64,000 nt of DNA, taken from positions 26,221 to 90,220 of the forward strand of contig JAUSIS010000006.1 in the NCBI GenBank assembly GCA_030647355.1. Direction: 5' to 3'. Positions 1 through 64,000 of the stretch are shown here, in pieces (position 1 is the first letter of the stretch; each line of letters opens with the position of its first letter). The translations under genes and the position numbers were made by a program. The stretch comes from a bacterium (GTDB lineage: Bacteria; Patescibacteriota; UBA1384; VFKW01). A model generated the notes under the pieces. That model saw only the letters and a list, made by a program, of their open reading frames with translations. It was not told the origin of the DNA and did not search any database.

Positions 1-1200
1 ATCGGTAATTATGGTCTGGAAGCATATTATAATGAAGCGCTGGAAGGCAGTATGGGGATAAGGGTATCGAGTCGCGATAGTCGCGGGAGAAAGATAGCGA
101 CTATCAAAAATGAAGTAAATAAGGAAGATGGAGCTGATATTATCCTTGAGACAGAGCATAATGTGCAGTTTAAGGCCGAAGAGGTTATAGCTAATGCAGT
201 TAAAGATCATGGGGCGGATCGGGGCAGTATGATAGTGATGGATACGCGTACAGGAGGTATTTTAGCGATGGCAAATGTCCCTTCTTATGACCCAAATAAT
301 TATTCAAAAGTAGCTAAGGATTCACTTGAAATATTTAGAAATCCTGCAATATCGGAGGCTTGGGAGCCGGGCTCGATTATGAAACCGCTGGTAATGGGGG
401 CGGCACTGGACCAGGGGCTGGTAACTCCTGATACAACAGGCGATTATGATAGTTGTGTCACGGTACAAGGATATAAGATTTGTACGGCGACTAAGAAAGC
501 ATTCGGGCATGAAACAATGACTCAAGTGCTGGAGAATTCGGATAATGTTGCAATGGTCTCGGTTGGTGACAAGTTGGGTAATGAAATGTTATTTAGGTAT
601 CTGAAGGCGCTGGGTTTTGGGGAAAAAGAGAGGGTTGATCTTCAGGGAGAAGCGATGGGGATGTTATCTGATTTTAAAAAATGGCGCGATTTGACACGAT
701 CTACTATTGTATTTGGACAAGGAATGACGGTAACACCTTTGCAAATGGTCAATGCTTATGCGGCGGTTGCAAATAAAGGTGTGCTGGTTAAGCCGCATGT
801 AGTAAAGGAGATTAAAAATTCCGATGGTTCGGTTACGAGTATCAAGCGGGAAGATATTCGACGAGTTTTTAAGGGAGAGACGGCAGCGGAACTAACGCAA
901 ATGTTGATTTCTGTAGTTGAAAAGGGGCATGGAAAGAGAGCGGGAGTGAAGGGGTATTGGGTGGCAGGTAAAACGGGCACCGCCCAAATTCCTAATCCGG
1001 ACGGTGGCTATTATGAAGATCGGCAGGTGGGATCTTTTGCAGGATTTTTCCCGGCGGATAATCCCCGATTTGCTATGATAGTAAAAATAGATAATCCTAA
1101 GAATACTCAATGGGCGGAGAGTTCGGCGGCACCTACATTTGGTCAAATGGCTCAGTGGCTTTTGAGTTACTATCGTATTGCGCCGAATCGAAATAATTAG
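1..1200 (+). CDS. ftsI: Penicillin-binding protein transpeptidase (FtsI/PBP3-like), 5'-truncated by window edge
   Basis: Frame 1 is open from nt 1 (IGNYGLEAYYNEALEG...). SxN motif (SDN) and KTG motif (GKTGTAQ) present. First gene of the dcw cluster. Confidence 0.85.
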   Translation: MGNYGLEAYYNEALEGSMGIRVSSRDSRGRKIATIKNEVNKEDGADIILETEHNVQFKAEEVIANAVKDHGADRGSMIVMDTRTGGILAMANVPSYDPNNYSKVAKDSLEIFRNPAISEAWEPGSIMKPLVMGAALDQGLVTPDTTGDYDSCVTVQGYKICTATKKAFGHETMTQVLENSDNVAMVSVGDKLGNEMLFRYLKALGFGEKERVDLQGEAMGMLSDFKKWRDLTRSTIVFGQGMTVTPLQMVNAYAAVANKGVLVKPHVVKEIKNSDGSVTSIKREDIRRVFKGETAAELTQMLISVVEKGHGKRAGVKGYWVAGKTGTAQIPNPDGGYYEDRQVGSFAGFFPADNPRFAMIVKIDNPKNTQWAESSAAPTFGQMAQWLLSYYRIAPNRNN

Positions 1201-1231
1201 TAAAATGATGGGCAGTTGATTATAGGATAAA

Positions 1232-2305
1232 ATGAAGATATATTTTAGGAAGTTTCTAGAGAGAAAACTAGGTAAATGGGCAAAGCAAGCTTGGCTGGTT
1301 ACGAGGCCCGAGGTTATAGCGATTACAGGTAGTACTGCCAAGACATCAACTAAAGAAGCAATTTGCGCTGTTATGAGGGCGCAATTTGGGGGTGAAGTGT
1401 TTTGCAGTCCGGGAAATATGAACAGTGAGTTTGGTATGCCACTAGCGATATTGGGATTCAATAGATCGGTAAAGTTTTTTGAATTCCCCATTATCTTACT
1501 GAAAGGTTGGCTAAGGATAAGATCGAAGAGGAAATTTCCTCATTGGTGGGTTTTGGAAATGGGCTCAGATAAGCCGGGTGATATCAAATATCTCACCAGT
1601 TTAGTCCAGCCGAATTCAGGTGTAATCACAACAGTTGGTCCGGTTCACTTGCAGGCATTGGGATCAATCGAGGGAGTTTATGAGGAGAAAGTGGATTTAG
1701 TGCGAGCGGTTAAAAATGATGGGGCGGTATTTTTGAATAGAATGAACAATTTAGTCACGAAGATGGCTGATCAAGCTAAGGGAAGAGTGATTTATTATAG
1801 CGGGAACCCTGATGAAATTGCCCAATCGGCGGCAGAAGCGGTTGGCCGATATTATAAAATTGATGAGCAAAAGATCGAGCAAACATTAGCAAATTTTAAG
1901 TCTCTAGATGGACGGATGAGTGTTGTTGAAGGTATAAATGGCTCTGTAATTATTGACGATTCTTATAATTCAAATCCTCTTTCAATGGAAGTAGCTTTGT
2001 ATTGTCTTGATAAACTAGCTAAGGCAAGGGGAGCCAAGCGCAAAATAGTAATTGTGGGCGATATGCTGGAGCTGGGTAATTATACCAAAGAGGCGCATAG
2101 GGTTATGAAAGAGGCAATTGAACGGGTTGCCGATTATACGGTAGGAATAGGTCCGCTTGTAAAAGATTTGCAGTTAAATGAGTGGTATGAAGATTCTGAT
2201 GCTAAAATATCGGTCTTGAATCAGATAGGTGAAGGTGATATTATTCTGGTGAAAGCCTCACGAGGTATTCACTTGGATAATATTGTAAAAAGATTAAAGA
2301 AATGA
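1232..2305 (+). CDS. murF: UDP-N-acetylmuramoyl-tripeptide--D-alanyl-D-alanine ligase MurF
   Basis: Mur ligase ATP-binding motif ITGSTAKTSTKE. Mur ligase C-terminal domain. dcw-cluster position. Confidence 0.85.
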   Translation: MKIYFRKFLERKLGKWAKQAWLVTRPEVIAITGSTAKTSTKEAICAVMRAQFGGEVFCSPGNMNSEFGMPLAILGFNRSVKFFEFPIILLKGWLRIRSKRKFPHWWVLEMGSDKPGDIKYLTSLVQPNSGVITTVGPVHLQALGSIEGVYEEKVDLVRAVKNDGAVFLNRMNNLVTKMADQAKGRVIYYSGNPDEIAQSAAEAVGRYYKIDEQKIEQTLANFKSLDGRMSVVEGINGSVIIDDSYNSNPLSMEVALYCLDKLAKARGAKRKIVIVGDMLELGNYTKEAHRVMKEAIERVADYTVGIGPLVKDLQLNEWYEDSDAKISVLNQIGEGDIILVKASRGIHLDNIVKRLKK

Positions 2306-2313
2306 GGGTCTAG

Positions 2314-3360
2314 ATGCAGTCATTTAATGTTTCAGACATAAGCATAATTAAGATACTATTTATGACAGCTGTTTCGTTTATTGTTGCTATGGTATGGACT
2401 CCTTTTTTGACTAATTTTTTATATAAGAATAGATTTGGTAAGAAGATTAGAGATACGGGATTTGATAATAACAGGGCGCCCATTTTCTATTCTTTACATA
2501 AAGGCAAGGAAAATACGCCGGTCATGGGTGGATTACTAATTTGGGTGACGGTCGCTGTGTTGGCTTTTTGGTTTAGTCGTTATCCGCAAACAAGCTATCT
2601 AAGTCGCAGTGCGACTTGGTTGCCTTTGGCGGCTTTGATCGGATCGGGGGTGATTGGGGCAATTGATGATATTTTTAATATTAAAGGGATTGGTCCCCAC
2701 AGAGGAGGGTTGAAGTTTGGTATACGTTTATTGCTCTATTTATTAATTGCCTGTTTTGCTGCTTGGTGGTTTTATAGCAAACTGGGTTGGAGTGAGATAC
2801 ATGTGCCGGCAATAGGCGATTTTAATATTGGACTATGGTATGTGCCTCTGTTTATAGGAGTTTTGATTTTTACAGCTTTTTCATCTAATCAAACTGATGG
2901 TTTAGATGGACTAGCCGGGGGGATTTTTGCTACCTCGTTTGCTTCTTACGCTTTAATTGCATTAATGATTGGGAATGTATCATTGGCAATTTTTTGCGGA
3001 ACGATTATGGGAGCGTTGTTGGCATTCTTGTGGTTTAATATCTATCCAGCCAGATTTTTTATGGGAGATACCGGAGTAATGGCGCTAGGTATGACTCTGG
3101 GAATAGTGGCTTTTTTGACTAATACGGTAGTCGTATTGCCTCTAATCGGCTTTGTTTTTTATGCCGAGGGGATCACTACTATTATCCAAATTGCATCAAA
3201 AAAGCTAAGGCATGGAAAAAAGGTATTTTTATCAGCACCGATTCATCATCACTTTGAGGCATTGGGATGGCCGGAAACCAAAGTAACGATGAGGTTTTGG
3301 ATCATTTCCTGGATTGCGGCTGTTGTGGGGGTGGCTGTCGCTCTTTTGGGCGGAGGTTAA
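2314..3360 (+). CDS. mraY: Phospho-N-acetylmuramoyl-pentapeptide transferase MraY
   Basis: Polytopic membrane protein with the NQTDGLDGLAGG motif typical of MraY/WecA. dcw-cluster position. Confidence 0.9.
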   Translation: MQSFNVSDISIIKILFMTAVSFIVAMVWTPFLTNFLYKNRFGKKIRDTGFDNNRAPIFYSLHKGKENTPVMGGLLIWVTVAVLAFWFSRYPQTSYLSRSATWLPLAALIGSGVIGAIDDIFNIKGIGPHRGGLKFGIRLLLYLLIACFAAWWFYSKLGWSEIHVPAIGDFNIGLWYVPLFIGVLIFTAFSSNQTDGLDGLAGGIFATSFASYALIALMIGNVSLAIFCGTIMGALLAFLWFNIYPARFFMGDTGVMALGMTLGIVAFLTNTVVVLPLIGFVFYAEGITTIIQIASKKLRHGKKVFLSAPIHHHFEALGWPETKVTMRFWIISWIAAVVGVAVALLGGG

Positions 3361-3432
3361 TCTCTAGTTAATTTTCTTGTTTGCGGTGGAATGGCCATCT
3401 GTTTTATGGTATTATGGAACGGAGGTAGAGAT

Positions 3433-4806
3433 ATGTACGATTGGACTAGAATGTGTGTGGGAATGCTCGGGGCAGGGATTGAGAATATATCGCTGACGCG
3501 TTATTTATTAGCGCAAGGTGCCAAAGTAATTGTTTATGATCAAAATGATCCAGCTTTGGTTGGTGAAAAGATGGGCAATTTGGAAAGTGACAATTTGATT
3601 ATTGTGGCAGGAAAGAATTATGTAGAGAAACTCTCTAAGCATGATTTATTCTTTCGTTCGCCTGGTATGCCCTTGGGATATGCTCAAGAGATAACTAAGC
3701 AAAATGGGAAACTCTCTAGTGCAATGCAGCTCTTTTTTGAACTTTGTCCGGCTAAAATTATCGGCGTAACCGGAACTAAGGGCAAAGGAACTGTGAGCAG
3801 TTTAATATTTGAAATATTAAGTCGTAGGAAGTCCAATGTATATTTAGCGGGCAATATCGGCAGGGCACCTTTTGACTTTATTGATGATTTAAAAGAGAAT
3901 GATTGGGTTGTAATGGAGATATCCAGTTTTCAGCTTGAAGATATGACTCTTAGTCCACATATAGCAGTGGTTTTAAATATTACGCCGGACCATTTAGCAG
4001 CTTCAACACAGAACAATCCAAATTACCACAAGAATTTTGATGAGTATGTTATGGCTAAGAAAAAGATATTGGAGTATCAAAAAATGGATGATTATGCTGT
4101 TATTGTGGCAAGTGAGATTGGGAAGCAGATTAAGAAGGTAACTGCCGCTGAAGTTTATGTAGTAGCGGGGGATTCTCGGAGTGGTTGTGTAATAATAGAG
4201 AATAAATTTGTTGTTCGGCTTGGTGGTAAGCTGGTTGAGATCATTGGTACTAATGAAGTTAAGTTATTGGGGCAGCACAACTTGATTAATATACAAGCTG
4301 CTATTATGGCCTCATTTTTAGCAGGAGCAAATAGAGACGATATTGGCCAAGTGGTCGCAGACTTTAAGGGTCTTCCCCATAGATTGGAGTTTGTGCGTGA
4401 AGTAGGAGGTAAAGAATTTTATGATGACTCATATGCGACCGACCCCGATGCAGCAGTTGCGGCGATCAGATCTTTTATCCAACCGGTTGTTTTAATCTGT
4501 GGGGGGGCTTCGAAAGGCGCTGACTTTGACGAATTGGCTCAGGCGATCAAGGCTTCTTCGGTAAAAGCGGCGATACTGATGGGGGATGAAGCAGATAGAA
4601 TAGAAAAAGCTTTGGAAGAAGCTAATGCAGATCTAGCTCTCGAGAAAAATCTAGTTGGCATGAAAGATATAGTTGGAAGAGCAAATGAGCTGGCTAAGAT
4701 AGGAGATGTGGTTTTGCTTTCTCCTGGCTGTGCTAGTTTTGGACTGTTTGAATCGGCTAGAGATAGGGGAGAACAATTTCAGAGGACAGTTAATGGGATC
4801 AAGTGA
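3433..4806 (+). CDS. murD: UDP-N-acetylmuramoylalanine--D-glutamate ligase MurD
   Basis: GVTGTKGKGT P-loop, Mur ligase middle and C-terminal domains. The ORF opens at 3391; the ATG at 3433 has a better RBS (GGAGGTAGAGAT). Confidence 0.85.
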   Translation: MYDWTRMCVGMLGAGIENISLTRYLLAQGAKVIVYDQNDPALVGEKMGNLESDNLIIVAGKNYVEKLSKHDLFFRSPGMPLGYAQEITKQNGKLSSAMQLFFELCPAKIIGVTGTKGKGTVSSLIFEILSRRKSNVYLAGNIGRAPFDFIDDLKENDWVVMEISSFQLEDMTLSPHIAVVLNITPDHLAASTQNNPNYHKNFDEYVMAKKKILEYQKMDDYAVIVASEIGKQIKKVTAAEVYVVAGDSRSGCVIIENKFVVRLGGKLVEIIGTNEVKLLGQHNLINIQAAIMASFLAGANRDDIGQVVADFKGLPHRLEFVREVGGKEFYDDSYATDPDAAVAAIRSFIQPVVLICGGASKGADFDELAQAIKASSVKAAILMGDEADRIEKALEEANADLALEKNLVGMKDIVGRANELAKIGDVVLLSPGCASFGLFESARDRGEQFQRTVNGIK

Positions 4807-5930
4807 TCCAGGAGGGCTGGGTGCTGGAACGTTATAGACGAATTGGTCATGGTTTTGATTATTGGCTTGCATTAGTAATTTTTGTGTTGTCGGTTTTTGG
4901 TGTTATTATGATATTTTCCGCTTCGGCGGTTGTCTCGTATGAGCGATTTAATAGTCCTTACGGCTATGCTTCGAAGCAGGCAATGGCACTCGGAATAGGG
5001 TTAGTTGCTTGGTTTGTCATGACGATGATTGATTATCGTTTTTGGCAGAAAAAAGCAACTGTGTTTCTAGTAATCACGATTGTTCTATTGCTGGCTGTGT
5101 TCTTGCCCGGAATAGGGATTGAACGCAATGGAGCCCATCGGTGGATTGACTTAGGATCGTTTTCTTTACAGCCGTCGGAACTGATTAAATTGTTTTTTCT
5201 GATGTATATTTCGGCCTGGCTATCGAAAAAAGGAGAAAAAATTAACGATTTAAATAAAGGGATAATTCCTTTTGTTATTATCCTTTTAGTTGTAATTTTT
5301 TTGATTATGAAAGAGCCTGATATGGGGACCATGTCTGTTATAGCGGTGTTCTCTATGGCTGTGTTTTTTGTTTCAGGAGTAGCATGGCATTATTTATTAA
5401 TTTTTATGGCAGGAGCAATTGCTCTATTTAGAGTATTAATTTATGCAGCTCCCTATCGTCTGCAAAGATTGATGGTTTTTTTAAATCCTAATCAAGCCCA
5501 AAGTGGAGCCGGTTATCATATTAATCAGGCGCTGCTTGCTTTGGGGTCTGGCGGGCTTCTGGGTTTGGGCTTTGGACAAAGTAAACAAAAATATTTATTT
5601 TTGCCGGAAGCGCATACGGATTCGATATTTGCTATAATTGGTGAAGAATTAGGATTTTTGCGAGCGGCATTAGTGATCCTAGCTTTTGTATTTATAGCTT
5701 GGAGAGGGCTGGAAATAGCAAAAAGAGCTCCGGATAAATTCGGTCAGCTGGTTGCTACCGGAATCACTGTCTGGTTTATTTGGCAGGCGTTCGTAAATAT
5801 CGGAGCAATGCTCGGTTTGCTTCCACTTACCGGCGTTCCTCTGCCGTTTATTAGTTATGGAGGTACGTCTTTGGTTGTGAGTTTTGCAGCAGCAGGGATT
5901 CTATTAAATATTTCCAAACAGACTACATAA
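4803..5930 (+). CDS. ftsW: SEDS-family peptidoglycan glycosyltransferase / cell-division protein FtsW
   Basis: ~10-TM SEDS protein with the conserved C-terminal region (GLLPLTGVPLPFISYGGTS). Sits between murD and murG. Confidence 0.85.
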   Translation: MIQEGWVLERYRRIGHGFDYWLALVIFVLSVFGVIMIFSASAVVSYERFNSPYGYASKQAMALGIGLVAWFVMTMIDYRFWQKKATVFLVITIVLLLAVFLPGIGIERNGAHRWIDLGSFSLQPSELIKLFFLMYISAWLSKKGEKINDLNKGIIPFVIILLVVIFLIMKEPDMGTMSVIAVFSMAVFFVSGVAWHYLLIFMAGAIALFRVLIYAAPYRLQRLMVFLNPNQAQSGAGYHINQALLALGSGGLLGLGFGQSKQKYLFLPEAHTDSIFAIIGEELGFLRAALVILAFVFIAWRGLEIAKRAPDKFGQLVATGITVWFIWQAFVNIGAMLGLLPLTGVPLPFISYGGTSLVVSFAAAGILLNISKQTT

Positions 5931-5945
5931 ATAAACGGAGATCAT

Positions 5946-7076
5946 ATGTCGGTAAATTTTTATAAATACAAATTTGTTCTAACGGGCGGCGGAACGGGTG
6001 GGCATATAATGCCGCTTATCGCTATGTTCGATTATTTGCAGGAATATCCAGTAGAAATCATTTATATTGGTGAATCGGGGGGCAGGGAAGAAAAGATTGC
6101 CGAACAAAATAATATTATTTTTAAAGGGATTGCCGCTGGAAAGTTACGGCGATTCAATGACATAGGATCACTGCTTAGTAACTTTTTAGATATTTTTCGA
6201 ACTATCATAGGAATAATCCAGTCACTTAATTTTTTAGTTCAATTTCGTCCTAATGCAATTCTCTCAAAGGGTGGCTATGTCAGTTTGCCTGTGGTGATAG
6301 CAGGGTGGGTACTCAAGATTCCCGTTCTCGTGCATGAATCTGATATGGAAATGGGGTTGACAAACAAATTTAGCTTGAAGTTCACTAAGTTTCTTGCAAC
6401 CGGCTTCCCCATTGAGAATTATTCAAAATGGGAGGATTTAAAAATGGTTTTTACCGGTACGCCGATTGACCGGGATTTTTTCAATCTCAAGGCTACAAGC
6501 AGTGATTATGAATTCTTTGGGTTCAACTCGAGAAAACCTGTGTTATTAGTTACCGGTGGTTTACAAGGAGCGCATGTTATAAATGAGAGTATAAGAAAAA
6601 TATTGCCAAAGTTGCTTGAGAATTGGCAGATTATACATCTCAGCGGCGAAGGTGATTATGATATATTTATAGATATAAAGGCGAATTTGGATAAGTATGA
6701 AGATCGTTATTCGGTATTTCCTATACTGGGTAAGGATAGAATTAAAGCCATGCGAATAGCGTCGCTTGTGGTAAGTAGAGCTAGTGCCACGACTTTGGCT
6801 GAATTATCCAGTATGGCGAAGCCGGTAATATTGATACCCTTATCTTCTGCGGCATCTGATCATCAAAATAAAAATGCTAGAGTGTTTGAGAGCCAAGGCG
6901 CGGCAACAATTATATCTGAAAAAGAGTTGACTGGAGATAAGCTTTATGAAACAATTAGGTCCCTTGGGGAGAACAGGGGTAAATTAGACGCTATGGGGAA
7001 AGCCATGGAGACATTTAGCAAACCGGAGGCGGGAAAGTTACTTATGGAACAATTAATTCAGATGATTCATGAATGA
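5946..7076 (+). CDS. murG: Undecaprenyl-PP-MurNAc-pentapeptide-UDP-GlcNAc GlcNAc transferase MurG
   Basis: N-terminal G-loop LTGGGTGGHIMP. GT28 C-terminal domain. Confidence 0.9.
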   Translation: MSVNFYKYKFVLTGGGTGGHIMPLIAMFDYLQEYPVEIIYIGESGGREEKIAEQNNIIFKGIAAGKLRRFNDIGSLLSNFLDIFRTIIGIIQSLNFLVQFRPNAILSKGGYVSLPVVIAGWVLKIPVLVHESDMEMGLTNKFSLKFTKFLATGFPIENYSKWEDLKMVFTGTPIDRDFFNLKATSSDYEFFGFNSRKPVLLVTGGLQGAHVINESIRKILPKLLENWQIIHLSGEGDYDIFIDIKANLDKYEDRYSVFPILGKDRIKAMRIASLVVSRASATTLAELSSMAKPVILIPLSSAASDHQNKNARVFESQGAATIISEKELTGDKLYETIRSLGENRGKLDAMGKAMETFSKPEAGKLLMEQLIQMIHE

Positions 7077-8490
7077 AGAGGTAAGTATGAAGCATGTGCA
7101 TTTTATCGGGATAGGCGGGGTTGGTATGTCAGCTTTGGCAATCATCGCGCAGCAAAAAGGAATGAAAGTTACCGGATCGGATGTTGAGGACATTTACTTT
7201 ATTGGCGATATGCTCAAGGACAATCATATTAATTGGAAACCTTTTAGTGTGGAAAACCTGAAGGATAAACCGGATATTGTGGTAGTGGGAGCGGCGTGGG
7301 ATGAGAAGAATGTTGAGGTTCAGGAAGCTAAAAAACAACATTTGACTATCAAGACGTATTCAGAATTTTTAGGTGAAATAATGCAGGATTATAAAGGTGT
7401 CGCAGTTGCTGGTATTCATGGTAAGACGACCACAACGGCTATGATTGCTTTTTTACTTGCGAGCGCAAAAATGAGTCCTAGTTTTTTGATTGGATGCAGA
7501 GTAGCTCCTAATTTAGGCAGTAACGCTAGGTTAGGAGAAGGTGAATATTTTATTACAGAGGCGGATGAATATAAAAAATCGTCGAGCGATTTTACCAGTA
7601 AGTTTTTAGATCTTAAGCCGGAGATAGCGGTTGTAACGAGTATCGAAATGGATCACCCGGATATTTTTGAAACTGTTGAGGATGTCTACAGAGCATTTTA
7701 TCGTTTTGCTTGTAAAGTGCCTAGGTCGGGATTGGTTATTGGGTGTGTTGATTGCGACAAAGTGAAGAAACTGTCATTGAGTCTAGCTGATAGACGTTTT
7801 GAATCGTATGGGTTTTCTTATGGAGCCGACTGGCGGATTATTGAATACCAAGTTGAACCCGGAGAGCAATCCTTTAGTATTAAAAGAGATAAACAGATAT
7901 ATGGGCCGTTTAAGTTGACGATTCCCGGGGAGCATAATATTCTTAATGCGACCGCAGCTATAATAGTTTGTTTAAAAATCGGAGTTAAGCCGGCAACTCT
8001 ACAGCGCTATTTGCCTGAATTTTCCGGAGTTGAGAGACGCTTTCAGGTTCTAGGAGAAAGGGAAGGGGTTGTGGTTGTAGATGATTATGCACATCACCCT
8101 ACATCAATTAGGGCGACGTTACAAGGAGCTAGGTCCTTTTATCCTAATAGAAAAATTTGCTGCGTGTTTCAACCGCATACATATAGCAGAACGAAAGAAC
8201 TACTTGATGAATTTGCTAAGTCCTTTGATGGCGCTGATCTTGTTTTGATCACAGATATTTATGCTTCAGCAAGAGAAAAATCAGGGAGAATTCATGCCAG
8301 GCATTTGGTGGAGGAAACCAAGAAATACAATAGTCATGTATATTATGTCAGTAAATTAGACGAAGCAGTTGATTTCTTAAAAGAGAATCTAGAGCGGGGA
8401 GATGTGTTGGTGGTGATGGGGGCGGGTGATATATACAAGGTAGGAATGGATTATTTGAATTTACCTGTTTCGGCGGATTTGAAGGATTAA
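7069..8490 (+). CDS. murC: UDP-N-acetylmuramate--L-alanine ligase MurC
   Basis: HFIGIGGVGMSALA and GIHGKTTTTAMIA motifs. An alternative start is the ATG at 7087. Confidence 0.9.
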   Translation: MNEEVSMKHVHFIGIGGVGMSALAIIAQQKGMKVTGSDVEDIYFIGDMLKDNHINWKPFSVENLKDKPDIVVVGAAWDEKNVEVQEAKKQHLTIKTYSEFLGEIMQDYKGVAVAGIHGKTTTTAMIAFLLASAKMSPSFLIGCRVAPNLGSNARLGEGEYFITEADEYKKSSSDFTSKFLDLKPEIAVVTSIEMDHPDIFETVEDVYRAFYRFACKVPRSGLVIGCVDCDKVKKLSLSLADRRFESYGFSYGADWRIIEYQVEPGEQSFSIKRDKQIYGPFKLTIPGEHNILNATAAIIVCLKIGVKPATLQRYLPEFSGVERRFQVLGEREGVVVVDDYAHHPTSIRATLQGARSFYPNRKICCVFQPHTYSRTKELLDEFAKSFDGADLVLITDIYASAREKSGRIHARHLVEETKKYNSHVYYVSKLDEAVDFLKENLERGDVLVVMGAGDIYKVGMDYLNLPVSADLKD

Positions 8491-8502
8491 TTTGGAGAAA
8501 AT

Positions 8503-9489
8503 ATGGAAATAGCCAAGCAATTAAAGGAGCAACTGGGAGAAAAGCTTGAGGAACATCTAGGCCTTAGAGATTATACTACTATGAAAGTAGGAGGGGTGGC
8601 GGATTATGTTTTTAGTGCATCAACAGTGTCCGAGCTGGTTAATGCTGTGCAGGCGGCGGTTAATTTGGATATTCCTTATTTAGTCCTTGGGGGTGGCAGT
8701 AATGTGATTATTAGTGATTATGGCTTTCCTGGAATGGTGATTTTTAATCGCTCCTCAAATGTTGCTTTTCTGCAAGATAGATCACAAGTGATGTCTGATT
8801 CAGGAGTTTATTTATCGCATTTGATAACTTCGGCGGCAGCAAAAGAATATGGTGGACTTGAATTTTTAGTAGGGGTACCCGGTACTGTCGGAGGGGCTGC
8901 TTATAACAATGTATCGTGCTGGGGAGGAGAATTTAGCGACTATGTTCGTAGTCTTACAATTCTTTTGCCCGGGGAAGAAAAGGGTGAGAGGTGTCGGACA
9001 GTTAATATTGAGGCGCAAGATATGAAATTTGGTTATCATAGTTCCTGGCTCAAAGAAAATTCAGGAAAAAATGTAGGACGGAAACCAGTTATTTTATCAG
9101 TTAAACTTCAGTTAGCAAGTTTGCGCCGAGAGGAGATAATGAGACGAATCAAACAGTATCAACAAATGAGATTGTCTAAACAGCCACTTGGGGAGCATTC
9201 TGCTGGTAGTATTTTTAAGAATCCATCAGGATTTGAAGCGACTGCTAGCGAGGATAAAAATTATTCAGCTGGTTTCTTGATTGATAAATCAGGGGGAAAA
9301 CGGTTGAGGGTGGGTGGTGCTCAAGTATCTAAAAAACATGCGAATTTTATTGTAAATACAGGTAAAGCGACGGCTATGGATGTGAGACAGCTGATTGAAC
9401 AGATTCAAGAATTAGTGAGGGAGAAGAAGGGAATTACATTGGAAGAAGAGATAGAATTTATTGGGGAATGGTCAAAGGAGCAAGGATGA
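8503..9489 (+). CDS. murB: UDP-N-acetylenolpyruvoylglucosamine reductase MurB
   Basis: FAD-binding PCMH-type domain (TMKVGGVADY..LVLGGGSN) and MurB C-terminal domain. Confidence 0.85.
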   Translation: MEIAKQLKEQLGEKLEEHLGLRDYTTMKVGGVADYVFSASTVSELVNAVQAAVNLDIPYLVLGGGSNVIISDYGFPGMVIFNRSSNVAFLQDRSQVMSDSGVYLSHLITSAAAKEYGGLEFLVGVPGTVGGAAYNNVSCWGGEFSDYVRSLTILLPGEEKGERCRTVNIEAQDMKFGYHSSWLKENSGKNVGRKPVILSVKLQLASLRREEIMRRIKQYQQMRLSKQPLGEHSAGSIFKNPSGFEATASEDKNYSAGFLIDKSGGKRLRVGGAQVSKKHANFIVNTGKATAMDVRQLIEQIQELVREKKGITLEEEIEFIGEWSKEQG

Positions 9490-10427
9490 AAAAGAAGCTG
9501 CATGTTGCCTTGCTTGCGGGGGGGCTGTCCAGTGAGCGAGAGGTTTCGCTTCGTTCCGGGGAGAAGGTGGCTGAGGCGTTGAAATCTCTCGGTCATCAGG
9601 TAAGGATTTATGATCCGGCGACCGACCTAAGGAAAATTATTAATGAGCGAGATTGGGTAGATGTGGTTTTTCCAGCTTTACATGGAAAATACGGAGAGGA
9701 TGGCACTATTCAGGGTTTTTTAGAATTACTTGATTTACCATATGTGGGCAGTGGTGTGCTGGCGAGCGCGCTTGCGATTGACAAACTTAAGTCAGTCGAT
9801 GTATATAGGGCTGCAGGATTGCCGACTGCGAGGTCATTTTTGATTGCCGGTAGTAGTGTAGATTGCGATAGGGTAGAAACGGAGATTGGTTTTCCCTGTG
9901 TAATTAAGCCGGTTACTAATGGATCAAGTATTGGCGTTGAGATAGTTGATAAAAAAGAGCATCTTTCTGACGCATACCGTCGGGTTAGAAAACTAGAAGA
10001 TAGGGTGATGATTGAGGAATATATATCGGGCAGAGAGATTACGGTTGGAGTGATTGGAAATGAAGAGTCTAAAGCATTGCCAGTTTTAGAAATTAAGCCA
10101 AAAAGTAGATTTTTTGATTATGATGCAAAATATAATGGTGAGACAGAAGAAGTGGTGCCGGACGATATTGATACGTCCATACTTAAGAAAGCACAAGATT
10201 ATGCTGTTCTGGCGCATAAGATACTTGGTTGCAGAGGCTTGTCTAGAACAGACTTTATTGTCAGGGATAAGGAGGTAATTGTGCTCGAGACTAATACTAT
10301 GCCCGGGATGACGAGCGAGAGTTTACTACCTAAGGCGGACATGGCGGCGGGCGTTACGTTTCCAGAATTAATTGAGCAATTGTTGGAATTGTCTTTGGAG
10401 GGAAAAAATGGGTTGGCGCAGAAATAA
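9486..10427 (+). CDS. ddl: D-alanine--D-alanine ligase
   Basis: ATP-grasp fold (HGKYGEDGTIQGFLEL, C-terminal E..NTMPGMT). The ORF opens at 9468; the ATG at 9486 follows the RBS GGAGCAAGG. Confidence 0.85.
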   Translation: MKKKLHVALLAGGLSSEREVSLRSGEKVAEALKSLGHQVRIYDPATDLRKIINERDWVDVVFPALHGKYGEDGTIQGFLELLDLPYVGSGVLASALAIDKLKSVDVYRAAGLPTARSFLIAGSSVDCDRVETEIGFPCVIKPVTNGSSIGVEIVDKKEHLSDAYRRVRKLEDRVMIEEYISGREITVGVIGNEESKALPVLEIKPKSRFFDYDAKYNGETEEVVPDDIDTSILKKAQDYAVLAHKILGCRGLSRTDFIVRDKEVIVLETNTMPGMTSESLLPKADMAAGVTFPELIEQLLELSLEGKNGLAQK

Positions 10428-11202
10428 AGGAGCTGGGATCGGGCGCAATCCCATAATTATTAGTACTACTCCTAGGGAGCCGATGGCGTTGTATATTCCG
10501 AAATCTGTCGTGAATATTTTTTTGTTTTTATTAATAGTTACCGGTCTGTTTTACATCTTTTTTGTAAGTGATTATTTTAAGGTAAAGAGGGTAGTCTTTG
10601 AGGGTAGTATAACAAGTGAAGGGCGAGCGGCGGCTGAAAAATCGAGAGGTAAAAATATTTTTTATGTCAATAATTATAGATTGGCAGACGAGGTACGTAA
10701 GGTCTATCCGCAGGCATACTGGGTAAAAATCTATAGGGGATTGCCTGATGTTATCAAAGTCGTTACAGCTGAAAGAACGGTTTCGTTGATCTGGCAGTCT
10801 AACGATCAATATTACTTAGTGGACGATATGGGCATAGCGTTCAGAGCAATCGGAACTCTGGCTAGTAACGAGAAGTGGCAAGCTCTGCCTTTGGTTATTG
10901 ACATAGGCAATTTTAAAGTCGAACTAGGGAAAAGGTTGATTTCTTCACGTTTTATTGATTTTATTTCATATATACATGATAATTTTTCTGAAGTTGAGGG
11001 AAGTAAGCTTGTCAGGATCGAGGTAGCGGAGACGTCTTTCCACCCAGTATTAGTTACGGATTTGGGGTGGAAGGTATTACTCGATAGTAATAGTCCAGCG
11101 AAGGATCAGTTGGACGATTTGAAGCTAATTTTAAATAAGCATAAAGGTGATATTCATGAGTATGTTGATTTGCGAATCGAAGGATGGGGTTATTACAAAT
11201 AA
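10408..11202 (+). CDS. ftsQ: FtsQ/DivIB-like cell division protein (N-terminal TM anchor, POTRA-like domain)
   Basis: Single TM helix followed by a domain with the YQAYWVKIYRGLPDVIKVVTAER pattern. Terminal dcw position after ddl. Start chosen by the RBS GGAGGGAAAAA. Confidence 0.6.
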   Translation: MGWRRNKGAGIGRNPIIISTTPREPMALYIPKSVVNIFLFLLIVTGLFYIFFVSDYFKVKRVVFEGSITSEGRAAAEKSRGKNIFYVNNYRLADEVRKVYPQAYWVKIYRGLPDVIKVVTAERTVSLIWQSNDQYYLVDDMGIAFRAIGTLASNEKWQALPLVIDIGNFKVELGKRLISSRFIDFISYIHDNFSEVEGSKLVRIEVAETSFHPVLVTDLGWKVLLDSNSPAKDQLDDLKLILNKHKGDIHEYVDLRIEGWGYYK

Positions 11203-12868
11203 AGAGTGGGTAATAGCTCCTAAATTATCTTCGAATATAATAAAACAAATACTTTTAGCTCGAGGGATTAAGGAATCTGAGCATGATGTTTTTTTGAACC
11301 CGAAATATGATGAAGGATTGATTGACCCTTTTAAACTAAAGGGAATGAAGAAGGCGGTTGATAGGATTGAAAAGGCTATTTTGAATGAAGAGAAAGTGGG
11401 TATTTTTGGTGATTATGATGCTGATGGGATACCGGCAACCGCCCTCTTGAATGATATTTTGGTATTGCATGGTTCGGAAGTTTGTACTTTTATTCCCAGA
11501 AGAAATGAAGGTTATGGTTTGAGCAGGCGAGGTATTCAAGAATTGGCTAGCAAGGGAGTAAAGCTAATAATTACAGTTGACTTAGGTATTACGGGTAAAG
11601 AGGAGATTGCTTTTGCAAAAGCGCAAGGTATAGATATAATTGTCAGCGATCATCATGAGCCCATTGAAGCGTTGTTTCCTGTTGATGCTTGTAGCGTGAT
11701 TAATCCTAAGCAAAAGGGTTGTAAGTATCCTTTTAAGGAACTATCTGGTACTGCGGTGGCATTCAAACTGGTGAGTGCGTTATGTTTGCGTAGTAGGCGA
11801 TTGAGCGATAGTCAATTAAAATGGTATTTGGATCTAGTGGCGATCAGCATCTTCTGCGATATGGTTCCGCTTTTGGGTGAGAATCGGATATTTGGTAAAT
11901 TTGGCTTGATTGTATTGCAGAAGACTAAAAGGTTAGGTTTAGATAAGTTATATAAAGTGGCTTCTATCGTCAAAGATCAGATTACTCCTTATACTGTCGG
12001 ATTTGGGATTGGTCCTAGACTAAATGCCCCAGGAAGGATGGGAGACTGTGAAGATTCGCTTAAATTACTTATGACACAGGATGATAAGGAGGCATTAGAT
12101 ATTGCTAGACGGCTAGATGATACTAATACTAAGAGACAAAACTTACTTAAAGAAGTATTGGAGGAAGCATTAGGTATTGTTGAAGAGGAAGGGTTGGATA
12201 GAAATAAGATAATTTTAGTGGCAAAAGAAGGGTGGCCCGAAGGAATCATCGGGTTAGTGGCAGGCAGGATAGCAGAAAAATATAATCGTCCGGCTTTTGT
12301 TATAGGATTTAAAGATGGTATAGGGAGGGGGAGTGCCAGATCGCCGGAAGGAATTGATTTGGTGAAAGTCCTGAATTACTGCAGGAAATATTTGATTAAA
12401 CATGGTGGTCATTCGATGGCAGCCGGTTTGACTATCAAAACTCAACACATCGCAATTTTCTATAAAAAACTGCTGGCGATTGCCGAAAGCGAGATATCGT
12501 CGAAAAGCTTGACGGGGAGGATTTATTGCGACTGCAAGGTTAATTTGGATGATATTGATTGGGGATTTTTTCGAGAATTAAGAAAGCTTGAACCTTTCGG
12601 CTCAGGGAATCCAAGGCCGGTTTTTGTCACTAACAATCTCACTTGCGGTAAGATTACGGTAATGGGTAAAACTGGTGAGCATCTGAAGATCGAATTATCT
12701 GATGGAAAGACAACGCGTTGTGCAGTTGGTTTTGGTTTGGCTGGCAAGTTTAGTAACTTGTCTGTAGGCGGGAAGATAGACATCGCATATTCGGTTGATA
12801 GAAATGACTGGCAAGGAAAAGAAAGTTTGCAATTGAAGATTTTAGATATTAAACTCAGGATGGATTAA
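11147..12868 (+). CDS. recJ: Single-stranded-DNA-specific exonuclease RecJ
   Basis: DHH family motifs (GDYDADG, VSDHHEP), DHHA1 domain (GGGHSMAAG), C-terminal OB-fold. Confidence 0.85.
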   Translation: MIFMSMLICESKDGVITNKEWVIAPKLSSNIIKQILLARGIKESEHDVFLNPKYDEGLIDPFKLKGMKKAVDRIEKAILNEEKVGIFGDYDADGIPATALLNDILVLHGSEVCTFIPRRNEGYGLSRRGIQELASKGVKLIITVDLGITGKEEIAFAKAQGIDIIVSDHHEPIEALFPVDACSVINPKQKGCKYPFKELSGTAVAFKLVSALCLRSRRLSDSQLKWYLDLVAISIFCDMVPLLGENRIFGKFGLIVLQKTKRLGLDKLYKVASIVKDQITPYTVGFGIGPRLNAPGRMGDCEDSLKLLMTQDDKEALDIARRLDDTNTKRQNLLKEVLEEALGIVEEEGLDRNKIILVAKEGWPEGIIGLVAGRIAEKYNRPAFVIGFKDGIGRGSARSPEGIDLVKVLNYCRKYLIKHGGHSMAAGLTIKTQHIAIFYKKLLAIAESEISSKSLTGRIYCDCKVNLDDIDWGFFRELRKLEPFGSGNPRPVFVTNNLTCGKITVMGKTGEHLKIELSDGKTTRCAVGFGLAGKFSNLSVGGKIDIAYSVDRNDWQGKESLQLKILDIKLRMD

Positions 12869-12899
12869 CAAGTACCTAAGTAAGCTGGAAAGAGTAGAT

Positions 12900-14186
12900 A
12901 TGAAGCAAATTAATTTAGTTTATGTTTGTGAAAACTGCGGAGAAGAGAGTTCTAAGTGGAGCGGCAGATGCAGTAATTGCGGGCAATGGAATTCTCTAGT
13001 GGAGATGAGAGGCCTTAATAAAAAAAATAAGGCAGCGCGAGGAGATCTTGCTTCTCCAATTAGTATTAATGCCATTGGTATTGGTAATTTTATTAATATT
13101 TCAACTGGTCTTGGGGAATTTGATCGAGTAATCGGAGGCGGAATTGTGCCCGGTTCGTTACTACTTTTAGCGGGTGACCCCGGGATTGGCAAGAGTACAT
13201 TACTTCTGATGGTGGCAGAACGGATGAAGGAAGTTTTATATGTCAGTGGTGAAGAATCTTGTGAACAGATTAAACTAAGAGCCGACAGGTTGAAAGTCAA
13301 AAATGGCGATATAAAAGTTTTAGCTGAGACTAATGTGAATTATATATGTGAGCTTATTAGTAAAGATAAACCGGCTTTAGTGGTTGTTGACTCTATACAG
13401 GCCATGTATGACGAGAATTTTCCCAGTACGCCGGGGAGTATCGTGCAGGTTAGAGAATGTGCATTAAAACTACAGAGGGTAGCAAAAACATTGCACATTC
13501 CGATTGTCTTAGTTGGTCATGCTACTAAAGACGGATCTGTGGCGGGGCCGCGAACGCTTGAGCATTTGGTGGATGCGGTTTTTTACTTGGAAGGAGATAG
13601 ATTTAAAGAAACGCGAATCCTCAGGGGAATTAAAAATCGGTTTGGTCCGACTGACGAGATAGGTATATTTGCGATGGAAGGCAGTGGCTTGAAAGAGATT
13701 CTCAATCCTTCGGAGTTATTTCTTGAGGAAAGGGTTGGCTCGTCTGGTTCGGTTGTGACGGCAACGATGGAAGGAAGCAGGCCTTTTTTGGTTGAGATTC
13801 AAGCGCTTACTGCCACGACAGTGTTCGGTTATCCACGGAGAACGGCAAGCGGATTTGATGCAAACCGGCTCCAGTTGTTGCTGGCTGTCTTAACAAATAA
13901 GGCGAAACTTCAGTTGCAAAATCAGGATGTATATATTAATGTGGTGGGTGGTTTCCAATTGAAAGAACCGGCTGTAGATTTAGCTGTCGCTATGGCAGTT
14001 GTATCTTCTTTTCACAATAAGGCGATTGATTCTAAGTTATGTGTGTTTGGTGAGATAGGTCTATCTGGGGAGATTCGAAATGTTCCGCAGGCTGATAAGA
14101 GGAAAAAAGAAGCAAAAAGACTTGGGTTTACGGAGATGACGCATGTCAGGAATGTTCACGATGTTATTAATCTGCTTTTTAAGTAG
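12900..14186 (+). CDS. radA: DNA repair protein RadA/Sms
   Basis: N-terminal C4 zinc finger (CENCG..CSNCGQW), Walker A GDPGIGKSTLLL, KNRFG motif, C-terminal Lon-protease-like domain. Confidence 0.9.
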   Translation: MKQINLVYVCENCGEESSKWSGRCSNCGQWNSLVEMRGLNKKNKAARGDLASPISINAIGIGNFINISTGLGEFDRVIGGGIVPGSLLLLAGDPGIGKSTLLLMVAERMKEVLYVSGEESCEQIKLRADRLKVKNGDIKVLAETNVNYICELISKDKPALVVVDSIQAMYDENFPSTPGSIVQVRECALKLQRVAKTLHIPIVLVGHATKDGSVAGPRTLEHLVDAVFYLEGDRFKETRILRGIKNRFGPTDEIGIFAMEGSGLKEILNPSELFLEERVGSSGSVVTATMEGSRPFLVEIQALTATTVFGYPRRTASGFDANRLQLLLAVLTNKAKLQLQNQDVYINVVGGFQLKEPAVDLAVAMAVVSSFHNKAIDSKLCVFGEIGLSGEIRNVPQADKRKKEAKRLGFTEMTHVRNVHDVINLLFK

Positions 14187-14200
14187 GTAGGAGAAATGCT

Positions 14201-15127
14201 ATGGAATTAGGGCTAACTTCTCAAAAGGATTTTACGTTTTTTATTATCATTCTTTTTATAGCGTTGGGTGCGTTGGTAGTAACACGCAAATTAATAAAGG
14301 TTGAGTTTCCTTACTTTTTTATGGGCGTTTTGGGGGCGGCGGTCGGGTTATTGGTGGGTAATTTATTGGGGAGATCGCTGGGTTTTCTACCGGGTCAGTA
14401 TGGCAAGTGGCTGCCATCTGTTGTGCAAATTTTTACAGCAGTAGCTGTATTTGATCTGTTTTTAGCTCAGTCTTACTCGGTTGCAAGGTATTTTGCTAAT
14501 ATTTTAAGTGACAAAGATATTCTTAATAATAAAGCAGAGATTATAGTTGATACTTCGGTTTTGGTAGATGGTAGGATAGAAGATTTAGCTTCGACGGGTT
14601 TTATTTCGGGAAAATTAATAATTCCTAAGTTTGTCTTACTAGAACTACAGAGTATCGCTGACTCTAAGGATTATTTGAAGCGAGTGAAGGGGCGTAGGGG
14701 ATTAGAGGTGCTAGCCAATCTTCAAAGAAATCGTCATGTGAGCATTGAAATTTCCGAAGATCGAATGCGGGATAAAGATAAGGTAGATAATAAGCTGGTT
14801 AAGATCGCCAAAGAGCGTGGGGGCAGGATATTAACAGTTGATTTCAATCTTAGCCAGGTAGCACAGATACAGAATGTGGAAACATTGAATCTGAATGCAC
14901 TGGCGTCAGCTGTTAAGTCGCAATTGATTCCCGGGGAAGATATTGAGGTGAAGGTTGTGCAGAAAGGCAAAGAGAAAGGGCAGGGTGTCGGTTATCTTGA
15001 AGATGGCACGATGATAGTGGTTGATGGGGGCGATAAGCATGTAGGGGAGAGCTTGGACTGCCAAGTGGTACGGATCTATCAAACGACTACCGGTAAGATG
15101 ATTTTTGTAGAACCTAAGGTTAACTAG
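14201..15127 (+). CDS. PIN and TRAM domain membrane protein (YacL-like)
   Basis: Two N-terminal TM helices, PIN domain (IIVDTSVLVDGRIEDL), C-terminal TRAM-like beta domain. Architecture matches the B. subtilis YacL family. Confidence 0.7.
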   Translation: MELGLTSQKDFTFFIIILFIALGALVVTRKLIKVEFPYFFMGVLGAAVGLLVGNLLGRSLGFLPGQYGKWLPSVVQIFTAVAVFDLFLAQSYSVARYFANILSDKDILNNKAEIIVDTSVLVDGRIEDLASTGFISGKLIIPKFVLLELQSIADSKDYLKRVKGRRGLEVLANLQRNRHVSIEISEDRMRDKDKVDNKLVKIAKERGGRILTVDFNLSQVAQIQNVETLNLNALASAVKSQLIPGEDIEVKVVQKGKEKGQGVGYLEDGTMIVVDGGDKHVGESLDCQVVRIYQTTTGKMIFVEPKVN

Positions 15128-15152
15128 ATAGAAATATGTCAATTGATTTGGT

Positions 15153-17954
15153 TTAGAAGCATTGTTGTGGGGATTTATTTTGATTTTGGTTATTGGAAGA
15201 ATCAACCCCTTGAACTGTAAAACATTTTTGTCCATTAGGAAGTCCTGCGAAAGCGCCTGGCATATAAGAACCAGGTGTAGCTGCATATTCGCCTTTGAGA
15301 GATCCTATATTTCCGTTTGAAGTTGAGAAGTATACCCGTACCTTAACCAGATCGGCATCCGATGGATTAGTCCAAAAAATGCTGGCAGAATTATTTGTCG
15401 TAGTACTATGGGTAACATCAATGATTGCATCTCCGGGAGGAGTGACATCGGCGCCGACTGTAATGGTAATAGAACTTTTTGCGCTGATTCCACTGGCATT
15501 GACTCGTGCCGAAAGTTCATGAGCTCCAGTGCTTAATTGATTAGCATTGTATGTTAGGACATAAGGACTTGTGTGGACGGTACCAATTGTATTTGTCCCA
15601 TCAATTATAAATTCAACATTATCTATGGTGCCAGCGTTATAGGAAGCGTCCGCTCTTATAGTGAAGAATCCCGAAACAGAAGCATTATCAGCTGGCTCGG
15701 TAATATTGATGATAGGTTTGACAACTTCTTCCAACTTACAGTATCTGGTGGGTGAGGGAATATACATGCCATTTGACTTGGCCCAGGCTTTAACAGGATT
15801 TTCCCAGCCGGGTTTATCAGGGAATTCTGAATGGATGTTGGAAAAGACTTTTTCTTCCACTTGACTTGCAGGCATATTTTTAGGTGCGAGAAGATTGTTG
15901 GACTTACAAACCCTTAATTTGACATTCACATCGTCTCTTTCGGTAGGAACTTGCCATTTAGCAAAGATGTCCGTAATGAATTCCTTGGAGAGTGAGCTGC
16001 GCAGTTTGTTAGAGTATTTTTCGACTGTCAGCTCTTGGATTTCTGCGGGTCTTGAGAATTTTTCGACTGGCTGACCTTTAAGGGTAGATTCCATAAATTG
16101 ATGCCAAATTGGTGCTGCTCCAATAGAACCGCCCGATGGTGACATCGGTTTACCGCTATTATTGCCTACCCATACTGCAGTGACGAGCTGGGGGGTGTAG
16201 CCCACGGTCCAGGCATCTTTATAATCATTTGAGGTACCAGTTTTAGCGGCAACCGGGCGGTCTTTCAAGCTTAGGTTATTCATAGTGAAACTGAAGACTG
16301 GTTTTTTAGCATTTAAATCCGATAGTACATCACTTATTTCGTAGGCAACTTGTGGGTCTAGCACTTTCCTGTCGTTTTCTTTTGGTTTCCACTCTTCAAG
16401 CACTCGGCCGTTGGCATCAGTTACCTTAAGTATTGGCGTTGTTTTGGCCAGGGTTCCACTATTAGCAAACACACCATAGGCGGTTGCCATATCAAGTGGG
16501 CGCACTTCCCCGGCGCCTAGAGCTAAAGACAGACCATAACGACTAGGGTCGGTTAATGTAGTAATACCCATATTGTCAGCGGTTTCCAGCATCTTATCAA
16601 TGCCAACCAATCCGAGGGCTTTGACGGCTGGAATATTTAGGGAGTTCCCAAGAGCATATCTTATAGTAACCGGGCCACGGAAACGTCCATCATAGTTTTT
16701 GGGAACATACTTACCAAAATCTGTTTGCAGGTCGAACAAGATTGAACCAGGATTATATTTACCTTGAAGGAGTGTGGCGTAGACAATTGGTTTAATAGAA
16801 GAACCTGGCTGGCGTTTGGCAGTAGTTACATTATAGTTGCCGTCGTTTTTGGTATCAAAATAGTCTAGAGAACCAACCATGGCGATAATCTGTCCGGTCT
16901 TAGGATCCAGGGCAACAAGACCCGTGTTGGATGCTCCATATTTTTTCAGATGAGCGGTAGAATCGCTGACGGCTTTCTCGGCTAGAGCTTGTTTGTCCAT
17001 ATCTAGTGTGGTAGTAACTTTCAATCCACCGCTTTCGACCATTTTCTCGCCGTATTTTTCGACGAGCACTTCTTTCACATACATAACAAAATGTGGTGCT
17101 TTAATATTTTCTCGACGAGGAATGAATTGTATAGGTAAGGCTTGAGTAGCGAGCTTTTGTTTTTTAGTGATGTAGCCTTGTTCCTGCATCTTTAATAAAG
17201 TTATATTTCGTCTATCTTTAAGGAGGTCTTGGTGATTGTAGAAGTAGGTTGGCATTTGGACAAGTGAAGCGAGAGTGGCAGCCTCGTCTAGAGTTAAATC
17301 TTGGGCATGTTTATTGTAATAGATACTGGCAGCTGCTTCGACGCCGTAGGCGTTTGAGCCATAAGGAATTTCGTTGAGGTACTTGGTAAGAATTTCCTCC
17401 TTACTGTACATGATTTCAATTTCTAGAGCTAAAATGAGTTCTTTTATTTTACGAGTCAGGCTTTTTTCATTGGTTAGGAGCGCATTTTTGACGAATTGTT
17501 GGGTGATAGTTGAGCCCCCATATCTTTTGTTGGCTAAATTACTGAAGACAGCGCGCGCTAAACCACGAAAGTCTACACCAATGTGGTGGTAGAAGTCTTT
17601 GTCTTCGAGGGCAACAGTTGCCTGTCGCATATAGAGCGGCATTTGTTCCTTAGTGATAACTGTGCGTTTAAATTCGCCGGATATTGAATATAATGGTGTC
17701 TTACTATCCCTGGCGTAGATCTGACTTGATTGAGACACATAACGATGTTTGATTTTGCCCGGAGTAGGCAGATCTTTAGAAAACCAGGCGAACAGGAGAG
17801 CTATGCCAAATAGGATAATTAGAAAAGAGTAGAGAGCAATATTGGCAATCGATCGGAGTGTAAAAATCTTTTTATGTTTAGATAGTGTTTTAGTAAGCTT
17901 TTGGAGATTTAGGGGGTTAGAAAAATTACTGCGAAATTTTTTTTGTTTTTTCAT
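15153..17954 (-). CDS. Class A penicillin-binding protein (PBP1A-type glycosyltransferase + transpeptidase) with a ~260-aa C-terminal Ig/FN3-like extension
   Basis: GT51 motifs EDKDFYHHIGVD and GGSTITQQ. Transpeptidase motifs SIKP, SLN, KTGTS. N-terminal TM anchor. C-terminal repeats look like beta-sandwich domains. Confidence 0.85.
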   Translation of the reverse strand: MKKQKKFRSNFSNPLNLQKLTKTLSKHKKIFTLRSIANIALYSFLIILFGIALLFAWFSKDLPTPGKIKHRYVSQSSQIYARDSKTPLYSISGEFKRTVITKEQMPLYMRQATVALEDKDFYHHIGVDFRGLARAVFSNLANKRYGGSTITQQFVKNALLTNEKSLTRKIKELILALEIEIMYSKEEILTKYLNEIPYGSNAYGVEAAASIYYNKHAQDLTLDEAATLASLVQMPTYFYNHQDLLKDRRNITLLKMQEQGYITKKQKLATQALPIQFIPRRENIKAPHFVMYVKEVLVEKYGEKMVESGGLKVTTTLDMDKQALAEKAVSDSTAHLKKYGASNTGLVALDPKTGQIIAMVGSLDYFDTKNDGNYNVTTAKRQPGSSIKPIVYATLLQGKYNPGSILFDLQTDFGKYVPKNYDGRFRGPVTIRYALGNSLNIPAVKALGLVGIDKMLETADNMGITTLTDPSRYGLSLALGAGEVRPLDMATAYGVFANSGTLAKTTPILKVTDANGRVLEEWKPKENDRKVLDPQVAYEISDVLSDLNAKKPVFSFTMNNLSLKDRPVAAKTGTSNDYKDAWTVGYTPQLVTAVWVGNNSGKPMSPSGGSIGAAPIWHQFMESTLKGQPVEKFSRPAEIQELTVEKYSNKLRSSLSKEFITDIFAKWQVPTERDDVNVKLRVCKSNNLLAPKNMPASQVEEKVFSNIHSEFPDKPGWENPVKAWAKSNGMYIPSPTRYCKLEEVVKPIINITEPADNASVSGFFTIRADASYNAGTIDNVEFIIDGTNTIGTVHTSPYVLTYNANQLSTGAHELSARVNASGISAKSSITITVGADVTPPGDAIIDVTHSTTTNNSASIFWTNPSDADLVKVRVYFSTSNGNIGSLKGEYAATPGSYMPGAFAGLPNGQKCFTVQGVDSSNNQNQNKSPQQCF

Positions 17955-18024
17955 CTTAACTCCACTTTACATTATACTATATTAGATTAAAATAAAAATA
18001 ATAAAGTATTAAGAGAGGTTTTTC

Positions 18025-19206
18025 ATGAGACATGATTTGTTAAAGAGGGCAGTAGCCGAAGTAATAGAGCAGAGATCGTTGGAAGAGAAACTAAAACGAG
18101 GTGATAAGCTTAGGATTAAATTAGGGGTTGATCCGACATCGCCCGATATTCATTTGGGTCATATGGTAGTTATTAATAAGCTACGAGAGTTTCAGCAAAT
18201 CGGTCACAAGATTATTTTAATCATTGGTGACTACACGGCTAGGATTGGTGATCCAAGTGGAAAAAAGAAAACCCGTCCAATATTAACAGAAAAAGAGATT
18301 GAGTCAAATTCTAAGACATATTTAAAGCAAGTTGGGAAGGTATTAAATGTTTCTGCTTCGGAAGTGGTACGGAATTCCAAATGGTTTTCTAAATTTTCAT
18401 TTGCCGATTGGCTGGATTTATTATCAAAATTTACGGTTGCTCAGATACTAGAAAGGGATGATTTTTCTAATAGATTCAAATCTGGCATTGATATCGGAAT
18501 GCATGAGTTAGTGTATCCTGCAATGCAGGCATATGATTCAATTATGGTCAAATCGGATTTGGAAATCGGTGGAACTGACCAGAAGTTTAATATGCTGGCT
18601 GGACGAGATTTGCAAAGGAAAATGGGGCAAAAGCCGCAGGATATAATAACGGTTCCGATTTTGGTTGGGACCGATGGCAGGGAGAAGATGTCTAAGAGTT
18701 TAGGAAATGCAATCGGTGTAGCAGAAAAGCCAACTGAGATCTATGGAAAAGTGATGTCAATTCCCGATAACTTAATACTGCCGTTTTTCTCTTTGGCAAC
18801 TGATATTTCAGATGGTGGGTTGAAAATGGTAGAGAAAGAGCTGGTTGAAGGGGCTAACCCGAGGGATGTAAAAGCGCGGTTGGCATATCTGATAGTTGAG
18901 ACGTATTATGACAGCGAGCAAGCGTCTTTAGCGGGTGAGTATTTTGATGAAACTTGTCGTGATAAGAAAATCCCTAATAAGATGCCTATATTGGAAATAA
19001 AGAGAAATTTTTCTGGGAGTATAACAGATTTAATAAGTATAGCCGATCACAAACTGAGTAAAAGCCAAGTACGACGGTTGATTGATCAGGGGGGGGTTAA
19101 GATAGATGGCCAAGTTGTTCGAGGGGCAAGTGAAAAAATTTCAGTTATAGGGGGAATGAAATTGCAGATTGGAAAAAGAAGGTTCTTCCGAGTTAAATTC
19201 GAGTAA
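18025..19206 (+). CDS. tyrS: Tyrosyl-tRNA synthetase with C-terminal S4 domain
   Basis: HIGH-class motif (PDIHLGH), KMSKS motif, C-terminal S4-like RNA-binding domain (SKSQVRRLIDQGGVKIDG). Confidence 0.85.
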   Translation: MRHDLLKRAVAEVIEQRSLEEKLKRGDKLRIKLGVDPTSPDIHLGHMVVINKLREFQQIGHKIILIIGDYTARIGDPSGKKKTRPILTEKEIESNSKTYLKQVGKVLNVSASEVVRNSKWFSKFSFADWLDLLSKFTVAQILERDDFSNRFKSGIDIGMHELVYPAMQAYDSIMVKSDLEIGGTDQKFNMLAGRDLQRKMGQKPQDIITVPILVGTDGREKMSKSLGNAIGVAEKPTEIYGKVMSIPDNLILPFFSLATDISDGGLKMVEKELVEGANPRDVKARLAYLIVETYYDSEQASLAGEYFDETCRDKKIPNKMPILEIKRNFSGSITDLISIADHKLSKSQVRRLIDQGGVKIDGQVVRGASEKISVIGGMKLQIGKRRFFRVKFE

Positions 19207-19212
19207 GTTGTG

Positions 19213-21306
19213 TTAATAAGTAGTGCTAAATAAATAATTGTCAGTTGCGATCCATATTTTCCTCAAAATTGGCTGAACAAAAATATCTTTGATTTGTTTG
19301 GTATTTATTTTGATTTGTTTTATGTATTCGCCTTTTTTGTCGGTAACTATGATTTTATTTTGCTCAACTAAAAAGAAGAAGTCATTTTGCGGAGTCGTGT
19401 ATAGTATTGATGGATGTTGGGGGACTAAAGTTGGGGAAGGGAATTTACTATAAGTTAATTCGGTCAAGTTTGTTTTTTGGATTCTATAAATTTTACCTGA
19501 TTTCGACAGGGTATAAATAGAACTGTCAATAGTGATATCGGTCATTTCGGATAGAATACTTGTATCTTTACTGGTTAAATATGGGACTGCTGAATTGTAC
19601 CTACCTTCTTGGTTGGAAGGTGTATATTTCCATATTTGACTGTTTTTAGGGCTTAGAAGGTATAAATTGTTACTAAAAGTTGCTATTGCGGTTGCTGATT
19701 TCCAGATTTCATTGGAATTGATTGTGTTCACTTGCGCCTTATTCGGTAGAGATTCAAACATTTTTTGCTCGGCAGTTAGTATTATATATGACTGGTTACT
19801 AGTCGGGCCAGCAACTGCCACAATGTTTCCGGAGTTAGAGGGAAGTTTGGATGTTGATTTAAACCTTGATTCGTTAGAAGCTTTTTTGAATATTGATCCT
19901 ATCTGGGTGAAGGCATAGGTATTGTTACCGAGGATTGATACTTTGAGCGTTTTGGGAGGAAGTTGAATTTTATTAGCTGGGAGATCTATCTCTGTACTTT
20001 TTGTAAGTAATTGATATTTTGATTTGGAGTTATTTAGTAGTTCTTTTTCTTGGCTGGTTAATTTACGATCGGATAATTGACTAATAATTTCTTCCAACAT
20101 GGAAATTGCTTCTTTGTCTGAGGCACTTTTGGTGAGGTTATATTTTGTTTGGAGATTTGTTAGGGTAGTATTTTTGGTTGTATTGGGATTTACTTGTGGT
20201 TTGGCAGTATGTTTAATTTCAAGAATGATACTGGTAACCAGGATAATGATTAGGCAGCCAATAATAATGGGGTATATTGGTAGTTTGGACAGATTAATTT
20301 TTGGAAATCGGTTGTAGTGGTGAACTTTGACGGGATGTGGAGCGGTGTTGTTTTCGTCCTTGAGATTTGGGATTTTGTTTACTAAGGGTAGGTGCTTCAG
20401 TTTTTTTATTGCCAATTGAGATAGAGATAATATCGCAGGGGATTTTGCAGATATTTCTTTTTTACTCCAAGCGAAGAATGACCTAATCGTTTTGGTGGTA
20501 GCGGTTAGAATAATTAATGATGTCGGAATAACTTTTTTTTTCAATAGGTTGCCGGCTTTTCTCGGTAAAGACTGGTTTGTTTCGTCAAGGTATATTGTAT
20601 CCGGTACGTTTGACAAGGGTTCGTTGGCAATATCTTCTTTTGTAGTTGTTTCTATGAGGATGAGGTTAGTGTCAACCGGATTTGGTTGGGATAATATACG
20701 GGCTAGATTAATTGAAGCATCTTCAAGGGAATTTATTTCAAGTAGTTGTTTTAGTTCTTGTTTGGTGGTGTGGGAGAAGATTTTCTGGTTAGCCAAAGCT
20801 ATCAAATCGTTTTTTTCTAAGGCGCCGCTGGTAATATTTGAAAATGTACAGAGTGGATGAATACCTTCTTCGCCGTTGGCGGTATCGGGGGTGATATTCG
20901 AGGTTTTACCTTCGCGGATAAGGAGGCTGATAGTTTTCCCCACACTTGCTATATGCATTTCGTCTTTATAAATGAGAGCAATTACGCCATTAAGATTGCC
21001 TATCCAATCTGTCTGCCCGTCTTGGGTGTAGTTGGCGAGTACTTCGTTGGTTTTTCGGAGGGCTTGTTCAAAATTTGCCGAAGCATTATCATCAGTCAAG
21101 CGGAAATATTCGCGAGCGGTGGTATTAATGATACTCTGGCCAATTTGGGCATTAGAGTATTGGTCGCTAGATATTTCAATCAAGGAGAATAAGCAACCAG
21201 CGTATCCCTCTTTTTCTTCGGACGAGGGATGGATTTGGCAGGTGAGAAATTGATCTTTGGGTGGTTTTCTGGTTGTTAGTCTCTGGGTTTTCAGCGCATA
21301 GACCAT
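19213..21306 (-). CDS. Hypothetical bitopic membrane protein. Cytoplasmic N-terminal domain weakly PP2C/SpoIIE-like; large extracytoplasmic C-terminal domain.
   Basis: N-terminal ~200 aa resemble a degenerate PP2C fold (GNLNGVIALIYKDEMHIASVGKTISLLIREG) but lack a clear DGxGG metal motif. Single TM (IYPIIIGCLIIILVTSIILEI). ~330-aa Ser/Thr/Asn-rich C-terminal domain. Confidence 0.4.
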   Translation of the reverse strand: MVYALKTQRLTTRKPPKDQFLTCQIHPSSEEKEGYAGCLFSLIEISSDQYSNAQIGQSIINTTAREYFRLTDDNASANFEQALRKTNEVLANYTQDGQTDWIGNLNGVIALIYKDEMHIASVGKTISLLIREGKTSNITPDTANGEEGIHPLCTFSNITSGALEKNDLIALANQKIFSHTTKQELKQLLEINSLEDASINLARILSQPNPVDTNLILIETTTKEDIANEPLSNVPDTIYLDETNQSLPRKAGNLLKKKVIPTSLIILTATTKTIRSFFAWSKKEISAKSPAILSLSQLAIKKLKHLPLVNKIPNLKDENNTAPHPVKVHHYNRFPKINLSKLPIYPIIIGCLIIILVTSIILEIKHTAKPQVNPNTTKNTTLTNLQTKYNLTKSASDKEAISMLEEIISQLSDRKLTSQEKELLNNSKSKYQLLTKSTEIDLPANKIQLPPKTLKVSILGNNTYAFTQIGSIFKKASNESRFKSTSKLPSNSGNIVAVAGPTSNQSYIILTAEQKMFESLPNKAQVNTINSNEIWKSATAIATFSNNLYLLSPKNSQIWKYTPSNQEGRYNSAVPYLTSKDTSILSEMTDITIDSSIYTLSKSGKIYRIQKTNLTELTYSKFPSPTLVPQHPSILYTTPQNDFFFLVEQNKIIVTDKKGEYIKQIKINTKQIKDIFVQPILRKIWIATDNYLFSTTY

Positions 21307-21396
21307 GAAATATCCCTCCAGTTATGTGAATATTATATCACATTGGGCGATATATGTGCGGTTTGGCGACGGATTAAAATTGCTACTTTCTTTTTG

Positions 21397-21470
21397 TCGG
21401 GGCAGGCAGACTTGAACTGCCGACCTCTGGACCCCCAGCCCAGCGCACTAGCCAACTGTGCTATGCCCCG
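21397..21470 (-). tRNA. tRNA-Pro (anticodon GGG)
   Basis: Manual cloverleaf on the minus strand: acceptor CGGGGCA/TGCCCCG, D stem GCAC/GTGC, anticodon stem CTGGG/TCCAG, loop CUGGGGG, T stem GGCAG/CTGCC, T loop TTCAAGT. 74 nt, no encoded CCA. Confidence 0.8.
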
Positions 21471-21482
21471 TTGAGTAAAAGT

Positions 21483-21540
21483 TGAGCGTACTAGCCTCCG
21501 CCTCCGCAGCTGGCGGATGTGCTATGCCCTGCAAGGTTTT
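21483..21540. repeat. Degenerate copy of repeat family F2 (CCGCC-N4-GGCGG hairpin module)
   Basis: CTCCGCCTCCGCAGCTGGCGGATGTGCTATGCCC resembles the inner hairpin and 3' part of F2 copy 61125-61240 and the 41-nt palindromic insert in topA/recR. Confidence 0.45.
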
Positions 21541-21731
21541 TATGGCTCTAATCGGGCTACAAATTGGCCCAGGTATGTGCTATTTGCTTTGAGCAAATAT
21601 GGTGGATGTTCTGTCTTCGACACCACAGTGCCGAAGAACAGCGAACTTCCATATGAATTGGTGTTGACCCAAAATGTAGCCGATTAATTAGAGCCGAATT
21701 GATTATATAATTTCTCGAGTGCTACGGCAAG

Positions 21732-22334
21732 CTAAACAATTAACTGAACAATAGTTGTTACAATTGAAAATATAACTCCGGGGGCAAACGAAACTAGGAT
21801 GATGAGCCCAATCAGAAAAAACATTGAGTTAGCCTCAATGATTTCATAGGTGCGAGGGGGGGCCACTGCTCGTAGGATTTGCGATCCATCGAGTGGTGGC
21901 AGTGGAATAAGATTGAAGATGGCTAGGTATATATTAATAGTGATCGCTAAAATGAGAATTTGATAAAATATGTTTGTTTCCGGAATGAAGATGCGAACGA
22001 TGATGCCAAAAAAAATAGCAAGTAGGATATTACTAATGGGGCCAGAGAGAGAGGAAAGTAGTAGATCTCGATTTGGATTTCTAAAATTACGATCGTTTAT
22101 CGGAACTGGTTTGCCCCAACCAAAAGCAGGAAGCTTGAGTAGGATTAAGATGACTAACATGGTGGTGCCTATAGGATCCCAGTGCGCTAAAGGATTTAAA
22201 CTAATACGCCCTTCTAATCGGGCGGTAGGATCTCCTAGCCGGTTAGCCATCCAGGCATGCGACAATTCGTGGACAGAAAAACTCAAAAGTATTATGGCAA
22301 TTAAGACAATTGTGAAGCTAATAGTATAAGGCAT
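21732..22334 (-). CDS. Site-2 protease family zinc metalloprotease (peptidase M50)
   Basis: HELSHA (HExxH) in a TM helix and the LPLPPLDG motif. Polytopic membrane protein. Confidence 0.8.
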   Translation of the reverse strand: MPYTISFTIVLIAIILLSFSVHELSHAWMANRLGDPTARLEGRISLNPLAHWDPIGTTMLVILILLKLPAFGWGKPVPINDRNFRNPNRDLLLSSLSGPISNILLAIFFGIIVRIFIPETNIFYQILILAITINIYLAIFNLIPLPPLDGSQILRAVAPPRTYEIIEANSMFFLIGLIILVSFAPGVIFSIVTTIVQLIV

Positions 22335-22423
22335 TGATATTTTCCCTTAGTTTTGGTATAATAATTTTGTTATCTTGATTAAATATAACAAATAGTAGTT
22401 GTAGTAACAATGGAGGATTTGAG

Positions 22424-22612
22424 ATGTTAGTTTGTCAAATTTGCAGTAAAATGCCGGTTAAGGCGGGGATTGGCAGGCACTTGCACTCCGGTAAATGGAG
22501 ACATAGAGGGCCGGAAACTAAAAGAACTGTGAAGCCGAATTTACAAAAATGGAATGGCTTAGTTTTGTGTACGCGGTGTATGCGTTCGATGAATAAAGAA
22601 AAAGTTAAGTAA
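22424..22612 (+). CDS. rpmB: 50S ribosomal protein L28
   Basis: 62 aa, basic. CQIC..K....G...H pattern and PNLQKW.. match bL28. Confidence 0.75.
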   Translation: MLVCQICSKMPVKAGIGRHLHSGKWRHRGPETKRTVKPNLQKWNGLVLCTRCMRSMNKEKVK

Positions 22613-22625
22613 GATAATTCTTAAA

Positions 22626-22656
22626 CAAAAAAACTCCTGAATAGGAGTTTTTTTGT
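22626..22656. terminator. Bidirectional intrinsic terminator between rpmB (+) and the zinc-ribbon gene (-)
   Basis: AAAAAACTCCTGAATAGGAGTTTTTTTG: hairpin flanked by an A-run and a T-run. Confidence 0.75.
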
Positions 22657-22668
22657 TTGCTACTTTAA

Positions 22669-22959
22669 TTATTCAGCAGCTTTGCGTTTTCCTCGTTCAG
22701 CTTCGAAACACTCGGCACAGAGAACGTTTTGAGGATCTCTAGGCTGGAAAGGAACCTGACCAGCTTTACCACAGTTTTTGCAAGTGATATCGTACATTCT
22801 ATCACTAGAACGTTTTTCTTCCTTGCGTTGTTTGCGGCATTCTGGGCAGCGGGTTGGGGAATTGGAAAAACCTTTTTCTTCGTAGAATTTCTGCTCGCCG
22901 GCAGTCCAGACAAAGTCTTTTCCACAGTCCTTACAAGTGAGGGTTTTATCTTCGAACAT
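22669..22959 (-). CDS. Tandem CxxC zinc-ribbon protein, function unknown
   Basis: Two repeats of C-x2-C-x17-C-x2-C (CKDCGKDF...RCPECRKQRK and CKNCGK...LCAECFEAER). Basic, 96 aa. Confidence 0.6.
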   Translation of the reverse strand: MFEDKTLTCKDCGKDFVWTAGEQKFYEEKGFSNSPTRCPECRKQRKEEKRSSDRMYDITCKNCGKAGQVPFQPRDPQNVLCAECFEAERGKRKAAE

Positions 22960-23318
22960 GCTTACCTCTTTACAACTTTCCTAGGGCGTCGACCCGTCCC
23001 CGGGAGGCATTACTTATCTCTGCCTCAGAGGGTTTGATGTTTAGTCTCATTTGTAAGAATTTTGGTGATTTTCCAATTTCCAGATTTTGGAGAGCTAAAC
23101 TTACTAACCGCTTAAAGTATAGCACAATATTAAATAATAGTCAATGAAGCCTCTCGGGCTGAAGCCCGGAGTTTTCTTGTTCTGTGACATAGAAAGTCTT
23201 TGTTATTACCCCTAAGCCCAGGATCTTGTTTGTCGAGGTTTAGGTTGGCAGATAGGCTTGGAAATAATTAAACCCTCGGCTTTTATGAAAATGGTTTTCA
23301 TAGTATTATGGCATTGCT

Positions 23319-23996
23319 ATGGATTACAAAACTTTTTTAGCTAAGCAGTTTGATACCAAGCGAATTTCCCATGCCTACATGATCGTTGGGAAGTATTTTG
23401 ATGTTGAAGCGCTTGGTGACTATGTCTCTGGTTTATTAGGATGTTCCAGGGAAGATACGTTAAGAATTGAAGGATCTAATGGTATTGCGATACACGAAAT
23501 TAAGGTATTGAAACGGGAGCTTGGCTTTGTACCATTTAATAGTGATAGAAAAGTTGCTATAATTACTCCAGCTGATAATTTGACAGTTGAGGCACAGAAT
23601 GCACTGCTGAAAATACTTGAGGAACCTGCGGAAAAATCAGTGGTTTTACTAGTAGTTGAGCATGAAGATAGGATATTGCCGACTGTTGCCTCCAGATGTC
23701 AGCGTATCAGGATTATACCTGATCCTCTACTAATAAATGAGAAGATTCCATCGAGCCTAATTGAGGGGACAATGGGAATTAGAGATAGGTTTGATGTTGC
23801 ACAGACTTTGGCGGTGGACGACAAGGTAGCCAGAGTCCTTGACGGTTGGCTTATTGAGTTGGGTAATTTATTGGTTAATGAACCAAATAATAAGCATTTA
23901 TTAGGCCTGATACCAGAGGTTAATAAGGTTCAAAATATACTGAGGACTAATGCCAATACACGATTAGTTCTGGAGAACTTACTGTTGAGGTTTTAG
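23319..23996 (+). CDS. holB: DNA polymerase III delta' subunit-like clamp-loader protein (short form)
   Basis: AAA+ box without an intact Walker A. Sensor motifs AQNALLKILEEP and SRCQ. Confidence 0.65.
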   Translation: MDYKTFLAKQFDTKRISHAYMIVGKYFDVEALGDYVSGLLGCSREDTLRIEGSNGIAIHEIKVLKRELGFVPFNSDRKVAIITPADNLTVEAQNALLKILEEPAEKSVVLLVVEHEDRILPTVASRCQRIRIIPDPLLINEKIPSSLIEGTMGIRDRFDVAQTLAVDDKVARVLDGWLIELGNLLVNEPNNKHLLGLIPEVNKVQNILRTNANTRLVLENLLLRF

Positions 23997-24004
23997 GAGA
24001 TAAG

Positions 24005-24676
24005 ATGGGGATCTTAGGGATATCAATAATACTTTCAATTGCGGTGATTATTTTTATCGTTGCCCGGCGCTTACCTGATACGCGTTATGTAGAACAGCAT
24101 CCAAGATATAACAAGCCGTTTAGTTCACCATTTATCAGTAAAATAAGTGATTTTTTTCGGGGTGTTCTAGGTAAGTTGCCTATAATTAGAAGTAGAAACT
24201 GGAGAGGGGCAGATACAAAACCAGAAAGCGGTGAGCTGGAGAAAGAACTGAAGAAGCCTGAGGATAGAGATTTTTGGATTGAAAGCGGTGGTGATCCGAG
24301 CAGTCGTCTGAAGCCCGGTCTGGTTGTAAAAGCATATTTCGAGGAGGCAGAGGCGGCTTTTCAAGCGAAAGATTATCGCAAAGCAGAAGCATTATTTATA
24401 GAGATTGCAAAAGATCACCCCGGAGATGTAAAGGTATTTAACAGACTAGGTGTGATATATTTAGAGCAGAAGAATTACGAGGATGCCATAGAAGCATTCT
24501 CTACAGCCTTGAGATTTGATAAAACAGTTGCCAGCAGGTTTTATAATTTGGCTTTAGCGCATATTGGGCAGGGCAACTGCGCCGATGCAAAAAAAAATCT
24601 GAAAGAGGCACTTTTATTAACACCCGGGAATGAAAAGTATAAGAAGGTACTTGAACAAATCGAAAAAAAATGCTAA
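24005..24676 (+). CDS. TPR-repeat protein with N-terminal TM anchor
   Basis: N-terminal hydrophobic helix. C-terminal TPR-like repeats (AEAAFQAKDYRKAEALFIEIAKDHPGDVKVFNRLGVIYLEQKNYEDAIEAF). Confidence 0.6.
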   Translation: MGILGISIILSIAVIIFIVARRLPDTRYVEQHPRYNKPFSSPFISKISDFFRGVLGKLPIIRSRNWRGADTKPESGELEKELKKPEDRDFWIESGGDPSSRLKPGLVVKAYFEEAEAAFQAKDYRKAEALFIEIAKDHPGDVKVFNRLGVIYLEQKNYEDAIEAFSTALRFDKTVASRFYNLALAHIGQGNCADAKKNLKEALLLTPGNEKYKKVLEQIEKKC

Positions 24677-24798
24677 AATATTTTGAGGGCATTTTTTTAT
24701 ATAATGGGAGTTGTAACTTATAAAGTAACTGCTGAAGCGGGGGAATGTTTGCCTTGTATCAACGCAGTTTAGAGGTTAGGGTTTCTCATTGAGACTAT

Positions 24799-24821
24799 GC
24801 CGCCTTAGCTCAGTGGTAGAG
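24799..24821 (+). pseudogene. 5' fragment (acceptor + D arm) of a second tRNA-Thr copy
   Basis: GCCGCCTTAGCTCAGTGGTAGAG is identical to nt 1-23 of the intact tRNA-Thr at 24875, followed by CCCTCACC. Confidence 0.7.
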
Positions 24822-24874
24822 TCCCTCACCTTTTAATCTTACAAGTCATAAGGTTAGAGTTCTTCACAGGATAA

Positions 24875-24946
24875 GCCGCCTTAGCTCAGTGGTAGAGCAA
24901 CACTTTTGTAAAGTGAAGGTCCCGAGTCCGAATCTCGGAGGCGGCT
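24875..24946 (+). tRNA. tRNA-Thr (anticodon UGU). T-loop is unusual (TCCGAAT, C at position 55).
   Basis: Manual cloverleaf: acceptor GCCGCCT/AGGCGGC, D stem GCTC/GAGC, anticodon loop UUUGUAA, T stem CCGAG/CTCGG. Confidence 0.7.
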
Positions 24947-24962
24947 CTGAAAGGTGAGGGAT

Positions 24963-25001
24963 AAAGTGAAGGTCCCGAGTTCGAACCCCGGAGGCGGCTC
25001 T
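24963..25001 (+). pseudogene. 3' fragment (anticodon 3' strand, variable and T arms, acceptor 3' strand) of a second tRNA-Thr copy, with canonical TTCGAAC T-loop
   Basis: AAAGTGAAGGTCCCGAGTTCGAACCCCGGAGGCGGCTCT, preceded by GGTGAGGG, the inverted partner of the CCCTCACC that follows the 5' fragment. Confidence 0.7.
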
Positions 25002-25169
25002 GGTGAGGGGTAAATAGTAGATCGTAGGTTCAAATATTTCCATTGTCTTTGCTGATGAGATTATAGGGTTCAAGTCGCTTCTTTCGGCTTAAAATCGTAA
25101 ATTGAAGCCAACAGCGAACCAATTAACTGAGTATTGTTGTATGTTCGCTATTGGCAGTAGCTTAAGATA

Positions 25170-25253
25170 GCCGGGGTGGCGGAGCGGTCAATCGCACCTG
25201 ACTGTAAATCAGGCGGCCTAGTGTCTACGGGAGTTCGAATCTCTCCCCCGGCA
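25170..25253 (+). tRNA. tRNA-Tyr (anticodon GUA), long variable arm
   Basis: Acceptor GCCGGGG/CCCCGGC, D stem GGCG/TCGC, anticodon stem CCTGA/TCAGG, loop CUGUAAA, long variable arm, T loop TTCGAAT, discriminator A. Confidence 0.8.
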
Positions 25254-25295
25254 CCGGAAGTGAGTTGCAGCTTATACTCTAACTCATTGATTTTT

Positions 25296-25368
25296 GCCGA
25301 TGTAGCTCAGTTGGTAGAGCAACTCCATGGTAAGGAGTAGGTCACCGGTTCAAATCCGGTCATCGGCT
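25296..25368 (+). tRNA. tRNA-Thr (anticodon GGU)
   Basis: Acceptor GCCGATG/CATCGGC, D stem GCTC/GAGC, anticodon stem ACTCC/GGAGT, loop AUGGUAA, T stem ACCGG/CCGGT, T loop TTCAAAT. Confidence 0.8.
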
Positions 25369-25436
25369 CAAAGTTATTGACATAACTTTACTAAAACACC
25401 AGAGTTAATGATGATTGAGGAGAATAATGGCTAAAA

Positions 25437-25591
25437 AAGAAAAAAGACAATTAATTACCTTGGCCTGTAGTAAGTGTCACGCAAGAAATTATCACACAGA
25501 AAAGAGCGTCTTGAATACCGTAGAGAGATTAGAAGTGAGTAAGTATTGCAGTAAGTGCCGTAGTCATGCGATGCATAAAGAGGCTAAGTAG
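25437..25591 (+). CDS. rpmG: 50S ribosomal protein L33
   Basis: 51-aa ORF missing from the supplied track (MAKKEKRQLITLACSKCHARNYHTEKS...HAMHKEAK). C4 zinc-ribbon form of bL33. RBS GAGGAGAATA. Classical position immediately upstream of tRNA-Trp. Confidence 0.75.
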
Positions 25592-25598
25592 GAGCAAT

Positions 25599-25673
25599 GG
25601 GGGCATAGTACAACGGTTAGTATGGCGGTCTCCAAAACCGCAGATTGAGGTTCGATTCCTCATGCCCCTGCCA
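25599..25673 (+). tRNA. tRNA-Trp (anticodon CCA), 3' CCA encoded
   Basis: Acceptor GGGGGCA/TGCCCCT (G1-U72), anticodon stem GCGGT/ACCGC, loop CUCCAAA, T stem TGAGG/CCTCA, T loop TTCGATT, then G + CCA. Confidence 0.75.
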
Positions 25674-25880
25674 AGAAAAGGTGAGGGACGATTCCTACAG
25701 CTCCTGCCAACAATGTGAGGGATGACTTCTTCCGCTCTTGTGAAATTAAGGGAAATTTTTCTATTATTTCTCTGGTCAGGAATTATATATAATAATCCCG
25801 ACAGCGCTAGTTAAGTTGTTATTTGACAAAGAAATTGTGCTTGATATAATTTATTTGTATTTGAACTATTAGGAGGGGTT

Positions 25881-26522
25881 ATGTTAAATGGCGAAACAGT
25901 TGCGCCTGTATCTGCTGGTAGTGCGAGTGCAGAGAACGGTGTAAAAGAAGTGTCCTCAAATCAAGAAGAAGCGAAGCAAGAAGATAAATCACCCGAAATT
26001 CAGTCAGTTAAAGTTACATCTGTTGGTTCTTTAGGCGCACTTGTATTGATTGCTACAGTGATCGCTCTTTTAGGAACGGGCGCATTATTTTTATATAAAA
26101 CTTCCAGAGCCAGTAAGTTGGTTCAAGAAGAGAAAAATTATAAGACGATTTCTGACCAGCTTAACTCGGCGGACTTAAAAAAACTTGCCGCTAATCTTCA
26201 AGAAGTTCAGCAAGGTCAAGAAAGTTTGACGACCGCTTTAAATCAGAAAGTATATTGGTCAAAGTTTTGGACTGTTTTGAGTAGCGTTACTCCAACAGCT
26301 GTTTATTATAATTCTCTTTCTATGGATTCAAATGGAGTAGTATCTTTAACGGGTTCGGCAAGTGATCTGTCAAGTATAGCTAAATTTATGGTTAGCCTGA
26401 AGAAATCTCCGGTTTTCAAAGATATTAAATTGGGGAATACATCAGTGAGAGAGAGTGGTGGGACGGTCAGCACGTTATTTTCGGCAACTTTTACTGTTAA
26501 TGCGGAAGAATTAAAAAAATAA
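25881..26522 (+). CDS. pilN: Type IV pilus assembly protein PilN-like (bitopic)
   Basis: Cytoplasmic N-terminus, single TM (LGALVLIATVIALLGTGALFLY), coiled coil, periplasmic domain. RBS AGGAGGGG. First gene of the pil locus. Confidence 0.55.
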   Translation: MLNGETVAPVSAGSASAENGVKEVSSNQEEAKQEDKSPEIQSVKVTSVGSLGALVLIATVIALLGTGALFLYKTSRASKLVQEEKNYKTISDQLNSADLKKLAANLQEVQQGQESLTTALNQKVYWSKFWTVLSSVTPTAVYYNSLSMDSNGVVSLTGSASDLSSIAKFMVSLKKSPVFKDIKLGNTSVRESGGTVSTLFSATFTVNAEELKK

Positions 26523-26547
26523 CTAATAGATTATTGGAGGAGGGGTT

Positions 26548-27081
26548 ATGGGTAATAAATTTGTGCCTTTAGGTATAATAATTATCGCTATTTTGGCTTT
26601 GGTTACTATAAAACCTTATGCTTTTGAGGTTAGGGCGACTAATGCAAAAATACAGGCTTTTCGCGAGCAGACTAAACGCACTCAGGATAAGATTAATAAG
26701 TTAAATGATCTGAAACCGACACTTGAAGAGTATAAGACTAAGATTGACGATCTGCGTCTAGCTATGCCGGCATCCCAGCAGATACCGGAAGTGCTTGTGA
26801 TGGTGGAAGCTATCGCAAGGGATACGGGATTAACTATCTCCGGTTTAGATATCCAGCCTGGCTCAGATGAGGGGGAAGTAGGTGTCAATATGTCGGCGGT
26901 CGGGTCATATGATAATTTGTCTTACTTCACTGCTAAATTGGAAAAGAATCTTCGTCCAATCCGGATTAAAAGTATGAGTTTGAGTTCATCGGCGGGGGAT
27001 TCACAGCTATCGGTTGCGGTTAGTTATGGAATACAATATCAGGGAATTAATGATCAGCAAGTAGCTGAACAGATTGATTAA
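26548..27081 (+). CDS. pilO: Type IV pilus assembly protein PilO-like
   Basis: N-terminal TM, coiled coil, PilO-like periplasmic domain (PEVLVMVEAIARDTGLTISGLDIQ). Confidence 0.55.
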   Translation: MGNKFVPLGIIIIAILALVTIKPYAFEVRATNAKIQAFREQTKRTQDKINKLNDLKPTLEEYKTKIDDLRLAMPASQQIPEVLVMVEAIARDTGLTISGLDIQPGSDEGEVGVNMSAVGSYDNLSYFTAKLEKNLRPIRIKSMSLSSSAGDSQLSVAVSYGIQYQGINDQQVAEQID

Positions 27082-27090
27082 AGGAGGATT

Positions 27091-27357
27091 ATGAATAAAA
27101 GTATTGAAATAACGTTTGGTTTCTTAGTTATAATTTTGGTGGTTGTTGGTTTTATAGTGGCGGGTGTTGCAACTTTTCCCAATAAAGATGAGATAGCTAA
27201 TGCCCGAACTGTGACCGATGAGCAAATCACAATGCCTCAGGATATTTCCACAATGAAAGTTCTTGATAAGATAAAAGACTTAGAGCGCAATGGAACTCTT
27301 CCTGTGGATGTGACTGCTGGCGAATTAGGCAGGGCCAATCCCTTTGCGCCGGTTTAA
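27091..27357 (+). CDS. Small bitopic membrane protein within the pil locus (possible PilP-like)
   Basis: 88 aa with an N-terminal TM helix and RBS AAGGAGG. No recognisable catalytic motif. Confidence 0.35.
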   Translation: MNKSIEITFGFLVIILVVVGFIVAGVATFPNKDEIANARTVTDEQITMPQDISTMKVLDKIKDLERNGTLPVDVTAGELGRANPFAPV

Positions 27358-27383
27358 TCGGTAGTGTGATGGAAAAGTAATGT

Positions 27384-29909
27384 TTGTGGGATAGTTTAAT
27401 GGTAGATAGCAACATGTCCAATAATTCAGTGCATACTGCTGGTGTGCAGAATCATTTTATTGACACATTGGTCAACCTTGGTTTTGTCGACAGAAAAAAA
27501 TTGGATGGATTTGAATCGAAGAGTGAAGCTGAGATTGTCAAATTCATTGCTAATGGAATTTGTACCACAGAGCAGATTGCTCAAGCTTTCAGTACATATT
27601 ATGGTTTACCTTTTGTGCGGATTAAAGGACGCTCAGTTGATCCTAATGTACTGAAGCTAATTTCTAAAGAAGATGCTAAGACCTATCAGATTATTGCTTA
27701 TGGTCTAACAGATAAGAATCTTGAAATAGGTATAGGAAACCCGACTATTTTACAGGGCCAGCCCCCGGCTGCCCTGACTAAACTTGCTTCTGAGGGGTAT
27801 AGCACAACTCTATCAATCATTCCTGAAGACGAAATAGAATGGGCACTTAATTTATATTCTTCAGATAGTACTTTGCTACTAAATAGTGCAAGCAATATCT
27901 CCCAACCGAGTCAATCGGGTATGAGTGTTAGCCAGAGCGGTACGCAAGGAAGCGCGCCTTTTGTTGATTTAACCAAACTTACTATTCCAAAAGAAGTTTT
28001 GATGAAGTTTCCTAAAGAAGTGGCGGAAAAATATAACATGGTTGTATTTGACACAGAACCTCCAATTAATGTAACTAAAGCGTCTAAGAAGATTAAAGTA
28101 GCTCTATTGGGTCCTGAAGATTCTCAGGCAAGAGAGATTCTAGAGTTTATTAAGAGAAGAAATAATTTAGAGGTAGAGAAATATAAGTGTAATCAAGAGG
28201 GGTTGACTAAGTCATTGAGCGGTTATGAGCCAGTAATTCCTTCCCATCCGCTTGAGCAACAAGCTAAGCCTGAGCTGAAAAAGGATGCGGGTGATAAGGA
28301 AGAAGAAAAAAAAGACGAAATTGGTAAAAAAGATGAAGATAATAAACCCAAAATAAACCAAGATGAGCCTAAAGTAATTTCTGAAGTACAAGTGCATGAA
28401 GAGAATCTTTCAAGTGATAAAAAAATTGGCCAGATGCAAGAGATTGCATCTTCTGTACTTAAGCCAGAGGCGGCGCGGCTGAAAGAAGGATTGGCGACTC
28501 CTTATAGCCCGCCACCTAGCAGTTCTTCCGCTTTGTCAGATAACGAGAGTGATACTAAGGCAGAAGTAGTGCCCGAGGTTAAGTCTGAAGATATTGATAC
28601 TAAAGCTGGATTGCAATCTGGGGCGGACGTGGATAGCGGCAATATGGAAGAGAATAATTTGGATAAATTCTTGTCGCGTCCGGTGGATAAACTAGAAGAT
28701 TTAGAGTCGGTTATTAAGGCGGGTATGATACCGGAAATTGTAGCGGCGATGGTGAGTTTAGGTATTGTAATGGAGATTAGTGATATACATATTGAAGCAA
28801 CAACGGAAAATCTACGTTTGCGTTATAGAATTGACGGTATTTTGAAGGATATTATCAAGATGCCTTTGTCGCTTCATGCGCCGCTTGTGTCCAGAATAAA
28901 AATATTATCAAAACTAAAAATTGACGAGCAGCGCGTGCCTCAAGATGGACGGTTTAATGTGATTGCTAGGAAGCATGAGATCGATCTTCGTGTTTCTACT
29001 TTACCAACTGTACATGGAGAAAAAGTCGTCATGCGTATTTTGGATAAAAGCGTAGGTATTCTGACGCTAGAAGATATGGGTATTACCGGAGTGGGTTTTG
29101 ATGTTGTTGCTAAAAATATAAAGAAACCTTATGGAGTTATTTTGGCAACTGGTCCAACCGGGTCTGGAAAATCTACTACTCTCTATGCAATTTTACAGAG
29201 GATCTCAACTACCGCTGTCAATGTTATTACCCTCGAGGATCCCGTGGAGTATGAGATTTCCGGTATTAATCAAACCCAAGTTAAGCCTCAGATTGGTTTT
29301 ACTTTTGCCGAAGGACTGAGGGCGGTTCTAAGGCAGGATCCAAATATTATAATGGTGGGGGAGATTCGTGATTTAGAAACTGCAGCGATGGCGACGCACG
29401 CTGCTCTAACTGGTCATTTGGTGTTGTCTACATTACACACTAATGATTCGGCTGGCGCTTTGCCGCGTCTTATTAATATGGGGGTTGAGCCATTTTTAAT
29501 TACTTCTTCGGTCAATTGTATTATTGCCCAACGTTTAGTGCGAAAAGTGTGTCCTAAGTGTAAAGCAAAAGTAGAGTTGCCGGAGGCATTAATCGAGGAT
29601 ATATTGAAGGAAATTTCCAAAATTTCCGATACGAAAATCGCTGCTATGAAAAAAAATGATTTGATTTTTTATCATGGCTCGGGTTGCTCTGAATGTACCA
29701 ATGGCTATCATGGGAGAATAGGTATATACGAGGTCTTGGAGATGAACGAGAAGATTGAGGAACTGGCAGTGTCTAAGCAGCCGGCTAGCGCGATATTGGA
29801 GCAGGCGTGTAAAGATGGCATGGTTACTATGAAGCAGGATGGGATTTTGAAGGCATTGAAGGGTATTACGACTATGGATGAAGTATTGCGTGTTACATCT
29901 AGCGATTAG
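27384..29909 (+). CDS. pilB: Type IV pilus assembly ATPase PilB/GspE with a long charged low-complexity linker
   Basis: N-terminal GSPII_E_N-like domain. ~170-aa K/E/D/S-rich linker. Walker A GPTGSGKSTT, Asp box, Walker B, tetracysteine motif (CPKCK..CSEC). Confidence 0.85.
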   Translation: MWDSLMVDSNMSNNSVHTAGVQNHFIDTLVNLGFVDRKKLDGFESKSEAEIVKFIANGICTTEQIAQAFSTYYGLPFVRIKGRSVDPNVLKLISKEDAKTYQIIAYGLTDKNLEIGIGNPTILQGQPPAALTKLASEGYSTTLSIIPEDEIEWALNLYSSDSTLLLNSASNISQPSQSGMSVSQSGTQGSAPFVDLTKLTIPKEVLMKFPKEVAEKYNMVVFDTEPPINVTKASKKIKVALLGPEDSQAREILEFIKRRNNLEVEKYKCNQEGLTKSLSGYEPVIPSHPLEQQAKPELKKDAGDKEEEKKDEIGKKDEDNKPKINQDEPKVISEVQVHEENLSSDKKIGQMQEIASSVLKPEAARLKEGLATPYSPPPSSSSALSDNESDTKAEVVPEVKSEDIDTKAGLQSGADVDSGNMEENNLDKFLSRPVDKLEDLESVIKAGMIPEIVAAMVSLGIVMEISDIHIEATTENLRLRYRIDGILKDIIKMPLSLHAPLVSRIKILSKLKIDEQRVPQDGRFNVIARKHEIDLRVSTLPTVHGEKVVMRILDKSVGILTLEDMGITGVGFDVVAKNIKKPYGVILATGPTGSGKSTTLYAILQRISTTAVNVITLEDPVEYEISGINQTQVKPQIGFTFAEGLRAVLRQDPNIIMVGEIRDLETAAMATHAALTGHLVLSTLHTNDSAGALPRLINMGVEPFLITSSVNCIIAQRLVRKVCPKCKAKVELPEALIEDILKEISKISDTKIAAMKKNDLIFYHGSGCSECTNGYHGRIGIYEVLEMNEKIEELAVSKQPASAILEQACKDGMVTMKQDGILKALKGITTMDEVLRVTSSD

Positions 29910-30040
29910 TGCCCGATTTGATTATTGGTAAAAAAGATTTACAATATATATAGTGATTTAATTAATATAATATTCCGATTCGCTTGCCGTTTGCAAACTA
30001 ATGCAGATAGAGGGGAATCGGGTAAAGGTCGTCCGGCTAT

Positions 30041-31135
30041 TTGGCAGGACTGACCACAGGAGGGATTATGGCAGATACTTTAGCAGCGGAGATGAAGTCA
30101 CTTTTGGACCAAGCAATTGATAAGCGGGCGAGTGATTTGCATTTAACAGTAGGACTTCCACCTACTTTGCGTATTGACGGGCGCTTGATTGCGGTGGCCG
30201 ATAAAGGGGTTTTGAACGCCGAGGATTGCGAAAAACTGATTTTGAGCATTATGCTGCCGGAGCAGATTGAGAAATTAAGACAGAGAAAAGAGATAGATTT
30301 TTCTTTTGGCTACCAGCAGATGCGTTTTCGTACCAATGTCTTTTACCAAAAAGGGTATCTATCTGCCGCGCTTCGTTCGATCAGTCTAAAAATCAAAACT
30401 ATCGAAGAACTTGGCTTGCCTCCGATTTTGGAGAAATTTACTCTGCCAAGTCAGGGATTTGTGATTATTACCGGTCCGACTGGTCATGGAAAGTCCACAA
30501 CTCTGGCGGCATTAATTGAACATATCAATCAAACTCGCTCTGAACATATAATCACAATCGAAGACCCAATCGAGTATGTTTTTGAGCACAAGAAAAGTAT
30601 TGTCACTCAGAGGGAAATTAGCAGTGATAGTAATTCCTTTGCCCGAGCTTTGCGCAGCGCGCTGCGCCAAGATCCGGATGTTATTCTAGTGGGTGAAATG
30701 CGTGATCTGGAAACGATTGATGCGGCTTTAACGCTGGCTGAAACGGGGCATTTGGTCTTTACGACACTGCATACTAATTCAGCTTCACAGACTGCCGATC
30801 GTATTATTGATGTTTTCCCGCCACATCAGCAGCAACAGATCAGAATGCAGCTGGCTAATGTACTTTTAGGAGTGATATCGCAGAGATTATTGCCGAGGAT
30901 TTCCGGAGGCAGGGTGCTGGCGTGTGAGATTATGATGGCTAATTCGGCGGTGAGAAATACGATTAGAGAAGGAAAGACACATCAGTTGCCGAATGTTATT
31001 CAGACTAGTGCTTCCGAGGGTATGATCAGTTTGGATAAAGTTTTAGCTGAATTGGTTAGTAAAGGTGAGATTACTATAGATGATGCTTTGGCTTGGTCGC
31101 TTGATCCTAAGGCATTTAAAATGATGGTGTATTAA
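30041..31135 (+). CDS. pilT: Twitching-motility (pilus retraction) ATPase PilT
   Basis: Walker A GPTGHGKSTT, PilT-type AIRNLIRE-like region (AVRNTIREGKTHQL). ~350 aa, no tetracysteine motif. Confidence 0.85.
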   Translation: MAGLTTGGIMADTLAAEMKSLLDQAIDKRASDLHLTVGLPPTLRIDGRLIAVADKGVLNAEDCEKLILSIMLPEQIEKLRQRKEIDFSFGYQQMRFRTNVFYQKGYLSAALRSISLKIKTIEELGLPPILEKFTLPSQGFVIITGPTGHGKSTTLAALIEHINQTRSEHIITIEDPIEYVFEHKKSIVTQREISSDSNSFARALRSALRQDPDVILVGEMRDLETIDAALTLAETGHLVFTTLHTNSASQTADRIIDVFPPHQQQQIRMQLANVLLGVISQRLLPRISGGRVLACEIMMANSAVRNTIREGKTHQLPNVIQTSASEGMISLDKVLAELVSKGEITIDDALAWSLDPKAFKMMVY

Positions 31136-31304
31136 AAATCCGAAGGATTTTTAATAAGCTTGTAAGCAGTAAGAAGTAAGTAATAAGCAGTAAGAAAATA
31201 TTGTTCGAGCGAAGTCGAGAACTACAAGGGATATGGATCCTGAAACAAGTTCGGGATGACGAATAACTTCTCGACAAGCTCGAAGAATAGCTCGGAGGGA
31301 AAAA

Positions 31305-32378
31305 GTGGCGCGGAGTTTAGTACAACAATATCTTCCATTTTTGACCAATGTCTCGATACGAGATAAGGCGTTTGTTGCCAGGCAGTTGGCGACAATGCTG
31401 GAGTCGGGAATTCCGCTGGCGCAATCCGTTTCTATTATTGGTGTGCAGGCGAGCAATGATATTATGCAAGAGACAATGGCGGCTATTGTTCATGATCTTG
31501 AGCATGGTTTAAACTTTTCGACTGCTATAGGTAAACACCCCAGACTTTTTAGTCGAGTTTTTGTCTCTGCAGTTAGGGCGGGTGAGGCGTCGGGGCGATT
31601 AGACAGTGTGCTGGGGGAATTAGCTTCTCAGCTTGAGAAGGATACTGATGCGACATCGAAGATAAAAGGCGCTCTGATGTATCCGGCATTTATCTTCGGT
31701 GCAATGATTGTCACGGTTGTGATTATGATGGTTAAGATCGTACCGCAGCTGGAGTCGGTATTTATGGAAAATAACGCTCAATTACCATTTACCACGACAG
31801 TAATTATGTCACTTAGCCGATCAATGGTGGCGTATTGGTGGATATATCTTATCGCCGTTAGCTTTACTGTATGGGGACTGGGTTTTTATCTGAAAACAGA
31901 TTCAGGGCGGGAACATTGGAATACCTTAAAAATCAGGATGCCTATAATCGGGACGATTAATAAAGGAAATTATATGGCGCGGTTTGCCAGAACTCTGTCT
32001 ATGCTTATTGCGTCAGGTGTGCCGATTATTGAGTCGCTGAAAATAGTGGCAGATTCGATTGATAACGATATTTATAGAGAGGGTTTACTCCGGGTAGCTT
32101 ATGACGTTTCGCGGGGTGTTCCGATATCAGTGCCACTACAGAGGGATAAAAATTTTCCAATGATAGTTTCTCAGATGGCAATTGTGGGCGAGCAGACTGG
32201 TAAAATGGATGAAGTGTTTTCCAAATTGGCACATTATTACGAAGGTCAGACAGAGGATAAGATTAAAGGTATGGCTTCTCTTCTGGAGCCGGCTGTTTTG
32301 GTAGTCATAGGTCTAGGTGCAGCATTTGTTGTTTTTGCCATCATTATGCCGCTTTACAATCTGACCAGTGTTATGTAA
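31305..32378 (+). CDS. pilC: Type IV pilus inner-membrane platform protein PilC/GspF
   Basis: Two GspF-type repeats, each with cytoplasmic helices and TM segments. Confidence 0.8.
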   Translation: MARSLVQQYLPFLTNVSIRDKAFVARQLATMLESGIPLAQSVSIIGVQASNDIMQETMAAIVHDLEHGLNFSTAIGKHPRLFSRVFVSAVRAGEASGRLDSVLGELASQLEKDTDATSKIKGALMYPAFIFGAMIVTVVIMMVKIVPQLESVFMENNAQLPFTTTVIMSLSRSMVAYWWIYLIAVSFTVWGLGFYLKTDSGREHWNTLKIRMPIIGTINKGNYMARFARTLSMLIASGVPIIESLKIVADSIDNDIYREGLLRVAYDVSRGVPISVPLQRDKNFPMIVSQMAIVGEQTGKMDEVFSKLAHYYEGQTEDKIKGMASLLEPAVLVVIGLGAAFVVFAIIMPLYNLTSVM

Positions 32379-32445
32379 CAATTAAGCTGGTAAGAAATAA
32401 GCAGTAAGCTGGTAAGAATTAAGAAATAATGAATGAGGAAAAGAG

Positions 32446-32856
32446 ATGACGACGGAAGATAAAAAAGAGATAGTAGAAATAGTAGGGAATGTGGTAGAGG
32501 AGAAAGTTTTCCCTCGTTTTGACGAACAAGAAAAAAGAATGGTGAAGCTGTTTGTGCAGGCGGAAAAAAATACTGATAGGAAGATTGATGAATTGGCGAT
32601 AATGATGAATGGTCAATTTCAGAAGATAGATGAAAGGTTTGGCAACTTAGAAAACAGAATGGAAGGTATGGAAGGTAGGATGGAAGGTATGGAAGGTAGG
32701 ATGAGTGGTATAGAAGGTAGGATGAGTGGCTTGGAAGAAAGAATGGATCGGATTGAGAGAAAATTGGATGCGGAGATTGAAAGACATGATAGATTGTCGG
32801 TGAAGTCGGAAGATCACGGGAAGAGGATAGGAGTTTTGGAGGTAGCTGGGAGTTAA
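32446..32856 (+). CDS. Coiled-coil protein encoded partly by tandem 15-nt repeats (MEGMEGR..)
   Basis: Residues 60-100 are (M/I)EG(R/M)M repeats, encoded by tandem DNA repeats at 32653-32745. Helical, with no catalytic motifs. Confidence 0.4.
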   Translation: MTTEDKKEIVEIVGNVVEEKVFPRFDEQEKRMVKLFVQAEKNTDRKIDELAIMMNGQFQKIDERFGNLENRMEGMEGRMEGMEGRMSGIEGRMSGLEERMDRIERKLDAEIERHDRLSVKSEDHGKRIGVLEVAGS

Positions 32857-33172
32857 GTGGCAAGAGATATAGGGCAAAGGCCTTGTTCTCTGGTTGCTTA
32901 AAACCCCTCACCCTTTAAGCAAAGGATGAGGGATAATAAGGAGGTTCCCAGCTCTTTCTGAGCTTGTCAATATCTGTGTGTTGTTGGGACATTATGGCGA
33001 TATTAGCAGATAAGGATGATGAGTTGAGAAAGGGCTGGGTAGGTCGGTAACCGACAACGGTATTTTCATTCGTTTATTTGCAGCCAGAAATGGGAAAATG
33101 TCAAATGACAAATTTCCAATGTCAAATAATTAACCCGCCGTCGCTGAAGCTATGGCGGGCGAAGGAGAAAAA

Positions 33173-33673
33173 ATGAGAAAAAAAGGTTTTACACTTATCG
33201 AACTTTTGGTGGTTATTGCCATCATTGGTATCTTAGCGGCAACAGTCTTGATCGGTATGCGATCGGCTCGTTCCAAAGCCAGAGATACGCAGAGGAAAAA
33301 CAATGTCAGATCGGTAATAAATATGCTAGAGTTGTATTATGATGACAATGTATCTGCGGGTTATCCAGCTACGACCTTAGCTGCCACTTGCTATAACGTG
33401 AATGGTTTGTCTGATGGTGATGCCAGCGGAGGCATTTCAGTCTTAGTGTCTGCGTTAAACGCTACAGCTGCATATGATATATCTGATATTACACAGAGCG
33501 ATGATCAGGCTGCAAGATATGGTTTTACTACCACTCTTACCGGTGCAACACCAGATCGCGTGAACAACGGTGCTTGTGCTGCAATGCTTCCAGCACAAGC
33601 ACAAGGGCCAGTCTATGTTGGTCAAAACATGGAGGCCCAGGGTAATGCATTTGAGGCACAGACGGCTCAATAG
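33173..33673 (+). CDS. pilA: Type IV major pilin (PilA-like) with class III signal peptide
   Basis: MRKKG|FTLIELLVVIAIIGILAA: prepilin peptidase cleavage motif with Glu+5. Cys pair near the C-terminus. Confidence 0.85.
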   Translation: MRKKGFTLIELLVVIAIIGILAATVLIGMRSARSKARDTQRKNNVRSVINMLELYYDDNVSAGYPATTLAATCYNVNGLSDGDASGGISVLVSALNATAAYDISDITQSDDQAARYGFTTTLTGATPDRVNNGACAAMLPAQAQGPVYVGQNMEAQGNAFEAQTAQ

Positions 33674-33720
33674 TCGGTATTTAGAGGGGAGGAGGTCCTC
33701 CTCCTTTCGAGTGTGTTAAA

Positions 33721-33752
33721 AAGAGTCCCGATAGTACATCGGGACTCTTTGG
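33721..33752 (+). terminator. Intrinsic terminator downstream of the major pilin gene
   Basis: AGAGTCCCGATAGTACATCGGGACTCTTTGGG: 10-bp GC-rich stem plus a T tract. Confidence 0.7.
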
Positions 33753-33769
33753 GTGTAGGGGAGGGGATT

Positions 33770-34110
33770 GCTTTGTCGCTTCGCTCCTCGCAATGACAGA
33801 GAACTGCTGTTCGCAGTGACACGGAAAGTGGAGAAGATTGCCGCGCTTCGCTCGCAATGACAGGAAAGTAAGATTGCCGCGCTACGCTCGCAATGACAGA
33901 AGGGAGATTGCTTCGGACGACACTCGCAATGACAAAGGAAGCTTCTCGCAATGACAAAGGAGAGATTGCTTCGGACGACGCTCGCAATGACACGGAAAGT
34001 GGAGAAGATTGCCGCGCTGCGCTCGTAATGACATAAGCACACTCGCGATGTTCGTCAGAAAGATTGCTTCGTCGCTACGCTCCTCGCAATGACACGGAAA
34101 AAACGCTGGT
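33770..34110. repeat. Cluster of ~7 hairpin repeat units (GATTGC-N12-17-GCAATGACA), the last one a long perfect palindrome
   Basis: Repeated GATTGCCGCGCT(T/A)CGCTCGCAATGACA and GATTGCTTCGGACGAC(A/G)CTCGCAATGACA units separated by 6-12 nt. 34067-34130 forms a ~28-bp inverted repeat. Confidence 0.85.
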
Positions 34111-34148
34111 CATTGCGAGCGAACAGCGAAGCAATCTATAATGGAAAT

Positions 34149-34445
34149 ATGAAAGATAAAAATTATTACGTATATTTTATGATGAATTTCAGTAATACGG
34201 TTATTTATGTGGGAGTAACTAATGATTTAGCGAGAAGAGTTTACGAGCACAAAAATAAGCTTATTGATGGGTTTACTAAAAAATATAATGTAAATAAACT
34301 TGTGTATTATGAAGAGTATGATGATCCGCTGATCGCAATCGCCAGAGAAAAACAGATAAAAGCTGGATCGAGGGATAAAAAGATGAGGTTGATTGCGAAA
34401 GATAATCCAAGGTTTGAAGATTTGTACGATGGTTTGTTTGGTTGA
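34149..34445 (+). CDS. GIY-YIG domain nuclease family protein (~98 aa)
   Basis: YYVYFMMNFSNTVIYVGVTNDLARRVYEHK is a canonical GIY-YIG core. The ORF opens at 34089 inside the repeat; the Met at 34149 is the likely start. Flanked on both sides by the hairpin repeats. Confidence 0.8.
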   Translation: MKDKNYYVYFMMNFSNTVIYVGVTNDLARRVYEHKNKLIDGFTKKYNVNKLVYYEEYDDPLIAIAREKQIKAGSRDKKMRLIAKDNPRFEDLYDGLFG

Positions 34446-34446
34446 G

Positions 34447-34605
34447 AAAGAAGATTGCCGCGCTTCGCTCGCAATGACAGAGGGGAGATTGCTTCGGACG
34501 ACACTCGCAATGACAAAGGAAGCTTCTCGCAATGACAAAGGAGAGATTGCTTCGGACGACACTCGCAATGACAGAAATAGTGCTTGCGATGACGAAGGAA
34601 AGGTA
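34447..34605. repeat. Second cluster of GATTGC..GCAATGACA hairpin repeats (4-5 units)
   Basis: Same units as 33770-34110, starting immediately after the GIY-YIG stop codon. Confidence 0.85.
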
Positions 34606-34664
34606 TTATTTGGAAATTTTGTTAATTCTAGGATATAATAGATTTAAGTAGTAAGGAGCGGATT

Positions 34665-35465
34665 ATGACAATTTTGATAGTGTTTATCTTTGGGTTAATG
34701 GTAGGATCTTTTTTAAATGTGGTGATACTGCGCATGGATGAGCTGGAGACTATTGTAAATACCCGATCTCACTGCCCGAAGTGTAAAAAAGATTTGTCTT
34801 GGTATGATCTGGTGCCTCTCTTGAGTTTTTTGTTGCTTCGGACGCGGTGCCGATATTGTAAGGAAAAAATTTCTTTGCAATATCCCTTGGTTGAACTGGG
34901 GACGGCTCTGGGCTTTGCGGCAGTATATCAATTTGTAGTGAACCAAGGGATTGGATTCGAGTGGCAGGTAATCAGTTTGATATTTTATCTTCTGATAGTA
35001 TCTTTTTTGGTGGTATTGTTTGTTTATGATCTTAGGAAATATTTGGTACCGGATGAGATCGTTTGGCCGGCAATTATCTTAACGGTTATTTTTCAAGTAT
35101 TGGCAATTCAATTCATACCGGATTACAGATTGAACTGGATGGATTTGCTATTGGGAGGATTAATCGGCGCTGGAGTGCCGGCATTACTTTCTATTCCGTC
35201 TAAAGGGAAATGGATGGGGTATGGCGACATCGCGATCGGAGCGCTTTTAGGGCTGGTGCTCGGTTATCCGCTAGCGATAGTAGGGCTTTTTATGGCGTTT
35301 TGTGCTGGCGGCTTGGTCGGAGTTGTGTTGATATTGGCAGGGTATAAGAAATTGACTTCGGCGGTGCCTTTCGGTCCTTTTTTAACCGCAGGAACTTTTG
35401 CTGCCTTGCTTTATGGGGAAAGAATACTTAATTGGTATCTGGGTTTTTTCGGACTTCGTTATTAG
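34665..35465 (+). CDS. pilD: Prepilin peptidase (A24 family) PilD
   Basis: N-terminal CxxC..CxxC zinc-binding region (CPKCKK..CRYCKE). Polytopic membrane protein with catalytic-Asp context (YDLRKYLVPDE, GYGDIAIGALLG). Confidence 0.85.
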   Translation: MTILIVFIFGLMVGSFLNVVILRMDELETIVNTRSHCPKCKKDLSWYDLVPLLSFLLLRTRCRYCKEKISLQYPLVELGTALGFAAVYQFVVNQGIGFEWQVISLIFYLLIVSFLVVLFVYDLRKYLVPDEIVWPAIILTVIFQVLAIQFIPDYRLNWMDLLLGGLIGAGVPALLSIPSKGKWMGYGDIAIGALLGLVLGYPLAIVGLFMAFCAGGLVGVVLILAGYKKLTSAVPFGPFLTAGTFAALLYGERILNWYLGFFGLRY

Positions 35466-35590
35466 AGGTTACTTCTCGACTTTGCTCAAAGAATAATGCC
35501 AGGCAGTAAGAAATAAACTGGGACAGGGAAAGATTGCCACGCTACGCTCGCAATGACACAGAAATAGTACTCGCAATGACAAGGAGGGGA
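35466..35590. repeat. Composite intergenic repeat: ACTTCTCGAC.. motif + GCAGTAAGAAATAAACTG motif + two GATTGC..GCAATGACA hairpin units
   Basis: Each module recurs elsewhere in the window (31140-31300, 49424-49460, 33770-34110). Confidence 0.7.
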
Positions 35591-35643
35591 TATACAAGCT
35601 TTGGTGGGTTATGTTATGATAGAGAAAAGTGAGCGGAGGGGAA

Positions 35644-36204
35644 GTGAGAGCTCGAAAAAGTAAATTTGGTTTTACCTTGATTGAATTGATGATTACGATC
35701 TCGATTATGGGTATTTTGACAGTCGTGATGATTCCAGCGATTAGGAGTTTTGATAGGCGAAATAAGGTTACATCGGCGGCGGAGCAACTAAAGTCAGCGA
35801 TTCTGGAGGCGAGAAATTATTCAATGTCGCCAAGATTTAGCGATACAAATATTGACCGTTATAGTGTTATGATGGATTTGAGTCAAACTCCGGTTGAGTA
35901 TGAAGTCGGCTATTTTGAAAAGACGACTAATACTTGGCACAGTATTGCACCAAGAAAATTACCTAAAGGTGTTACTGTTGATCAGCGCTATCCTGACGAT
36001 GCTAATCCAAATGATATGGAGATTGGGTTTATGGTTCCTGCTGCTTCGGTCAAGTTTGAGAATTTATTTGATTACACGAACCAAACAACTTGGCCGGCGG
36101 CTAGTGGTATTGGTACGGTGAAGTTATGTGGCGAAAGTGCATCTTGCGGGGATAGTAAAACAGTTAAGATTAACAGTTATACTGGCTTAGTATTGATTGA
36201 ATGA
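35644..36204 (+). CDS. Type IV minor pilin / pseudopilin (FimT/GspH-like)
   Basis: Class III signal peptide VRARKSK|FGFTLIELMITISIMGIL. GTG start at 35644 behind the RBS GGAGGGG (the ORF opens at 35629). Confidence 0.75.
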   Translation: MRARKSKFGFTLIELMITISIMGILTVVMIPAIRSFDRRNKVTSAAEQLKSAILEARNYSMSPRFSDTNIDRYSVMMDLSQTPVEYEVGYFEKTTNTWHSIAPRKLPKGVTVDQRYPDDANPNDMEIGFMVPAASVKFENLFDYTNQTTWPAASGIGTVKLCGESASCGDSKTVKINSYTGLVLIE

Positions 36205-36224
36205 TTGTAATTTAGGGAGAAGGT

Positions 36225-36755
36225 ATGTTAATTGCAAAACATAAGATAGGAAATCACAGAAAAGGGTTTGGCATATTAGAGGTAATGATTGCCAGTATGA
36301 TTTTAGTTACAGTAGTCGGAGCGGTGGTGGCGATGGGGAGTGCCAGTGTGAGGGGTGGGTTGACGGCTTCCGATAAGACAACTGCCTACAATTTGGCGCA
36401 AGAGTGTTTGGAGAAGGCGCGGTCCGTGAGAGATGGCAATTGGGTGGATCAGAACATCCCTACGGCTACAGAGTGGAATACCAATCTAACCACAGCAAAT
36501 TTATCAATGTTAAGCGAATGTAAAACTACCTCGGTGGGTACACCGCAAGTTGAGTATACGAGAGGGGTAGTCGTAACAAATGTGCCGTGGTTTGATCCCA
36601 CTTCGGGAGATCCGCCTCAATATGGTGTTCCACTTCAGGATATCCCCGAAGATATGGTACAACAAATTACTGTAACAGTGAGTTGGTTGGGTGAGAATAG
36701 CAATCAGAGTTTGACGGGCAGCACTTATTTAACCGACTGGAAGATGATCAATTAG
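36225..36755 (+). CDS. Type IV minor pilin PilV-like
   Basis: HRKG|FGILEVMIASMIL is the classical PilV-type N-terminus. ~150-aa globular C-terminal domain. Confidence 0.7.
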   Translation: MLIAKHKIGNHRKGFGILEVMIASMILVTVVGAVVAMGSASVRGGLTASDKTTAYNLAQECLEKARSVRDGNWVDQNIPTATEWNTNLTTANLSMLSECKTTSVGTPQVEYTRGVVVTNVPWFDPTSGDPPQYGVPLQDIPEDMVQQITVTVSWLGENSNQSLTGSTYLTDWKMIN

Positions 36756-36791
36756 GTGACAGGTAACAGGGAACAGGAGACAGGAGAGTAA

Positions 36792-37922
36792 ATGGGTGGG
36801 AATTATAAAGAATTGAGTGTTTGGCAAAAGAGCGTGGAGCTGGTGAATGATGTTTATTTACTGACACGTAAATTTCCTAGTGAAGATAAATTTGGTATTG
36901 CACAGCAGATGGAGAGGGCGTCAGTGTCTATCCCTTCGAATATTGCCGAAGGACATCGTAGACAGCATAAAAATGAGTATGTACAGTTTTTACATATAGC
37001 TTTAGCTTCTGCTTCGGAGTTGGAAACTCAGCTAGAAATATGTAGGAGGTTTGACCATTTGAAGAGTTATAAATTTGAAGCGATTGGTGACCGACTTGAG
37101 GAGATAATAAAAATGTTGCATGGCTTAATAAAAGCAGTTAAATCTACTCATACCTGTGATCTGAAACCTCATGCCTCCAGGGGGTATACCTTGGTGGAGA
37201 TACTGGTTGCGTCCACGATATTTGTCAGCGTGGTTGGAATGGGAATTGCTACGTATTCTTCTGCCAGCGGTTTTCAGTCCAAATCGGCGGTTATTCGAGA
37301 GACCAACCAGGCGGCTCGCTATGCGATGGATACGATTGTCAGAGATATAAGGTTAGCTGATAGTTCGGTTGCTTACACAAAGACCATAGGCCCGGATGAT
37401 TATGTATATACTTTTAAGGGGTTTGCTTTTGAGCAAGCTGGCGGAGGTTTAGATACTACCAATAATTCACTTACACAATATACAGGGATAAAGGTTTATC
37501 GGAAAGGAAGTGGTGATTGCAAGGATTTTGTTCAGGAAGTTTATTATTGGATACAATCAAATACGATATCTCAGCAAATCTCCTATTATAATCATACAAA
37601 CGCGAGTGATAAGGATAGTCCAGCTGATTATAATAGTCCTGTTTCCCTTTTATCTGGTTGCACGGTCTCTTCGGCAGCCATACTGTCCGATAGAGTACAG
37701 CTTAGGGTTGATCCAGTGACCAGTGTTACTCAGGCTTTTTTTCAGGGTCAGTCGGCGTTTGATGTGGAAAAGAATAGCGCTCCGTTTTCGATTGCAAATT
37801 TAGCGCCATACCTCAAAGCATCAATGGATGTAGTGCCGATTCATAGTGCCCTTAGTCCTGGAGAAGAAAGTAGGACCATTCATCTTGAGACGACGGTGAC
37901 ACCGCGATTAGTATCATTTTAA
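36792..37922 (+). CDS. Chimeric ORF: N-terminal four-helix-bundle (TIGR02436 / '23S rRNA intervening-sequence protein') domain fused in frame to a PilW-like minor pilin
   Basis: aa 1-115 (LSVWQKSVELVNDVYLLTRKFPSEDKFGIAQQMERASVSIPSNIAEG..ELETQL) match the four-helix-bundle family. From aa ~125, RG|YTLVEILVASTIFVSVVG is a prepilin N-terminus. An internal Met (MLHGLIKAV.., nt ~37110) could be an alternative pilin start. Confidence 0.6.
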   Translation: MGGNYKELSVWQKSVELVNDVYLLTRKFPSEDKFGIAQQMERASVSIPSNIAEGHRRQHKNEYVQFLHIALASASELETQLEICRRFDHLKSYKFEAIGDRLEEIIKMLHGLIKAVKSTHTCDLKPHASRGYTLVEILVASTIFVSVVGMGIATYSSASGFQSKSAVIRETNQAARYAMDTIVRDIRLADSSVAYTKTIGPDDYVYTFKGFAFEQAGGGLDTTNNSLTQYTGIKVYRKGSGDCKDFVQEVYYWIQSNTISQQISYYNHTNASDKDSPADYNSPVSLLSGCTVSSAAILSDRVQLRVDPVTSVTQAFFQGQSAFDVEKNSAPFSIANLAPYLKASMDVVPIHSALSPGEESRTIHLETTVTPRLVSF

Positions 37923-37924
37923 GT

Positions 37925-38827
37925 TTGGAGCAGACAATGATGTTATTTTTGAAAAGAAAAACCGGTAGTGCGATACTTATTGTGATGCTTTTGATTACAG
38001 TTTTGTCGTCAGTGGCTTTGACTGTTGGTTATTTGGCGATGGCAGAAGTGATGATGGAAACCAATTCCCAAGACGGGATGGTTGCCTACTATGCGGCGGA
38101 AGCGGGGATTGAAGACGGGTTACTCCGGTTTAGATATGATAATAATGTCCAGGTAGGGAGTTTTATCACAGGAGCGGAAAGAGTAGAACGAGTAGATATA
38201 GACGAGACAGATGGGAGTGTGGCTCGGCAACCTATTGTTAATCCGGCTAATTCTCCCGGAGATTCTCTTAGGCAGACATATGACCTGAGGATTAAGTATA
38301 AATCAATTAATGAGGAAGCAATATCTCCGGATATGGACCATTTTGTAAATACTGAGTTAAATAATGATGAGACAGAAAAATTGCTCAAAAAAGACGAATC
38401 ATTGAATGTGTTGGGTTTTGATGTGAATTCCCGACTATATATTAAATTCGTTCGCGATGCCGATGATACTGACCCTATTTGTTCAATAGACCCAACTAAA
38501 TGTTTTATTCAGATTAGAGGGACGAATATAGGGACGGAATTTATTCCTTATTCACAAAGCGACCAATCGGCAACTTCTTATGTTATCAACGCGGGAAGCT
38601 CTGTACTGATTAAATCTTGGGGTATGGATGTCAGGTATGGAATTGCAGCCGAGAGAATCAGCGATTCAAGCGTCATTTCTTTGGATGAAGGTATAACGAC
38701 CATAGAGGCGACTGGGTATTATGGAAGCGCTAAGAGGCGGCTTCAGGCGACTATTGATAGAAAAACAGGGAAATTGCTGGAGATATTTGACTTTACGCTG
38801 AATAGCCAGACAGGGAATATTCAATAG
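37925..38827 (+). CDS. Type IV pilus minor pilin PilX-like
   Basis: N-terminal hydrophobic segment (GSAILIVMLLITVLSSVALTVGYLAMAE) followed by AEAG, as in PilX N-terminal domains. Position after the PilW-like gene. Confidence 0.55.
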   Translation: MEQTMMLFLKRKTGSAILIVMLLITVLSSVALTVGYLAMAEVMMETNSQDGMVAYYAAEAGIEDGLLRFRYDNNVQVGSFITGAERVERVDIDETDGSVARQPIVNPANSPGDSLRQTYDLRIKYKSINEEAISPDMDHFVNTELNNDETEKLLKKDESLNVLGFDVNSRLYIKFVRDADDTDPICSIDPTKCFIQIRGTNIGTEFIPYSQSDQSATSYVINAGSSVLIKSWGMDVRYGIAAERISDSSVISLDEGITTIEATGYYGSAKRRLQATIDRKTGKLLEIFDFTLNSQTGNIQ

Positions 38828-38919
38828 TATCAGGAATATCAAGTATTGGGTGCGTTTCTTCCAGTCATCGCGAGGAATGTAATGACGCGGCGATCTGATG
38901 AGAGGATGATGTATGTAGT

Positions 38920-39110
38920 AGATTGCTTCGTCGCTACGCTCCTCGCAATGACACAGGAAAGTAAGATTGCCGCGCTACGCTCGCAATGACGAAGGAAGCT
39001 CCTCGCAATGACACAGGAAAGTAAGATTGCCGCGCTACGCTCGCAATGACAGGAAAGTAAGATTGCCACGCTTCGCTCGCAATGACACAGGAATGAGCTC
39101 GCAACGACAA
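38920..39110. repeat. Tandem array of ~36-nt GATTGC..GCAATGACA(GGAAAGTAA) hairpin repeats (4-5 units)
   Basis: GATTGCCGCGCTACGCTCGCAATGACAGGAAAGTAA repeated head-to-tail with minor variants. Same family as 33770-34605 and 35530-35590. Confidence 0.85.
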
Positions 39111-39138
39111 GGAAGGGGTTATATTAGGGAGATAGAAT

Positions 39139-39549
39139 ATGAAATTGATTGTAAATACTGACGGGGGGGCGAGGGGAAACCCGGGGCCGGCGGGTATTGG
39201 TGTTGTGGTGGAAAGATGTGGTAATATAGTCTATGAAGCGTCTAAGTATATCGGTGAGACGACTAATAACCAGGCAGAATACCGGGCGCTTATTGAAGCT
39301 TTGGAGTGGGTTTCGGAAAATAGAGAGAATGAGGAAGAAGTAGAATGCCGGTTGGATAGTGAACTGGTTGTGAAACAGTTGAATGGCGAGTATAGGTTGA
39401 AAAATGAAGGGCTTAGACCGCTTTATCAGCGGGTGGTAGATTTAAGACAGAAAATCGGCGGAAGAATGATGTTTTGTCATGTGGGACGGGGGGAGAACAA
39501 ACGCGCTGATCGGTTGGTAAATAAAGCGATTGACTTGGCGCTAAAGTGA
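39139..39549 (+). CDS. rnhA: Ribonuclease HI (RNase H type 1), small form
   Basis: DGGARGNPGPAGIG (Asp in beta-1), TNNQAEYRALIEAL (catalytic Glu), C-terminal ..ENKRADRLVN (Asp). 136 aa. Confidence 0.8.
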   Translation: MKLIVNTDGGARGNPGPAGIGVVVERCGNIVYEASKYIGETTNNQAEYRALIEALEWVSENRENEEEVECRLDSELVVKQLNGEYRLKNEGLRPLYQRVVDLRQKIGGRMMFCHVGRGENKRADRLVNKAIDLALK

Positions 39550-39572
39550 TTGGTGGCTAAGGAGGAAGGTAT

Positions 39573-40460
39573 ATGAATAAAGTGATTGTTAAAATAAGAG
39601 GGAGAAGCCTGTTTGCCGGTTTTACTTTGATTGAATTACTAGTGGTGATCTCAATAATAGGAATACTGGCATCTGTAGTGTTGGTGGGGCTTAGGAGCGC
39701 TCGAGGGAAAGCATTTGACGTGAGGAGGAAGGCAGGCGTGTTGAGTATTAGTAATGCAGTACAGGCATATTCGTTGGATAATAATGAAACCGTGCCGGCT
39801 TATTGTAATTGGACTAGTCTCAAATATTATGAATTAATGGGTTCAACGGGTCTTTTGTGCGCTAGTACAACCTTGATTAATGCCGGATATTTTACGGATG
39901 CTTCGGGTTCTTCACCTATTCCTAAAGATCCGGTGTTTACCGGAATTGCTAAACCTTATTGGTATGTCAGTGATCTGGAAAATTATCTTCTGAATGCTAA
40001 ATTATCTACAGGTAAGTATTTTAGTGTAAAGGATGGTTCTGCAACTACAGTGGTGGCTACTTCATCGATTGCGGGCGATACTTCACCACCGACGATTTCA
40101 TGTGGCGGTGGTGATTGTGTGCCTTATGTACAGTTTAGCGCAACACAGGTTGGATTCTTGCCGGGACCAGAAATTTGGCGGATTACCTTGAAGACGGCAG
40201 CAACTGACAATGTTTGGCTGGCTGGCCATAAATTAAAATTTTATGCGGAAATGCCTTCTTATATTGATAATACACCGTTGAATCCACCAGGAGTAAATGG
40301 TGTATTTACATCGGCAAATAGTTATGATTACACTATCCCGGCGCTTCCGGTCCGCCCTCAGAAGATTGATGTATTTATTTACCCAGTTGATGCTAACGGA
40401 AATGGTAATAGTGACTATAATGTGGGAGCGCAGTTTACAGTACCATCTCCTCGTCTATAA
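39573..40460 (+). CDS. Large type IV pilin paralogue 1 (~295 aa)
   Basis: Class III signal SLFAG|FTLIELLVVISIIGILASVVLVG. Variable Ser/Thr/Gly-rich body. C-terminal motif shared with paralogues (..GNGNSDYNVGAQFTVPSP). Confidence 0.8.
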   Translation: MNKVIVKIRGRSLFAGFTLIELLVVISIIGILASVVLVGLRSARGKAFDVRRKAGVLSISNAVQAYSLDNNETVPAYCNWTSLKYYELMGSTGLLCASTTLINAGYFTDASGSSPIPKDPVFTGIAKPYWYVSDLENYLLNAKLSTGKYFSVKDGSATTVVATSSIAGDTSPPTISCGGGDCVPYVQFSATQVGFLPGPEIWRITLKTAATDNVWLAGHKLKFYAEMPSYIDNTPLNPPGVNGVFTSANSYDYTIPALPVRPQKIDVFIYPVDANGNGNSDYNVGAQFTVPSPRL

Positions 40461-40479
40461 TATAAATTGGGAGATCGCT

Positions 40480-41328
40480 TTGAGATTGAGTTTTCTGGTT
40501 ACTAGGGCAAAAGATAAGAAAAAGCTGATTGGTTTTACGCTGATTGAGATATTGGTAGTTATCTCGCTGATTGGGTTACTCGCGGCGATGATTTTGGTGG
40601 GGGTGAGGGGTTTTAGAGATAGAGCTCACGATGTACAAATAAGAGCGGATGTTAAGGGTATTGCAACATCGTTTGAATCGTATGGGATGGATAACGGTGA
40701 CAAATACCCAGAGAGTGTTAATAGCTGGGGTATTAAGTGTTTGGCTGAGCGGTTAGGTAGTGATACTTCGGTTGGCGGCGATTCGATATTGGTTCCTAGA
40801 TTCCTTAGTTCTATACCCACTTATGTACGTAATGGGAGCCTGCGCTATTATATGTATGCTAGTTGCGGGGATGAATATATGGTAGGGGCTACTATTTCGG
40901 GACCTGGTCGCCGCTTTGTGGCACGATCGGAAGGATTGGGGGGAACGACGGATCGCGATACAGACTTATTTTCACCGACTTTTCCCGGTGTTCTTCAGGC
41001 AAGGGCAGAGCGGGGTACTTCTACTCCTACGACCAATTGGACGTTATCGTTTAATCCTGCGACAGACGTTGGTGATGGGATTGCTTATTATGCGATTGAG
41101 CTTACCGATTATATTGGTAATGACCATGGAACTACAAAAATCTACAGATTAGTGGGGAAACCTTCTGATCCAATAACTAACCCAGTTCAGGTGCCTTTTG
41201 TTCTGACAGATCCATCCCCGTCCATGGATGACTTAGGAGGTCTTAAAGAATTCGGGGTGAAAATGTATGCTGTAGACAAAGCGCTAAATGCTTCCGTTGT
41301 TTGGGAAAGCGATATATTTGAGATATAG
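40480..41328 (+). CDS. Large type IV pilin paralogue 2
   Basis: KKKLIG|FTLIEILVVISLIGLLAAMILVG. The ORF opens at 40297 by read-through overlap with the previous gene; the true start is probably TTG/ATG near 40480-40500 behind GGGAG. C-terminal VQVPFVLTDPSP motif. Confidence 0.7.
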   Translation: MRLSFLVTRAKDKKKLIGFTLIEILVVISLIGLLAAMILVGVRGFRDRAHDVQIRADVKGIATSFESYGMDNGDKYPESVNSWGIKCLAERLGSDTSVGGDSILVPRFLSSIPTYVRNGSLRYYMYASCGDEYMVGATISGPGRRFVARSEGLGGTTDRDTDLFSPTFPGVLQARAERGTSTPTTNWTLSFNPATDVGDGIAYYAIELTDYIGNDHGTTKIYRLVGKPSDPITNPVQVPFVLTDPSPSMDDLGGLKEFGVKMYAVDKALNASVVWESDIFEI

Positions 41329-41378
41329 GTTTATATAAATAGGAAAAATATATGGTGTGTTTATTTAGGGACAATAAG

Positions 41379-42245
41379 ATGGATAGTAAAATTAGTTGTA
41401 TTAAAAGAAGGAAGAAATTAATTGGTTTTACATTAATAGAGCTGTTAGTGGTGATTTCGATTATAGGGCTCTTGGCGGCGATTGTTTTAATTGGAGTAAA
41501 AGCGGTTCGATCTAAGGCACAGGATGTTCAGACGAAGGCAGATGTAGCCTCAATATCACGCAGCCTGGAGGCCTATGCAGCAGAAAATGACGAGAACTAC
41601 CCAATTAGCAGAGGTTTGGCAACCGGATACTGCGGGACAGAAAAGTTGGGCGGAGATACTCCGTCCGGCGATGCGGAGGCGATGTTAAAAAGTAGCATTA
41701 CTACCATGCCAAGACCAGCTACTTCTTACGCGGTGGGAAACTATTATCTTTATCAGGGTTGCGGACAGACTTATACGCTAAGAGGAATGTTGCGTGATAG
41801 CTCCCAATATGTTTCAAAGGGTGATGGTACTACTTCTACAACAAGTGCTTCTGCCACGATTGACACCACTGCTCCAAACATCTCTATGCTGAGCAGTATT
41901 TATCCAGCTCGCAGGATGAATCCCAGGGGCGAAACAAGCAGTTGGGTAGTGGATATGTCGCCGCAAGTTTCCAATCCTACCGACATAGCTCAATACATAA
42001 TTACCGTATCCGGAGGCACCGGCAAAACAGCTATTGTGACAGGGACACCTTACTCGACTGTTAATTGGCCCTCTGAATGTCAGGATTGCGGCGGGGTAGT
42101 GCAGATACCTTTTACGACTTGGCGGGATTTTACAGAATCGATACCGGTAGACGGGTTATACTGCTTCAGCTACATTAAGGTGCAGGCGTTTGACGAATGG
42201 GGCAATTATAGTTTTAAATCCGCTAGCCCCTATTGCGAGATTTGA
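41379..42245 (+). CDS. Large type IV pilin paralogue 3
   Basis: RRKKLIG|FTLIELLVVISIIGLLAAIVLIG. C-terminal CQDCGGVVQIPFTTW motif. Confidence 0.8.
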   Translation: MDSKISCIKRRKKLIGFTLIELLVVISIIGLLAAIVLIGVKAVRSKAQDVQTKADVASISRSLEAYAAENDENYPISRGLATGYCGTEKLGGDTPSGDAEAMLKSSITTMPRPATSYAVGNYYLYQGCGQTYTLRGMLRDSSQYVSKGDGTTSTTSASATIDTTAPNISMLSSIYPARRMNPRGETSSWVVDMSPQVSNPTDIAQYIITVSGGTGKTAIVTGTPYSTVNWPSECQDCGGVVQIPFTTWRDFTESIPVDGLYCFSYIKVQAFDEWGNYSFKSASPYCEI

Positions 42246-42303
42246 GTCTGGATATGGTTATTTTTTAATTTTCTTTACCTTAGTTAGTATATTGGAGTTT
42301 CTA

Positions 42304-43185
42304 ATGTTATATTCAGAGACTCGAACGAGAGCACGAATTGCCGGTTTTACACTGATTGAGTTGTTGGTGGTGATTTCGATTATTGGGTTACTGGCGTCGG
42401 TGGTTTTGATAGGGATGAGATCGGTGCGCACTAAGTCATTTGATGTGCAGAAAAGAATGGATATTGCCTCTTTTTCCAAGATACTGGAAGGGTATGCAAT
42501 GGCGAATAGCGAAAAGTATCCTATCAGTCACAATGATGAGGGCGACGGGGGAGATTGTGCTATAGAAAAGCTTGGTCAGTTTCCGTTGCTAGGTGCCACC
42601 CCAATCATTGGTGCCGACATGACCTCGTTTCCAACCGTGAAGTACGAACCCGATCCAGAGTGGAAATATTATAAGTATGTCAGCTGCGGTGAAGGTTATA
42701 CCTTATGGTCAAAACTACTGGCAACTGGCAAACAATACGGTGTTAGGGTGACTAGCGCCGGTTCTCCTCCTACTTTCTTTACTAGGACAATTACTTCGGC
42801 ACCGGATATATCGGGCATTACGGTTCGTTTTGCGCGAAGGGAGTCATCGAATATAGCCACGAGTCATTGGTTGTTGGACATGAGTAATGCAAACATCGCT
42901 GGTATTGATCACTATACAATACACATAAGCGACGAGCCCGTAGTTTCGAGATGGGGCAGTGGTTATGGACCGATGACGACAGTCACGCCGTGTAACGGCG
43001 GTTGTGTTGGGAATGTCCAAATTCCGTTTGAGACATGGGATGTTTGGAATGGGGGTCCTATTCCACCGATACAATCGATTCCCGCTTCGCCTCCTTCATT
43101 ATATATTCAGTTTGTTAAGATATGGGGATTTGATGCATACGGCAATATGGCAGAGAAAACTTTCCCTGCCGGTGCGGGTGAGTGA
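42304..43185 (+). CDS. Large type IV pilin paralogue 4
   Basis: RARIAG|FTLIELLVVISIIGLLASVVLIG. C-terminal CNGGCVGNVQIPFETW motif. The ORF opens at 42190; the Met at 42304 is preferred. Confidence 0.8.
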   Translation: MLYSETRTRARIAGFTLIELLVVISIIGLLASVVLIGMRSVRTKSFDVQKRMDIASFSKILEGYAMANSEKYPISHNDEGDGGDCAIEKLGQFPLLGATPIIGADMTSFPTVKYEPDPEWKYYKYVSCGEGYTLWSKLLATGKQYGVRVTSAGSPPTFFTRTITSAPDISGITVRFARRESSNIATSHWLLDMSNANIAGIDHYTIHISDEPVVSRWGSGYGPMTTVTPCNGGCVGNVQIPFETWDVWNGGPIPPIQSIPASPPSLYIQFVKIWGFDAYGNMAEKTFPAGAGE

Positions 43186-43252
43186 TAGATATTCTTGAAT
43201 AAGATAATGAGCTAAGATATAATCGAAATATAAAGTGAAGGGTTAATTTGAT

Positions 43253-46207
43253 ATGGAAAAAACAAACGACAAGACTTTACCGCAAATAGAAGAAGAGATT
43301 TTAGATTTTTGGCAAAAAGAAAAGATTTTCGAGAAGAGCTTAGGGTTGCGAAAAGAGAGTCCCCGATTTAGTTTTTATGATGGACCGCCGTTTGCGACCG
43401 GCTCTCCTCATTATGGACATATTGTAGCGAGTGTGATAAAAGATGTGGTGCCCCGTTATTGGACAATGAAAGGCAAGTATGTGGAAAGAGTGTGGGGCTG
43501 GGATTGTCATGGATTGCCGATTGAAAACATTGCCGAAAAAGAACTGGGGATTACTCAAAAGAAACAGATTGAAGAAATTGGAGTTGATAAATTTGAGCAA
43601 GAGTGCCGCTCAAGGGTTTTGAGTTATGTCAGCGAGTGGGAGAAGGTAATACCTCGGCTTGGACGTTGGGTGGATATGAAAAATGCCTACAAAACGATGG
43701 ATTTGCCGTTTATGGAATCGGTTTGGTGGGTTTTCAAGGAACTTTGGGACAAGGGTTTAATATATGAGGGTTATCGTTCGATGTATATTTGTCCAAGATG
43801 CGAGACGACACTGTCGCAATCTGAGGTGGCGGAGGGATACCGAGACGTAAAAGATTTGTCGGTAATTGCCAAGTTTGAGTTGGAAGATGAACTTGGGACT
43901 TATTTATTGGCCTGGACAACAACACCATGGACACTGATTGGGAATGTTGCGCTGGCAATAAATCCAGGTATGGTTTATTGCAAGATAAAAGATAAAAAAG
44001 AGAAACTTCTCAACCCTTCGAGAACACTCAGGACAGGCAAGCTCGAAGAATATTATATATTGGCGAAAGACAGATTGGGATCAATATCTGGGGAGTATGA
44101 GATTTTGTCTGAGTTTTCTGGTGAAGAATTGGTTGGAAAGAGATATAAGCCGTTGTTTGATTATTATAATAAGCCCGAGACAAAGAATTCAGAAAATGGG
44201 TGGAAAGTTTATCCAGCTGATTTTGTAACCGAGCAGGACGGGACTGGTATTGTGCATATTGCACCGGCGTTTGGCGAAGATGACATGGAATTGGGCAAAG
44301 AGTTTGATTTACCATTTATTCAACATGTGGGGATGGATGGAGTGATAAAACCAGAAGTGAAGGATTTTGCCGGAATGCATGTCAAACCTACTTCCGATGT
44401 GCAGAAAACGGATGTAGAGATTATTAAATATTTGGCCAATAAAGGATTATTGTTTTATAAGGAACAGTTTGAGCATTCTTATCCGCATTGTTGGCGCTGT
44501 GATACACCTTTGATTAATTATGCTACTTCCTCTTGGTTTGTATCGGTAGCGAAAGTTAAAGAAGAGGCATTGAAATTGGCAAAGGAGATAAATTGGTCAC
44601 CGAAGTATATTAAAGAAGGAAGGTTTGGCAACTGGCTGGAGGGAGCGCGAGATTGGTCAATTTCCAGGCAGAGATATTGGGCGTCGGTGATACCAATTTG
44701 GCGATGTTCCGCTGAAAATGGCGGATGTGGGGAGATTCAGGTATTCGGATCGGTGGGGGAGTTGGAGAAAGCGTCCGGAAAGAAGATAGACGATCTGCAT
44801 AAATTTGCCATGGATAAGATAGAGGTGCCGTGCAAATGCGGTGGGGTAGCCAAAAGGATTCCCGATGTTTTGGATACTTGGTTTGATTCGGGCTCGATGC
44901 CTTATGCTCAGATACATTATCCTTTCGAAAATAAGGAAAAGTTTGAAAAATCTTTTCCGGCTGATTTTATCGGTGAGGGCGTAGATCAAACGCGCTGCTG
45001 GTTTTATTATCTGCATGTGATCGCCACAGCTATTAAAGATAAAATCCCTTATAAGAATGTTGTAGTGAATGGAATAGTACTGGCAGAAGACGGCAAGAAG
45101 ATGTCGAAAAAGTTGCAGAATTATCCTGATCCGACGGCGATACTAGATAAGTATGGAGCGGATGTTTTACGATTGTATTTACTATCTTCGCCGGTTATGG
45201 CAGGGGAAAATCTTAATTTTTCTGAAAAGGAAATGGCAGAATTTCAAAGAGGAATATTTAGAATGCTCTGGAATAGCTTTGAATTCTTCAATCTGTATCG
45301 GGAGGATTGGCAATCAAGCGATCAATATAAGCCGGTTGGTTTGCTTGACCGGTGGATTATTTCGGAATTAAATCAATTGATTGTGGATGTCAACCGCAGT
45401 ATGGAAAATTATGATCTAAATCGAGCGGCTAGGTCGTTTCAGCCGTTTGTTGATAATTTATCCAACTGGTATATTAGACGCTCTAGAAAACGTTTTGGCA
45501 GAAGCGAGGACCATGCGGATAGGAATTCGGCTTTTGGGACGCTAAGTTATGTATTGGTGGAATTGGCAAAACTAATGGCTCCGTTTGCTCCATTTATTAG
45601 CGAACATATTTTTAAAGACTTAACTGGTAGTGAATCTGTTCACCTAATTGATTATCCCGAAGCTAATAAAGAGCAAATCGATAAAGAGCTAAGTGAAAAG
45701 ATGAGAGAGGCGAGAGTGATTGTTGAGATGGGGTTATCTTGCAGGGCGATGCTAAATAAAATCTTCGGAACTAATGAATATAAAGTCAGGCAACCATTGA
45801 AGTCATTAAAATATGGTAATAAGGATAAGAAGTTGCCAAAATTGAGCGATGAGTTTGAAGAGATAATAAAAGATGAGGTTAATGTTAAGGAGCTTGTTTA
45901 CGATGAGCAGATGTTGGGGGTGGAGCTTGATAAGGAAATAACGGACGAATTAAGGGATGAGGGGATTTATCGGGAGATTGTCAGGCAGATACAGGATCTG
46001 AGGAAGGTGGCTGGTTATAAGGCGGGAGATAAAGCAGTTTTTGGCTTCCAAACTGAAGATATTAAAATCTCGAATTTGATTAAGCAAAAGAGTGAGGATA
46101 TACTGCAGGATACAGCGACTAGGCTAAGTGAAATAATGGAAAATGTTGATTGCGAAAAAGAGATTCAAATCGAAGGGAAGCCTTTAAGGTTAATGATTAC
46201 TAAATAG
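43253..46207 (+). CDS. ileS: Isoleucyl-tRNA synthetase (984 aa)
   Basis: HIGH motif (PHYGH), WSISRQRYW and GEGVDQTRCWFY (IleRS-type rather than ValRS), KMSKK motif (KMSKKLQNY), CP1 editing domain. Confidence 0.8.
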   Translation: MEKTNDKTLPQIEEEILDFWQKEKIFEKSLGLRKESPRFSFYDGPPFATGSPHYGHIVASVIKDVVPRYWTMKGKYVERVWGWDCHGLPIENIAEKELGITQKKQIEEIGVDKFEQECRSRVLSYVSEWEKVIPRLGRWVDMKNAYKTMDLPFMESVWWVFKELWDKGLIYEGYRSMYICPRCETTLSQSEVAEGYRDVKDLSVIAKFELEDELGTYLLAWTTTPWTLIGNVALAINPGMVYCKIKDKKEKLLNPSRTLRTGKLEEYYILAKDRLGSISGEYEILSEFSGEELVGKRYKPLFDYYNKPETKNSENGWKVYPADFVTEQDGTGIVHIAPAFGEDDMELGKEFDLPFIQHVGMDGVIKPEVKDFAGMHVKPTSDVQKTDVEIIKYLANKGLLFYKEQFEHSYPHCWRCDTPLINYATSSWFVSVAKVKEEALKLAKEINWSPKYIKEGRFGNWLEGARDWSISRQRYWASVIPIWRCSAENGGCGEIQVFGSVGELEKASGKKIDDLHKFAMDKIEVPCKCGGVAKRIPDVLDTWFDSGSMPYAQIHYPFENKEKFEKSFPADFIGEGVDQTRCWFYYLHVIATAIKDKIPYKNVVVNGIVLAEDGKKMSKKLQNYPDPTAILDKYGADVLRLYLLSSPVMAGENLNFSEKEMAEFQRGIFRMLWNSFEFFNLYREDWQSSDQYKPVGLLDRWIISELNQLIVDVNRSMENYDLNRAARSFQPFVDNLSNWYIRRSRKRFGRSEDHADRNSAFGTLSYVLVELAKLMAPFAPFISEHIFKDLTGSESVHLIDYPEANKEQIDKELSEKMREARVIVEMGLSCRAMLNKIFGTNEYKVRQPLKSLKYGNKDKKLPKLSDEFEEIIKDEVNVKELVYDEQMLGVELDKEITDELRDEGIYREIVRQIQDLRKVAGYKAGDKAVFGFQTEDIKISNLIKQKSEDILQDTATRLSEIMENVDCEKEIQIEGKPLRLMITK

Positions 46208-46221
46208 TAAGGTGGAGGAAG

Positions 46222-47331
46222 ATGAAACTACCCCGTTTTCAGACGGTTGATTGGATTATATACATAATACCAGTCTTGCTGGTTGTTACGGGTATAGCTA
46301 CGATTTATACCGTTAGTTTTGTCAATAAAGGAAATTCACTGGCATATTCCCAAGTAACTTCGATGGTAATCGGATTAGTATTAATGTTGGTTCTGACCTT
46401 TTTGGATTATAGGTTACTTAGAAGTCTAGCGATACCTGCTTATTTAGTTGGAGCGGCACTGTTGGGATTATTAATTGTTCCAAGTTTTCGATCGCTGCCG
46501 TTTGTTATTAGTAGTTTAGGATCTACCAGATGGATTGATTTAGGATTCTTTCAGCTGCAACCATCCGAATTATTTAAGTTTTTTCTAATATTGACTTTAG
46601 CGGCCTATTTTTCAAGGTTCGGAAAGAATATACGATGGTATCATGTGATTGGCGCGGCCTTAATCACATTAGTACCGGTTCTTATGACATTGAAACAGCC
46701 CGATTTGGGAACGGCGATGGTCTTAGTAATAATATTAGTTGCTAATTTAGTAGCCGTGTCGCTGTCAAAGATATATTACAAGGTGATGGGTTTGTTAGTT
46801 TTAATTGTTACGCCTTTGATGTGGTTTGTTTTGAAAGACTATCAAAAGGAAAGATTGCTCGTTTTCCTTAATCCCCAGCACGATCCGTCTGGATCGGGCT
46901 ACAATGTTTTGCAGTCAATTATCGCTGTGGGGAGTGGCGGTCTGACGGGGCGAGGTTTTGGTCAAGGATCACAAAGCCAGTTAAATTTTCTGCCGGTTGC
47001 TCATACCGATTTTGTTTTCGCCGGTTTGGCGGAAGCAACTGGTTTTGTGGGGGTGGTTGTGTTGATAGTGGCGTTTGTCGTTTTATTTGTCAGAATGATA
47101 AACGTTGCAAGGGTGTCAAAGGATGATTTTGGAATGTATCTGGCTATTGGGGCTGTTTCTATGCTATTGTTTCAATTTATTGTGAATATTGGAATGAACA
47201 TATCGCTTATGCCGGTTACGGGCATACCTTTGCCGTTTGTTTCATATGGCGGCACTTCTCTGATTATTAACTTTGTGTTGATTGGGATTTTGCAGAGCAT
47301 CTATTTGAGACATAAGAAAATCACTTTTTAG
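46222..47331 (+). CDS. rodA: SEDS-family protein, second paralogue (RodA-like)
   Basis: Polytopic with the conserved SEDS C-terminal region (TGIPLPFVSYGGTS). Paralogue of ftsW at 4803. Confidence 0.75.
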   Translation: MKLPRFQTVDWIIYIIPVLLVVTGIATIYTVSFVNKGNSLAYSQVTSMVIGLVLMLVLTFLDYRLLRSLAIPAYLVGAALLGLLIVPSFRSLPFVISSLGSTRWIDLGFFQLQPSELFKFFLILTLAAYFSRFGKNIRWYHVIGAALITLVPVLMTLKQPDLGTAMVLVIILVANLVAVSLSKIYYKVMGLLVLIVTPLMWFVLKDYQKERLLVFLNPQHDPSGSGYNVLQSIIAVGSGGLTGRGFGQGSQSQLNFLPVAHTDFVFAGLAEATGFVGVVVLIVAFVVLFVRMINVARVSKDDFGMYLAIGAVSMLLFQFIVNIGMNISLMPVTGIPLPFVSYGGTSLIINFVLIGILQSIYLRHKKITF

Positions 47332-47487
47332 CTAAGGTTGGTTCGGTTGGGATTGACGAAGCGAGTGGGTTATGGTATTCTTGAATTAGATTATTAATAG
47401 TGTTCTTGGCAAGCAATTGTCAAGATTTTATATGTTTAGTTAATTACTATACAAATGAAAACAGGCAATGGGTAGGGAAGGAGATAT

Positions 47488-47826
47488 ATGGCAGTTGTAA
47501 AGATAGCGGGCAAGCAGTTTGTTGTTAAAGACGGACAGCGTTTGAATGTTCCTTATCTTGATTTGGAGATTGGGAAATCATTGACAACGCAGGATTTATT
47601 GACGGGTAAAGATGTAGTTTTTGAAATTATCGAGCAAAAGCGCAGCGCAAAGGTTTTGGTGGTAAAGTTTCGCAACAAATCGAGATATCTGCGCGTGAAA
47701 GGTCAGAGAAATAAGGTTACTGTTGTGAAAAATATAAATAGTGAGAAAAAAGAAGTTGAGGAACCTAAAGTCAAAGTGAAAACAGCTGTAATTAAGAAAA
47801 GCACAAAAAGGACGGCTAGTAAATGA
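47488..47826 (+). CDS. rplU: 50S ribosomal protein L21
   Basis: MAVVKIAGKQFVVKDGQRL..KVLVVKFRNKSRYLRVKGQRNKVTVVKNIN aligns with bL21 (E. coli ..[31 protein letters not shown]). Lys-rich C-terminal tail. RBS GGAAGGAG. Confidence 0.65.
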   Translation: MAVVKIAGKQFVVKDGQRLNVPYLDLEIGKSLTTQDLLTGKDVVFEIIEQKRSAKVLVVKFRNKSRYLRVKGQRNKVTVVKNINSEKKEVEEPKVKVKTAVIKKSTKRTASK

Positions 47827-48020
47827 AGCGATTTATCTCATTTTTTAGGGAAGCATATGAAGAATTGCGGAAGGTTATGTGGCCTACTAGAGAGAAGGTG
47901 GTTCGCCATACTATAATTGTGCTGGCATCGGTAGTTGTCGTTATGTTAATTTTGGTAGTTATTGATTCAGGTTTAAGTAAGGGGATTAAGGCTTTGATAG
48001 CATTATCCCAGAGTAGATGA
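47823..48020 (+). CDS. secE: Preprotein translocase subunit SecE
   Basis: 65 aa, single C-terminal TM. REAYEELRKVMWPTREKVVRHTIIVL matches the SecE core. Immediately upstream of nusG. Confidence 0.8.
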   Translation: MKRFISFFREAYEELRKVMWPTREKVVRHTIIVLASVVVVMLILVVIDSGLSKGIKALIALSQSR

Positions 48021-48032
48021 CGGAGGATTTCA

Positions 48033-48857
48033 ATGAAAAAGAAGGATGAGAAAAAAGTTAAGACAGAGAAGGCGGAGGAAGTGGTTTCATCTCAAGTAGA
48101 AGCCGTTGAAGGAGAAGCTTTAGAAGAGATTAAAAGTGCTCCAGACGAGAATGTTGTGGCAAATGAGGATGCGGTTGAAGGGACTCCGGGTGGTGATGCT
48201 GTAGTAGGCGAGAATGAAACTGAAGGGGTTTCGAATGAGACTGTTGTTGTAAACGAGGATGAGGTTGGAGATATGGTTTCTTCGATGGGAAAATTGGATG
48301 AGAATTTGAAGTCCAAAACGATAAAACAGACTGGTGAGAAGGGGTGGTATGTGATTCACTCATATGCCGGTTATGAGGATCAGGTGGCTGAGAATTTGAA
48401 ACAGAGAATAGAAACTTTGCATATGAAAGATAAGATATTCAATGTTTTAGTTCCAAAAGAAAAGCAGATTGAAATAAAAAATGGCAAGAGGCGAACGGTT
48501 GAGAGAAGGATTTTCCCTGGCTATGTAATGGTGGAAATGATTGTAACAGATGATTCTTGGTATGTGGTCCGCAATACTCCCAATGTGACTGGTTTTATAG
48601 GGATGGGTGTTAGGCCGACGCCAATGCTTCCGGATGAAGTGGATAGAATAATGAAGAGAATGGGAGTTCAGGAATCCAAATACAAGATTGAGGTTGACGT
48701 TGATGATCTGGTTAAAATTGTTGATGGACCGCTTAAGGGATTTGAAGGCAAGGTGACGGAAGTGGATGAAGATAAGGGTAAGGTTAAGGTTTCGGTGAAT
48801 ATGTTTGGTAGGGAAACGCCAGTTAATTTGGATTCATTACAAGTTAAAAAGATATAA
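48033..48857 (+). CDS. nusG: Transcription termination/antitermination factor NusG with ~95-aa acidic N-terminal extension
   Basis: NGN domain (WYVIHSYAGYEDQV) and C-terminal KOW (VKIVDGPLKGFEGKV). N-terminal E/V/N-rich low-complexity region. Confidence 0.85.
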   Translation: MKKKDEKKVKTEKAEEVVSSQVEAVEGEALEEIKSAPDENVVANEDAVEGTPGGDAVVGENETEGVSNETVVVNEDEVGDMVSSMGKLDENLKSKTIKQTGEKGWYVIHSYAGYEDQVAENLKQRIETLHMKDKIFNVLVPKEKQIEIKNGKRRTVERRIFPGYVMVEMIVTDDSWYVVRNTPNVTGFIGMGVRPTPMLPDEVDRIMKRMGVQESKYKIEVDVDDLVKIVDGPLKGFEGKVTEVDEDKGKVKVSVNMFGRETPVNLDSLQVKKI

Positions 48858-48870
48858 GTAATTACGCGGT

Positions 48871-48965
48871 CTTATCCTCTTCGGGGAGCGTTACGCTTCC
48901 TCGGCTTGAGGCCGATGAGCGCTGCACTACGCTTAACTCCCCTTAGAAGACAAGACCGCGTTATA
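48871..48965. repeat. Repeat family F2, copy 1 (structured ~75-nt element)
   Basis: CGCGGTCTT..CTTCGGGGAGCGTTACGCTTCC-[hairpin CTCGGCTTGAGGCCGATGAG]-CGCTGCACTACGCTTAACTCCCC..AAGACCGCG. Paralogues at 54047 and 61125. Confidence 0.8.
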
Positions 48966-48997
48966 TAAACAATATTCGAGAGAAGGAAGAAGGATAA

Positions 48998-49423
48998 ATG
49001 GCGAAGAAGATAAAAACAATAGTAAAAGTGCAGGCACCGGCAGGTAAAGCAACTCCAGCGCCTCCGATTGGGCCGGCTTTGGGTCAACATGGTTTGAATA
49101 TCATGGAGTTTGTTAATGCGTTTAATGAAAAGACGCGCGAGATGGGAGATACGGTTGTTCCGGTTGAGATAACTGTTTATGAAGATCGAACATTTGATTT
49201 TATCTGTAAGACTCCGCCGGCTGCTATATTACTTGCCAAGGAGGCAGGGATAACCAAAGGTTCTTCCAACCCCAAGAAAGATAAAGTCGGTAAGGTATCG
49301 AAAGAACAGGTAAGGAAAATTGCTGAATTGAAATTGAAAGATCTGAATGCATATGATGTTGATGAGGCAGAGAAGATAATTCGTGGTACGGCTCGTTCGA
49401 TGGGGATTGAAGTAAAAGATTAA
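48998..49423 (+). CDS. rplK: 50S ribosomal protein L11
   Basis: [38 protein letters not shown] is near-canonical uL11. Confidence 0.9.
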
Positions 49424-49469
49424 GCCGATAAGCAGTAAGAAATAAACTGTTAAGTAATTTTGAATTATC

Positions 49470-49498
49470 AAAAAAAGCGACTAGATGTCGCTTTTTTT
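49470..49498 (+). terminator. Intrinsic terminator after rplK
   Basis: AAAAAAAGCGACTAGATGTCGCTTTTTTTG. Confidence 0.75.
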
Positions 49499-49811
49499 GT
49501 TCCCTCCATTACCTCCTTAACCTCCTTTAGGATTTTACGAGGCCCTAAAATATTTAAATTGTAGTCTCGTGTTAAGGTGTAATAGAGAGAATTATCGTGA
49601 TAAGGACGAAAACTCAGGAGGGGTAGAGTTTTCATACTCTTACCACGATAATTCCCACTACTACAGATAAATTATTAATTTTCAGCTCGATGTACTATTG
49701 TAGCATAAAAACAGGCGTTTGTCAAGGGGGTAAGAGAAAAAATTATGGTATACCACGATTAAATAAGGGAGGGGAATTGATAAATAGCGTTTGGCTTGTT
49801 AAGATTTATTT

Positions 49812-50900
49812 ATGCACAAAGCAGAACTTGAACTAATGTACTTGGCGGCAATAAGCGCGTGCTCGAGATTAGACTCTATAACTATTCAAGAGTTACTGAA
49901 TTTATTTATTAGCCCCATTGATCTCTGGAAAGCGAATGAATCCGAACTACGAAGCAAGGGAGTACCCGATAAAATTGTCCAGAATCTAGTTTGGTGGAAA
50001 AAAGAGTGTGTACCGGAGTGTTTGTGGAGTAGAATTAATGAATTAGGCTTGAAGGTTATTGGCTTCAAAGATACAGATTATCCTCAATTACTTTGCGAAA
50101 TACCGGATTTGCCTATTGTGTTATATGTGAAGGGGGAGCTTGATCCGCAAGATTTATATGTGGCAGTTGTGGGTAATAGGATGATTTCTCAATATGGCAT
50201 AAGAATGACGGAGCGAATTACCCAGACTTTGGTAAATGCAAGAGTGGTGATCGTCTCTGGTTTGGCATTAGGAGTTGATGGGATTGCGCATCGAGTGGCA
50301 GTGCAAAGTAAAGCAAAGACAGTTGCCGTATTGGCAAATGGTTTGGATCAGGTTTATCCGCCATCGCATAGCAATTTGGCTAAGCAGATCCTTGAAAACG
50401 GGGGCGCTTTAGTTAGTGAATATTCTCCCGGGACATTGCCACTGAAGCATCATTTTCTAGAGAGAAACCGGATAATTGCGGGTTTTTCTATGGGTACATT
50501 GATTGTTGAGGCGGGAAAGATATCGGGGGCTTTAAGAACTGCCGGATGTGCTTTGGAATATGGGCGATCGGTTTATGCTGTACCGGGCGATGCGGAGAGA
50601 CCACAGGCGGCGGGGGTGAATAATTTAATTAAGCAGGGTGCGATTCCAGTTACAACGGGAGAAGATATATTGGGCGATCTTAATATTCAAACCGAAGTTA
50701 AAGAGAGGAAGGATTCTGTAAAATTAACTGATCATGAGAAACTGGTTTTAGATGCGCTTAGTAGTGAGCCAGTGCATATCGATCTGTTAGCTCGCGAGAT
50801 TAAATTAGAAATTTCGGTCTTGAGCGTTATATTAATCGGGCTTGAAATGAGGGATCTGGCTAAGAATGTAGGTGGTATGAATTATATAAAAATTGAATGA
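49812..50900 (+). CDS. dprA: DNA processing protein DprA (Smf)
   Basis: Rossmann-like DprA domain (VAVVGNRMISQYG, SGLALGVDGIAHR) and C-terminal winged-helix-like region. Confidence 0.8.
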   Translation: MHKAELELMYLAAISACSRLDSITIQELLNLFISPIDLWKANESELRSKGVPDKIVQNLVWWKKECVPECLWSRINELGLKVIGFKDTDYPQLLCEIPDLPIVLYVKGELDPQDLYVAVVGNRMISQYGIRMTERITQTLVNARVVIVSGLALGVDGIAHRVAVQSKAKTVAVLANGLDQVYPPSHSNLAKQILENGGALVSEYSPGTLPLKHHFLERNRIIAGFSMGTLIVEAGKISGALRTAGCALEYGRSVYAVPGDAERPQAAGVNNLIKQGAIPVTTGEDILGDLNIQTEVKERKDSVKLTDHEKLVLDALSSEPVHIDLLAREIKLEISVLSVILIGLEMRDLAKNVGGMNYIKIE

Positions 50901-50962
50901 ATTTCTAGGGCATTGATTTGTAAGTTTGGATGTTATAACATATAGTAATGTTTAGGAGGAAA

Positions 50963-53248
50963 ATGTCTAAATCCTTGGTTATAGTCGAAAGTCCGGCTAA
51001 AGCAAAGACAATTGAGAAATACTTAGGGAGCGGCTATAAAGTGCTGGCTTCTTTTGGTCATGTCAGGGATCTGCCTAAGAGTAAGTTGGGTGTTGATGTT
51101 AAGAAGAATTTTGAGCCAACATATATTGTGCCAACTAAAGCCAAGAAGGTATTGGCGAGTTTGAAAAGCGAGGCGGAAAAATCGGAAAAAATTTATCTGG
51201 CAACAGACTTTGACCGGGAAGGCGAAGCGATTGCTTGGCATATAATGCAAGCCACCGGCTCGCAAACTCAAAGCTCAATCCGCCAGCTGGCGGACAAAAC
51301 TCAAAAATATGGGAGGGTAACTTTCCATGAGATTACAAAGGAGGCAATTGTGCAAGCGTTTGAGCACCCACGCGAGATTGATATGGATTTAGTGGACGCT
51401 CAACAAGCCCGCAGAGTGCTTGATCGGCTCGTTGGCTATAAATTGAGCCCATTTCTTTGGAGAAAGGTGTATACGGGGCTCTCTGCGGGCAGAGTGCAGT
51501 CTGTAGCAGTGCGTTTGGTGGTAGATAGGGAGAGGGAAATAGAAGCTTTTAAGGTGCGGGAGTATTGGACTATTGAAGCGATTTTTTCCAAGAAACCGGA
51601 CAAGATTAAATTTGGCGCAACTTTAACTAAAATAGACGACAAACCTTTCAAGGAGGTGGATCAGAAGAAATTGGCGGAAGATCTGGTTAAGGATATTGAA
51701 GGGGGCAAATATAGCATTCTAGATATACAGAAAGCTGCTAAGACGAGAAGCCCAGCGCCGCCGTTTTCTACTTCAACATTACAACAGGAAGCAAATAGAA
51801 AGTTGCGTTTTTCAGCTAAGCAAACCATGACTTTAGCCCAGCATCTGTATGAGGGTGTAGACCTTGGAAGCGAGGGGTCTGCCGGATTGATTACGTATAT
51901 GAGAACGGATTCATATAATCTAGCCGAGAGCGCAATTCGTGAAGCTCGTCAGGTAATAGGTAAGGAGTTTGGTAAGGAATATGTGCCGCAGTCATCCAGA
52001 TTATATAAAACAAAAGCAAAGGGTGCTCAAGAAGCACATGAGGCGATTAGGCCTACTTTATTTAGCAGGACTCCGGACAGTGTGAGGAAATTTTTAGATA
52101 GTAGTCATTACAAACTTTATAAATTAATTTGGGAACGGGCGATTGCGTCCCAGATGGCAGATGCCCAAGTTGAAGAGACGGTAGCACAGATTGAGTCAAA
52201 AGGGGCTAGTAAGGTGTATGTCTTTACAGCCAAAGGAGCTATTGTCACTTTTGCCGGATTTTTAAAGGTGCATGAGGAAGGCAGGGATGAGATAGAAGAG
52301 GATGGCCTGTCTTTACTGCCTGATTTGGAGGTAGGAGAATCAGTGCATTTGGAAAATGTCGATGGAAGACAGCATTTTACTCAGCCACCGGGGCGATATA
52401 CGGAAGCTACTTTGGTGAAAGAGTTGGAGAAGAGGGGAATCGGCAGACCGTCAACTTATGCGCCTATTATGAGTACTATTGTTGATCGAGGTTATGTCCA
52501 AAAGTTAGAGGGCAGGTTTCATCCGCAGGATGTGGGACTTGTGGTTACAGATTTACTGACCGAGCATTTCCCGGCTATTGTTGACTATCAGTTTACCGCT
52601 AAAATGGAGGAAGAACTTGATGATATTGCAGAGGGTAAGCTGAAATGGCAGCCGGTGGTCAAAGAATTTTATGAACCATTGGCAAAAACTCTTGATGAAA
52701 AAATGGAGACAGTTGAGAAAAAGGATATAACCGAGGAAAAGACTGATGAAAAATGTCCTGAATGTAAGAAGGATTTGGTTATAAAACTTGGGCGTTTTGG
52801 GAAGTTTTATGCCTGTTCAGGTTACCCAGAATGTGAATATACACGGCCATATCTGGAGAACGAAGAGGGCGAAGCAATGTCGGCAAAAGAGGTTAAGGAG
52901 CTGACTGATGAAAAATGTCCAAAATGCGGGGCTCAGTTAGCGGTAAAACAGGGGAGATTTGGCAAGTTTTTAGGATGCAGTGAATATCCCAAGTGTCACT
53001 TTACTAAACAGATTGGAGCAGGGGAGCCAGTTAAATGTACAGAATGCGCCGGAGAGATAGTTATGAAGCGCACCAGGAGAGGGAAGCCATTTTGGGGGTG
53101 CTCAAACTATCCAAAATGCACACTAGCCTTCTGGAACGAACCTGTTGATAAAAGATGTCCAAAATGCAAGGCGATTATGGTAAAATCCGGGAAGGATAAG
53201 GTTAAATGCAGTAAGTGCGAGTATGAAGAGACTGCAAATAGCAGTTAG
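50963..53248 (+). CDS. topA: DNA topoisomerase I with four C-terminal zinc ribbons
   Basis: TOPRIM (LVIVESPAKAKTI, DFDREGEAIAW), Tyr-containing domain III, four CxxC..CxxC ribbons at the C-terminus. Start at the ATG at 50963 behind AGGAGGA. Carries the 41-nt palindromic insert at 51262-51305 in frame. Confidence 0.9.
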   Translation: MSKSLVIVESPAKAKTIEKYLGSGYKVLASFGHVRDLPKSKLGVDVKKNFEPTYIVPTKAKKVLASLKSEAEKSEKIYLATDFDREGEAIAWHIMQATGSQTQSSIRQLADKTQKYGRVTFHEITKEAIVQAFEHPREIDMDLVDAQQARRVLDRLVGYKLSPFLWRKVYTGLSAGRVQSVAVRLVVDREREIEAFKVREYWTIEAIFSKKPDKIKFGATLTKIDDKPFKEVDQKKLAEDLVKDIEGGKYSILDIQKAAKTRSPAPPFSTSTLQQEANRKLRFSAKQTMTLAQHLYEGVDLGSEGSAGLITYMRTDSYNLAESAIREARQVIGKEFGKEYVPQSSRLYKTKAKGAQEAHEAIRPTLFSRTPDSVRKFLDSSHYKLYKLIWERAIASQMADAQVEETVAQIESKGASKVYVFTAKGAIVTFAGFLKVHEEGRDEIEEDGLSLLPDLEVGESVHLENVDGRQHFTQPPGRYTEATLVKELEKRGIGRPSTYAPIMSTIVDRGYVQKLEGRFHPQDVGLVVTDLLTEHFPAIVDYQFTAKMEEELDDIAEGKLKWQPVVKEFYEPLAKTLDEKMETVEKKDITEEKTDEKCPECKKDLVIKLGRFGKFYACSGYPECEYTRPYLENEEGEAMSAKEVKELTDEKCPKCGAQLAVKQGRFGKFLGCSEYPKCHFTKQIGAGEPVKCTECAGEIVMKRTRRGKPFWGCSNYPKCTLAFWNEPVDKRCPKCKAIMVKSGKDKVKCSKCEYEETANSS

Positions 53249-53255
53249 ATACCCT

Positions 53256-53366
53256 TCTTTTAAGGCACGTGTTCGTCCGCTCCAGCGGCGGACGCCACTC
53301 TCTCTCGACTAGTGACCCGCATCTGCGGGACCAAGCTCACTGCGTCTGCGAGAGGTCTTAAAGAAG
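53256..53366. repeat. Repeat family F1, copy a (structured ~100-nt element)
   Basis: CACGTGTTC-[GTCCGCTCCAGCGGCGGAC]-GCCACTCTCTCTCGAC-[..CCCGCATCTGCGGG..]CCAAGCTCACTGCGTCTGCGAGAGGTC, flanked by the inverted repeats TTCTTTTAAG/CTTAAAGAAG. Confidence 0.8.
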
Positions 53367-53410
53367 AATATCTAACTGCTAATAAGGTGAAAAAAGAAGG
53401 AAGAGAAAAG

Positions 53411-54046
53411 ATGGCGGGGAGTATTCCTAAATCAGTACGAGATTTAATTGAAGAATTTGGTAAGCTGCCTGGGATAGGTCCAAAAACAGCTAGCCGGCTA
53501 ACTTTCTATTTATTAACAAAACCTGAGGAGGACGTGGAACGGTTGGCGAAATCGGTTGACGGTCTTAAGAAGAATCTGATTATTTGCTCTGAATGTTATA
53601 ATATCGCCGAAAGTGATCCATGCTCTATTTGTGGCGATCAAGCAAGAGAGAAAGAAAAGGTATGCGTAGTAGAGGAACCCTTGGATGTAGTGGCGATAGA
53701 GAAAACGGGGTTTGATGGCAGATATCATGTTTTGGGCGGGGTGATCTCTCCGATAAACGGAATTGGTCCGGAGAACCTTCGAATGGCAGAATTATTCAAT
53801 CGTATAAAAGGCAAGGGTGTGAAAGAGGTTATTTTGGCGACCGATCCTTCCTTAGAAGGTGAGGCCACCGCTATGTATATAAGCAACTATGTTGCTAAAT
53901 TCAAATCTCAATCCGCCAGCTGGCGGACAAATCTCAAAAATTTAAAAGTTACTAGAATTGCCCGCGGTTTACCTGTGGGAGGGGATTTGGAATATGCAGA
54001 TGAAATGACTTTGACGAGGGCATTGGAGGGAAGGAAAGAGTACTGA
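53411..54046 (+). CDS. recR: Recombination protein RecR
   Basis: HhH (LPGIGPKTASRL), C4 zinc finger (CSECYN..CSIC), Toprim domain, C-terminal GLPVGGDLEYAD. The annotated ORF start at 53312 only translates the F1 repeat; the Met at 53411 is the real start. Carries the second copy of the 41-nt insert (53903-53946). Confidence 0.85.
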   Translation: MAGSIPKSVRDLIEEFGKLPGIGPKTASRLTFYLLTKPEEDVERLAKSVDGLKKNLIICSECYNIAESDPCSICGDQAREKEKVCVVEEPLDVVAIEKTGFDGRYHVLGGVISPINGIGPENLRMAELFNRIKGKGVKEVILATDPSLEGEATAMYISNYVAKFKSQSASWRTNLKNLKVTRIARGLPVGGDLEYADEMTLTRALEGRKEY

Positions 54047-54150
54047 TTATGGGGGGAACATTTATTCGGAGAGCGTTTCGCTTCCCGATACAGTTGTGTC
54101 GGGAGCACTGCACTTCGCTTAACTCTCCTCATAAAAATTCCCCTCGTTAT
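54047..54150. repeat. Repeat family F2, copy 2
   Basis: GGGGGGAA..TTCGGAGAGCGTTTCGCTTCC-[CGATACAGTTGTGTCGGG]-AGCACTGCACTTCGCTTAACTCTCC..TTCCCCTC. Confidence 0.8.
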
Positions 54151-54298
54151 ACTGGAGGTGAAAGTCGGTCTGCGAAAGATAACTTACTTTTAATCAGAGA
54201 TAAGAGTTGTGAACCAGGGTAATTAAGTAGAAGAGGATTGACATATTTTGAGATAATAAGAGATAATCTGTATAATAGAAAAAATATGGAGGAGAATA

Positions 54299-54508
54299 AT
54301 GAATGAGATTCCAGTATTTTATTGTCTAGAGTGTGGATATGTTGGAAATGCTCCGGGAATATGTCCTCAATGCAGTGCGACATTAGTAGCTGATGATATG
54401 AATTTGCCCAATGAAAAAGAAGAGGATGGCAAGTATGATGAGGCTGTATTAGAAGATGAGGAAGAGGATGATGAGTTGCCGGAAGATAAGTTTGAGGATG
54501 AAGAGTAG
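54299..54508 (+). CDS. Small zinc-ribbon protein with a poly-acidic C-terminal tail
   Basis: CLECGY..CPQC ribbon followed by EEDGKYDEAVLEDEEEDDELPEDKFEDEE. RBS GGAGGAGAATA. Confidence 0.5.
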   Translation: MNEIPVFYCLECGYVGNAPGICPQCSATLVADDMNLPNEKEEDGKYDEAVLEDEEEDDELPEDKFEDEE

Positions 54509-54516
54509 GTTAGGTA

Positions 54517-54637
54517 GGCTGTTTGTCATCATGACACGCGTTCATCCGTTCCAGCGACGGGATGCCGCTCTATCTCGGCAGTTGACCCTTCGGAACCAAG
54601 CTCAACTGCCTCCGATAGGTCACTATGACAAACAGCC
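54517..54637. repeat. Repeat family F1, copy b, flanked by the 13-bp inverted repeat GGCTGTTTGTCAT/ATGACAAACAGCC
   Basis: CACGCGTTC-[ATCCGTTCCAGCGACGGGAT]-GCCGCTCTATCTCGGC-[..]CCAAGCTCAACTGCCTCCGATAGGTC. Confidence 0.8.
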
Positions 54638-54717
54638 TTCCCAAAGATGGAGAAGTAGCATTTTGGTCTGCGAGAGACTTTTTAGTCTGACAAGTCATTT
54701 CTTAGAGAGAAGAGGCA

Positions 54718-56079
54718 ATGAAACAAATATATTTGTATAATACACTGACCCGCAAGAAGGAAGGGTTTAAGGCTATTTGCGATATGAAAGTTAAGCTCTA
54801 TGCCTGTGGTTTGACGGTGTACAGCGAGGCACATATTGGTAATTTGAGAGCCTATATTTTTGACGATCTCCTGCGTAGAGTACTTGAGTCGGACGGCTAT
54901 GAGGTTAAGCATGCAATGAATGTGACCGATGTAGGGCATTTAGTCGGCGATGGTGACGAGGGTGAGGATAAGCTGGAGCTTGGGGCAAGGCGAGAGAAAA
55001 CCGATCCCTTGGCGTTGGCTCGAAAATACGAAGAGAAGTTTTTTGAGGATCTAAGGAATCTGAATGTTGAGTTGCCCCATAAAGTTGTTCGTGCTACAGA
55101 AGCAATTAAGGAACAGATTGAACTCATAAAGTTACTAGAGGAGAAAGGTTATACATATAAAGATGAGTTTGCGATTTATTTTGATACTTCCAAGCTGTTG
55201 GATTATGGCAAATTAACTGGCCAGAAGTTAGAGGAAAAAAAGGTAGGGGCGAGGGAAGAGGTGGTGGTAGATTCGGGTAAAAAGAATCCTCAAGACTTTG
55301 CTCTTTGGTTCTTTTTGGCTGGAAAATATGAAGATCACATTTTACATTGGCCATCCCCTTGGGGAGAGGGTTTCCCAGGTTGGCATATCGAATGTTCAGC
55401 GATTTCGCGGGCGACATTGGGTCAGCCATTTGATATTCATTTAGGTGGCGTTGATCATATTGGTACTCATCATACAAATGAAATTGCGCAGAGCGAAGCG
55501 GCTTACGGTTTGCCACTGGCGCATTTCTGGTTGCACAATGAGTATCTAATGGTGGATGGGCAGAAGATGTCTAAAAGCTTAGGTAATGTTTACACTCTAG
55601 CTGATTTGAAAAAGAAGGGATTTGATCCTGTGGATTTCCGGTACTTTATTTTGGGTGGTCATTATCGTTCGAAATTGAATTTTACATGGCAGGCGCTGGA
55701 AGGAGCGAGGGCGACACTAAGGAAGATACGGGCATTGGAAGATATTCCTTCAGCACTTGAAAATTCGGGAAAAGAGGATATTAAAGCTAAGGTGCGGGCG
55801 GCTTTATTTGATGATTTAGATACTCCACGAGCTTTAGCGATACTTCATGAAGCGAATGATTTTTCGTTATGGAAGGACTTTGAGAATGTCTTGGCTTTAG
55901 ATATTGAAGCAGTTGAGACAAGAGAGATTCCGTCTGAGGTGCGAGATCTAGCCAAGAGGCGAGAAGAAGCGAGGGGAAAAAAAGACTGGCAATCGGCTGA
56001 TCAGATAAGAGGTGAGATAGAAAAGCTTGGTTATGGTGTGGAAGATACTGGGGAGGGAATTAAGCTTAGGCGTAAATAA
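54718..56079 (+). CDS. cysS: Cysteinyl-tRNA synthetase
   Basis: HIGH motif (EAHIGNLR), zinc-binding Cys/His (CGL, HIEC), KMSKS (KMSKSLGN). 453 aa. Confidence 0.9.
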   Translation: MKQIYLYNTLTRKKEGFKAICDMKVKLYACGLTVYSEAHIGNLRAYIFDDLLRRVLESDGYEVKHAMNVTDVGHLVGDGDEGEDKLELGARREKTDPLALARKYEEKFFEDLRNLNVELPHKVVRATEAIKEQIELIKLLEEKGYTYKDEFAIYFDTSKLLDYGKLTGQKLEEKKVGAREEVVVDSGKKNPQDFALWFFLAGKYEDHILHWPSPWGEGFPGWHIECSAISRATLGQPFDIHLGGVDHIGTHHTNEIAQSEAAYGLPLAHFWLHNEYLMVDGQKMSKSLGNVYTLADLKKKGFDPVDFRYFILGGHYRSKLNFTWQALEGARATLRKIRALEDIPSALENSGKEDIKAKVRAALFDDLDTPRALAILHEANDFSLWKDFENVLALDIEAVETREIPSEVRDLAKRREEARGKKDWQSADQIRGEIEKLGYGVEDTGEGIKLRRK

Positions 56080-56094
56080 TTGGGGCAATCTATC

Positions 56095-56123
56095 TTGACA
56101 TTTGGACAGTAGTGTGCTATACT
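56095..56123 (+). promoter_or_regulatory. Near-consensus sigma70-type promoter (TTGACA-17-TATACT)
   Basis: -35 TTGACA at 56095-56100, 17-nt spacer, -10 TATACT at 56118-56123. Directly downstream of the cysS stop. Confidence 0.6.
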
Positions 56124-56464
56124 AGCGCATAACAAAGGAAAAAAAGGAGGGCTCGTAAAGAGTCTTTCTTTGTTAGTACTTTGAGAAGGTTCAACTTAGA
56201 TGGAGTTTGTAAATACTAAGTTGGGATGTGTGTTAAAAATTTGGTGGTTGAAGTCTTGGCTGGGAATTGTGGGGCCTGATTCGTTAAATATTATGAATCA
56301 ATTTTACCTTCCTTTGCCTTTCGGGGTACTGCTCTGATGTAAATCGGGGTAGGTCCTGGTCAAGACCTTGCTCACCAAATAGTTATGTCCCGGTGGCAAG
56401 TTACATATGTATAATCACCGTAAGGTGTTTAGATATACGATCTTTGAGAAGAAAATAAAACAAC

Positions 56465-57595
56465 GTGGCCAGAGGTGGCCAAAGGAGGATGGAATCCATG
56501 AGAATGCTGAATGCTGTTTTGATTGTGCTGGTAGTGATGCCGATGCTGGCTAGTGTCAGTGTGGCACATACGACTTTGTTTCCACACACGCATAAGATCG
56601 CGGTGCTGGACGGTACGCTGGAGATTGGTATGTATCGCAACCGCGATACTGGCAATCCTAGGAACTTCATAGGCTATGTTCCGTTTGCAATAGTGAACGG
56701 ACAGCCTGTATCTGAAGGTGATGTGCCGGCCAAAGTCTGGCTTGAGATCACGTGGCGGGCATTGACCCCTCCTAGCAAGAAGGATTGCGATAAGGGGAGG
56801 AAGATGCAGATTCGCATTTCGAGTGATTCGGACTGCGATGAGCCTCGCCGACATGGACAGCCCGACGGAGTAGAGCTTTTCCGATCGTCGGATAACGCCC
56901 TGGAGCTCAGAGGCTTTCATTATATAGCAAAGTCTGAGTCTACGGGCGTGTGGTTCGACTTACTCGGAAAGAAAGACGAGATAGGCAATTCAAAGCTCGT
57001 CACTCTGAGAGTAACTCCTGTTTCCGTGAATGAGTGGATTGAAAACCCGGGTGGCGACTGCATGTCGCAGCTCGGCGGAACTCCACAAAGACAGGAATCT
57101 CAACCACAATCTGTCCCCGATTGGCGCGGTAAGACAGATCGTCAGCAGTATGACGATCGCGACTATGACAAGCGTAATGACAGTGACCAGGAAGATCGCG
57201 ATTGGGACACTCGACGAGATCAAGATCGGGATGATCGTGACTGGGACACTCGCGATAAGCGCGACCAGGATGATTATCGTGACAGTGAATCGCAAAACTG
57301 GAAGCCTCTCGAGGTTAACCATAAAGTCAAGGGTAAAGCCCTTGAAGTTAGGTTGGTTGACCGTAAGGGTGGAAAGTTCTGCGGTACCGGAACGATCATG
57401 ATTTCGGCCGGAGACGTTACGGTGGAGAGATCTGTCCGTGATGGGCGTTACCTGAGTGATGGTCGCTGGTGTGACTTTGATGGATCGTTTACGATCCCAA
57501 ATCGCACTGGGAGATACCGACAATTCAGAGTTGTAGCCGTTGGTTTCGAGAGATTCGAGATTGATGGCGACTGCGTGAAAGTCTGTGGAAAGTAG
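56465..57595 (+). CDS. Secreted hypothetical protein with an Asp/Arg-rich (DRDWDTR..) low-complexity segment; GC-rich
   Basis: Signal peptide MRMLNAVLIVLVVMPMLASVSVAHT. Central DRDYDKRNDSDQEDRDWDTRRDQDRDDRDWDTRDKRDQDDYRD. Local GC ~50% versus ~40% elsewhere. Confidence 0.5.
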   Translation: MARGGQRRMESMRMLNAVLIVLVVMPMLASVSVAHTTLFPHTHKIAVLDGTLEIGMYRNRDTGNPRNFIGYVPFAIVNGQPVSEGDVPAKVWLEITWRALTPPSKKDCDKGRKMQIRISSDSDCDEPRRHGQPDGVELFRSSDNALELRGFHYIAKSESTGVWFDLLGKKDEIGNSKLVTLRVTPVSVNEWIENPGGDCMSQLGGTPQRQESQPQSVPDWRGKTDRQQYDDRDYDKRNDSDQEDRDWDTRRDQDRDDRDWDTRDKRDQDDYRDSESQNWKPLEVNHKVKGKALEVRLVDRKGGKFCGTGTIMISAGDVTVERSVRDGRYLSDGRWCDFDGSFTIPNRTGRYRQFRVVAVGFERFEIDGDCVKVCGK

Positions 57596-57598
57596 GAG

Positions 57599-58513
57599 GT
57601 GTCCGAAATGAAGCAAGTAATGGTAGTAACACTGTTGGTACTTCTCGCCCTATCCGGGCTTGCCTGGGCAGGAGCGGAGATTGGCGATTTCGATACCGGA
57701 TCCTCTTACCAGGATAACGGGGATCGTGATCGTGATCGTAATGATGATAGCTACAAGCTGGAAGACCGGACGGACTCTGGCTCGAAAGAGACTGACCGTA
57801 AGACAGAGTTCCAGAGGTTCAACTTCAAGTCCGTCTATTACGTAGATCCTGCGGCAATCGTTGCTCAAGGCAAGCTTGAAGAGCTGCGAGGTAAGAATAT
57901 CATGTGTCTTTCTCTTCGAAGGAGTACGATGGCTGGTGGCCATGCGAATGACCTTCAGGTCGACTTCTTCTGGGGGGATTTCCCGGACAGGGTCTATGAG
58001 AAGAACGGCAGAATCTTCTACGACTGGTGCGACAACCAGTTGGTTGCAGTCGCATTGGAGCAGGACATAAATATATCGGTGAAGTCTGAATTCATCACTT
58101 ATGTCCAGAAGATATGCGAGAAGTACATTGAGAGTCGCGGTTACAGCTTGCCAAGCTATCCTAAGGAGGAATACGCTCTGAAAGTTAAGAAGCCGCATTA
58201 CTTCCGAAGGCCCGGCGGCGGACAACCGGCTAGCCTGGACTACTATGCTGAACGGCATCAAGGGATCGTGCAAATCCTTCTTGGCGCCGTCTGGAACATC
58301 GGCGGTGGGACGCGTATAAACAATGATGTGAAGGGCGGACAAGGCGGCCAAGGTGGCGAAGGCGGTGAAGGCGGGAATGGCTATGGGGCTGCAGCGGCAG
58401 CCGCCTCGTCATCTGCCGCTGTCGGAGGAGCTGCTGTGACGCCGACGAGTGCTACCAGTTTCCATGGGGAAACGTCGGGTGCCACAGGCTCGGCTGCCGA
58501 CGGCGGCCAATAA
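57599..58513 (+). CDS. Secreted hypothetical protein with DRDRDRND segment and Gly/Ala-rich C-terminus; GC-rich
   Basis: Signal peptide MKQVMVVTLLVLLALSGLAWAGAE. GDRDRDRNDD near the N-terminus. C-terminal GGQGGQGGEGGEGGNGYGAAAAAASSSAAVGGAAV. Confidence 0.5.
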   Translation: MSEMKQVMVVTLLVLLALSGLAWAGAEIGDFDTGSSYQDNGDRDRDRNDDSYKLEDRTDSGSKETDRKTEFQRFNFKSVYYVDPAAIVAQGKLEELRGKNIMCLSLRRSTMAGGHANDLQVDFFWGDFPDRVYEKNGRIFYDWCDNQLVAVALEQDINISVKSEFITYVQKICEKYIESRGYSLPSYPKEEYALKVKKPHYFRRPGGGQPASLDYYAERHQGIVQILLGAVWNIGGGTRINNDVKGGQGGQGGEGGEGGNGYGAAAAAASSSAAVGGAAVTPTSATSFHGETSGATGSAADGGQ

Positions 58514-58811
58514 CAACAACTAGCCCAGCTTCGGCTGAGGCGGTGAAGGGGAGGAGGTCTTAATTCCTCCCCTTCACACTGACTTTCTTGAAGATGAATT
58601 TGGTTAATTCTATATAGGATTAACGAAATGCATCTTTTAGAATCATCTAGGAGATGAGAGTGGGTCTATCGTCAAATACCATTTTGGCTGCAAATTGACA
58701 TTACGGTCTGCAAATTCACAAAAGCTCCTTAGCTTATCTACTATTGATAAACTTCGTCCCTTTTGCAAATTTTCGACTGCGTACTGAACAATTTTCGCTT
58801 CAAAAGCGTAT

Positions 58812-59483
58812 TTGACGATAGACCCAAGTAATATAACTGGAGGTTATATGACCAAACTACATTATGGGGGGATTGCCCTAGGTCTGGTGCTAGCTTTGTC
58901 CGTGGCAAACGTGGCATTAGCGAGCACGTCTTCGACCAGCTCTACTTCTGCATCAGGTGGGTCGAGCGCAGTAGTGGTCTCCGGCAATAGTGCCGGTGCG
59001 ACCTCGGAGCATAGTGAAACTTCTGGTACAAGCGGTACCAGCGGAAGCGGTACTTCAACTACCACTTCCAACACTCCTCCCAGCCAGCCTAGTTCGGGTG
59101 GAACAAGTTCAACTTCTTCTACCAGTGCATCTGGCGGATCGAGTGCTGCGGTAGTATCTGGTAATGGTGCTGCTGCTACGTCAGAACATTCCGAGACTTC
59201 TGGATCAAGCGGATCCAGTTCAGGTAGTTCTTCGAGTTCTACTCCTAGCTCTACCTCGAGTACTTCGTCTTCGGGTGGTTCTAGCGCAGCTGTCGCTACT
59301 TCTACTCCTAAAACTACGCCCACAAAAACCGTAGTTACAACTACCGAAACGGCTTCTGGAACATTGCCTCAAGCCGGTGCTTCAGTAGCATTCCCTGCAT
59401 TACTCGCTGTTCTAAGCGGTGCGGCAGGTATCTATTGGAAGCAAAAAGGAGCTGGTGGATTTATCCTAAATCCTAAGTTCTAA
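58812..59483 (+). CDS. Ser/Thr/Gly-rich cell-surface protein with a C-terminal sortase-type sorting signal (LPQAG + TM + KQKG)
   Basis: Signal peptide. Two internal ~55-aa repeats (SSTSSTSASGGSSA(V/A)VVSGN..ATSEHSETSG). C-terminus GTLPQAGASVAFPALLAVLSGAAGIYWKQKG. Confidence 0.55.
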   Translation: MTIDPSNITGGYMTKLHYGGIALGLVLALSVANVALASTSSTSSTSASGGSSAVVVSGNSAGATSEHSETSGTSGTSGSGTSTTTSNTPPSQPSSGGTSSTSSTSASGGSSAAVVSGNGAAATSEHSETSGSSGSSSGSSSSSTPSSTSSTSSSGGSSAAVATSTPKTTPTKTVVTTTETASGTLPQAGASVAFPALLAVLSGAAGIYWKQKGAGGFILNPKF

Positions 59484-59496
59484 GAGGAATAGTAAA

Positions 59497-59526
59497 GAAA
59501 AAACACCCAATTGGGTGTTTTTTCTT
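59497..59526 (+). terminator. Intrinsic terminator after the surface-protein gene
   Basis: AAAAAACACCCAATTGGGTGTTTTTTC. Confidence 0.75.
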
Positions 59527-59643
59527 ATGTCTAAGATCGGTTTTGCCCGCTCGGTCTGCGGGATGCCCTTTCAGGGAAGATACCTTACATAACTTGCCCA
59601 AGAGGTTGAGAAGTGGTAACATTAACCTGTAGTAGGAGATTTT

Positions 59644-60621
59644 GTGGATATACAAAAAAGGAAAGAAGATCTTAGAGAGCTTTTGAAGATTGGTCCAAAA
59701 GAAGCAAGAATTAATGAGATTCAGGAGAAAATGAGCGATCCTTCTTTTTGGTCTGATCGGGAAAAATCTCTGGTATTAACTCAAGAGCTGACGACTCTGC
59801 AGGGTATTATTAAAAAATTTGATGGTGCCAATGACGAGAAATCTATTGAGGGATTAGAAACACAAGCTTTACTTTCCGGAGAATATGATTTGAATAACGC
59901 GATTATTTCTTTAAGCGCAGGGGCGGGCGGGACAGAAGCGCAGGACTGGACTGAGATGCTATTTCGTATGTATGGCCGCTGGGCGGAAAGAAAAGAGTTT
60001 AAGTTTGAGGTACTTAGTATGTCAGAAGGCGAAGAAGCAGGATTGAAGAGCGCTACAGCAAGAGTAATGGGGCCATTTGCGTATGGTTATTTATCTTGTG
60101 AAGCAGGGGTTCATCGTCTTGTCCGGTTATCGCCGTTTGATGCCGATCATGCTCGGCATACTTCTTTTGCACTTTTGGAAGTGACTCCGGAAATTGATAA
60201 AGCAGAGGTAGAAATTGATCCAAAAGATTTAAAGATTGATGTATTTCGATCAGGTGGGCATGGCGGTCAAAGTGTTAACACAACTGATTCAGCGGTGCGA
60301 ATAACGCATTTGCCGACTGGTATTGTGGTTACTTGCCAGAATGAGCGCTCGCAATTGCAAAACAGAGAGATGGCGCTAAAGATATTAAAGTCTCGGCTTA
60401 TGATTAAGGAAAAGGCGCAAAAGAAGGCGCAGGAAAGGAAGATTAAGGGGGAGCTGGAATCGGCCGAGTGGGGGAGTCAGATAAGATCGTATGTTTTGCA
60501 CCCTTATCAAATGGTTAAAGATCACCGCACAGAATATGAAACAGCTAATACGCAGGCAGTTCTTGGTGGAGATATTGATGGGTTTATTGAAGCATGTTTA
60601 AAGAAGAGAGCTCTAGAGTAA
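59644..60621 (+). CDS. prfB: Peptide chain release factor 2 (short N-terminus, GTG start, no +1 frameshift found)
   Basis: SPF motif (LVRLSPFDA), GGQ motif (SGGHGGQSVN). Alignment to E. coli RF2 begins after the position of its frameshift site. RBS TAGGAG 6 nt before the GTG. Confidence 0.8.
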   Translation: MDIQKRKEDLRELLKIGPKEARINEIQEKMSDPSFWSDREKSLVLTQELTTLQGIIKKFDGANDEKSIEGLETQALLSGEYDLNNAIISLSAGAGGTEAQDWTEMLFRMYGRWAERKEFKFEVLSMSEGEEAGLKSATARVMGPFAYGYLSCEAGVHRLVRLSPFDADHARHTSFALLEVTPEIDKAEVEIDPKDLKIDVFRSGGHGGQSVNTTDSAVRITHLPTGIVVTCQNERSQLQNREMALKILKSRLMIKEKAQKKAQERKIKGELESAEWGSQIRSYVLHPYQMVKDHRTEYETANTQAVLGGDIDGFIEACLKKRALE

Positions 60622-60633
60622 TCGCAATATCTT

Positions 60634-60769
60634 CGCCTTTCGAAGCACGCGTTCAATTTTTCCAGCGAAAATTGCCGCTCTATCTCGGCTCGCAACCCAG
60701 CCCTTTTTACAAAAGAGCTGGGACCAAGCTTGCTTCACCTCCGATAGGCATCTCAATGGAAGATATTGC
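60634..60769. repeat. Repeat family F1, copy c, flanked by the 11-bp inverted repeat GCAATATCTTC/GAAGATATTGC
   Basis: CACGCGTTC-[AATTTTTCCAGCGAAAATT]-GCCGCTCTATCTCGGC-[..CCCAGCCC.TTT.AGAGCTGGG..]ACCAAGCTTGCTTCACCTCCGATAGGC. Confidence 0.8.
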
Positions 60770-60818
60770 TCTTTAGAAGTTGCAAGACTATAATAACAAG
60801 GTAAGAAAGGAAGAAAAT

Positions 60819-61124
60819 ATGTTTGATAAAGCAAAGCAGATGTACGATCTGCAGAAGAAAGCAAAAGCAATGCAAAAGGAATTGAAGGCGACAGAGATTG
60901 AGGCGAAAAGTACGGACGGGCGGGTTACAATTATTTTTAACGGCGAACAGAGACTGCAGGACATTCAAATTGATGAATCTTTGATGGGAAAGGATAATAA
61001 AATAGAGTTGGAGAAATTACTTGAAAGAACCATAAATGAAGCGATCTCGAGAGCCCAAGTAGTAGCGGCGGAGAAGACAAAAGCGATTATGAAGGATATG
61101 AATTTAAATATACCGGGAATGTAA
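60819..61124 (+). CDS. ybaB: Nucleoid-associated protein YbaB/EbfC family
   Basis: MFDKAKQMYDLQKKAKAMQKEL...VTIIFNGEQRLQDIQIDESLM matches the YbaB pattern. The ORF opens at 60780; the Met at 60819 is preferred. Confidence 0.75.
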   Translation: MFDKAKQMYDLQKKAKAMQKELKATEIEAKSTDGRVTIIFNGEQRLQDIQIDESLMGKDNKIELEKLLERTINEAISRAQVVAAEKTKAIMKDMNLNIPGM

Positions 61125-61240
61125 CTCGGCGATGAGGGTATAAGCTATTCGGGAAGCGTTTCTCCGCCATCCGCCAATCGGCGGAGGCGGATGCACTACG
61201 CTTAACTTCCCTCATAGCACATACCCTCATCTTAATTGCT
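61125..61240. repeat. Repeat family F2, copy 3, closed by the perfect 11-bp helix GATGAGGGTAT/ATACCCTCATC
   Basis: ..TTCGGGAAGCGTTTCTCCGCCATCCGCCAATCGGCGGAGGCGGATGCACTACGCTTAACTTCCCTCATAGCAC.. Confidence 0.8.
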
Positions 61241-61269
61241 TTGATATTCTGCAGAGGAAGGAGAAGGGG

Positions 61270-61833
61270 ATGAAAATGATTGTGGGGTTGGGAAACCCAG
61301 GTGAAAAATATAAAAATACAAGACATAATGTTGGTTTTTTAGTTCTCGACGAGTTAGCGAGGCATTTTGGGGCGACTTTCAAATTGGAAAAGAAATTTGA
61401 AGCTGAGATATTGAAGACCACGTTGACTGGTGAAGAGGTTTTATTGGTTAAGCCAATGGCGTTTATGAATCTGTCAGGATCTGTGGTTAGAGATTTAGTT
61501 AATTTTTATAAGATCGATTTGTCGGATGTTTGGGTTATTTATGATGATATTGATCTTCCGTTGGGTGAAATCAGGGTACGGAAAGAGGGACGATCGGGTG
61601 GTCATAAAGGTTTGGAATCTATTATTGAGGAATTAAAGACAGATCAAATTTCGAGGATAAAAATCGGGATTGGCCGACCGGATGATGAACGTGAAGCTGA
61701 AGATTACGTACTGGAGTCATTTGAAAACGACGAGCTGCCAATTATTAAAACAGTAATAAGTAAGGTAGGGGAGTTAGTTTTAGTGGCGCTTGAGCAGGAT
61801 AACCTTGACAGTAAGAGCATTTCTATCATATAA
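61270..61833 (+). CDS. pth: Peptidyl-tRNA hydrolase
   Basis: MIVGLGNPGEKYKNTRHNVGF with catalytic His, GHKG region. 187 aa. Confidence 0.9.
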   Translation: MKMIVGLGNPGEKYKNTRHNVGFLVLDELARHFGATFKLEKKFEAEILKTTLTGEEVLLVKPMAFMNLSGSVVRDLVNFYKIDLSDVWVIYDDIDLPLGEIRVRKEGRSGGHKGLESIIEELKTDQISRIKIGIGRPDDEREAEDYVLESFENDELPIIKTVISKVGELVLVALEQDNLDSKSISII

Positions 61834-61987
61834 TAAGGTGTAATTTTAATATGTGGGACCCCGCTCTTTCTAAGCTTGAAAATCTATCCGGCTGTTTATG
61901 GCTAAGTGGTAAATAAGCTGGCGTGGATTATTTGAGTTTTGAAAGGGCGGGGGTTAGTACCACTGCCCGAATGGGCAAGGAGTAATA

Positions 61988-62866
61988 ATGCCAAAGAAGA
62001 AACAGGTTAAAGAGGAGCAGGACAATCCTGTCGTAGAAGTTGAAGAAGAAGCATTAGTTGATTCGGAAGAGGACAGAGAAGAAGAGAAAAACTTGGGAAT
62101 AGATGACACTGACGAAAATTTACAGGAGGAGACTCAAATAAAAAAAGTAGTAGGGGATGTAGCGGGACTACCTTCTGAGGTGGCTGCTATTAATACTGAT
62201 AATGAGACTGCCCGAGAGGCAACTAAAAAAGTTCAAGGGACAACGAATAAAAATAAATCGAGAAGCAAAAGATACATTACCGCTGTTAGTAAGGTTGATA
62301 AAAATAAGAAATACACGATTGACGAAGCTATAGAATTAGCAAAAGAAACTTCGAGTACGAAGTTTGAAGGATCGGTTGAGTTGCATGTAAAACTATCCGA
62401 GAAAAAAAGCAAGAAAAAAGGAACTGATGAATTGGCTCGAGGGATTTTGCATCTACCGCATGGAATGGGGAAAGAGCTGAAAGTTATTGTCTTAGACGAA
62501 AACAAGATCGAAGAAATTGCTAAAACAAAGAAAGTTGATTTTGATGTGGCGATAGCTACTCCCGCTTTGATGCCTAAAATGGGTAAGATCGCCAAGATTT
62601 TAGGTCCAAAAGGAAAAATGCCAAATCCAAAGACCGGGACTGTGAGTGATGATCCCGAGAAAGTAAAAGAAGAAATTAAGAATGGTAAGGTAGAATATAA
62701 GGTAGATGCTAATAATGTTGTTCACCAGATGATCGGAAAGACCAGTTGGGATAGTATAAAACTCAAAGAGAATTTTCAAGTAGTGATGCAGGCGTTGCCT
62801 AAAAATAGAGTGCAATCTGTCGCTCTTTCGACGACGATGGGACCGGGGATTAAAGTAGAGTACTAA
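61988..62866 (+). CDS. rplA: 50S ribosomal protein L1 with ~90-aa acidic/lysine-rich N-terminal extension
   Basis: From residue ~95: KRYITAVSKVDKNKKYTIDEAIELAKE..FEGSVELHVKL..PHG...KVIV is the uL1 core. The N-terminus is EEE/KK low complexity. Confidence 0.8.
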   Translation: MPKKKQVKEEQDNPVVEVEEEALVDSEEDREEEKNLGIDDTDENLQEETQIKKVVGDVAGLPSEVAAINTDNETAREATKKVQGTTNKNKSRSKRYITAVSKVDKNKKYTIDEAIELAKETSSTKFEGSVELHVKLSEKKSKKKGTDELARGILHLPHGMGKELKVIVLDENKIEEIAKTKKVDFDVAIATPALMPKMGKIAKILGPKGKMPNPKTGTVSDDPEKVKEEIKNGKVEYKVDANNVVHQMIGKTSWDSIKLKENFQVVMQALPKNRVQSVALSTTMGPGIKVEY

Positions 62867-62867
62867 T

Positions 62868-63000
62868 TCAAGAGTATATCTTTCAAAGACACGCGTTCGT
62901 CCGCTCCTGCGGCGGATGCCGCTCGCCCTCGGATTCCTTTCGCCTTCGGCGAACCAAGCAAGAAATCCTGCGAGAGGTCTTCTCAAAACATACTCTTGAA
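62868..63000. repeat. Repeat family F1, copy d, flanked by the inverted repeat TTCAAGAGTAT/ATACTCTTGAA
   Basis: ACACGCGTTC-[GTCCGCTCCTGCGGCGGAT]-GCCGCTCGCCCTCGGA-[TTCCTTTCGCCTTCGGCGAA]-CCAAGCAAGAAATCCTGCGAGAGGTC. Confidence 0.8.
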
Positions 63001-63084
63001 TTCAAAGAGAGAGTGGAAAAGGGTAACAAAAAAATAGTTTGTAGGTACTTTAAGTAGTAGTTGGTTTTTCCATTAGAGTTTTTG

Positions 63085-63459
63085 TTACAATTGAGCAATA
63101 GGGGTGAATATACCTTCCTTGACTATTACGGTAGGTGGGCAACCTGGCGACATACCCTTGGTGATTTGAACAGTACCTTCTGTGTTTTTATATGTAACGA
63201 GTATTGTTTTTCTGTCCATGTTGACAATTGCGCAGGTAGAACCGATTCCACGAACCATTTTACTGGATTGGTCGGAGTAAGTTTGCAAGGAATCGTCAAT
63301 AGGGTAAAAAGTGACGTTTGCCAAAGGAGTGGCTTGGGTGATTTTTGGTGTTGGAACAGGCGTTGCAGTATTATATTGCATCATATAAATAATTGCTCCT
63401 GCTGTTAGTAAGGTAATGGTAACAAGGATGATTAATAAAACCAAGGTTCGCTTTTCCAT
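63085..63459 (-). CDS. Hypothetical N-terminally anchored small protein, the only minus-strand gene in this ribosomal region
   Basis: TM anchor LVLLIILVTITLLTAGAIIYMM, then a Pro/Thr linker and a ~80-aa domain with two Cys. No known motif. Confidence 0.4.
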   Translation of the reverse strand: MEKRTLVLLIILVTITLLTAGAIIYMMQYNTATPVPTPKITQATPLANVTFYPIDDSLQTYSDQSSKMVRGIGSTCAIVNMDRKTILVTYKNTEGTVQITKGMSPGCPPTVIVKEGIFTPIAQL

Positions 63460-63472
63460 TATGTCCTCCTTG

Positions 63473-63501
63473 TTGACATTGTAGAGTATTTTTCGTATAA
63501 T
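63473..63501 (+). promoter_or_regulatory. Consensus sigma70-type promoter TTGACA-17-TATAAT driving rplJ
   Basis: -35 TTGACA at 63473-63478, 17-nt spacer, -10 TATAAT at 63496-63501. Confidence 0.65.
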
Positions 63502-63507
63502 TAAAAC

Positions 63508-63674
63508 ACAATTCCGATGACACTATGTTCCTATTTGGATAATGTTCGGTATCCAGCCCTTTGCGCTTTGGCGCCAAAGAGCTGGACTGACGCATAGAGA
63601 GGAGAATAACTCATTTTTGAGAGGTCGATTCTTCGGTAGTCATTGGCACCGGATTTTTTAAATTAAGGAGAATG
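63508..63674 (+). promoter_or_regulatory. Candidate L10 (rplJ) autoregulatory leader
   Basis: ~165-nt 5' UTR between the promoter and the rplJ ATG. Contains a GC-rich extended hairpin (CCAGCCCTTTGCGCTTTGGCGCCAAAGAGCTGGACTG). This position is where the L10(L12)4-binding leader occurs in bacteria. Confidence 0.4.
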
Positions 63675-64000
63675 ATGGCTCTAACGAGAGACGAAAAAAC
63701 CCAACAAATCGAGAAAATTGGCGAAAATATTAATCAATCTAAAGCGGTTGTTTTTGCTGAATATCGCGGAATTAACATGAAAGATAATCAAAATCTCCGC
63801 AGTATACTTCGCCAATCTGGAATTGATTTTAAGGTCATCAAGGCAACGCTTCTGAAACTGGCATTAAAAAAGCAAAAAATTGAAGTGCCGGCTGAGATAA
63901 TGGATAAACCGTTAGCGGTGGCCTTTGGTTATGATGACGAGGTTATGCCAGCCAAGTTGATTGCAGAGTCGGCAAAAAAAATTGAATCGCTCAAGATAAT
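63675..64000 (+). CDS. rplJ: 50S ribosomal protein L10, 3'-truncated by window edge
   Basis: MALTRDEKTQQIEKIGENINQSKAVVFAEYRGINMKDNQNLRSILRQSGIDFKVIKATLLKLAL matches the uL10 N-terminal domain. Confidence 0.8.
   Translation, partial: MALTRDEKTQQIEKIGENINQSKAVVFAEYRGINMKDNQNLRSILRQSGIDFKVIKATLLKLALKKQKIEVPAEIMDKPLAVAFGYDDEVMPAKLIAESAKKIESLKI

What the first reader, a model, noticed from the sequence alone, without database searches (positions are those of the whole stretch)
53903..53946. Second copy of the in-frame palindromic mini-element, inside recR
Listed separately so it can be checked on its own. The hairpin CCGCCAGCTGGCGG sits in the C-terminal Toprim region of RecR and adds ~12 residues (KSQSASWRTNLKN) relative to E. 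coli RecR, while the downstream GLPVGGDLEYAD motif is intact. As RNA, the same sequence could form a stable stem within the recR mRNA.
Basis: seen in the sequence. Interest (0 to 1): 0.6.

Follow-up and report, generated by a model that had tools for sequence, protein, structure and literature searches.

The report
Tiny hairpin repeat inserted in-frame in recR
The recR gene carries an in-frame copy of a very small DNA repeat (a 16-base hairpin flanked by A-rich 7-base repeats) that also sits inside many other essential genes of candidate-phyla-radiation (CPR) bacteria; it resembles the palindromic elements of Rickettsia but is far smaller and appears to be undescribed.

Summary
A perfect 16-nt palindrome, TCCGCCAGCTGGCGGA (53912-53927), flanked by the direct repeat CAAATCTCAA, lies in frame in an otherwise intact recR. 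It adds exactly 12 residues (KSQSASWRTNLK, 53903-53938) relative to a solved RecR structure.

A 45-nt stretch is 93% identical to a copy in topA 2.6 kb upstream, but the two copies are read in different frames. The similarity is therefore at the DNA level, not the protein level.

The exact core occurs in 19 stretches of MAG contigs, mostly CPR/Patescibacteria by record label, and in at least 120 metagenome contigs. It was not found in viral contigs.

- About half of 146 copies lie inside long ORFs of diverse housekeeping genes.
- These copies use all three frames, and the A-rich strand is almost always the coding strand (74 sense, 6 antisense).
- Intergenic copies show no orientation bias.
- The flanks are tandem heptads (CAAAnnT).
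- Paralogous and orthologous sites exist with heptads only, with heptads plus hairpin, or with neither.
- RecR, TopA and GatA orthologues were hit independently in the same loops, in other frames.

Best reading: this is a tolerated passenger copy of a very small, non-autonomous, DNA-level repeat module. It is analogous to Rickettsia RPEs and cyanobacterial SDRs. How it spreads is unknown.

The parts
53411..54046 (+). recR coding sequence (211 aa plus stop), the host gene
   Evidence: ORF. Pfam RecR_HhH, RecR_ZnF, Toprim_4 and RecR_C. The start MAGSIPKSV agrees with homologues. Best PDB match is RecR 3VDP, E = 2e-61.
53903..53938 (+). 36 nt (12 codons, KSQSASWRTNLK) that are extra relative to a solved RecR
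   Evidence: Single 12-residue gap in the HMMER alignment to 3VDP. In the AlphaFold2 model it forms the end of helix 148-167 plus the following loop, with pLDDT about 75.
53912..53927 (.). Perfect 16-nt palindrome TCCGCCAGCTGGCGGA, the core of the element
   Evidence: RNA hairpin of -10.8 kcal/mol, z = -4.2.
53902..53911 (+). Left flank CAAATCTCAA (one heptad CAAATCT plus CAA), direct repeat of the right flank
   Evidence: Read from the sequence. Family-wide, the two flanks of a copy match each other far more often than flanks from different copies: 32 perfect matches at the 5 variable positions against 2.7 expected.
53928..53937 (+). Right flank CAAATCTCAA, direct repeat of the left flank
53897..53941 (+). 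45-nt stretch shared with the topA copy (93% identity)
   Evidence: the repeat finder family D16; alignment A1.
51264..51308 (+). Sister copy inside topA (palindrome at 51279-51294), read in another frame (..SSIRQLADKTQK..)
   Evidence: It lies in the loop after the EGEAIAWH helix of the TopA Toprim domain. That loop is 9 aa shorter in the closest relative and 11 aa shorter in the modal CPR TopA.
50948..53248 (+). topA coding sequence, host of the sister copy
   Evidence: Pfam Toprim, Topoisom_bac and Zn_ribbon_Top1.
61170..61185 (.). Hairpin with the same stem and a different loop (TCCGCC-AATC-GGCGGA), nested inside CCGCCA..GGCGG in an intergenic ~100-nt repeat
   Evidence: It has the same stem as the element, but whether it belongs to the same family is inferred, not shown.

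Best explanation
The recR segment is one copy of a very small, non-coding, DNA-level repeat module. The module is a GC-rich 16-nt hairpin (stem TCCGCC/GGCGGA) embedded in A-rich tandem heptads (CAAAnnT). It is dispersed through genomes of Patescibacteria (CPR).

The module has no gene of its own, so it must be propagated in trans or by recombination. I infer that the hairpin is added to, or exchanged between, A-rich heptad tracts. Two routes seem possible: short-patch copying (gene conversion or template switching that uses the heptads as microhomology), or an unidentified enzyme that recognises the hairpin.

Inside genes, only certain copies survive: those that keep the frame, lie in surface loops, and have the A-rich strand as the coding strand, which yields hydrophilic, stop-free peptides in all three frames. 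In RecR the copy adds 12 residues between the last Toprim helix and the strand leading to the C-terminal motif. It is most likely a tolerated passenger with no function of its own.

Shown: the repeat family, the DNA-level rather than protein-level identity, in-frame occupancy of many housekeeping genes, the heptad association, filled and empty sites, and recurrent independent hits in the same loops. Inferred: mobility in the strict sense, the mechanism of spread, and neutrality for RecR.
For: 1. **DNA-level identity.** Two copies 2.6 kb apart are 93% identical over 45 nt but translated in different frames.
2. **Wide distribution.** The exact 25-mer occurs in 19 stretches of species-representative genomes. 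By my estimate about 0.001 would be expected by chance. The records are labelled Gottesman-, Roizman-, Wildermuth- and Saccharibacteria and other Patescibacteria MAGs.
3. **ORF occupancy and orientation.** Of 146 copies, 74 lie inside long ORFs in sense orientation and 6 in antisense. By the stricter criteria (75 sense, 4 antisense), the sense copies use all three frames: PPAGG 34, SASWRT 21, IRQLAD 20. The 54 intergenic copies that have an upstream neighbouring ORF are oriented 27 with it and 27 against it. The bias therefore arises by selection within genes and not at insertion.
4. **Hosts.** The hosts are unrelated housekeeping proteins: 122 Pfam families in 69 ORFs, including MnmA, SecA, SMC, UppS, TsaD, TrmD, LepA, UvrA and aminoacyl-tRNA synthetases.
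5. **Heptad flanks.** The flanks are tandem heptads, and the two flanks of one copy match each other.
6. **Filled and empty sites.**
   - A paralogous intergenic repeat in L014 exists with and without the hairpin, differing by 19 nt, that is, the hairpin plus CAA.
   - The same slot is empty in other copies, or holds a different GC-rich hairpin.
   - RecR of L142 and GatA P0242 carry pure heptad arrays in the very loops where the window RecR and L013 GatA carry heptads plus hairpin.
   - GatA P0320 and P0310 are 90% identical and differ by the hairpin, a net 12 nt.
7. **Independent hits in the same loops.**
   - RecR P0022 and P0063 have NPPAGG in the same loop as the window copy.
   - RecR P0020 and P0037 have PPAGG in another Toprim loop.
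   - TopA P0229 has SVSWRT in the same loop as the window topA copy.
   - Decayed versions (PPVGG, PPTGG, PPKGG) also occur.
8. **Closest relative.** The closest syntenic relative (L140, gene order dprA-topA-recR) lacks the hairpin in both genes.
9. **Host gene intact.** recR is intact and the insert maps to a helix end and loop.
Against: - **No polymorphism seen.** No presence/absence polymorphism was found within one population. The nearest relatives of this genome are only about 77% identical, so the exact empty site in recR cannot be reconstructed.
- **No fixed unit.** Net length gains inside genes vary (12, 12, 12, 12, 15, 18, 27 and 36 nt). The one clean intergenic case is 19 nt. This argues against simple cut-and-paste transposition and leaves the mechanism open.
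- **No mobilising gene.** No transposase family recurs among 147 ORFs next to intergenic copies.
- **Odd population structure.** Exact 21-25-nt identity across deeply divergent CPR lineages, at low copy number per genome, is unusual for a decaying selfish repeat. It could instead point to a conserved protein-binding function.
- **Orientation bias not fully explained.** 30-43 of 72 in-ORF copies would remain stop-free if inverted, so stop codons alone do not explain the bias.
- **Sampling bias.** The search pattern required AA..CAA flanks, so flankless or antisense copies are under-sampled.
Confidence: 0.75

Rival explanations
1. The hairpin is a host-beneficial cis-acting DNA site, for example a binding or recognition site for a conserved CPR protein such as a DNA-uptake, recombination or nucleoid factor. 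Selection or biased uptake would keep its sequence identical across lineages, and genes merely tolerate it.
For: - The 21-25-nt core is identical across divergent CPR classes.
- The stem sequence TCCGCC/GGCGGA is kept while the loop varies (AGCT, AGCC, CAA, AGA, AAA, AACT, AATC).
- No transposase was found nearby.
- The window carries pilin-like genes (family D3). dprA lies next to topA-recR in the relative L140; in the window this adjacency was not examined.
Against: - Density is low: 2 copies in 64 kb here, and only 1-7 exact copies found per MAG.
- Orthologous copies decay (PPVGG, PPTGG, PPKGG, SVSWRT, NPPASG), so individual sites are not maintained.
- Known uptake sequences arise by substitution at much higher density, not by insertion (my own knowledge).
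Confidence: 0.12
2. The element acts at the RNA level. The stem in the mRNA would modulate translation, mRNA stability or processing of recR and topA, which would explain why it is nearly always in sense orientation inside genes.
For: - Stable hairpin, z about -4.
- 74 sense against 6 antisense copies inside ORFs.
- Stop codons alone do not account for the bias.
Against: - Intergenic copies show no orientation preference relative to neighbouring genes (27:27).
- The hosts are functionally unrelated.
- Copies decay in orthologues.
- Antisense peptides would be hydrophobic (Kyte-Doolittle hydropathy +0.59 against -0.97 for sense), which offers a protein-level reason for the bias.
- There is no Rfam match.
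- The element does not look like a terminator.
Confidence: 0.08
3. The 12 residues are an adaptive protein insertion in the Toprim domain, selected for a function in RecR and, in parallel, in TopA.
For: - Both window copies occupy the equivalent loop of two Toprim domains.
- The same loops carry inserts in many orthologues.
Against: - The two copies encode different peptides because they are read in different frames.
- Orthologues carry the same DNA in yet other frames (PPAGG, SVSWRT) or only heptad-coded low-complexity loops.
- The same DNA sits in more than 60 unrelated proteins.
- The AlphaFold2 model gives the segment only about 75 pLDDT, as a helix extension plus loop.
Confidence: 0.04
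4. The palindrome is an assembly or sequencing artefact, or it arose locally and independently by template switching (inverted duplication).
For: - Palindromes can be produced by chimeric reads.
- In one case (L142 against L143) the right half resembles the ancestral sequence.
Against: - The same 21-25-mer with similar flanks occurs in more than 140 contigs from many projects and record sources.
- It is always compatible with the host frame.
- Identical sequences arising de novo at so many sites is not credible.
Confidence: 0.01

Closest known systems
Rickettsia palindromic elements (RPEs; Ogata et al. 2000, as summarised in PMC10969869)
   Same: - Non-coding palindromic repeats inserted in frame into many unrelated housekeeping genes.
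- The host protein stays intact and gains a peptide that is probably surface-exposed.
- No transposase of their own, and the mobilisation mechanism is unknown.
   Different: - RPEs are about 100-150 bp, fall into about ten sequence families and are confined to Rickettsia.
- Each RPE family encodes one conserved peptide. Here the core is 16 nt (36-45 nt with flanks), is read in all three frames, is tied to tandem heptads, and occurs in CPR bacteria.
- No sequence relationship was tested or is expected.
Small dispersed repeats (SDR4-6) of Nostoc and other cyanobacteria (Elhai et al. 2008, Genome Res 18:1484; cited in PMC3116915 and PMC4390886; the paper itself was not held)
   Same: - Very small (21-27 nt) palindromic modules without coding capacity.
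- They insert precisely into short specific targets: SDR5 goes between nucleotides 3 and 4 of HIP1.
- By my recollection they are nested in other repeats, including heptamer tracts. Here the hairpin sits after CAA within CAAAnnT heptads, and different hairpins share the same slot.
   Different: - SDRs are, to my knowledge, mainly intergenic. Here about half of the sampled copies are inside ORFs.
- The organisms and sequences differ.
- The link between SDRs and heptamers rests on my memory, not on a text I could read.
REP / REPIN elements mobilised by RAYT (Y1 HUH) transposases (PMC3116915)
   Same: Short (about 20-40 nt) GC-rich hairpins dispersed in the genome and non-autonomous. Recognition of a conserved stem would fit a hairpin-binding HUH enzyme.
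   Different: - REPs are extragenic by definition, often occur as inverted doublets, and have a RAYT gene in the genome.
- Here the copies are single hairpins and half are intragenic.
- No RAYT or transposase was found in the DNA available, although whole genomes were not examined.
Mobile GC-rich palindromic clusters of yeast and fungal mitochondrial DNA, including optional in-frame clusters in var1 (my own knowledge, not checked in a text)
   Same: Short GC-rich hairpins in an AT-rich genome, flanked by A/T-rich repeats, occasionally in frame within a protein gene, and spreading by a conversion-like process.
   Different: They occur in organelles, are 30-50 bp with other sequences, and have no heptad arrays.
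Tandem heptanucleotide repeats of bacteria (cyanobacterial STRR, from my own knowledge; TAACTGA repeats, PMC4679880)
   Same: Period-7 tandem arrays scattered in genomes, sporadically distributed across phyla, sometimes inside ORFs and only in the orientation that avoids stop codons.
   Different: Those arrays are mostly intergenic and are not described as carriers of an embedded hairpin. The unit here is CAAAnnT.

Membership tests
Rickettsia palindromic elements (RPE) | In-frame insertion of a palindromic repeat into unrelated protein-coding genes | tested here: met
   74 of 146 copies lie inside long ORFs from 122 Pfam families, and the frame is preserved.
Rickettsia palindromic elements (RPE) | Length of about 100-150 bp, and one conserved encoded peptide per family | tested here: not met
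   Conserved length is about 36-45 nt. All three frames are used, giving the peptides PPAGG, SASWRT and IRQLAD.
Rickettsia palindromic elements (RPE) | Sequence membership in RPE-1 to RPE-10, and occurrence in Rickettsia | not tested
   No RPE sequences were available for comparison. Most hosts are labelled CPR/Patescibacteria MAGs, and a few carry other labels.
MITE (miniature inverted-repeat transposable element) | Terminal inverted repeats flanking an internal sequence, total length of about 50-500 bp | tested here: not met
   The only inverted repeat is the 8+8-nt palindrome itself, with nothing between the arms. The flanks are direct repeats, not inverted ones (inverted-repeat test at background level).
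MITE (miniature inverted-repeat transposable element) | Target-site duplication of fixed length | tested here: inconclusive
   The filled and empty pair in L014 differs by 19 nt, that is, 16 nt plus CAA, which is compatible with a 3-nt duplication. The apparent 10-nt direct repeat is explained by adjacent heptads. Gains inside ORFs vary from 12 to 36 nt.
MITE (miniature inverted-repeat transposable element) | A related autonomous IS with matching ends | tested here: inconclusive
   No transposase family recurs among 147 ORFs near intergenic copies, and the inverted pair in L014 encloses a non-transposase ORF. Whole genomes were not searched.
REP / REPIN with RAYT | Extragenic location | tested here: not met
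   About half of the copies are intragenic.
REP / REPIN with RAYT | A RAYT (Y1 transposase) gene in the same genome | not testable with these tools
   Only a 64-kb window and fragments of about 6 kb were available. None was seen.
Cyanobacterial small dispersed repeats (SDR) | Palindromic module under 30 nt, dispersed, inserted precisely into a short specific target or into other repeats | tested here: met
   16-nt palindrome placed after CAA of CAAAnnT heptads. The slot can be filled, empty, or filled by another hairpin.
Cyanobacterial small dispersed repeats (SDR) | Sequence identity to SDR1-8, and a cyanobacterial host | not tested
   The Elhai 2008 text was not held. Most hosts are labelled CPR.
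Intrinsic (Rho-independent) terminator | GC-rich stem-loop followed by a U/T run | tested here: not met
   The element is not reported by the terminator scan on either strand. The tails are CAAATCTC and TTGAGATT.
Known structured RNA families (Rfam 15) | Match to a covariance model at the gathering score or a low E-value | tested here: not met
   The window has only 5 tRNA matches at gathering score, and nothing lies at the element at E up to 5.
CRISPR repeat | Regularly spaced array of repeats separated by unique spacers | tested here: not met
   The window has two copies 2.6 kb apart, both inside genes. Copies elsewhere are solitary.

The most novel reading that the evidence does not exclude
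The 16-nt hairpin would be one of the smallest actively spreading DNA modules known. It would be written into A-rich heptad tracts across many CPR lineages by a conserved, still unidentified machinery. Candidates are a hairpin-specific HUH-type enzyme, or uptake of short DNA followed by oligonucleotide-like recombination. Together with other short repeats, it would continuously remodel surface loops of essential proteins in these reduced genomes.
Probability: 0.25. Interest if true: 0.85.

Novelty: new variant of a known kind. Interest (0 to 1): 0.62.

Why it matters
In-frame 'selfish' palindromes in essential genes have been a curiosity largely tied to Rickettsia. This finding shows a much smaller module doing the same thing across the candidate phyla radiation, a large and poorly understood part of the bacterial tree with tiny genomes.

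- **Mobility.** A 16-nt sequence that spreads without an obvious transposase bears on the question of the minimal unit of DNA mobility.
- **Protein evolution.** It bears on how protein loops in essential enzymes (RecR, TopA, GatA, SecA, SMC and others) acquire new sequence.
- **Annotation.** It explains part of the unexplained length variation and low-complexity K/N/S/Q loops in CPR proteins, which complicate alignment and structure prediction.
- **Population studies.** The exact core is also a simple marker for tracking insertion and loss in strain-resolved metagenomes.

Tried and rejected
1. **10-bp target-site duplication of a 16-nt transposon.** The copy-specific direct repeats are real, but their period of 26 nt would frameshift every intragenic copy. 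Adjacent identical heptads plus CAA explain them better.
2. **Fixed rule 'gain = 19 + 7k nt'.** This fits 12, 19 and 33 nt but fails for L013 against P0242 (+18) and for recR against 3VDP (+36).
3. **Orientation bias caused by the insertion mechanism (transcription- or replication-linked).** Rejected because intergenic copies are oriented 27:27 relative to neighbouring genes.
4. **Orientation bias caused by stop codons alone.** This is insufficient: 30-43 of 72 copies would stay open if inverted.
5. **Terminator, known RNA family, CRISPR repeat.** All negative.
6. **Phage origin.** There were no hits in viral contigs.
7. **L014 inverted pair as an IS.** The enclosed 335-aa ORF looks like a membrane or surface protein, not a transposase (my reading of the sequence, no domain search was run).
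8. **A recurrent transposase next to intergenic copies.** None was found.
9. **Source contig.** Looking up the source contig of the window RecR by exact protein failed: it is not on record.
10. **Literature.**
    - No paper contains the 14-mer.
    - A search combining 'palindromic element', 'in-frame', 'protein-coding genes' and 'Candidate Phyla Radiation' returned nothing on such elements in CPR, judging by the titles and abstracts listed.
    - The Elhai 2008 paper could not be read.
11. **Other hairpins in the same strict heptad context.** Only this palindrome was found, but the sample was selected for it.
Full report
**1. The observation**

Window positions 53912-53927 read TCCGCCAGCTGGCGGA, a perfect 16-nt palindrome. 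The direct repeat CAAATCTCAA flanks it on both sides (53902-53911 and 53928-53937).

The 14-mer with up to two mismatches occurs twice in the 64-kb window against 0.04 expected. A 39-mer spanning the element occurs twice, with up to three mismatches, against 0.00 expected. The second copy is at 51264-51308, inside topA. The two copies share 45 nt at 93% identity (family D16).

**2. The host gene is intact**

The recR ORF is best read from ATG 53411 to the stop at 54046, giving 211 aa. It matches RecR_HhH, RecR_ZnF, Toprim_4 (residues 83-162) and RecR_C (residues 186-209). It retains every column that is invariant among 27 relatives, including GLPVGGDLEYAD.

Against the solved RecR 3VDP (E = 2e-61), the only sizeable gap is 12 residues opposite KSQSASWRTNLK, which is 53903-53938. 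An AlphaFold2 model (mean pLDDT 82) places these residues at the end of helix 148-167 and in the following loop, before strand 179-184, with pLDDT about 75.

One qualification applies. This loop varies in length among CPR RecRs, so the excess over the nearest relatives (73-77% identity) is only 4-10 residues.

**3. The similarity is in the DNA, not the protein**

The same nucleotides are read as SSIRQLADKTQK in TopA and as SQSASWRTNLKN in RecR. Both copies sit in the equivalent loop of a Toprim domain: after the D-x-D/EGEA helix and before the next strand. Because the frames differ, this cannot be protein homology. I record it as an unexplained coincidence or a hot spot.

**4. A dispersed family**

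- The exact 25-mer CTCAATCCGCCAGCTGGCGGACAAA occurs in 19 stretches of the species-representative genome collection. From the collection size I estimate that about 0.001 would be expected by chance.
- The records are labelled Gottesmanbacteria, Roizmanbacteria, Wildermuthbacteria, Saccharibacteria and other Patescibacteria. A few MAGs are labelled Gammaproteobacteria, Bacteroidales or Bdellovibrionales; I did not verify these labels.
- No paper in the library contains the 14-mer. A search for in-frame palindromic elements in CPR returned nothing on such elements, judging by the titles and abstracts listed.
- There is no Rfam match, and the element does not look like a terminator.

**5. Where the copies lie**

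I pooled 146 copies.

- By the criteria, 74 lie inside long ORFs with the A-rich strand as the coding strand and 6 lie inside long ORFs in antisense.
- By the stricter criteria (75 sense, 4 antisense), the sense copies use all three frames: PPAGG 34, SASWRT 21, IRQLAD 20.
- The rest are intergenic or on short contigs.
- The hosts are unrelated housekeeping proteins: 122 Pfam families in 69 ORFs, including MnmA, SecA, SMC, UppS, TsaD, TrmD, LepA, UvrA, class I aminoacyl-tRNA synthetases and GatA.

The 54 intergenic copies that have an upstream neighbouring ORF show no orientation preference relative to it (27 same, 27 opposite). The sense bias therefore arises within genes, by selection, rather than at insertion.

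Stop codons explain only part of that bias. If inverted in place, 30-43 of 72 copies would remain open. However, the antisense peptides would be hydrophobic (mean Kyte-Doolittle hydropathy +0.59 against -0.97 for sense), which suits surface loops poorly.

One caveat: my search pattern required the AA..CAA flanks, so copies without flanks, or antisense copies with mutated flanks, are under-sampled. RecR P0037 loop 1, with G..TT flanks, is an example.

**6. Anatomy: a hairpin inside heptads**

Outside the palindrome, conservation extends about 15 nt on each side as AAAnnTC-type periodicity. The 10 nt to the left of the palindrome equal the 10 nt to the right far more often within a copy than between copies. 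At the five variable positions, 70 of 140 copies match at 4 or more positions against 16.5 expected, and 32 match perfectly against 2.7 expected.

I first read this as a target-site duplication. That cannot be right, because the 26-nt period would frameshift every intragenic copy. The flanks are instead tandem heptads, CAAAnnT. The 'direct repeat' consists of two adjacent, identical heptads with the hairpin placed after CAA.

Direct comparisons support this reading.

- **L014.** A paralogous intergenic repeat of about 110 nt occurs with and without the hairpin, differing by 19 nt, that is, 16 nt plus CAA.
- **Related contigs.** The same slot is empty in other copies, or holds a different GC-rich hairpin.
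- **RecR.** L142 carries the pure heptad array TCAAAAC TCAAATC TCAAAAT TCAAAAT in exactly the loop where the window has one heptad, the hairpin, then more heptads. The window is 12 nt longer.
- **GatA, first pair.** P0242 carries four perfect TCAAAAC heptads where L013 (82% identical) has CTCAA, the hairpin, and degenerate heptads. L013 is 18 nt longer.
- **GatA, second pair.** P0320 and P0310 are 90% identical and differ by the hairpin, with a net gain of 12 nt; 16 nt replace 4 nt.

Stem variants with other loops also occur: TCCGCC-AGCC-, -CAA-, -AGA-, -AAA-, -AACT- and -CGA-GGCGGA. One such variant is in the window at 61170-61185.

**7. Independent gains and decay**

- In RecR orthologues the palindrome occurs in the same loop as in the window but in the PPAGG frame (P0022, P0063).
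- It also occurs in another Toprim loop (P0020, P0037; a 12-nt net gain over P0030).
- Decayed forms occur as well: PPTGG, PPKGG, PPVGG and LPAGG.
- In TopA orthologues the same loop holds SVSWRT in P0229.
- Many other TopA orthologues hold heptad-coded loops of the NSKFKIQNSK type.
- The modal TopA loop is 11 aa shorter than in the window.
- The closest syntenic relative (L140, gene order dprA-topA-recR, TopA 77% identical) lacks the hairpin in both genes.
- GatA orthologues additionally carry other short, repeat-like inserts in the same permissive loops.

Together these results indicate repeated, lineage-specific gain followed by decay. This is the behaviour of a parasitic or neutral DNA module.

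**8. Mechanism, and its limits**

The module is too small to encode anything. No fixed insertion unit emerges: 19 nt in the one clean intergenic case, and 12, 12, 12, 12, 15, 18, 27 or 36 nt inside genes, where only multiples of three can survive. No transposase family recurs near intergenic copies, and the element is absent from viral contigs.

I therefore favour short-patch copying between A-rich heptad tracts, by gene conversion or template switching on heptad microhomology, possibly fed by DNA uptake. An alternative is an unidentified hairpin-specific enzyme. The conserved stem with a variable loop would suit sequence-specific recognition. Both mechanisms are inferences.

The near-perfect conservation of the core across deep CPR lineages at low copy number is not explained. 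It keeps alive the rival idea that the hairpin is a recognised cis-acting site.

**9. Comparison with known systems**

- **Rickettsia palindromic elements.** Functionally this is the closest analogue: in-frame, many housekeeping hosts, no transposase. This family fails the RPE criteria of size and of one peptide per family.
- **Cyanobacterial small dispersed repeats.** In size and in precise nesting within other short repeats, the element resembles these most (details of the 2008 paper are from my memory).
- **REP/REPIN.** It does not qualify, because it is not extragenic.
- **MITE.** It does not qualify, because there is no internal sequence between inverted repeats and no fixed target-site duplication.
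- **Terminator, CRISPR repeat, known RNA.** It is none of these.

I classify it as a new variant of a known kind.

**10. Verdict**

The finding is real and correctly interpreted. It is also more interesting than a single locus suggests. The recR insert is a tolerated in-frame copy of an apparently undescribed hairpin-in-heptads repeat family that populates essential genes across CPR bacteria.

My confidence that it is a dispersed DNA-level repeat with no dedicated function in RecR is about 0.75. My confidence in any specific mode of spread is much lower.

Noticed in passing
window 53240-53381, 54510-54644, 60620-60760, 62865-63002: Four copies of a ~140-nt family with the conserved core ACACGCGTTC-[hairpin]-GCCGCTCT.TCTCGGC ... 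GACCAAGC ... CCT.CGA.AGG. Each copy is closed by its own long inverted repeat. Two copies lie just upstream of recR and cysS. RNAalifold finds 32 pairs, 19 of them with compensatory changes among only 4 sequences, and there is no Rfam match. This is a candidate structured RNA or leader.
   Followed up: partly
window 48860-48960, 54050-54150 (immediately 3' of recR), 61125-61235: Three copies of a ~100-nt repeat: GGG..ATAA.CTATTCGGGGAGCGTTTCGCTTCC-[variable hairpin]-GAGCGCTGCACTACGCTTAACTCCCCTCATAA. The copy at 61160-61192 has a TCCGCCAATCGGCGGA hairpin nested inside CCGCCA..GGCGG.
   Followed up: partly
window 33765-34137, 34428-34582, 35507-35585, 38920-39136: Dense clusters of units about 36 nt long of the type AGATTGC(C/T)..CGCT(A/T)CGCTCGCAATGAC, in both orientations, in intergenic DNA around pilin-like genes (families D1, D2, D5 and I3-I7).
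   Followed up: no
window 33094-33160: An intergenic array of about five CAAAnnT-type heptads (AAATGTC and variants), followed by a GC-rich hairpin CCCGCC..GGCGGG, directly upstream of a pilin-like gene (ATG 33174, MRKKGFTLIELLVVI). The same heptad-plus-hairpin architecture therefore also occurs outside genes in this genome.
   Followed up: partly
window 35663, 39613, 40526, 41419, 42338 (82-nt repeats): Five paralogous N-terminal segments of type IV pilin-like genes (GFTLIELLVVI motif) within 7 kb (family D3).
   Followed up: no
L002 (minus strand, about 341) and L018 (minus strand, about 2214): A different GC-rich hairpin (CCTGCCCGCAATGCTTCGCATAGCGAGGCGGGCGGG) occupies the same slot between heptads that elsewhere holds the TCCGCC palindrome. 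This suggests several hairpin modules share one kind of target.
   Followed up: partly
GatA homologues P0241-P0360 (consensus positions ~37, ~270, ~335, ~455): CPR GatA proteins range from 433 to 543 aa because of short inserts in a few loops. Many have recurring motifs (..RKSA/..RRSA, NADLRGL, NPSTGSG) that look like translations of other short DNA repeats. In-frame repeat insertion may therefore be general in these genomes.
   Followed up: partly
window 24875-25670 and 21397-21470: A cluster of four tRNA genes on the plus strand, and one further tRNA gene on the minus strand.
   Followed up: no
window 54299-54508: A small ORF (69 aa) between recR and cysS with a CxxC...CxxC zinc-ribbon-like N-terminus and an acidic tail. 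Small ORFs lie at the equivalent place in L140 and L142.
   Followed up: no

Follow-up and report, generated by a model that had tools for sequence, protein, structure and literature searches.

The window, i.e. the whole 64-kb stretch of DNA that was analysed, carries a three-gene cassette with its own promoter, leader and terminator. It lies downstream of cysS and upstream of prfB, the two neighbours named in the initial annotation. Its elements are as follows:

56095..56123, + strand: sigma-70-type promoter TTGACA-17-TATACT with TG extension, 11/12 consensus positions
56124..56497, + strand: 5' leader of the ORF1-ORF2 operon, roughly 370 nt, GC 0.41, from folding and conservation
56498..57595, + strand: ORF1, predicted secreted protein of 365 aa
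57608..58513, + strand: ORF2, predicted secreted protein of 301 aa
58543..58577, + strand: perfect 13-bp GC-rich hairpin 3' of ORF2, a perfect inverted repeat with no proper U-tract
58585..58642, + strand: imperfect palindrome upstream of ORF3, 32-nt arms, 84% complementary
58661..58826, + strand: window-specific 166-nt insertion with 26-nt inverted repeats at its ends
58848..59483, + strand: ORF3, Ser/Thr/Gly/Ala-rich protein of 211 aa
59503..59525, + strand: intrinsic terminator closing the cassette, ACACCC-AATT-GGGTGT then TTTTTTC, read from the sequence

Just two other loci carry the cassette, L002 and L003, the latter a MAG labelled Candidatus Berkelbacteria. The order of elements is shared by all three: Zn-ribbon gene, cysS, promoter, leader, ORF1, ORF2, hairpin, ORF3 and terminator. 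The cassette is missing from a recR-cysS locus of a more distantly related member of the Patescibacteria, in line with the lineage-specific module proposed earlier. The consensus promoter claimed for the region was also found; in L002 and L003 its -35 TTGACA is unchanged and its extended -10 is kept as well.

ORF1 and ORF2 are identical to the NCBI MAG proteins Q7S37_01655 and Q7S37_01660, respectively, and are organised as follows:

ORF1 aa 1-23, + strand: signal peptide, basic, hydrophobic, AxA-type, read from the sequence
ORF1 aa 24-194 (56567-57079), + strand: β-rich conserved N-domain
ORF1 aa 195-268 (57080-57301), + strand: variable Asp/Arg linker
ORF1 aa 269-365 (57302-57592), + strand: C-terminal β-sandwich
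ORF2 aa 1-21, + strand: signal peptide, basic, hydrophobic, AxA-type, read from the sequence
ORF2 up to about aa 239, + strand: variable acidic linker, then conserved domain (about aa 71-239)
ORF2 aa 240-301, + strand: Gly-rich linker and Ala/Ser tail, terminal FHGETSG

The SD of ORF2, AGGAGGTG, overlaps the stop of ORF1, indicating translational coupling; the two would be made as coupled, Sec-secreted proteins. Asp/Arg runs are present in both, as had been noted. In ORF1, they form a linker that is missing in both orthologues and holds a 39-nt x2.3 tandem repeat, while the DRDRDR run of ORF2 is short, is not conserved in orthologues and coincides in the window with a 6-nt x3 tandem repeat. 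The description of these proteins as low-complexity was overstated, since both consist mostly of conserved, non-repetitive domains. The AF2 model of ORF1 (mean pLDDT 48) is confident at aa 270-365 only and the predicted model of ORF2 has a mean pLDDT of 36. Fold searches with either returned nothing significant, and searches with all three products found no known family, none of them matching Pfam, NCBIfam, PHROGs, PADLOC or PDB sequences. ORF1 and ORF2 may represent novel globular domains linked by fast-changing linkers, the function of which we infer from context.

ORF3 is built differently, with the following parts:

aa 1-25, + strand: signal peptide, basic, hydrophobic, AxA-type, read from the sequence
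aa 26-68 (58923-59051), + strand: repeat unit 1, ...SGGSSAVVVSGN..ATSEHSETSG...
aa 85-127 (59100-59228), + strand: repeat unit 2, ...SGGSSAVVVSGN..ATSEHSETSG...
59364-59378, + strand: LPQAG
59379-59438, + strand: hydrophobic segment, 20 residues
59439-59480, + strand: tail KQKGAGGFILNPKF, opening with KQKG

The two units agree at 34 of 43 residues, yet only 8 of these 34 are encoded by identical codons, indicating that they are two old repeats kept by selection on the protein; dN/dS of ORF3 is 0.145 (versus L002). LPQAG (34 residues from the C-terminal end), the membrane segment and GFILNPxF are invariant in the window, L002 and L003, and the intervening basic run (KQK/RQKK/KQRK) is invariant in position. 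This C-terminus had been read as a variant sortase-type signal, a reading which stands: LPXAG is a documented natural variant of the LPXTG sortase motif, found in proteins of Staphylococcus aureus and Streptococcus uberis (PMC3436756, PMC2657157). Signal peptides on all three products likewise agree with the secreted or surface location first proposed. Judging from these sequence features, the three proteins are probably secreted and ORF3 is probably wall-anchored, presumably by a sortase.

We also considered whether ORF3 might be a type I membrane protein rather than a sortase substrate, which we regard as possible but on the unlikely side. In that case the hydrophobic segment would stay in place as a permanent anchor, with LPQAG as a conserved motif next to the membrane and KQK...GFILNPxF as a short tail in the cytoplasm that binds a partner or a different sorting enzyme. 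This would account for the 8-residue GFILNPxF extension beyond the basic residues, which is invariant in three lineages and foreign to classical LPXTG signals, and for the scores obtained with TIGR01167 (LPXTG_anchor): 14.0 bits for the L003 orthologue, below the 15.9 cut-off, and no match for the ORF3 of the window. It would also fit with the outcome of the search for a sortase recognising LPQAG, the TLxTC motif being found nowhere within the 64-kb window. A further difference from sortase-anchored proteins of the LPXTG/LPXAG kind is the host, a CPR bacterium and neither a Firmicute nor an Actinobacterium. However, a signal peptide, a low-complexity Ser/Thr-rich stalk and, within 34 residues of the end, LPX(A)G followed by about 20 hydrophobic and then basic residues make up the layout of sortase-anchored proteins of the TIGR01167/PF00746 type, and LPXAG substrates are known (PMC2657157, PMC3436756). 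The host also makes peptidoglycan, the full mur/dcw cluster being encoded in the window. Among CPR genomes, more than half encode a sortase (PMC6744442). On the other hand, a tail like that of ORF3 was seen in no other protein of the window or of the related loci examined, and an exhaustive phmmer search with it found nothing real, a weak negative given that the collection searched itself lacks ORF3 and its orthologues.

The region had been described as a GC-distinct island with a shifted codon usage. The rise in GC is real: GC is 0.50-0.56 from about 56500 to 59500, compared with 0.41; the top 2-kb value inside the region is 0.524, against 0.415±0.018 (maximum 0.453) elsewhere in the window; and GC skew falls within the GC-rich region. 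But the rise is not island-wide. Third positions are shifted in ORF1 (GC3 0.53, z = +3.8) and ORF2 (GC3 0.58, z = +5.2) only, against a background of 0.39±0.04; base use at their four-fold sites is near-uniform, and codon choice contributes +0.061 and +0.079, respectively, most of their GC excess. The GC3 of ORF3 is host-like (0.355) with a GC2 of 0.74, its excess (+0.11) stemming entirely from amino-acid composition (Ser/Thr/Ala/Gly codons), and GC is ordinary and host-like both in the leader (0.409) and in the spacer between ORF2 and ORF3 (0.398). Thus, the codon-usage shift holds for ORF1 and ORF2 and not for the rest. The raised GC3 is common to the window and L002 and is not found in L003; ribosomal-protein genes show no such shift. 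It is a gene-specific codon choice that these two genomes share.

Protein identities follow a related pattern. CysS is 70/71/66% identical among the three genomes and the Zn-ribbon protein 74/77%, housekeeping genes being equidistant. Between the window and L002, ORF1, ORF2 and ORF3 are 53%, 46% and 72% identical; identities to L003 are much lower (30-31%, 34-35% and 52-55%). L002 and L003 as assemblies of one population with the window are excluded by the 70% identity of CysS. One explanation for both patterns is that the cassette is ancestral and that its ORF1-ORF2 block was swapped in the window and L002 lineages for that of GC-richer relatives by homologous recombination, once or repeatedly, resembling antigen-cassette switching. 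A GC3 shift limited to two genes in two of the three genomes, and proteins far closer between window and L002 than to L003 among equidistant genomes, are what such replacement would produce, and the conserved flanks (leader core and hairpin) could act as recombination arms. Yet ORF3, with its host-like GC3, has the same closer relation between window and L002, so that a faster-evolving L003 lineage accounts for the pattern just as well. Moreover, four-fold sites of window and L002 are identical at the random level (0.27-0.29), so that a single old transfer should have lost the GC3 signal, and separate recent transfers would be needed. Searches turned up no GC-rich donor homologue either. We consider replacement improbable.

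The initial annotation did not mention that a structured leader lies between the promoter and ORF1. The following structures were delineated in it:

56143-56171, + strand: 5'-proximal hairpin with SD-like GGAGGG, pairing survives changes in L002
56236..56383, + strand: four-helix core, comprising a long closing helix, two hairpins and one variable-length hairpin
56466-56481, + strand: small hairpin beside the real ORF1 SD (AAGGAGGA)

The leader folds with an MFE z of -3.9 in the window and -4.5 in L003. Its core (148 nt) is 75-85% identical in all three pairs, compared with 69% for cysS DNA and 27-42% for four-fold sites, making it the best-conserved DNA at the locus, above any neighbouring gene. 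Across the three sequences on which the structure rests (window, L002 and L003), 96% of pair cells are paired and ten pairs are compensatory, versus 40-56% and 0-1, respectively, with partners slid; none of 500 shuffles reached the observed values. One-nucleotide indels within the conserved block argue against coding. In the window, as in 13 other loci, the core occurs as a single copy. At E<=10, Rfam gave no family match to the leader besides a weak, sub-threshold SAM-V and one of E=6; the SAM-V match overlies the promoter. No obvious terminator/anti-terminator or SD-sequestering switch is conserved across the three loci. Together, these results point to a strongly conserved, folded RNA element of no described family.

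Such an RNA could come from an independent small RNA gene that just happens to be located upstream of ORF1. It has a strong and conserved promoter, is compact and better conserved than every adjoining gene, and its identity is equal across the three pairs, unlike that of the proteins. But in the window there is no T-run hairpin terminator between the core and ORF1 and no second good promoter before ORF1, and the RNA adjoins ORF1 in all three loci, making a free-standing gene quite unlikely. In the reading that we prefer, a strong sigma-70 promoter would drive a roughly 370-nt folded leader, which most likely acts in cis, setting how stable the ORF1-ORF2 mRNA is or how well it is translated. 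Long structured 5' leaders are known from mRNAs for abundant envelope or secreted proteins, including 5' stem-loops, SD-like 'STAB-SD' stabilisers and S-layer gene leaders. The leader described here is similar in its strong promoter, its 5' SD-like GGAGGG hairpin and its long folded untranslated region ahead of secreted-protein genes, and it has, like riboswitch aptamers, a multi-helix core conserved above the level of coding sequence; it differs from known leaders and riboswitches in having no Rfam family, ligand or conserved switch, and its cis-regulatory role is a putative one.

How, then, did the cassette come to lie between cysS and prfB? A block of GC-richer foreign DNA recently put there, as was suggested at the outset, would explain the raised GC, the GC3 and near-uniform four-fold base use of ORF1 and ORF2, the drop in GC skew and the near-orphan status of the ORF1 and ORF2 proteins; locally raised GC, atypical codon use and reduced GC skew are also seen in horizontally acquired genomic islands. 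However, the same cassette lies at the same site, directly 3' of cysS, in two genomes with CysS only about 70% identical, which contradicts a recent acquisition; the observation named in advance as telling against it, close homologues sharing the context within the lineage, was made in L002 and L003. Moreover, no integrase or other mobility gene, flanking tRNA or flanking direct repeats were found around the cassette, base composition is that of the host in the leader, in the spacer and at third positions of ORF3, and promoter and leader are the best-conserved DNA of the locus. A recently acquired foreign island is thus very improbable, and we lean, on balance, towards a vertically inherited three-gene surface-protein cassette under a structured RNA leader, so far found in three Berkelbacteria-like CPR genomes. 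The idea that the sense strand is open by chance only, or that the true genes are the long antisense ORFs, is barely credible even though the latter span much of the region and the sense proteins have no known family: sense proteins in three lineages keep signal peptides, invariant W/G/P/C/D blocks and start and SD positions although synonymous sites are saturated, while the antisense ORFs differ in extent in L002 and are, in keeping with the side-effect of high GC supposed from the start, a by-product of codon choice, with TTA, CTA and TCA codons scarce (2 per ORF; background codon choice predicts 10.9 and 10.0).

The spacer before ORF3 contains several elements. L002 and L003 have the hairpin 3' of ORF2 at the corresponding position, both arms having changed together; it may mark where the operon ends, act as an attenuator or serve as a stabilising element. 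The palindrome, with its sequence kept in all three loci, may be a promoter/operator of ORF3 or a portion of its 5'UTR. The arms of the 166-nt insertion, which is absent in L002 and L003, include perfect 18-mers and show 92% complementarity. The window has no second copy of this insertion, which may be MITE-like or an extra hairpin of the ORF3 5'UTR. At the other end of ORF3, L002 and L003 have a hairpin and T-run at the terminator position, with a different stem sequence.

We propose that ORF3, expressed from its own ribosome-binding site 3' of the conserved hairpin, is exported and then retained at the envelope through the LPQAG, hydrophobic and basic signal at its C-terminus, sortase transfer to peptidoglycan being the most likely route. 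Anchored ORF3 would show a Ser/Thr-rich stalk with two conserved units of roughly 43 residues. The ORF2 tail resembles this unit (score 69; shuffles 43±6, reached by 2 of 2000). ORF2, carrying one terminal ORF3-type unit, might then, together with ORF1, dock on or co-assemble with anchored ORF3, a suggestion drawn from one resemblance between compositionally biased segments, and the resulting surface complex might serve in attachment, i.e. adhesion, or as an envelope structure.

There are precedents for parts of this arrangement. In Streptomyces, long chaplins have two chaplin domains and a sortase signal, while short chaplins are secreted, have one domain and co-assemble with the long ones on the surface. 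The parallel is with anchored ORF3 (two roughly 40-residue units and a sortase-type signal) and secreted ORF2 (one unit). No sequence relationship to chaplins was found (no Pfam match for window proteins at E<=1 or orthologues at E<=10); the ORF3/ORF2 unit, of S/T/G/A with H-x-E, is polar rather than hydrophobic, ORF2 contains a large globular domain besides, and its co-assembly with ORF3 is our proposal. Gram-positive serine-rich repeat or mucin-like wall-anchored adhesins have long, fast-changing repeat arrays. ORF3 differs from them in being tiny (211 aa), with two old, precisely conserved units, and in lacking neighbouring genes for accessory Sec or a glycosyltransferase, but shares with them a Ser/Thr-rich stalk on a predicted C-terminal wall anchor; shown from such an anchor, the stalk could plausibly be O-glycosylated.

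Between cysS upstream and prfB downstream lies a cassette composed of a promoter, a leader RNA, three ORFs encoding predicted secreted or surface proteins (ORF1, ORF2 and ORF3), a hairpin between the second and third of these, and a terminator. The promoter, the three secreted-type ORFs and the cysS-prfB neighbourhood are all as described in the initial annotation. The elements are arranged as follows, with L002 and L003 denoting two other loci where the cassette follows cysS.

Features of the cassette, and the cell-wall gene cluster of the same window (window positions)
1-10430: division/cell-wall cluster (PBP transpeptidase, two Mur ligases, MraY, MurD-like, FtsW, MurG, MurC, MurB, Ddl)
56095-56123, + strand: promoter TTGACA-17-TATACT with TG extension, 11/12 positions matching
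56124-56497: leader
56498-57595, + strand: ORF1, 365 aa
57608-58513, + strand: ORF2, 301 aa
58543-58577: 13-bp hairpin with a perfect stem, following ORF2; also present in L002 and L003, where both arms have changed together
58585-58642: imperfect palindrome, 32-nt arms, 84% complementary, sequence conserved in the three loci
58661-58826: 166-nt insertion with 26-nt inverted repeats at its ends (perfect 18-mers), absent from L002 and L003
58848-59483, + strand: ORF3, 211 aa
59503-59525: intrinsic terminator, conserved in position, not in sequence

ORF1 and ORF2 are identical to Q7S37_01655 and Q7S37_01660, respectively, two hypothetical proteins of an NCBI MAG, and the same DNA is also found in a Logan assembly (L001). 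BLASTP against 5.8 billion proteins identified one further homologue each for ORF1 (47% identity) and ORF2 (45% identity), both located on one 5-kb Logan contig, L002, while a genome scan with CysS identified L003, a Candidatus Berkelbacteria MAG. The CysS proteins of L002 and L003 are ~70% identical to that of the window and, in both loci, cysS is directly followed by a promoter, a ~400-nt leader, ORF1, ORF2, a hairpin, ORF3 and a terminator in the same order, with the ORF2 homologue 2-13 nt downstream of the ORF1 homologue. In L004, a more distant Patescibacteria locus (CysS 52% identical), recR-cysS is present and the genes downstream are unrelated to the cassette. Metagenome and viral scans yielded no further relatives, a concatenated ORF1-3 profile searched against 5.8 billion proteins returned, among the matches listed, only proteins already known, and no paralogues of the cassette proteins were found in the rest of the window or near cysS in 11 other loci. 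Just upstream of cysS, at 54299-54508, a 69-aa CxxC…CxxC zinc-ribbon protein with a very acidic tail is also conserved in L002 and L003 (74-77% identity).

Each of ORF1-3 begins with a basic, hydrophobic, AxA-type signal peptide, as read from the sequence. None of the nine proteins (ORF1-3 in three loci) has a significant match in Pfam, NCBIfam or PHROGs; chaplin (PF03777), SLH or other known surface domains were not detected in any of the nine with Pfam and NCBIfam; PADLOC gave no match for the three window proteins; and PDB profile searches with ORF1 and ORF2 were negative. That the cassette ORFs are not genes is barely conceivable. ORF3 is the best conserved of the three (72% to L002, dN/dS 0.145). 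Its N-terminal Sec signal peptide, MTKLHYGGIALGLVLALSVANVALA|STS by inspection, has equivalents in L002 and L003. The protein contains two 43-residue units (…SGGSSAVVVSGN..ATSEHSETSG…), and the H-x-E-[ST] motif is found again in L003 proteins. The two units share 34/43 residues and yet use identical codons for only 8 of these 34, with 4 of 14 Ser pairs swapping between TCN and AGY; the repeats are old and maintained by protein-level selection, rather than products of slippage.

At the other end of ORF3, 34 residues before the C-terminus, LPQAG is invariant in the three orthologues. It is followed by 20 hydrophobic residues, then by two or three basic residues (a KQK/KQRK/RQKK run), beyond which the protein continues with a conserved (G/A/N)(G/A)GFILNPxF, an order that is invariant in position in the three lineages. 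This layout is that of a putative sortase sorting signal, LPX(A/S)G being a documented variant of the LPXTG-type motif (PMC2657157, PMC3436756). With TIGR01167, which has a curated cut-off of 15.9 bits, the orthologue in L003 falls short at 14.0 bits (E 0.064), no match is reported for the window and L002 proteins, and Pfam likewise gives none. Sortases are found in more than half of CPR genomes, with a patchy distribution outside Microgenomates (PMC6744442), and the window provides a peptidoglycan acceptor in the form of a complete mur/dcw cluster, so that this CPR genome encodes peptidoglycan synthesis. Alternatively, ORF3 might be a type I membrane protein and not a sortase substrate: no sortase TLxTC-type motif was found in plausible ORFs of the 64-kb window, and the conserved GFILNPxF extension looks atypical of sortase signals and to that extent counts against the sortase reading. 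Weighed against the sorting-signal layout, we regard this alternative as somewhat unlikely, and we retain sortase anchoring as the preferred reading for ORF3. No other protein with the ORF3 tail was found among those analysed here, which also speaks against the sortase reading. When the tail was searched exhaustively with phmmer in 1.84 billion representatives, two spurious repeat proteins were all that came back, a result that carries little weight because ORF3 and its orthologues are absent from that collection.

The three proteins had been annotated as low-complexity proteins. Asp/Arg runs, a Gly/Ala tail and an ending of LPQAG, a hydrophobic stretch and KQKG can all be recognised, but the description as low-complexity proteins of one compositionally distinct island needs correcting. 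In ORF1, the signal peptide is followed by a beta-rich N-domain (aa 24-194) that is well conserved, then by a linker and a C-terminal domain (aa 269-365). The linker is completely different between lineages; in the window it holds an Asp/Arg run, within which lies a 39-nt x2.3 tandem repeat and which is without counterpart in L002 or L003. The C-terminal domain is predicted by AF2 to form a beta-sandwich (pLDDT 65-88), the rest of the model being unreliable (mean 48). In ORF2, a variable acidic linker carries a GDRDRDR run encoded by a 6-nt x3 repeat, while a conserved domain of ~170 residues has invariant Cys, His, Asp and Trp positions; the protein ends with a Gly-rich linker and an Ala/Ser tail closing in (F/S)HGETSG. 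This tail aligns to the ORF3 unit with a score of 69, compared to 43±6 for shuffled tails, of which 2 in 2000 reach 69. The AF2 model of ORF2 is unusable (mean pLDDT 36), and Foldseek, run with the predicted models, retrieved nothing meaningful from PDB or BFVD (TM<0.25). A histidine-brace copper site at the mature N-terminus of ORF1 was considered and rejected: the window and L002 share HTTLFPHTH there, whereas L003 has FSLFSDTKE.

We next turn to base composition, on the strength of which the region had been taken for a distinct island. GC rises from ~0.41 to 0.50-0.56 across ~56500-59500, the top 2-kb value inside the cassette being 0.524 against 0.415±0.018 (maximum 0.453) elsewhere in the window. 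The rise thus stands; what does not is its uniformity across the block. GC is ordinary in the leader (0.409) and in the ORF2-ORF3 spacer (0.398), and the excess in ORF3 comes from amino-acid composition (+0.110) and not from codon choice (-0.011; GC2 0.74, GC3 0.355). In ORF1 and ORF2, amino-acid composition contributes +0.034 and +0.045, and codon choice +0.061 and +0.079, respectively. Deviation from the host within the cassette is confined to the third positions of ORF1 and ORF2. Against a background GC3 of 0.388±0.037 with a very low C3 of 0.10 (44 + strand genes, on a strongly G-skewed strand), GC3 reaches 0.529 in ORF1 (z = +3.8) and 0.581 in ORF2 (z = +5.2); C3 is up (0.24-0.31), A3 is down and G3 is unchanged. 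Phe is encoded by TTC in 78% of cases versus 14% in the background, and Lys by AAG in 81% versus 44%. In the window as a whole, nearly all genes are on the + strand, where GC skew is +0.1 to +0.4 (2-kb windows), and the C3 of 0.10 in + strand genes compares with 0.26-0.27 in two large minus-strand genes (15153-17954 and 19213-21306).

The codon shift also explains the long antisense ORFs, which had been put down to composition, as is borne out here. Sense TTA, CTA and TCA codons are stops in the codon-aligned antisense frame, and the shift depletes them to 2 per ORF versus 10.9 and 10.0 expected for ORF1 and ORF2, respectively; antisense ORF extents in L002 are unlike those in the window.

What causes the shift? 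L002 has the same shift (ORF1/ORF2 GC3 0.60 and 0.61 versus 0.40 for cysS), and L003 is without it (0.39 and 0.415 versus 0.37). Synonymous sites are saturated between the window and L002 (pS ~0.75, four-fold identity 0.27-0.29), so that, by a relaxation argument, a single old transfer should have lost its +0.15-0.2 GC3 excess. General high-expression codon bias was rejected as the cause, since C3 is 0.06-0.10 in the genes for ribosomal proteins L21, L11 and L1. Simple strand inversion was rejected too: minus-strand genes share the high C3, but G3 in ORF1/ORF2 is at the + strand level (0.28), which raises total GC3. The shift could reflect gene-specific selection on the mRNA or could reflect repeated allele replacement from GC-richer relatives. 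Replacement of ORF1-ORF2 alleles would fit the observation that CysS and the zinc-ribbon protein are equidistant among the three genomes and ORF1-3 are not, ORF1/ORF2/ORF3 being 53/46/72% identical between the window and L002 and 30/35/55% to L003; however, faster evolution in the L003 lineage accounts for these distances equally well, and we consider replacement unlikely.

Recent acquisition of the cassette as a genomic island, as the initial annotation had suggested, is largely excluded. It is contradicted by the cassette being common to all three relatives sampled: the site is not empty in L002 and L003, where the same cassette follows cysS, an observation named beforehand as one that would tell against acquisition, and the cassette is missing only in the much more distant L004. 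Signatures of mobility were not found: the cassette lacks integrase or transposase ORFs, has no tRNA closer than 30 kb and is not bordered by direct repeats, the sole inverted-repeat element at the locus being the 166-nt insert within it. The cassette is thus a clear example of a locus whose shifted GC and codon usage should not be read as a sign of recent transfer, a lesson that bears on composition-based island screens of genomes.

Between promoter and ORF1, the initial annotation had passed over the best-conserved DNA of the locus, a conserved folded leader RNA whose conservation is above that of any neighbouring gene. Its core (56236-56383, ~148 nt) is 75-85% identical in all three pairs of loci, versus 69% for cysS DNA and 27-42% for four-fold sites. 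The RNAalifold structure of this core has four helices: a closing one of 25 pairs and three hairpins, one of them variable in length. With the structure derived from the same three sequences that are scored, 96% of pair cells are paired versus 40-56% once the partners are slid, compensatory change is seen at ten pairs versus 0-1 in the slid controls, and 0/500 shuffles reach the observed pairing values. The whole leaders of the window and L003 fold better than shuffles (z = -3.9 and -4.5, respectively). Above-neutral conservation and compensatory pairs, here in only three sequences, are the general marks of a structured functional RNA. The 5'-proximal leader hairpin carries an SD-like GGAGGG, and a conserved UUUUCCUUCCUUUG stretch lies within the core. 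Small coding ORFs in the leader were rejected, as they are not conserved and one-nt indels occur inside the conserved block. Rfam 15 gave no match to the window leader at the gathering threshold; at E<=10, all that appeared was a SAM-V match of 26.7 bits (gathering score 41), lying over the promoter, and one match with E=6, and the L002 and L003 leaders returned nothing. Searched with a covariance model, neither the window nor 13 other loci contained a second copy. Although reminiscent of stabilising 5' leaders or of riboswitches, the leader falls into none of the described RNA families. That it is a separate sRNA seems to us improbable; an action in cis on the mRNA remains the preferred reading.

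Further non-coding elements lie on either side of ORF3. The palindrome at 58585-58642 is located past the post-ORF2 hairpin and before ORF3, where it may serve as an operator or promoter or may fold as an RNA hairpin. The insertion at 58661-58826 holds CTGCAAATTSACA twice, is single-copy in the window, and represents either a MITE-like element or a hairpin added to the 5'UTR ahead of ORF3. Beyond the ORF3 terminator, L002 (4900-5013) and L003 (12180-12330) share GC-rich hairpin-like motifs, e.g. GGATGAGGGGG..., and CCCTTTCAGGG from these motifs is also present in the window at ~59565; they may constitute another small conserved element before prfB. The prfB gene itself (59644-60621, 325 aa) has a GTG start with an AGGAG SD ahead. 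This start presumably lies just past the usual RF2 frameshift site, as judged by eye from E. coli RF2, and the window shows no evident in-frame TGA slip site and no evident N-terminal ORF further upstream; the programmed +1 frameshift may therefore be missing from prfB, and its N-terminus may be short.

How might the cassette work? Transcription from the promoter would produce a long folded leader that most likely affects, in cis, how stable the mRNA is or how it is translated. ORF1 and ORF2 would be produced together and exported, while ORF3 would be exported and retained at the envelope, most likely via sortase. ORF2 may dock on ORF3 through their common unit, carrying ORF1 along; a probably episymbiotic CPR cell would thereby display a surface complex that serves attachment or envelope structure. 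The nearest known kind of locus is a sortase-anchored surface-protein locus. Long and short chaplins comprise a two-copy anchored protein and a one-copy secreted partner; the two-copy anchored ORF3 and one-copy secreted ORF2 recall this pair, without homology. A more far-reaching possibility is an undescribed CPR surface-assembly system, in which a wall- or membrane-anchored stalk protein with the conserved ~43-residue H-x-E unit could bear a new sorting tail (LPQAG, membrane segment, GFILNPxF), could recruit a secreted two-protein complex via the matching ORF2 unit and could stand under the control of a leader RNA of a new class that senses a ligand or a protein. The maintained GC3-rich recoding of ORF1/ORF2 could be part of that control, via mRNA stability or translation. 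We regard this combined reading as improbable.

CPR bacteria (Patescibacteria) are thought to live attached to other cells and, to our knowledge, almost nothing is known of their surface molecules for attachment apart from type IV pili. In a Berkelbacteria-like lineage, the cassette offers a conserved set of predicted secreted and anchored proteins that are probably strongly expressed and form orphan families, together with a candidate new structured RNA motif, seen in three loci, as a possible regulator. Elsewhere in the window, prepilin-type N-termini (…GFTLIELLVV…) are found in the ORFs at 33152-33673, 35629-36204, 36225-36755 and 39573-40460, and their sequences suggest a type IV pilus or pseudopilin gene cluster.
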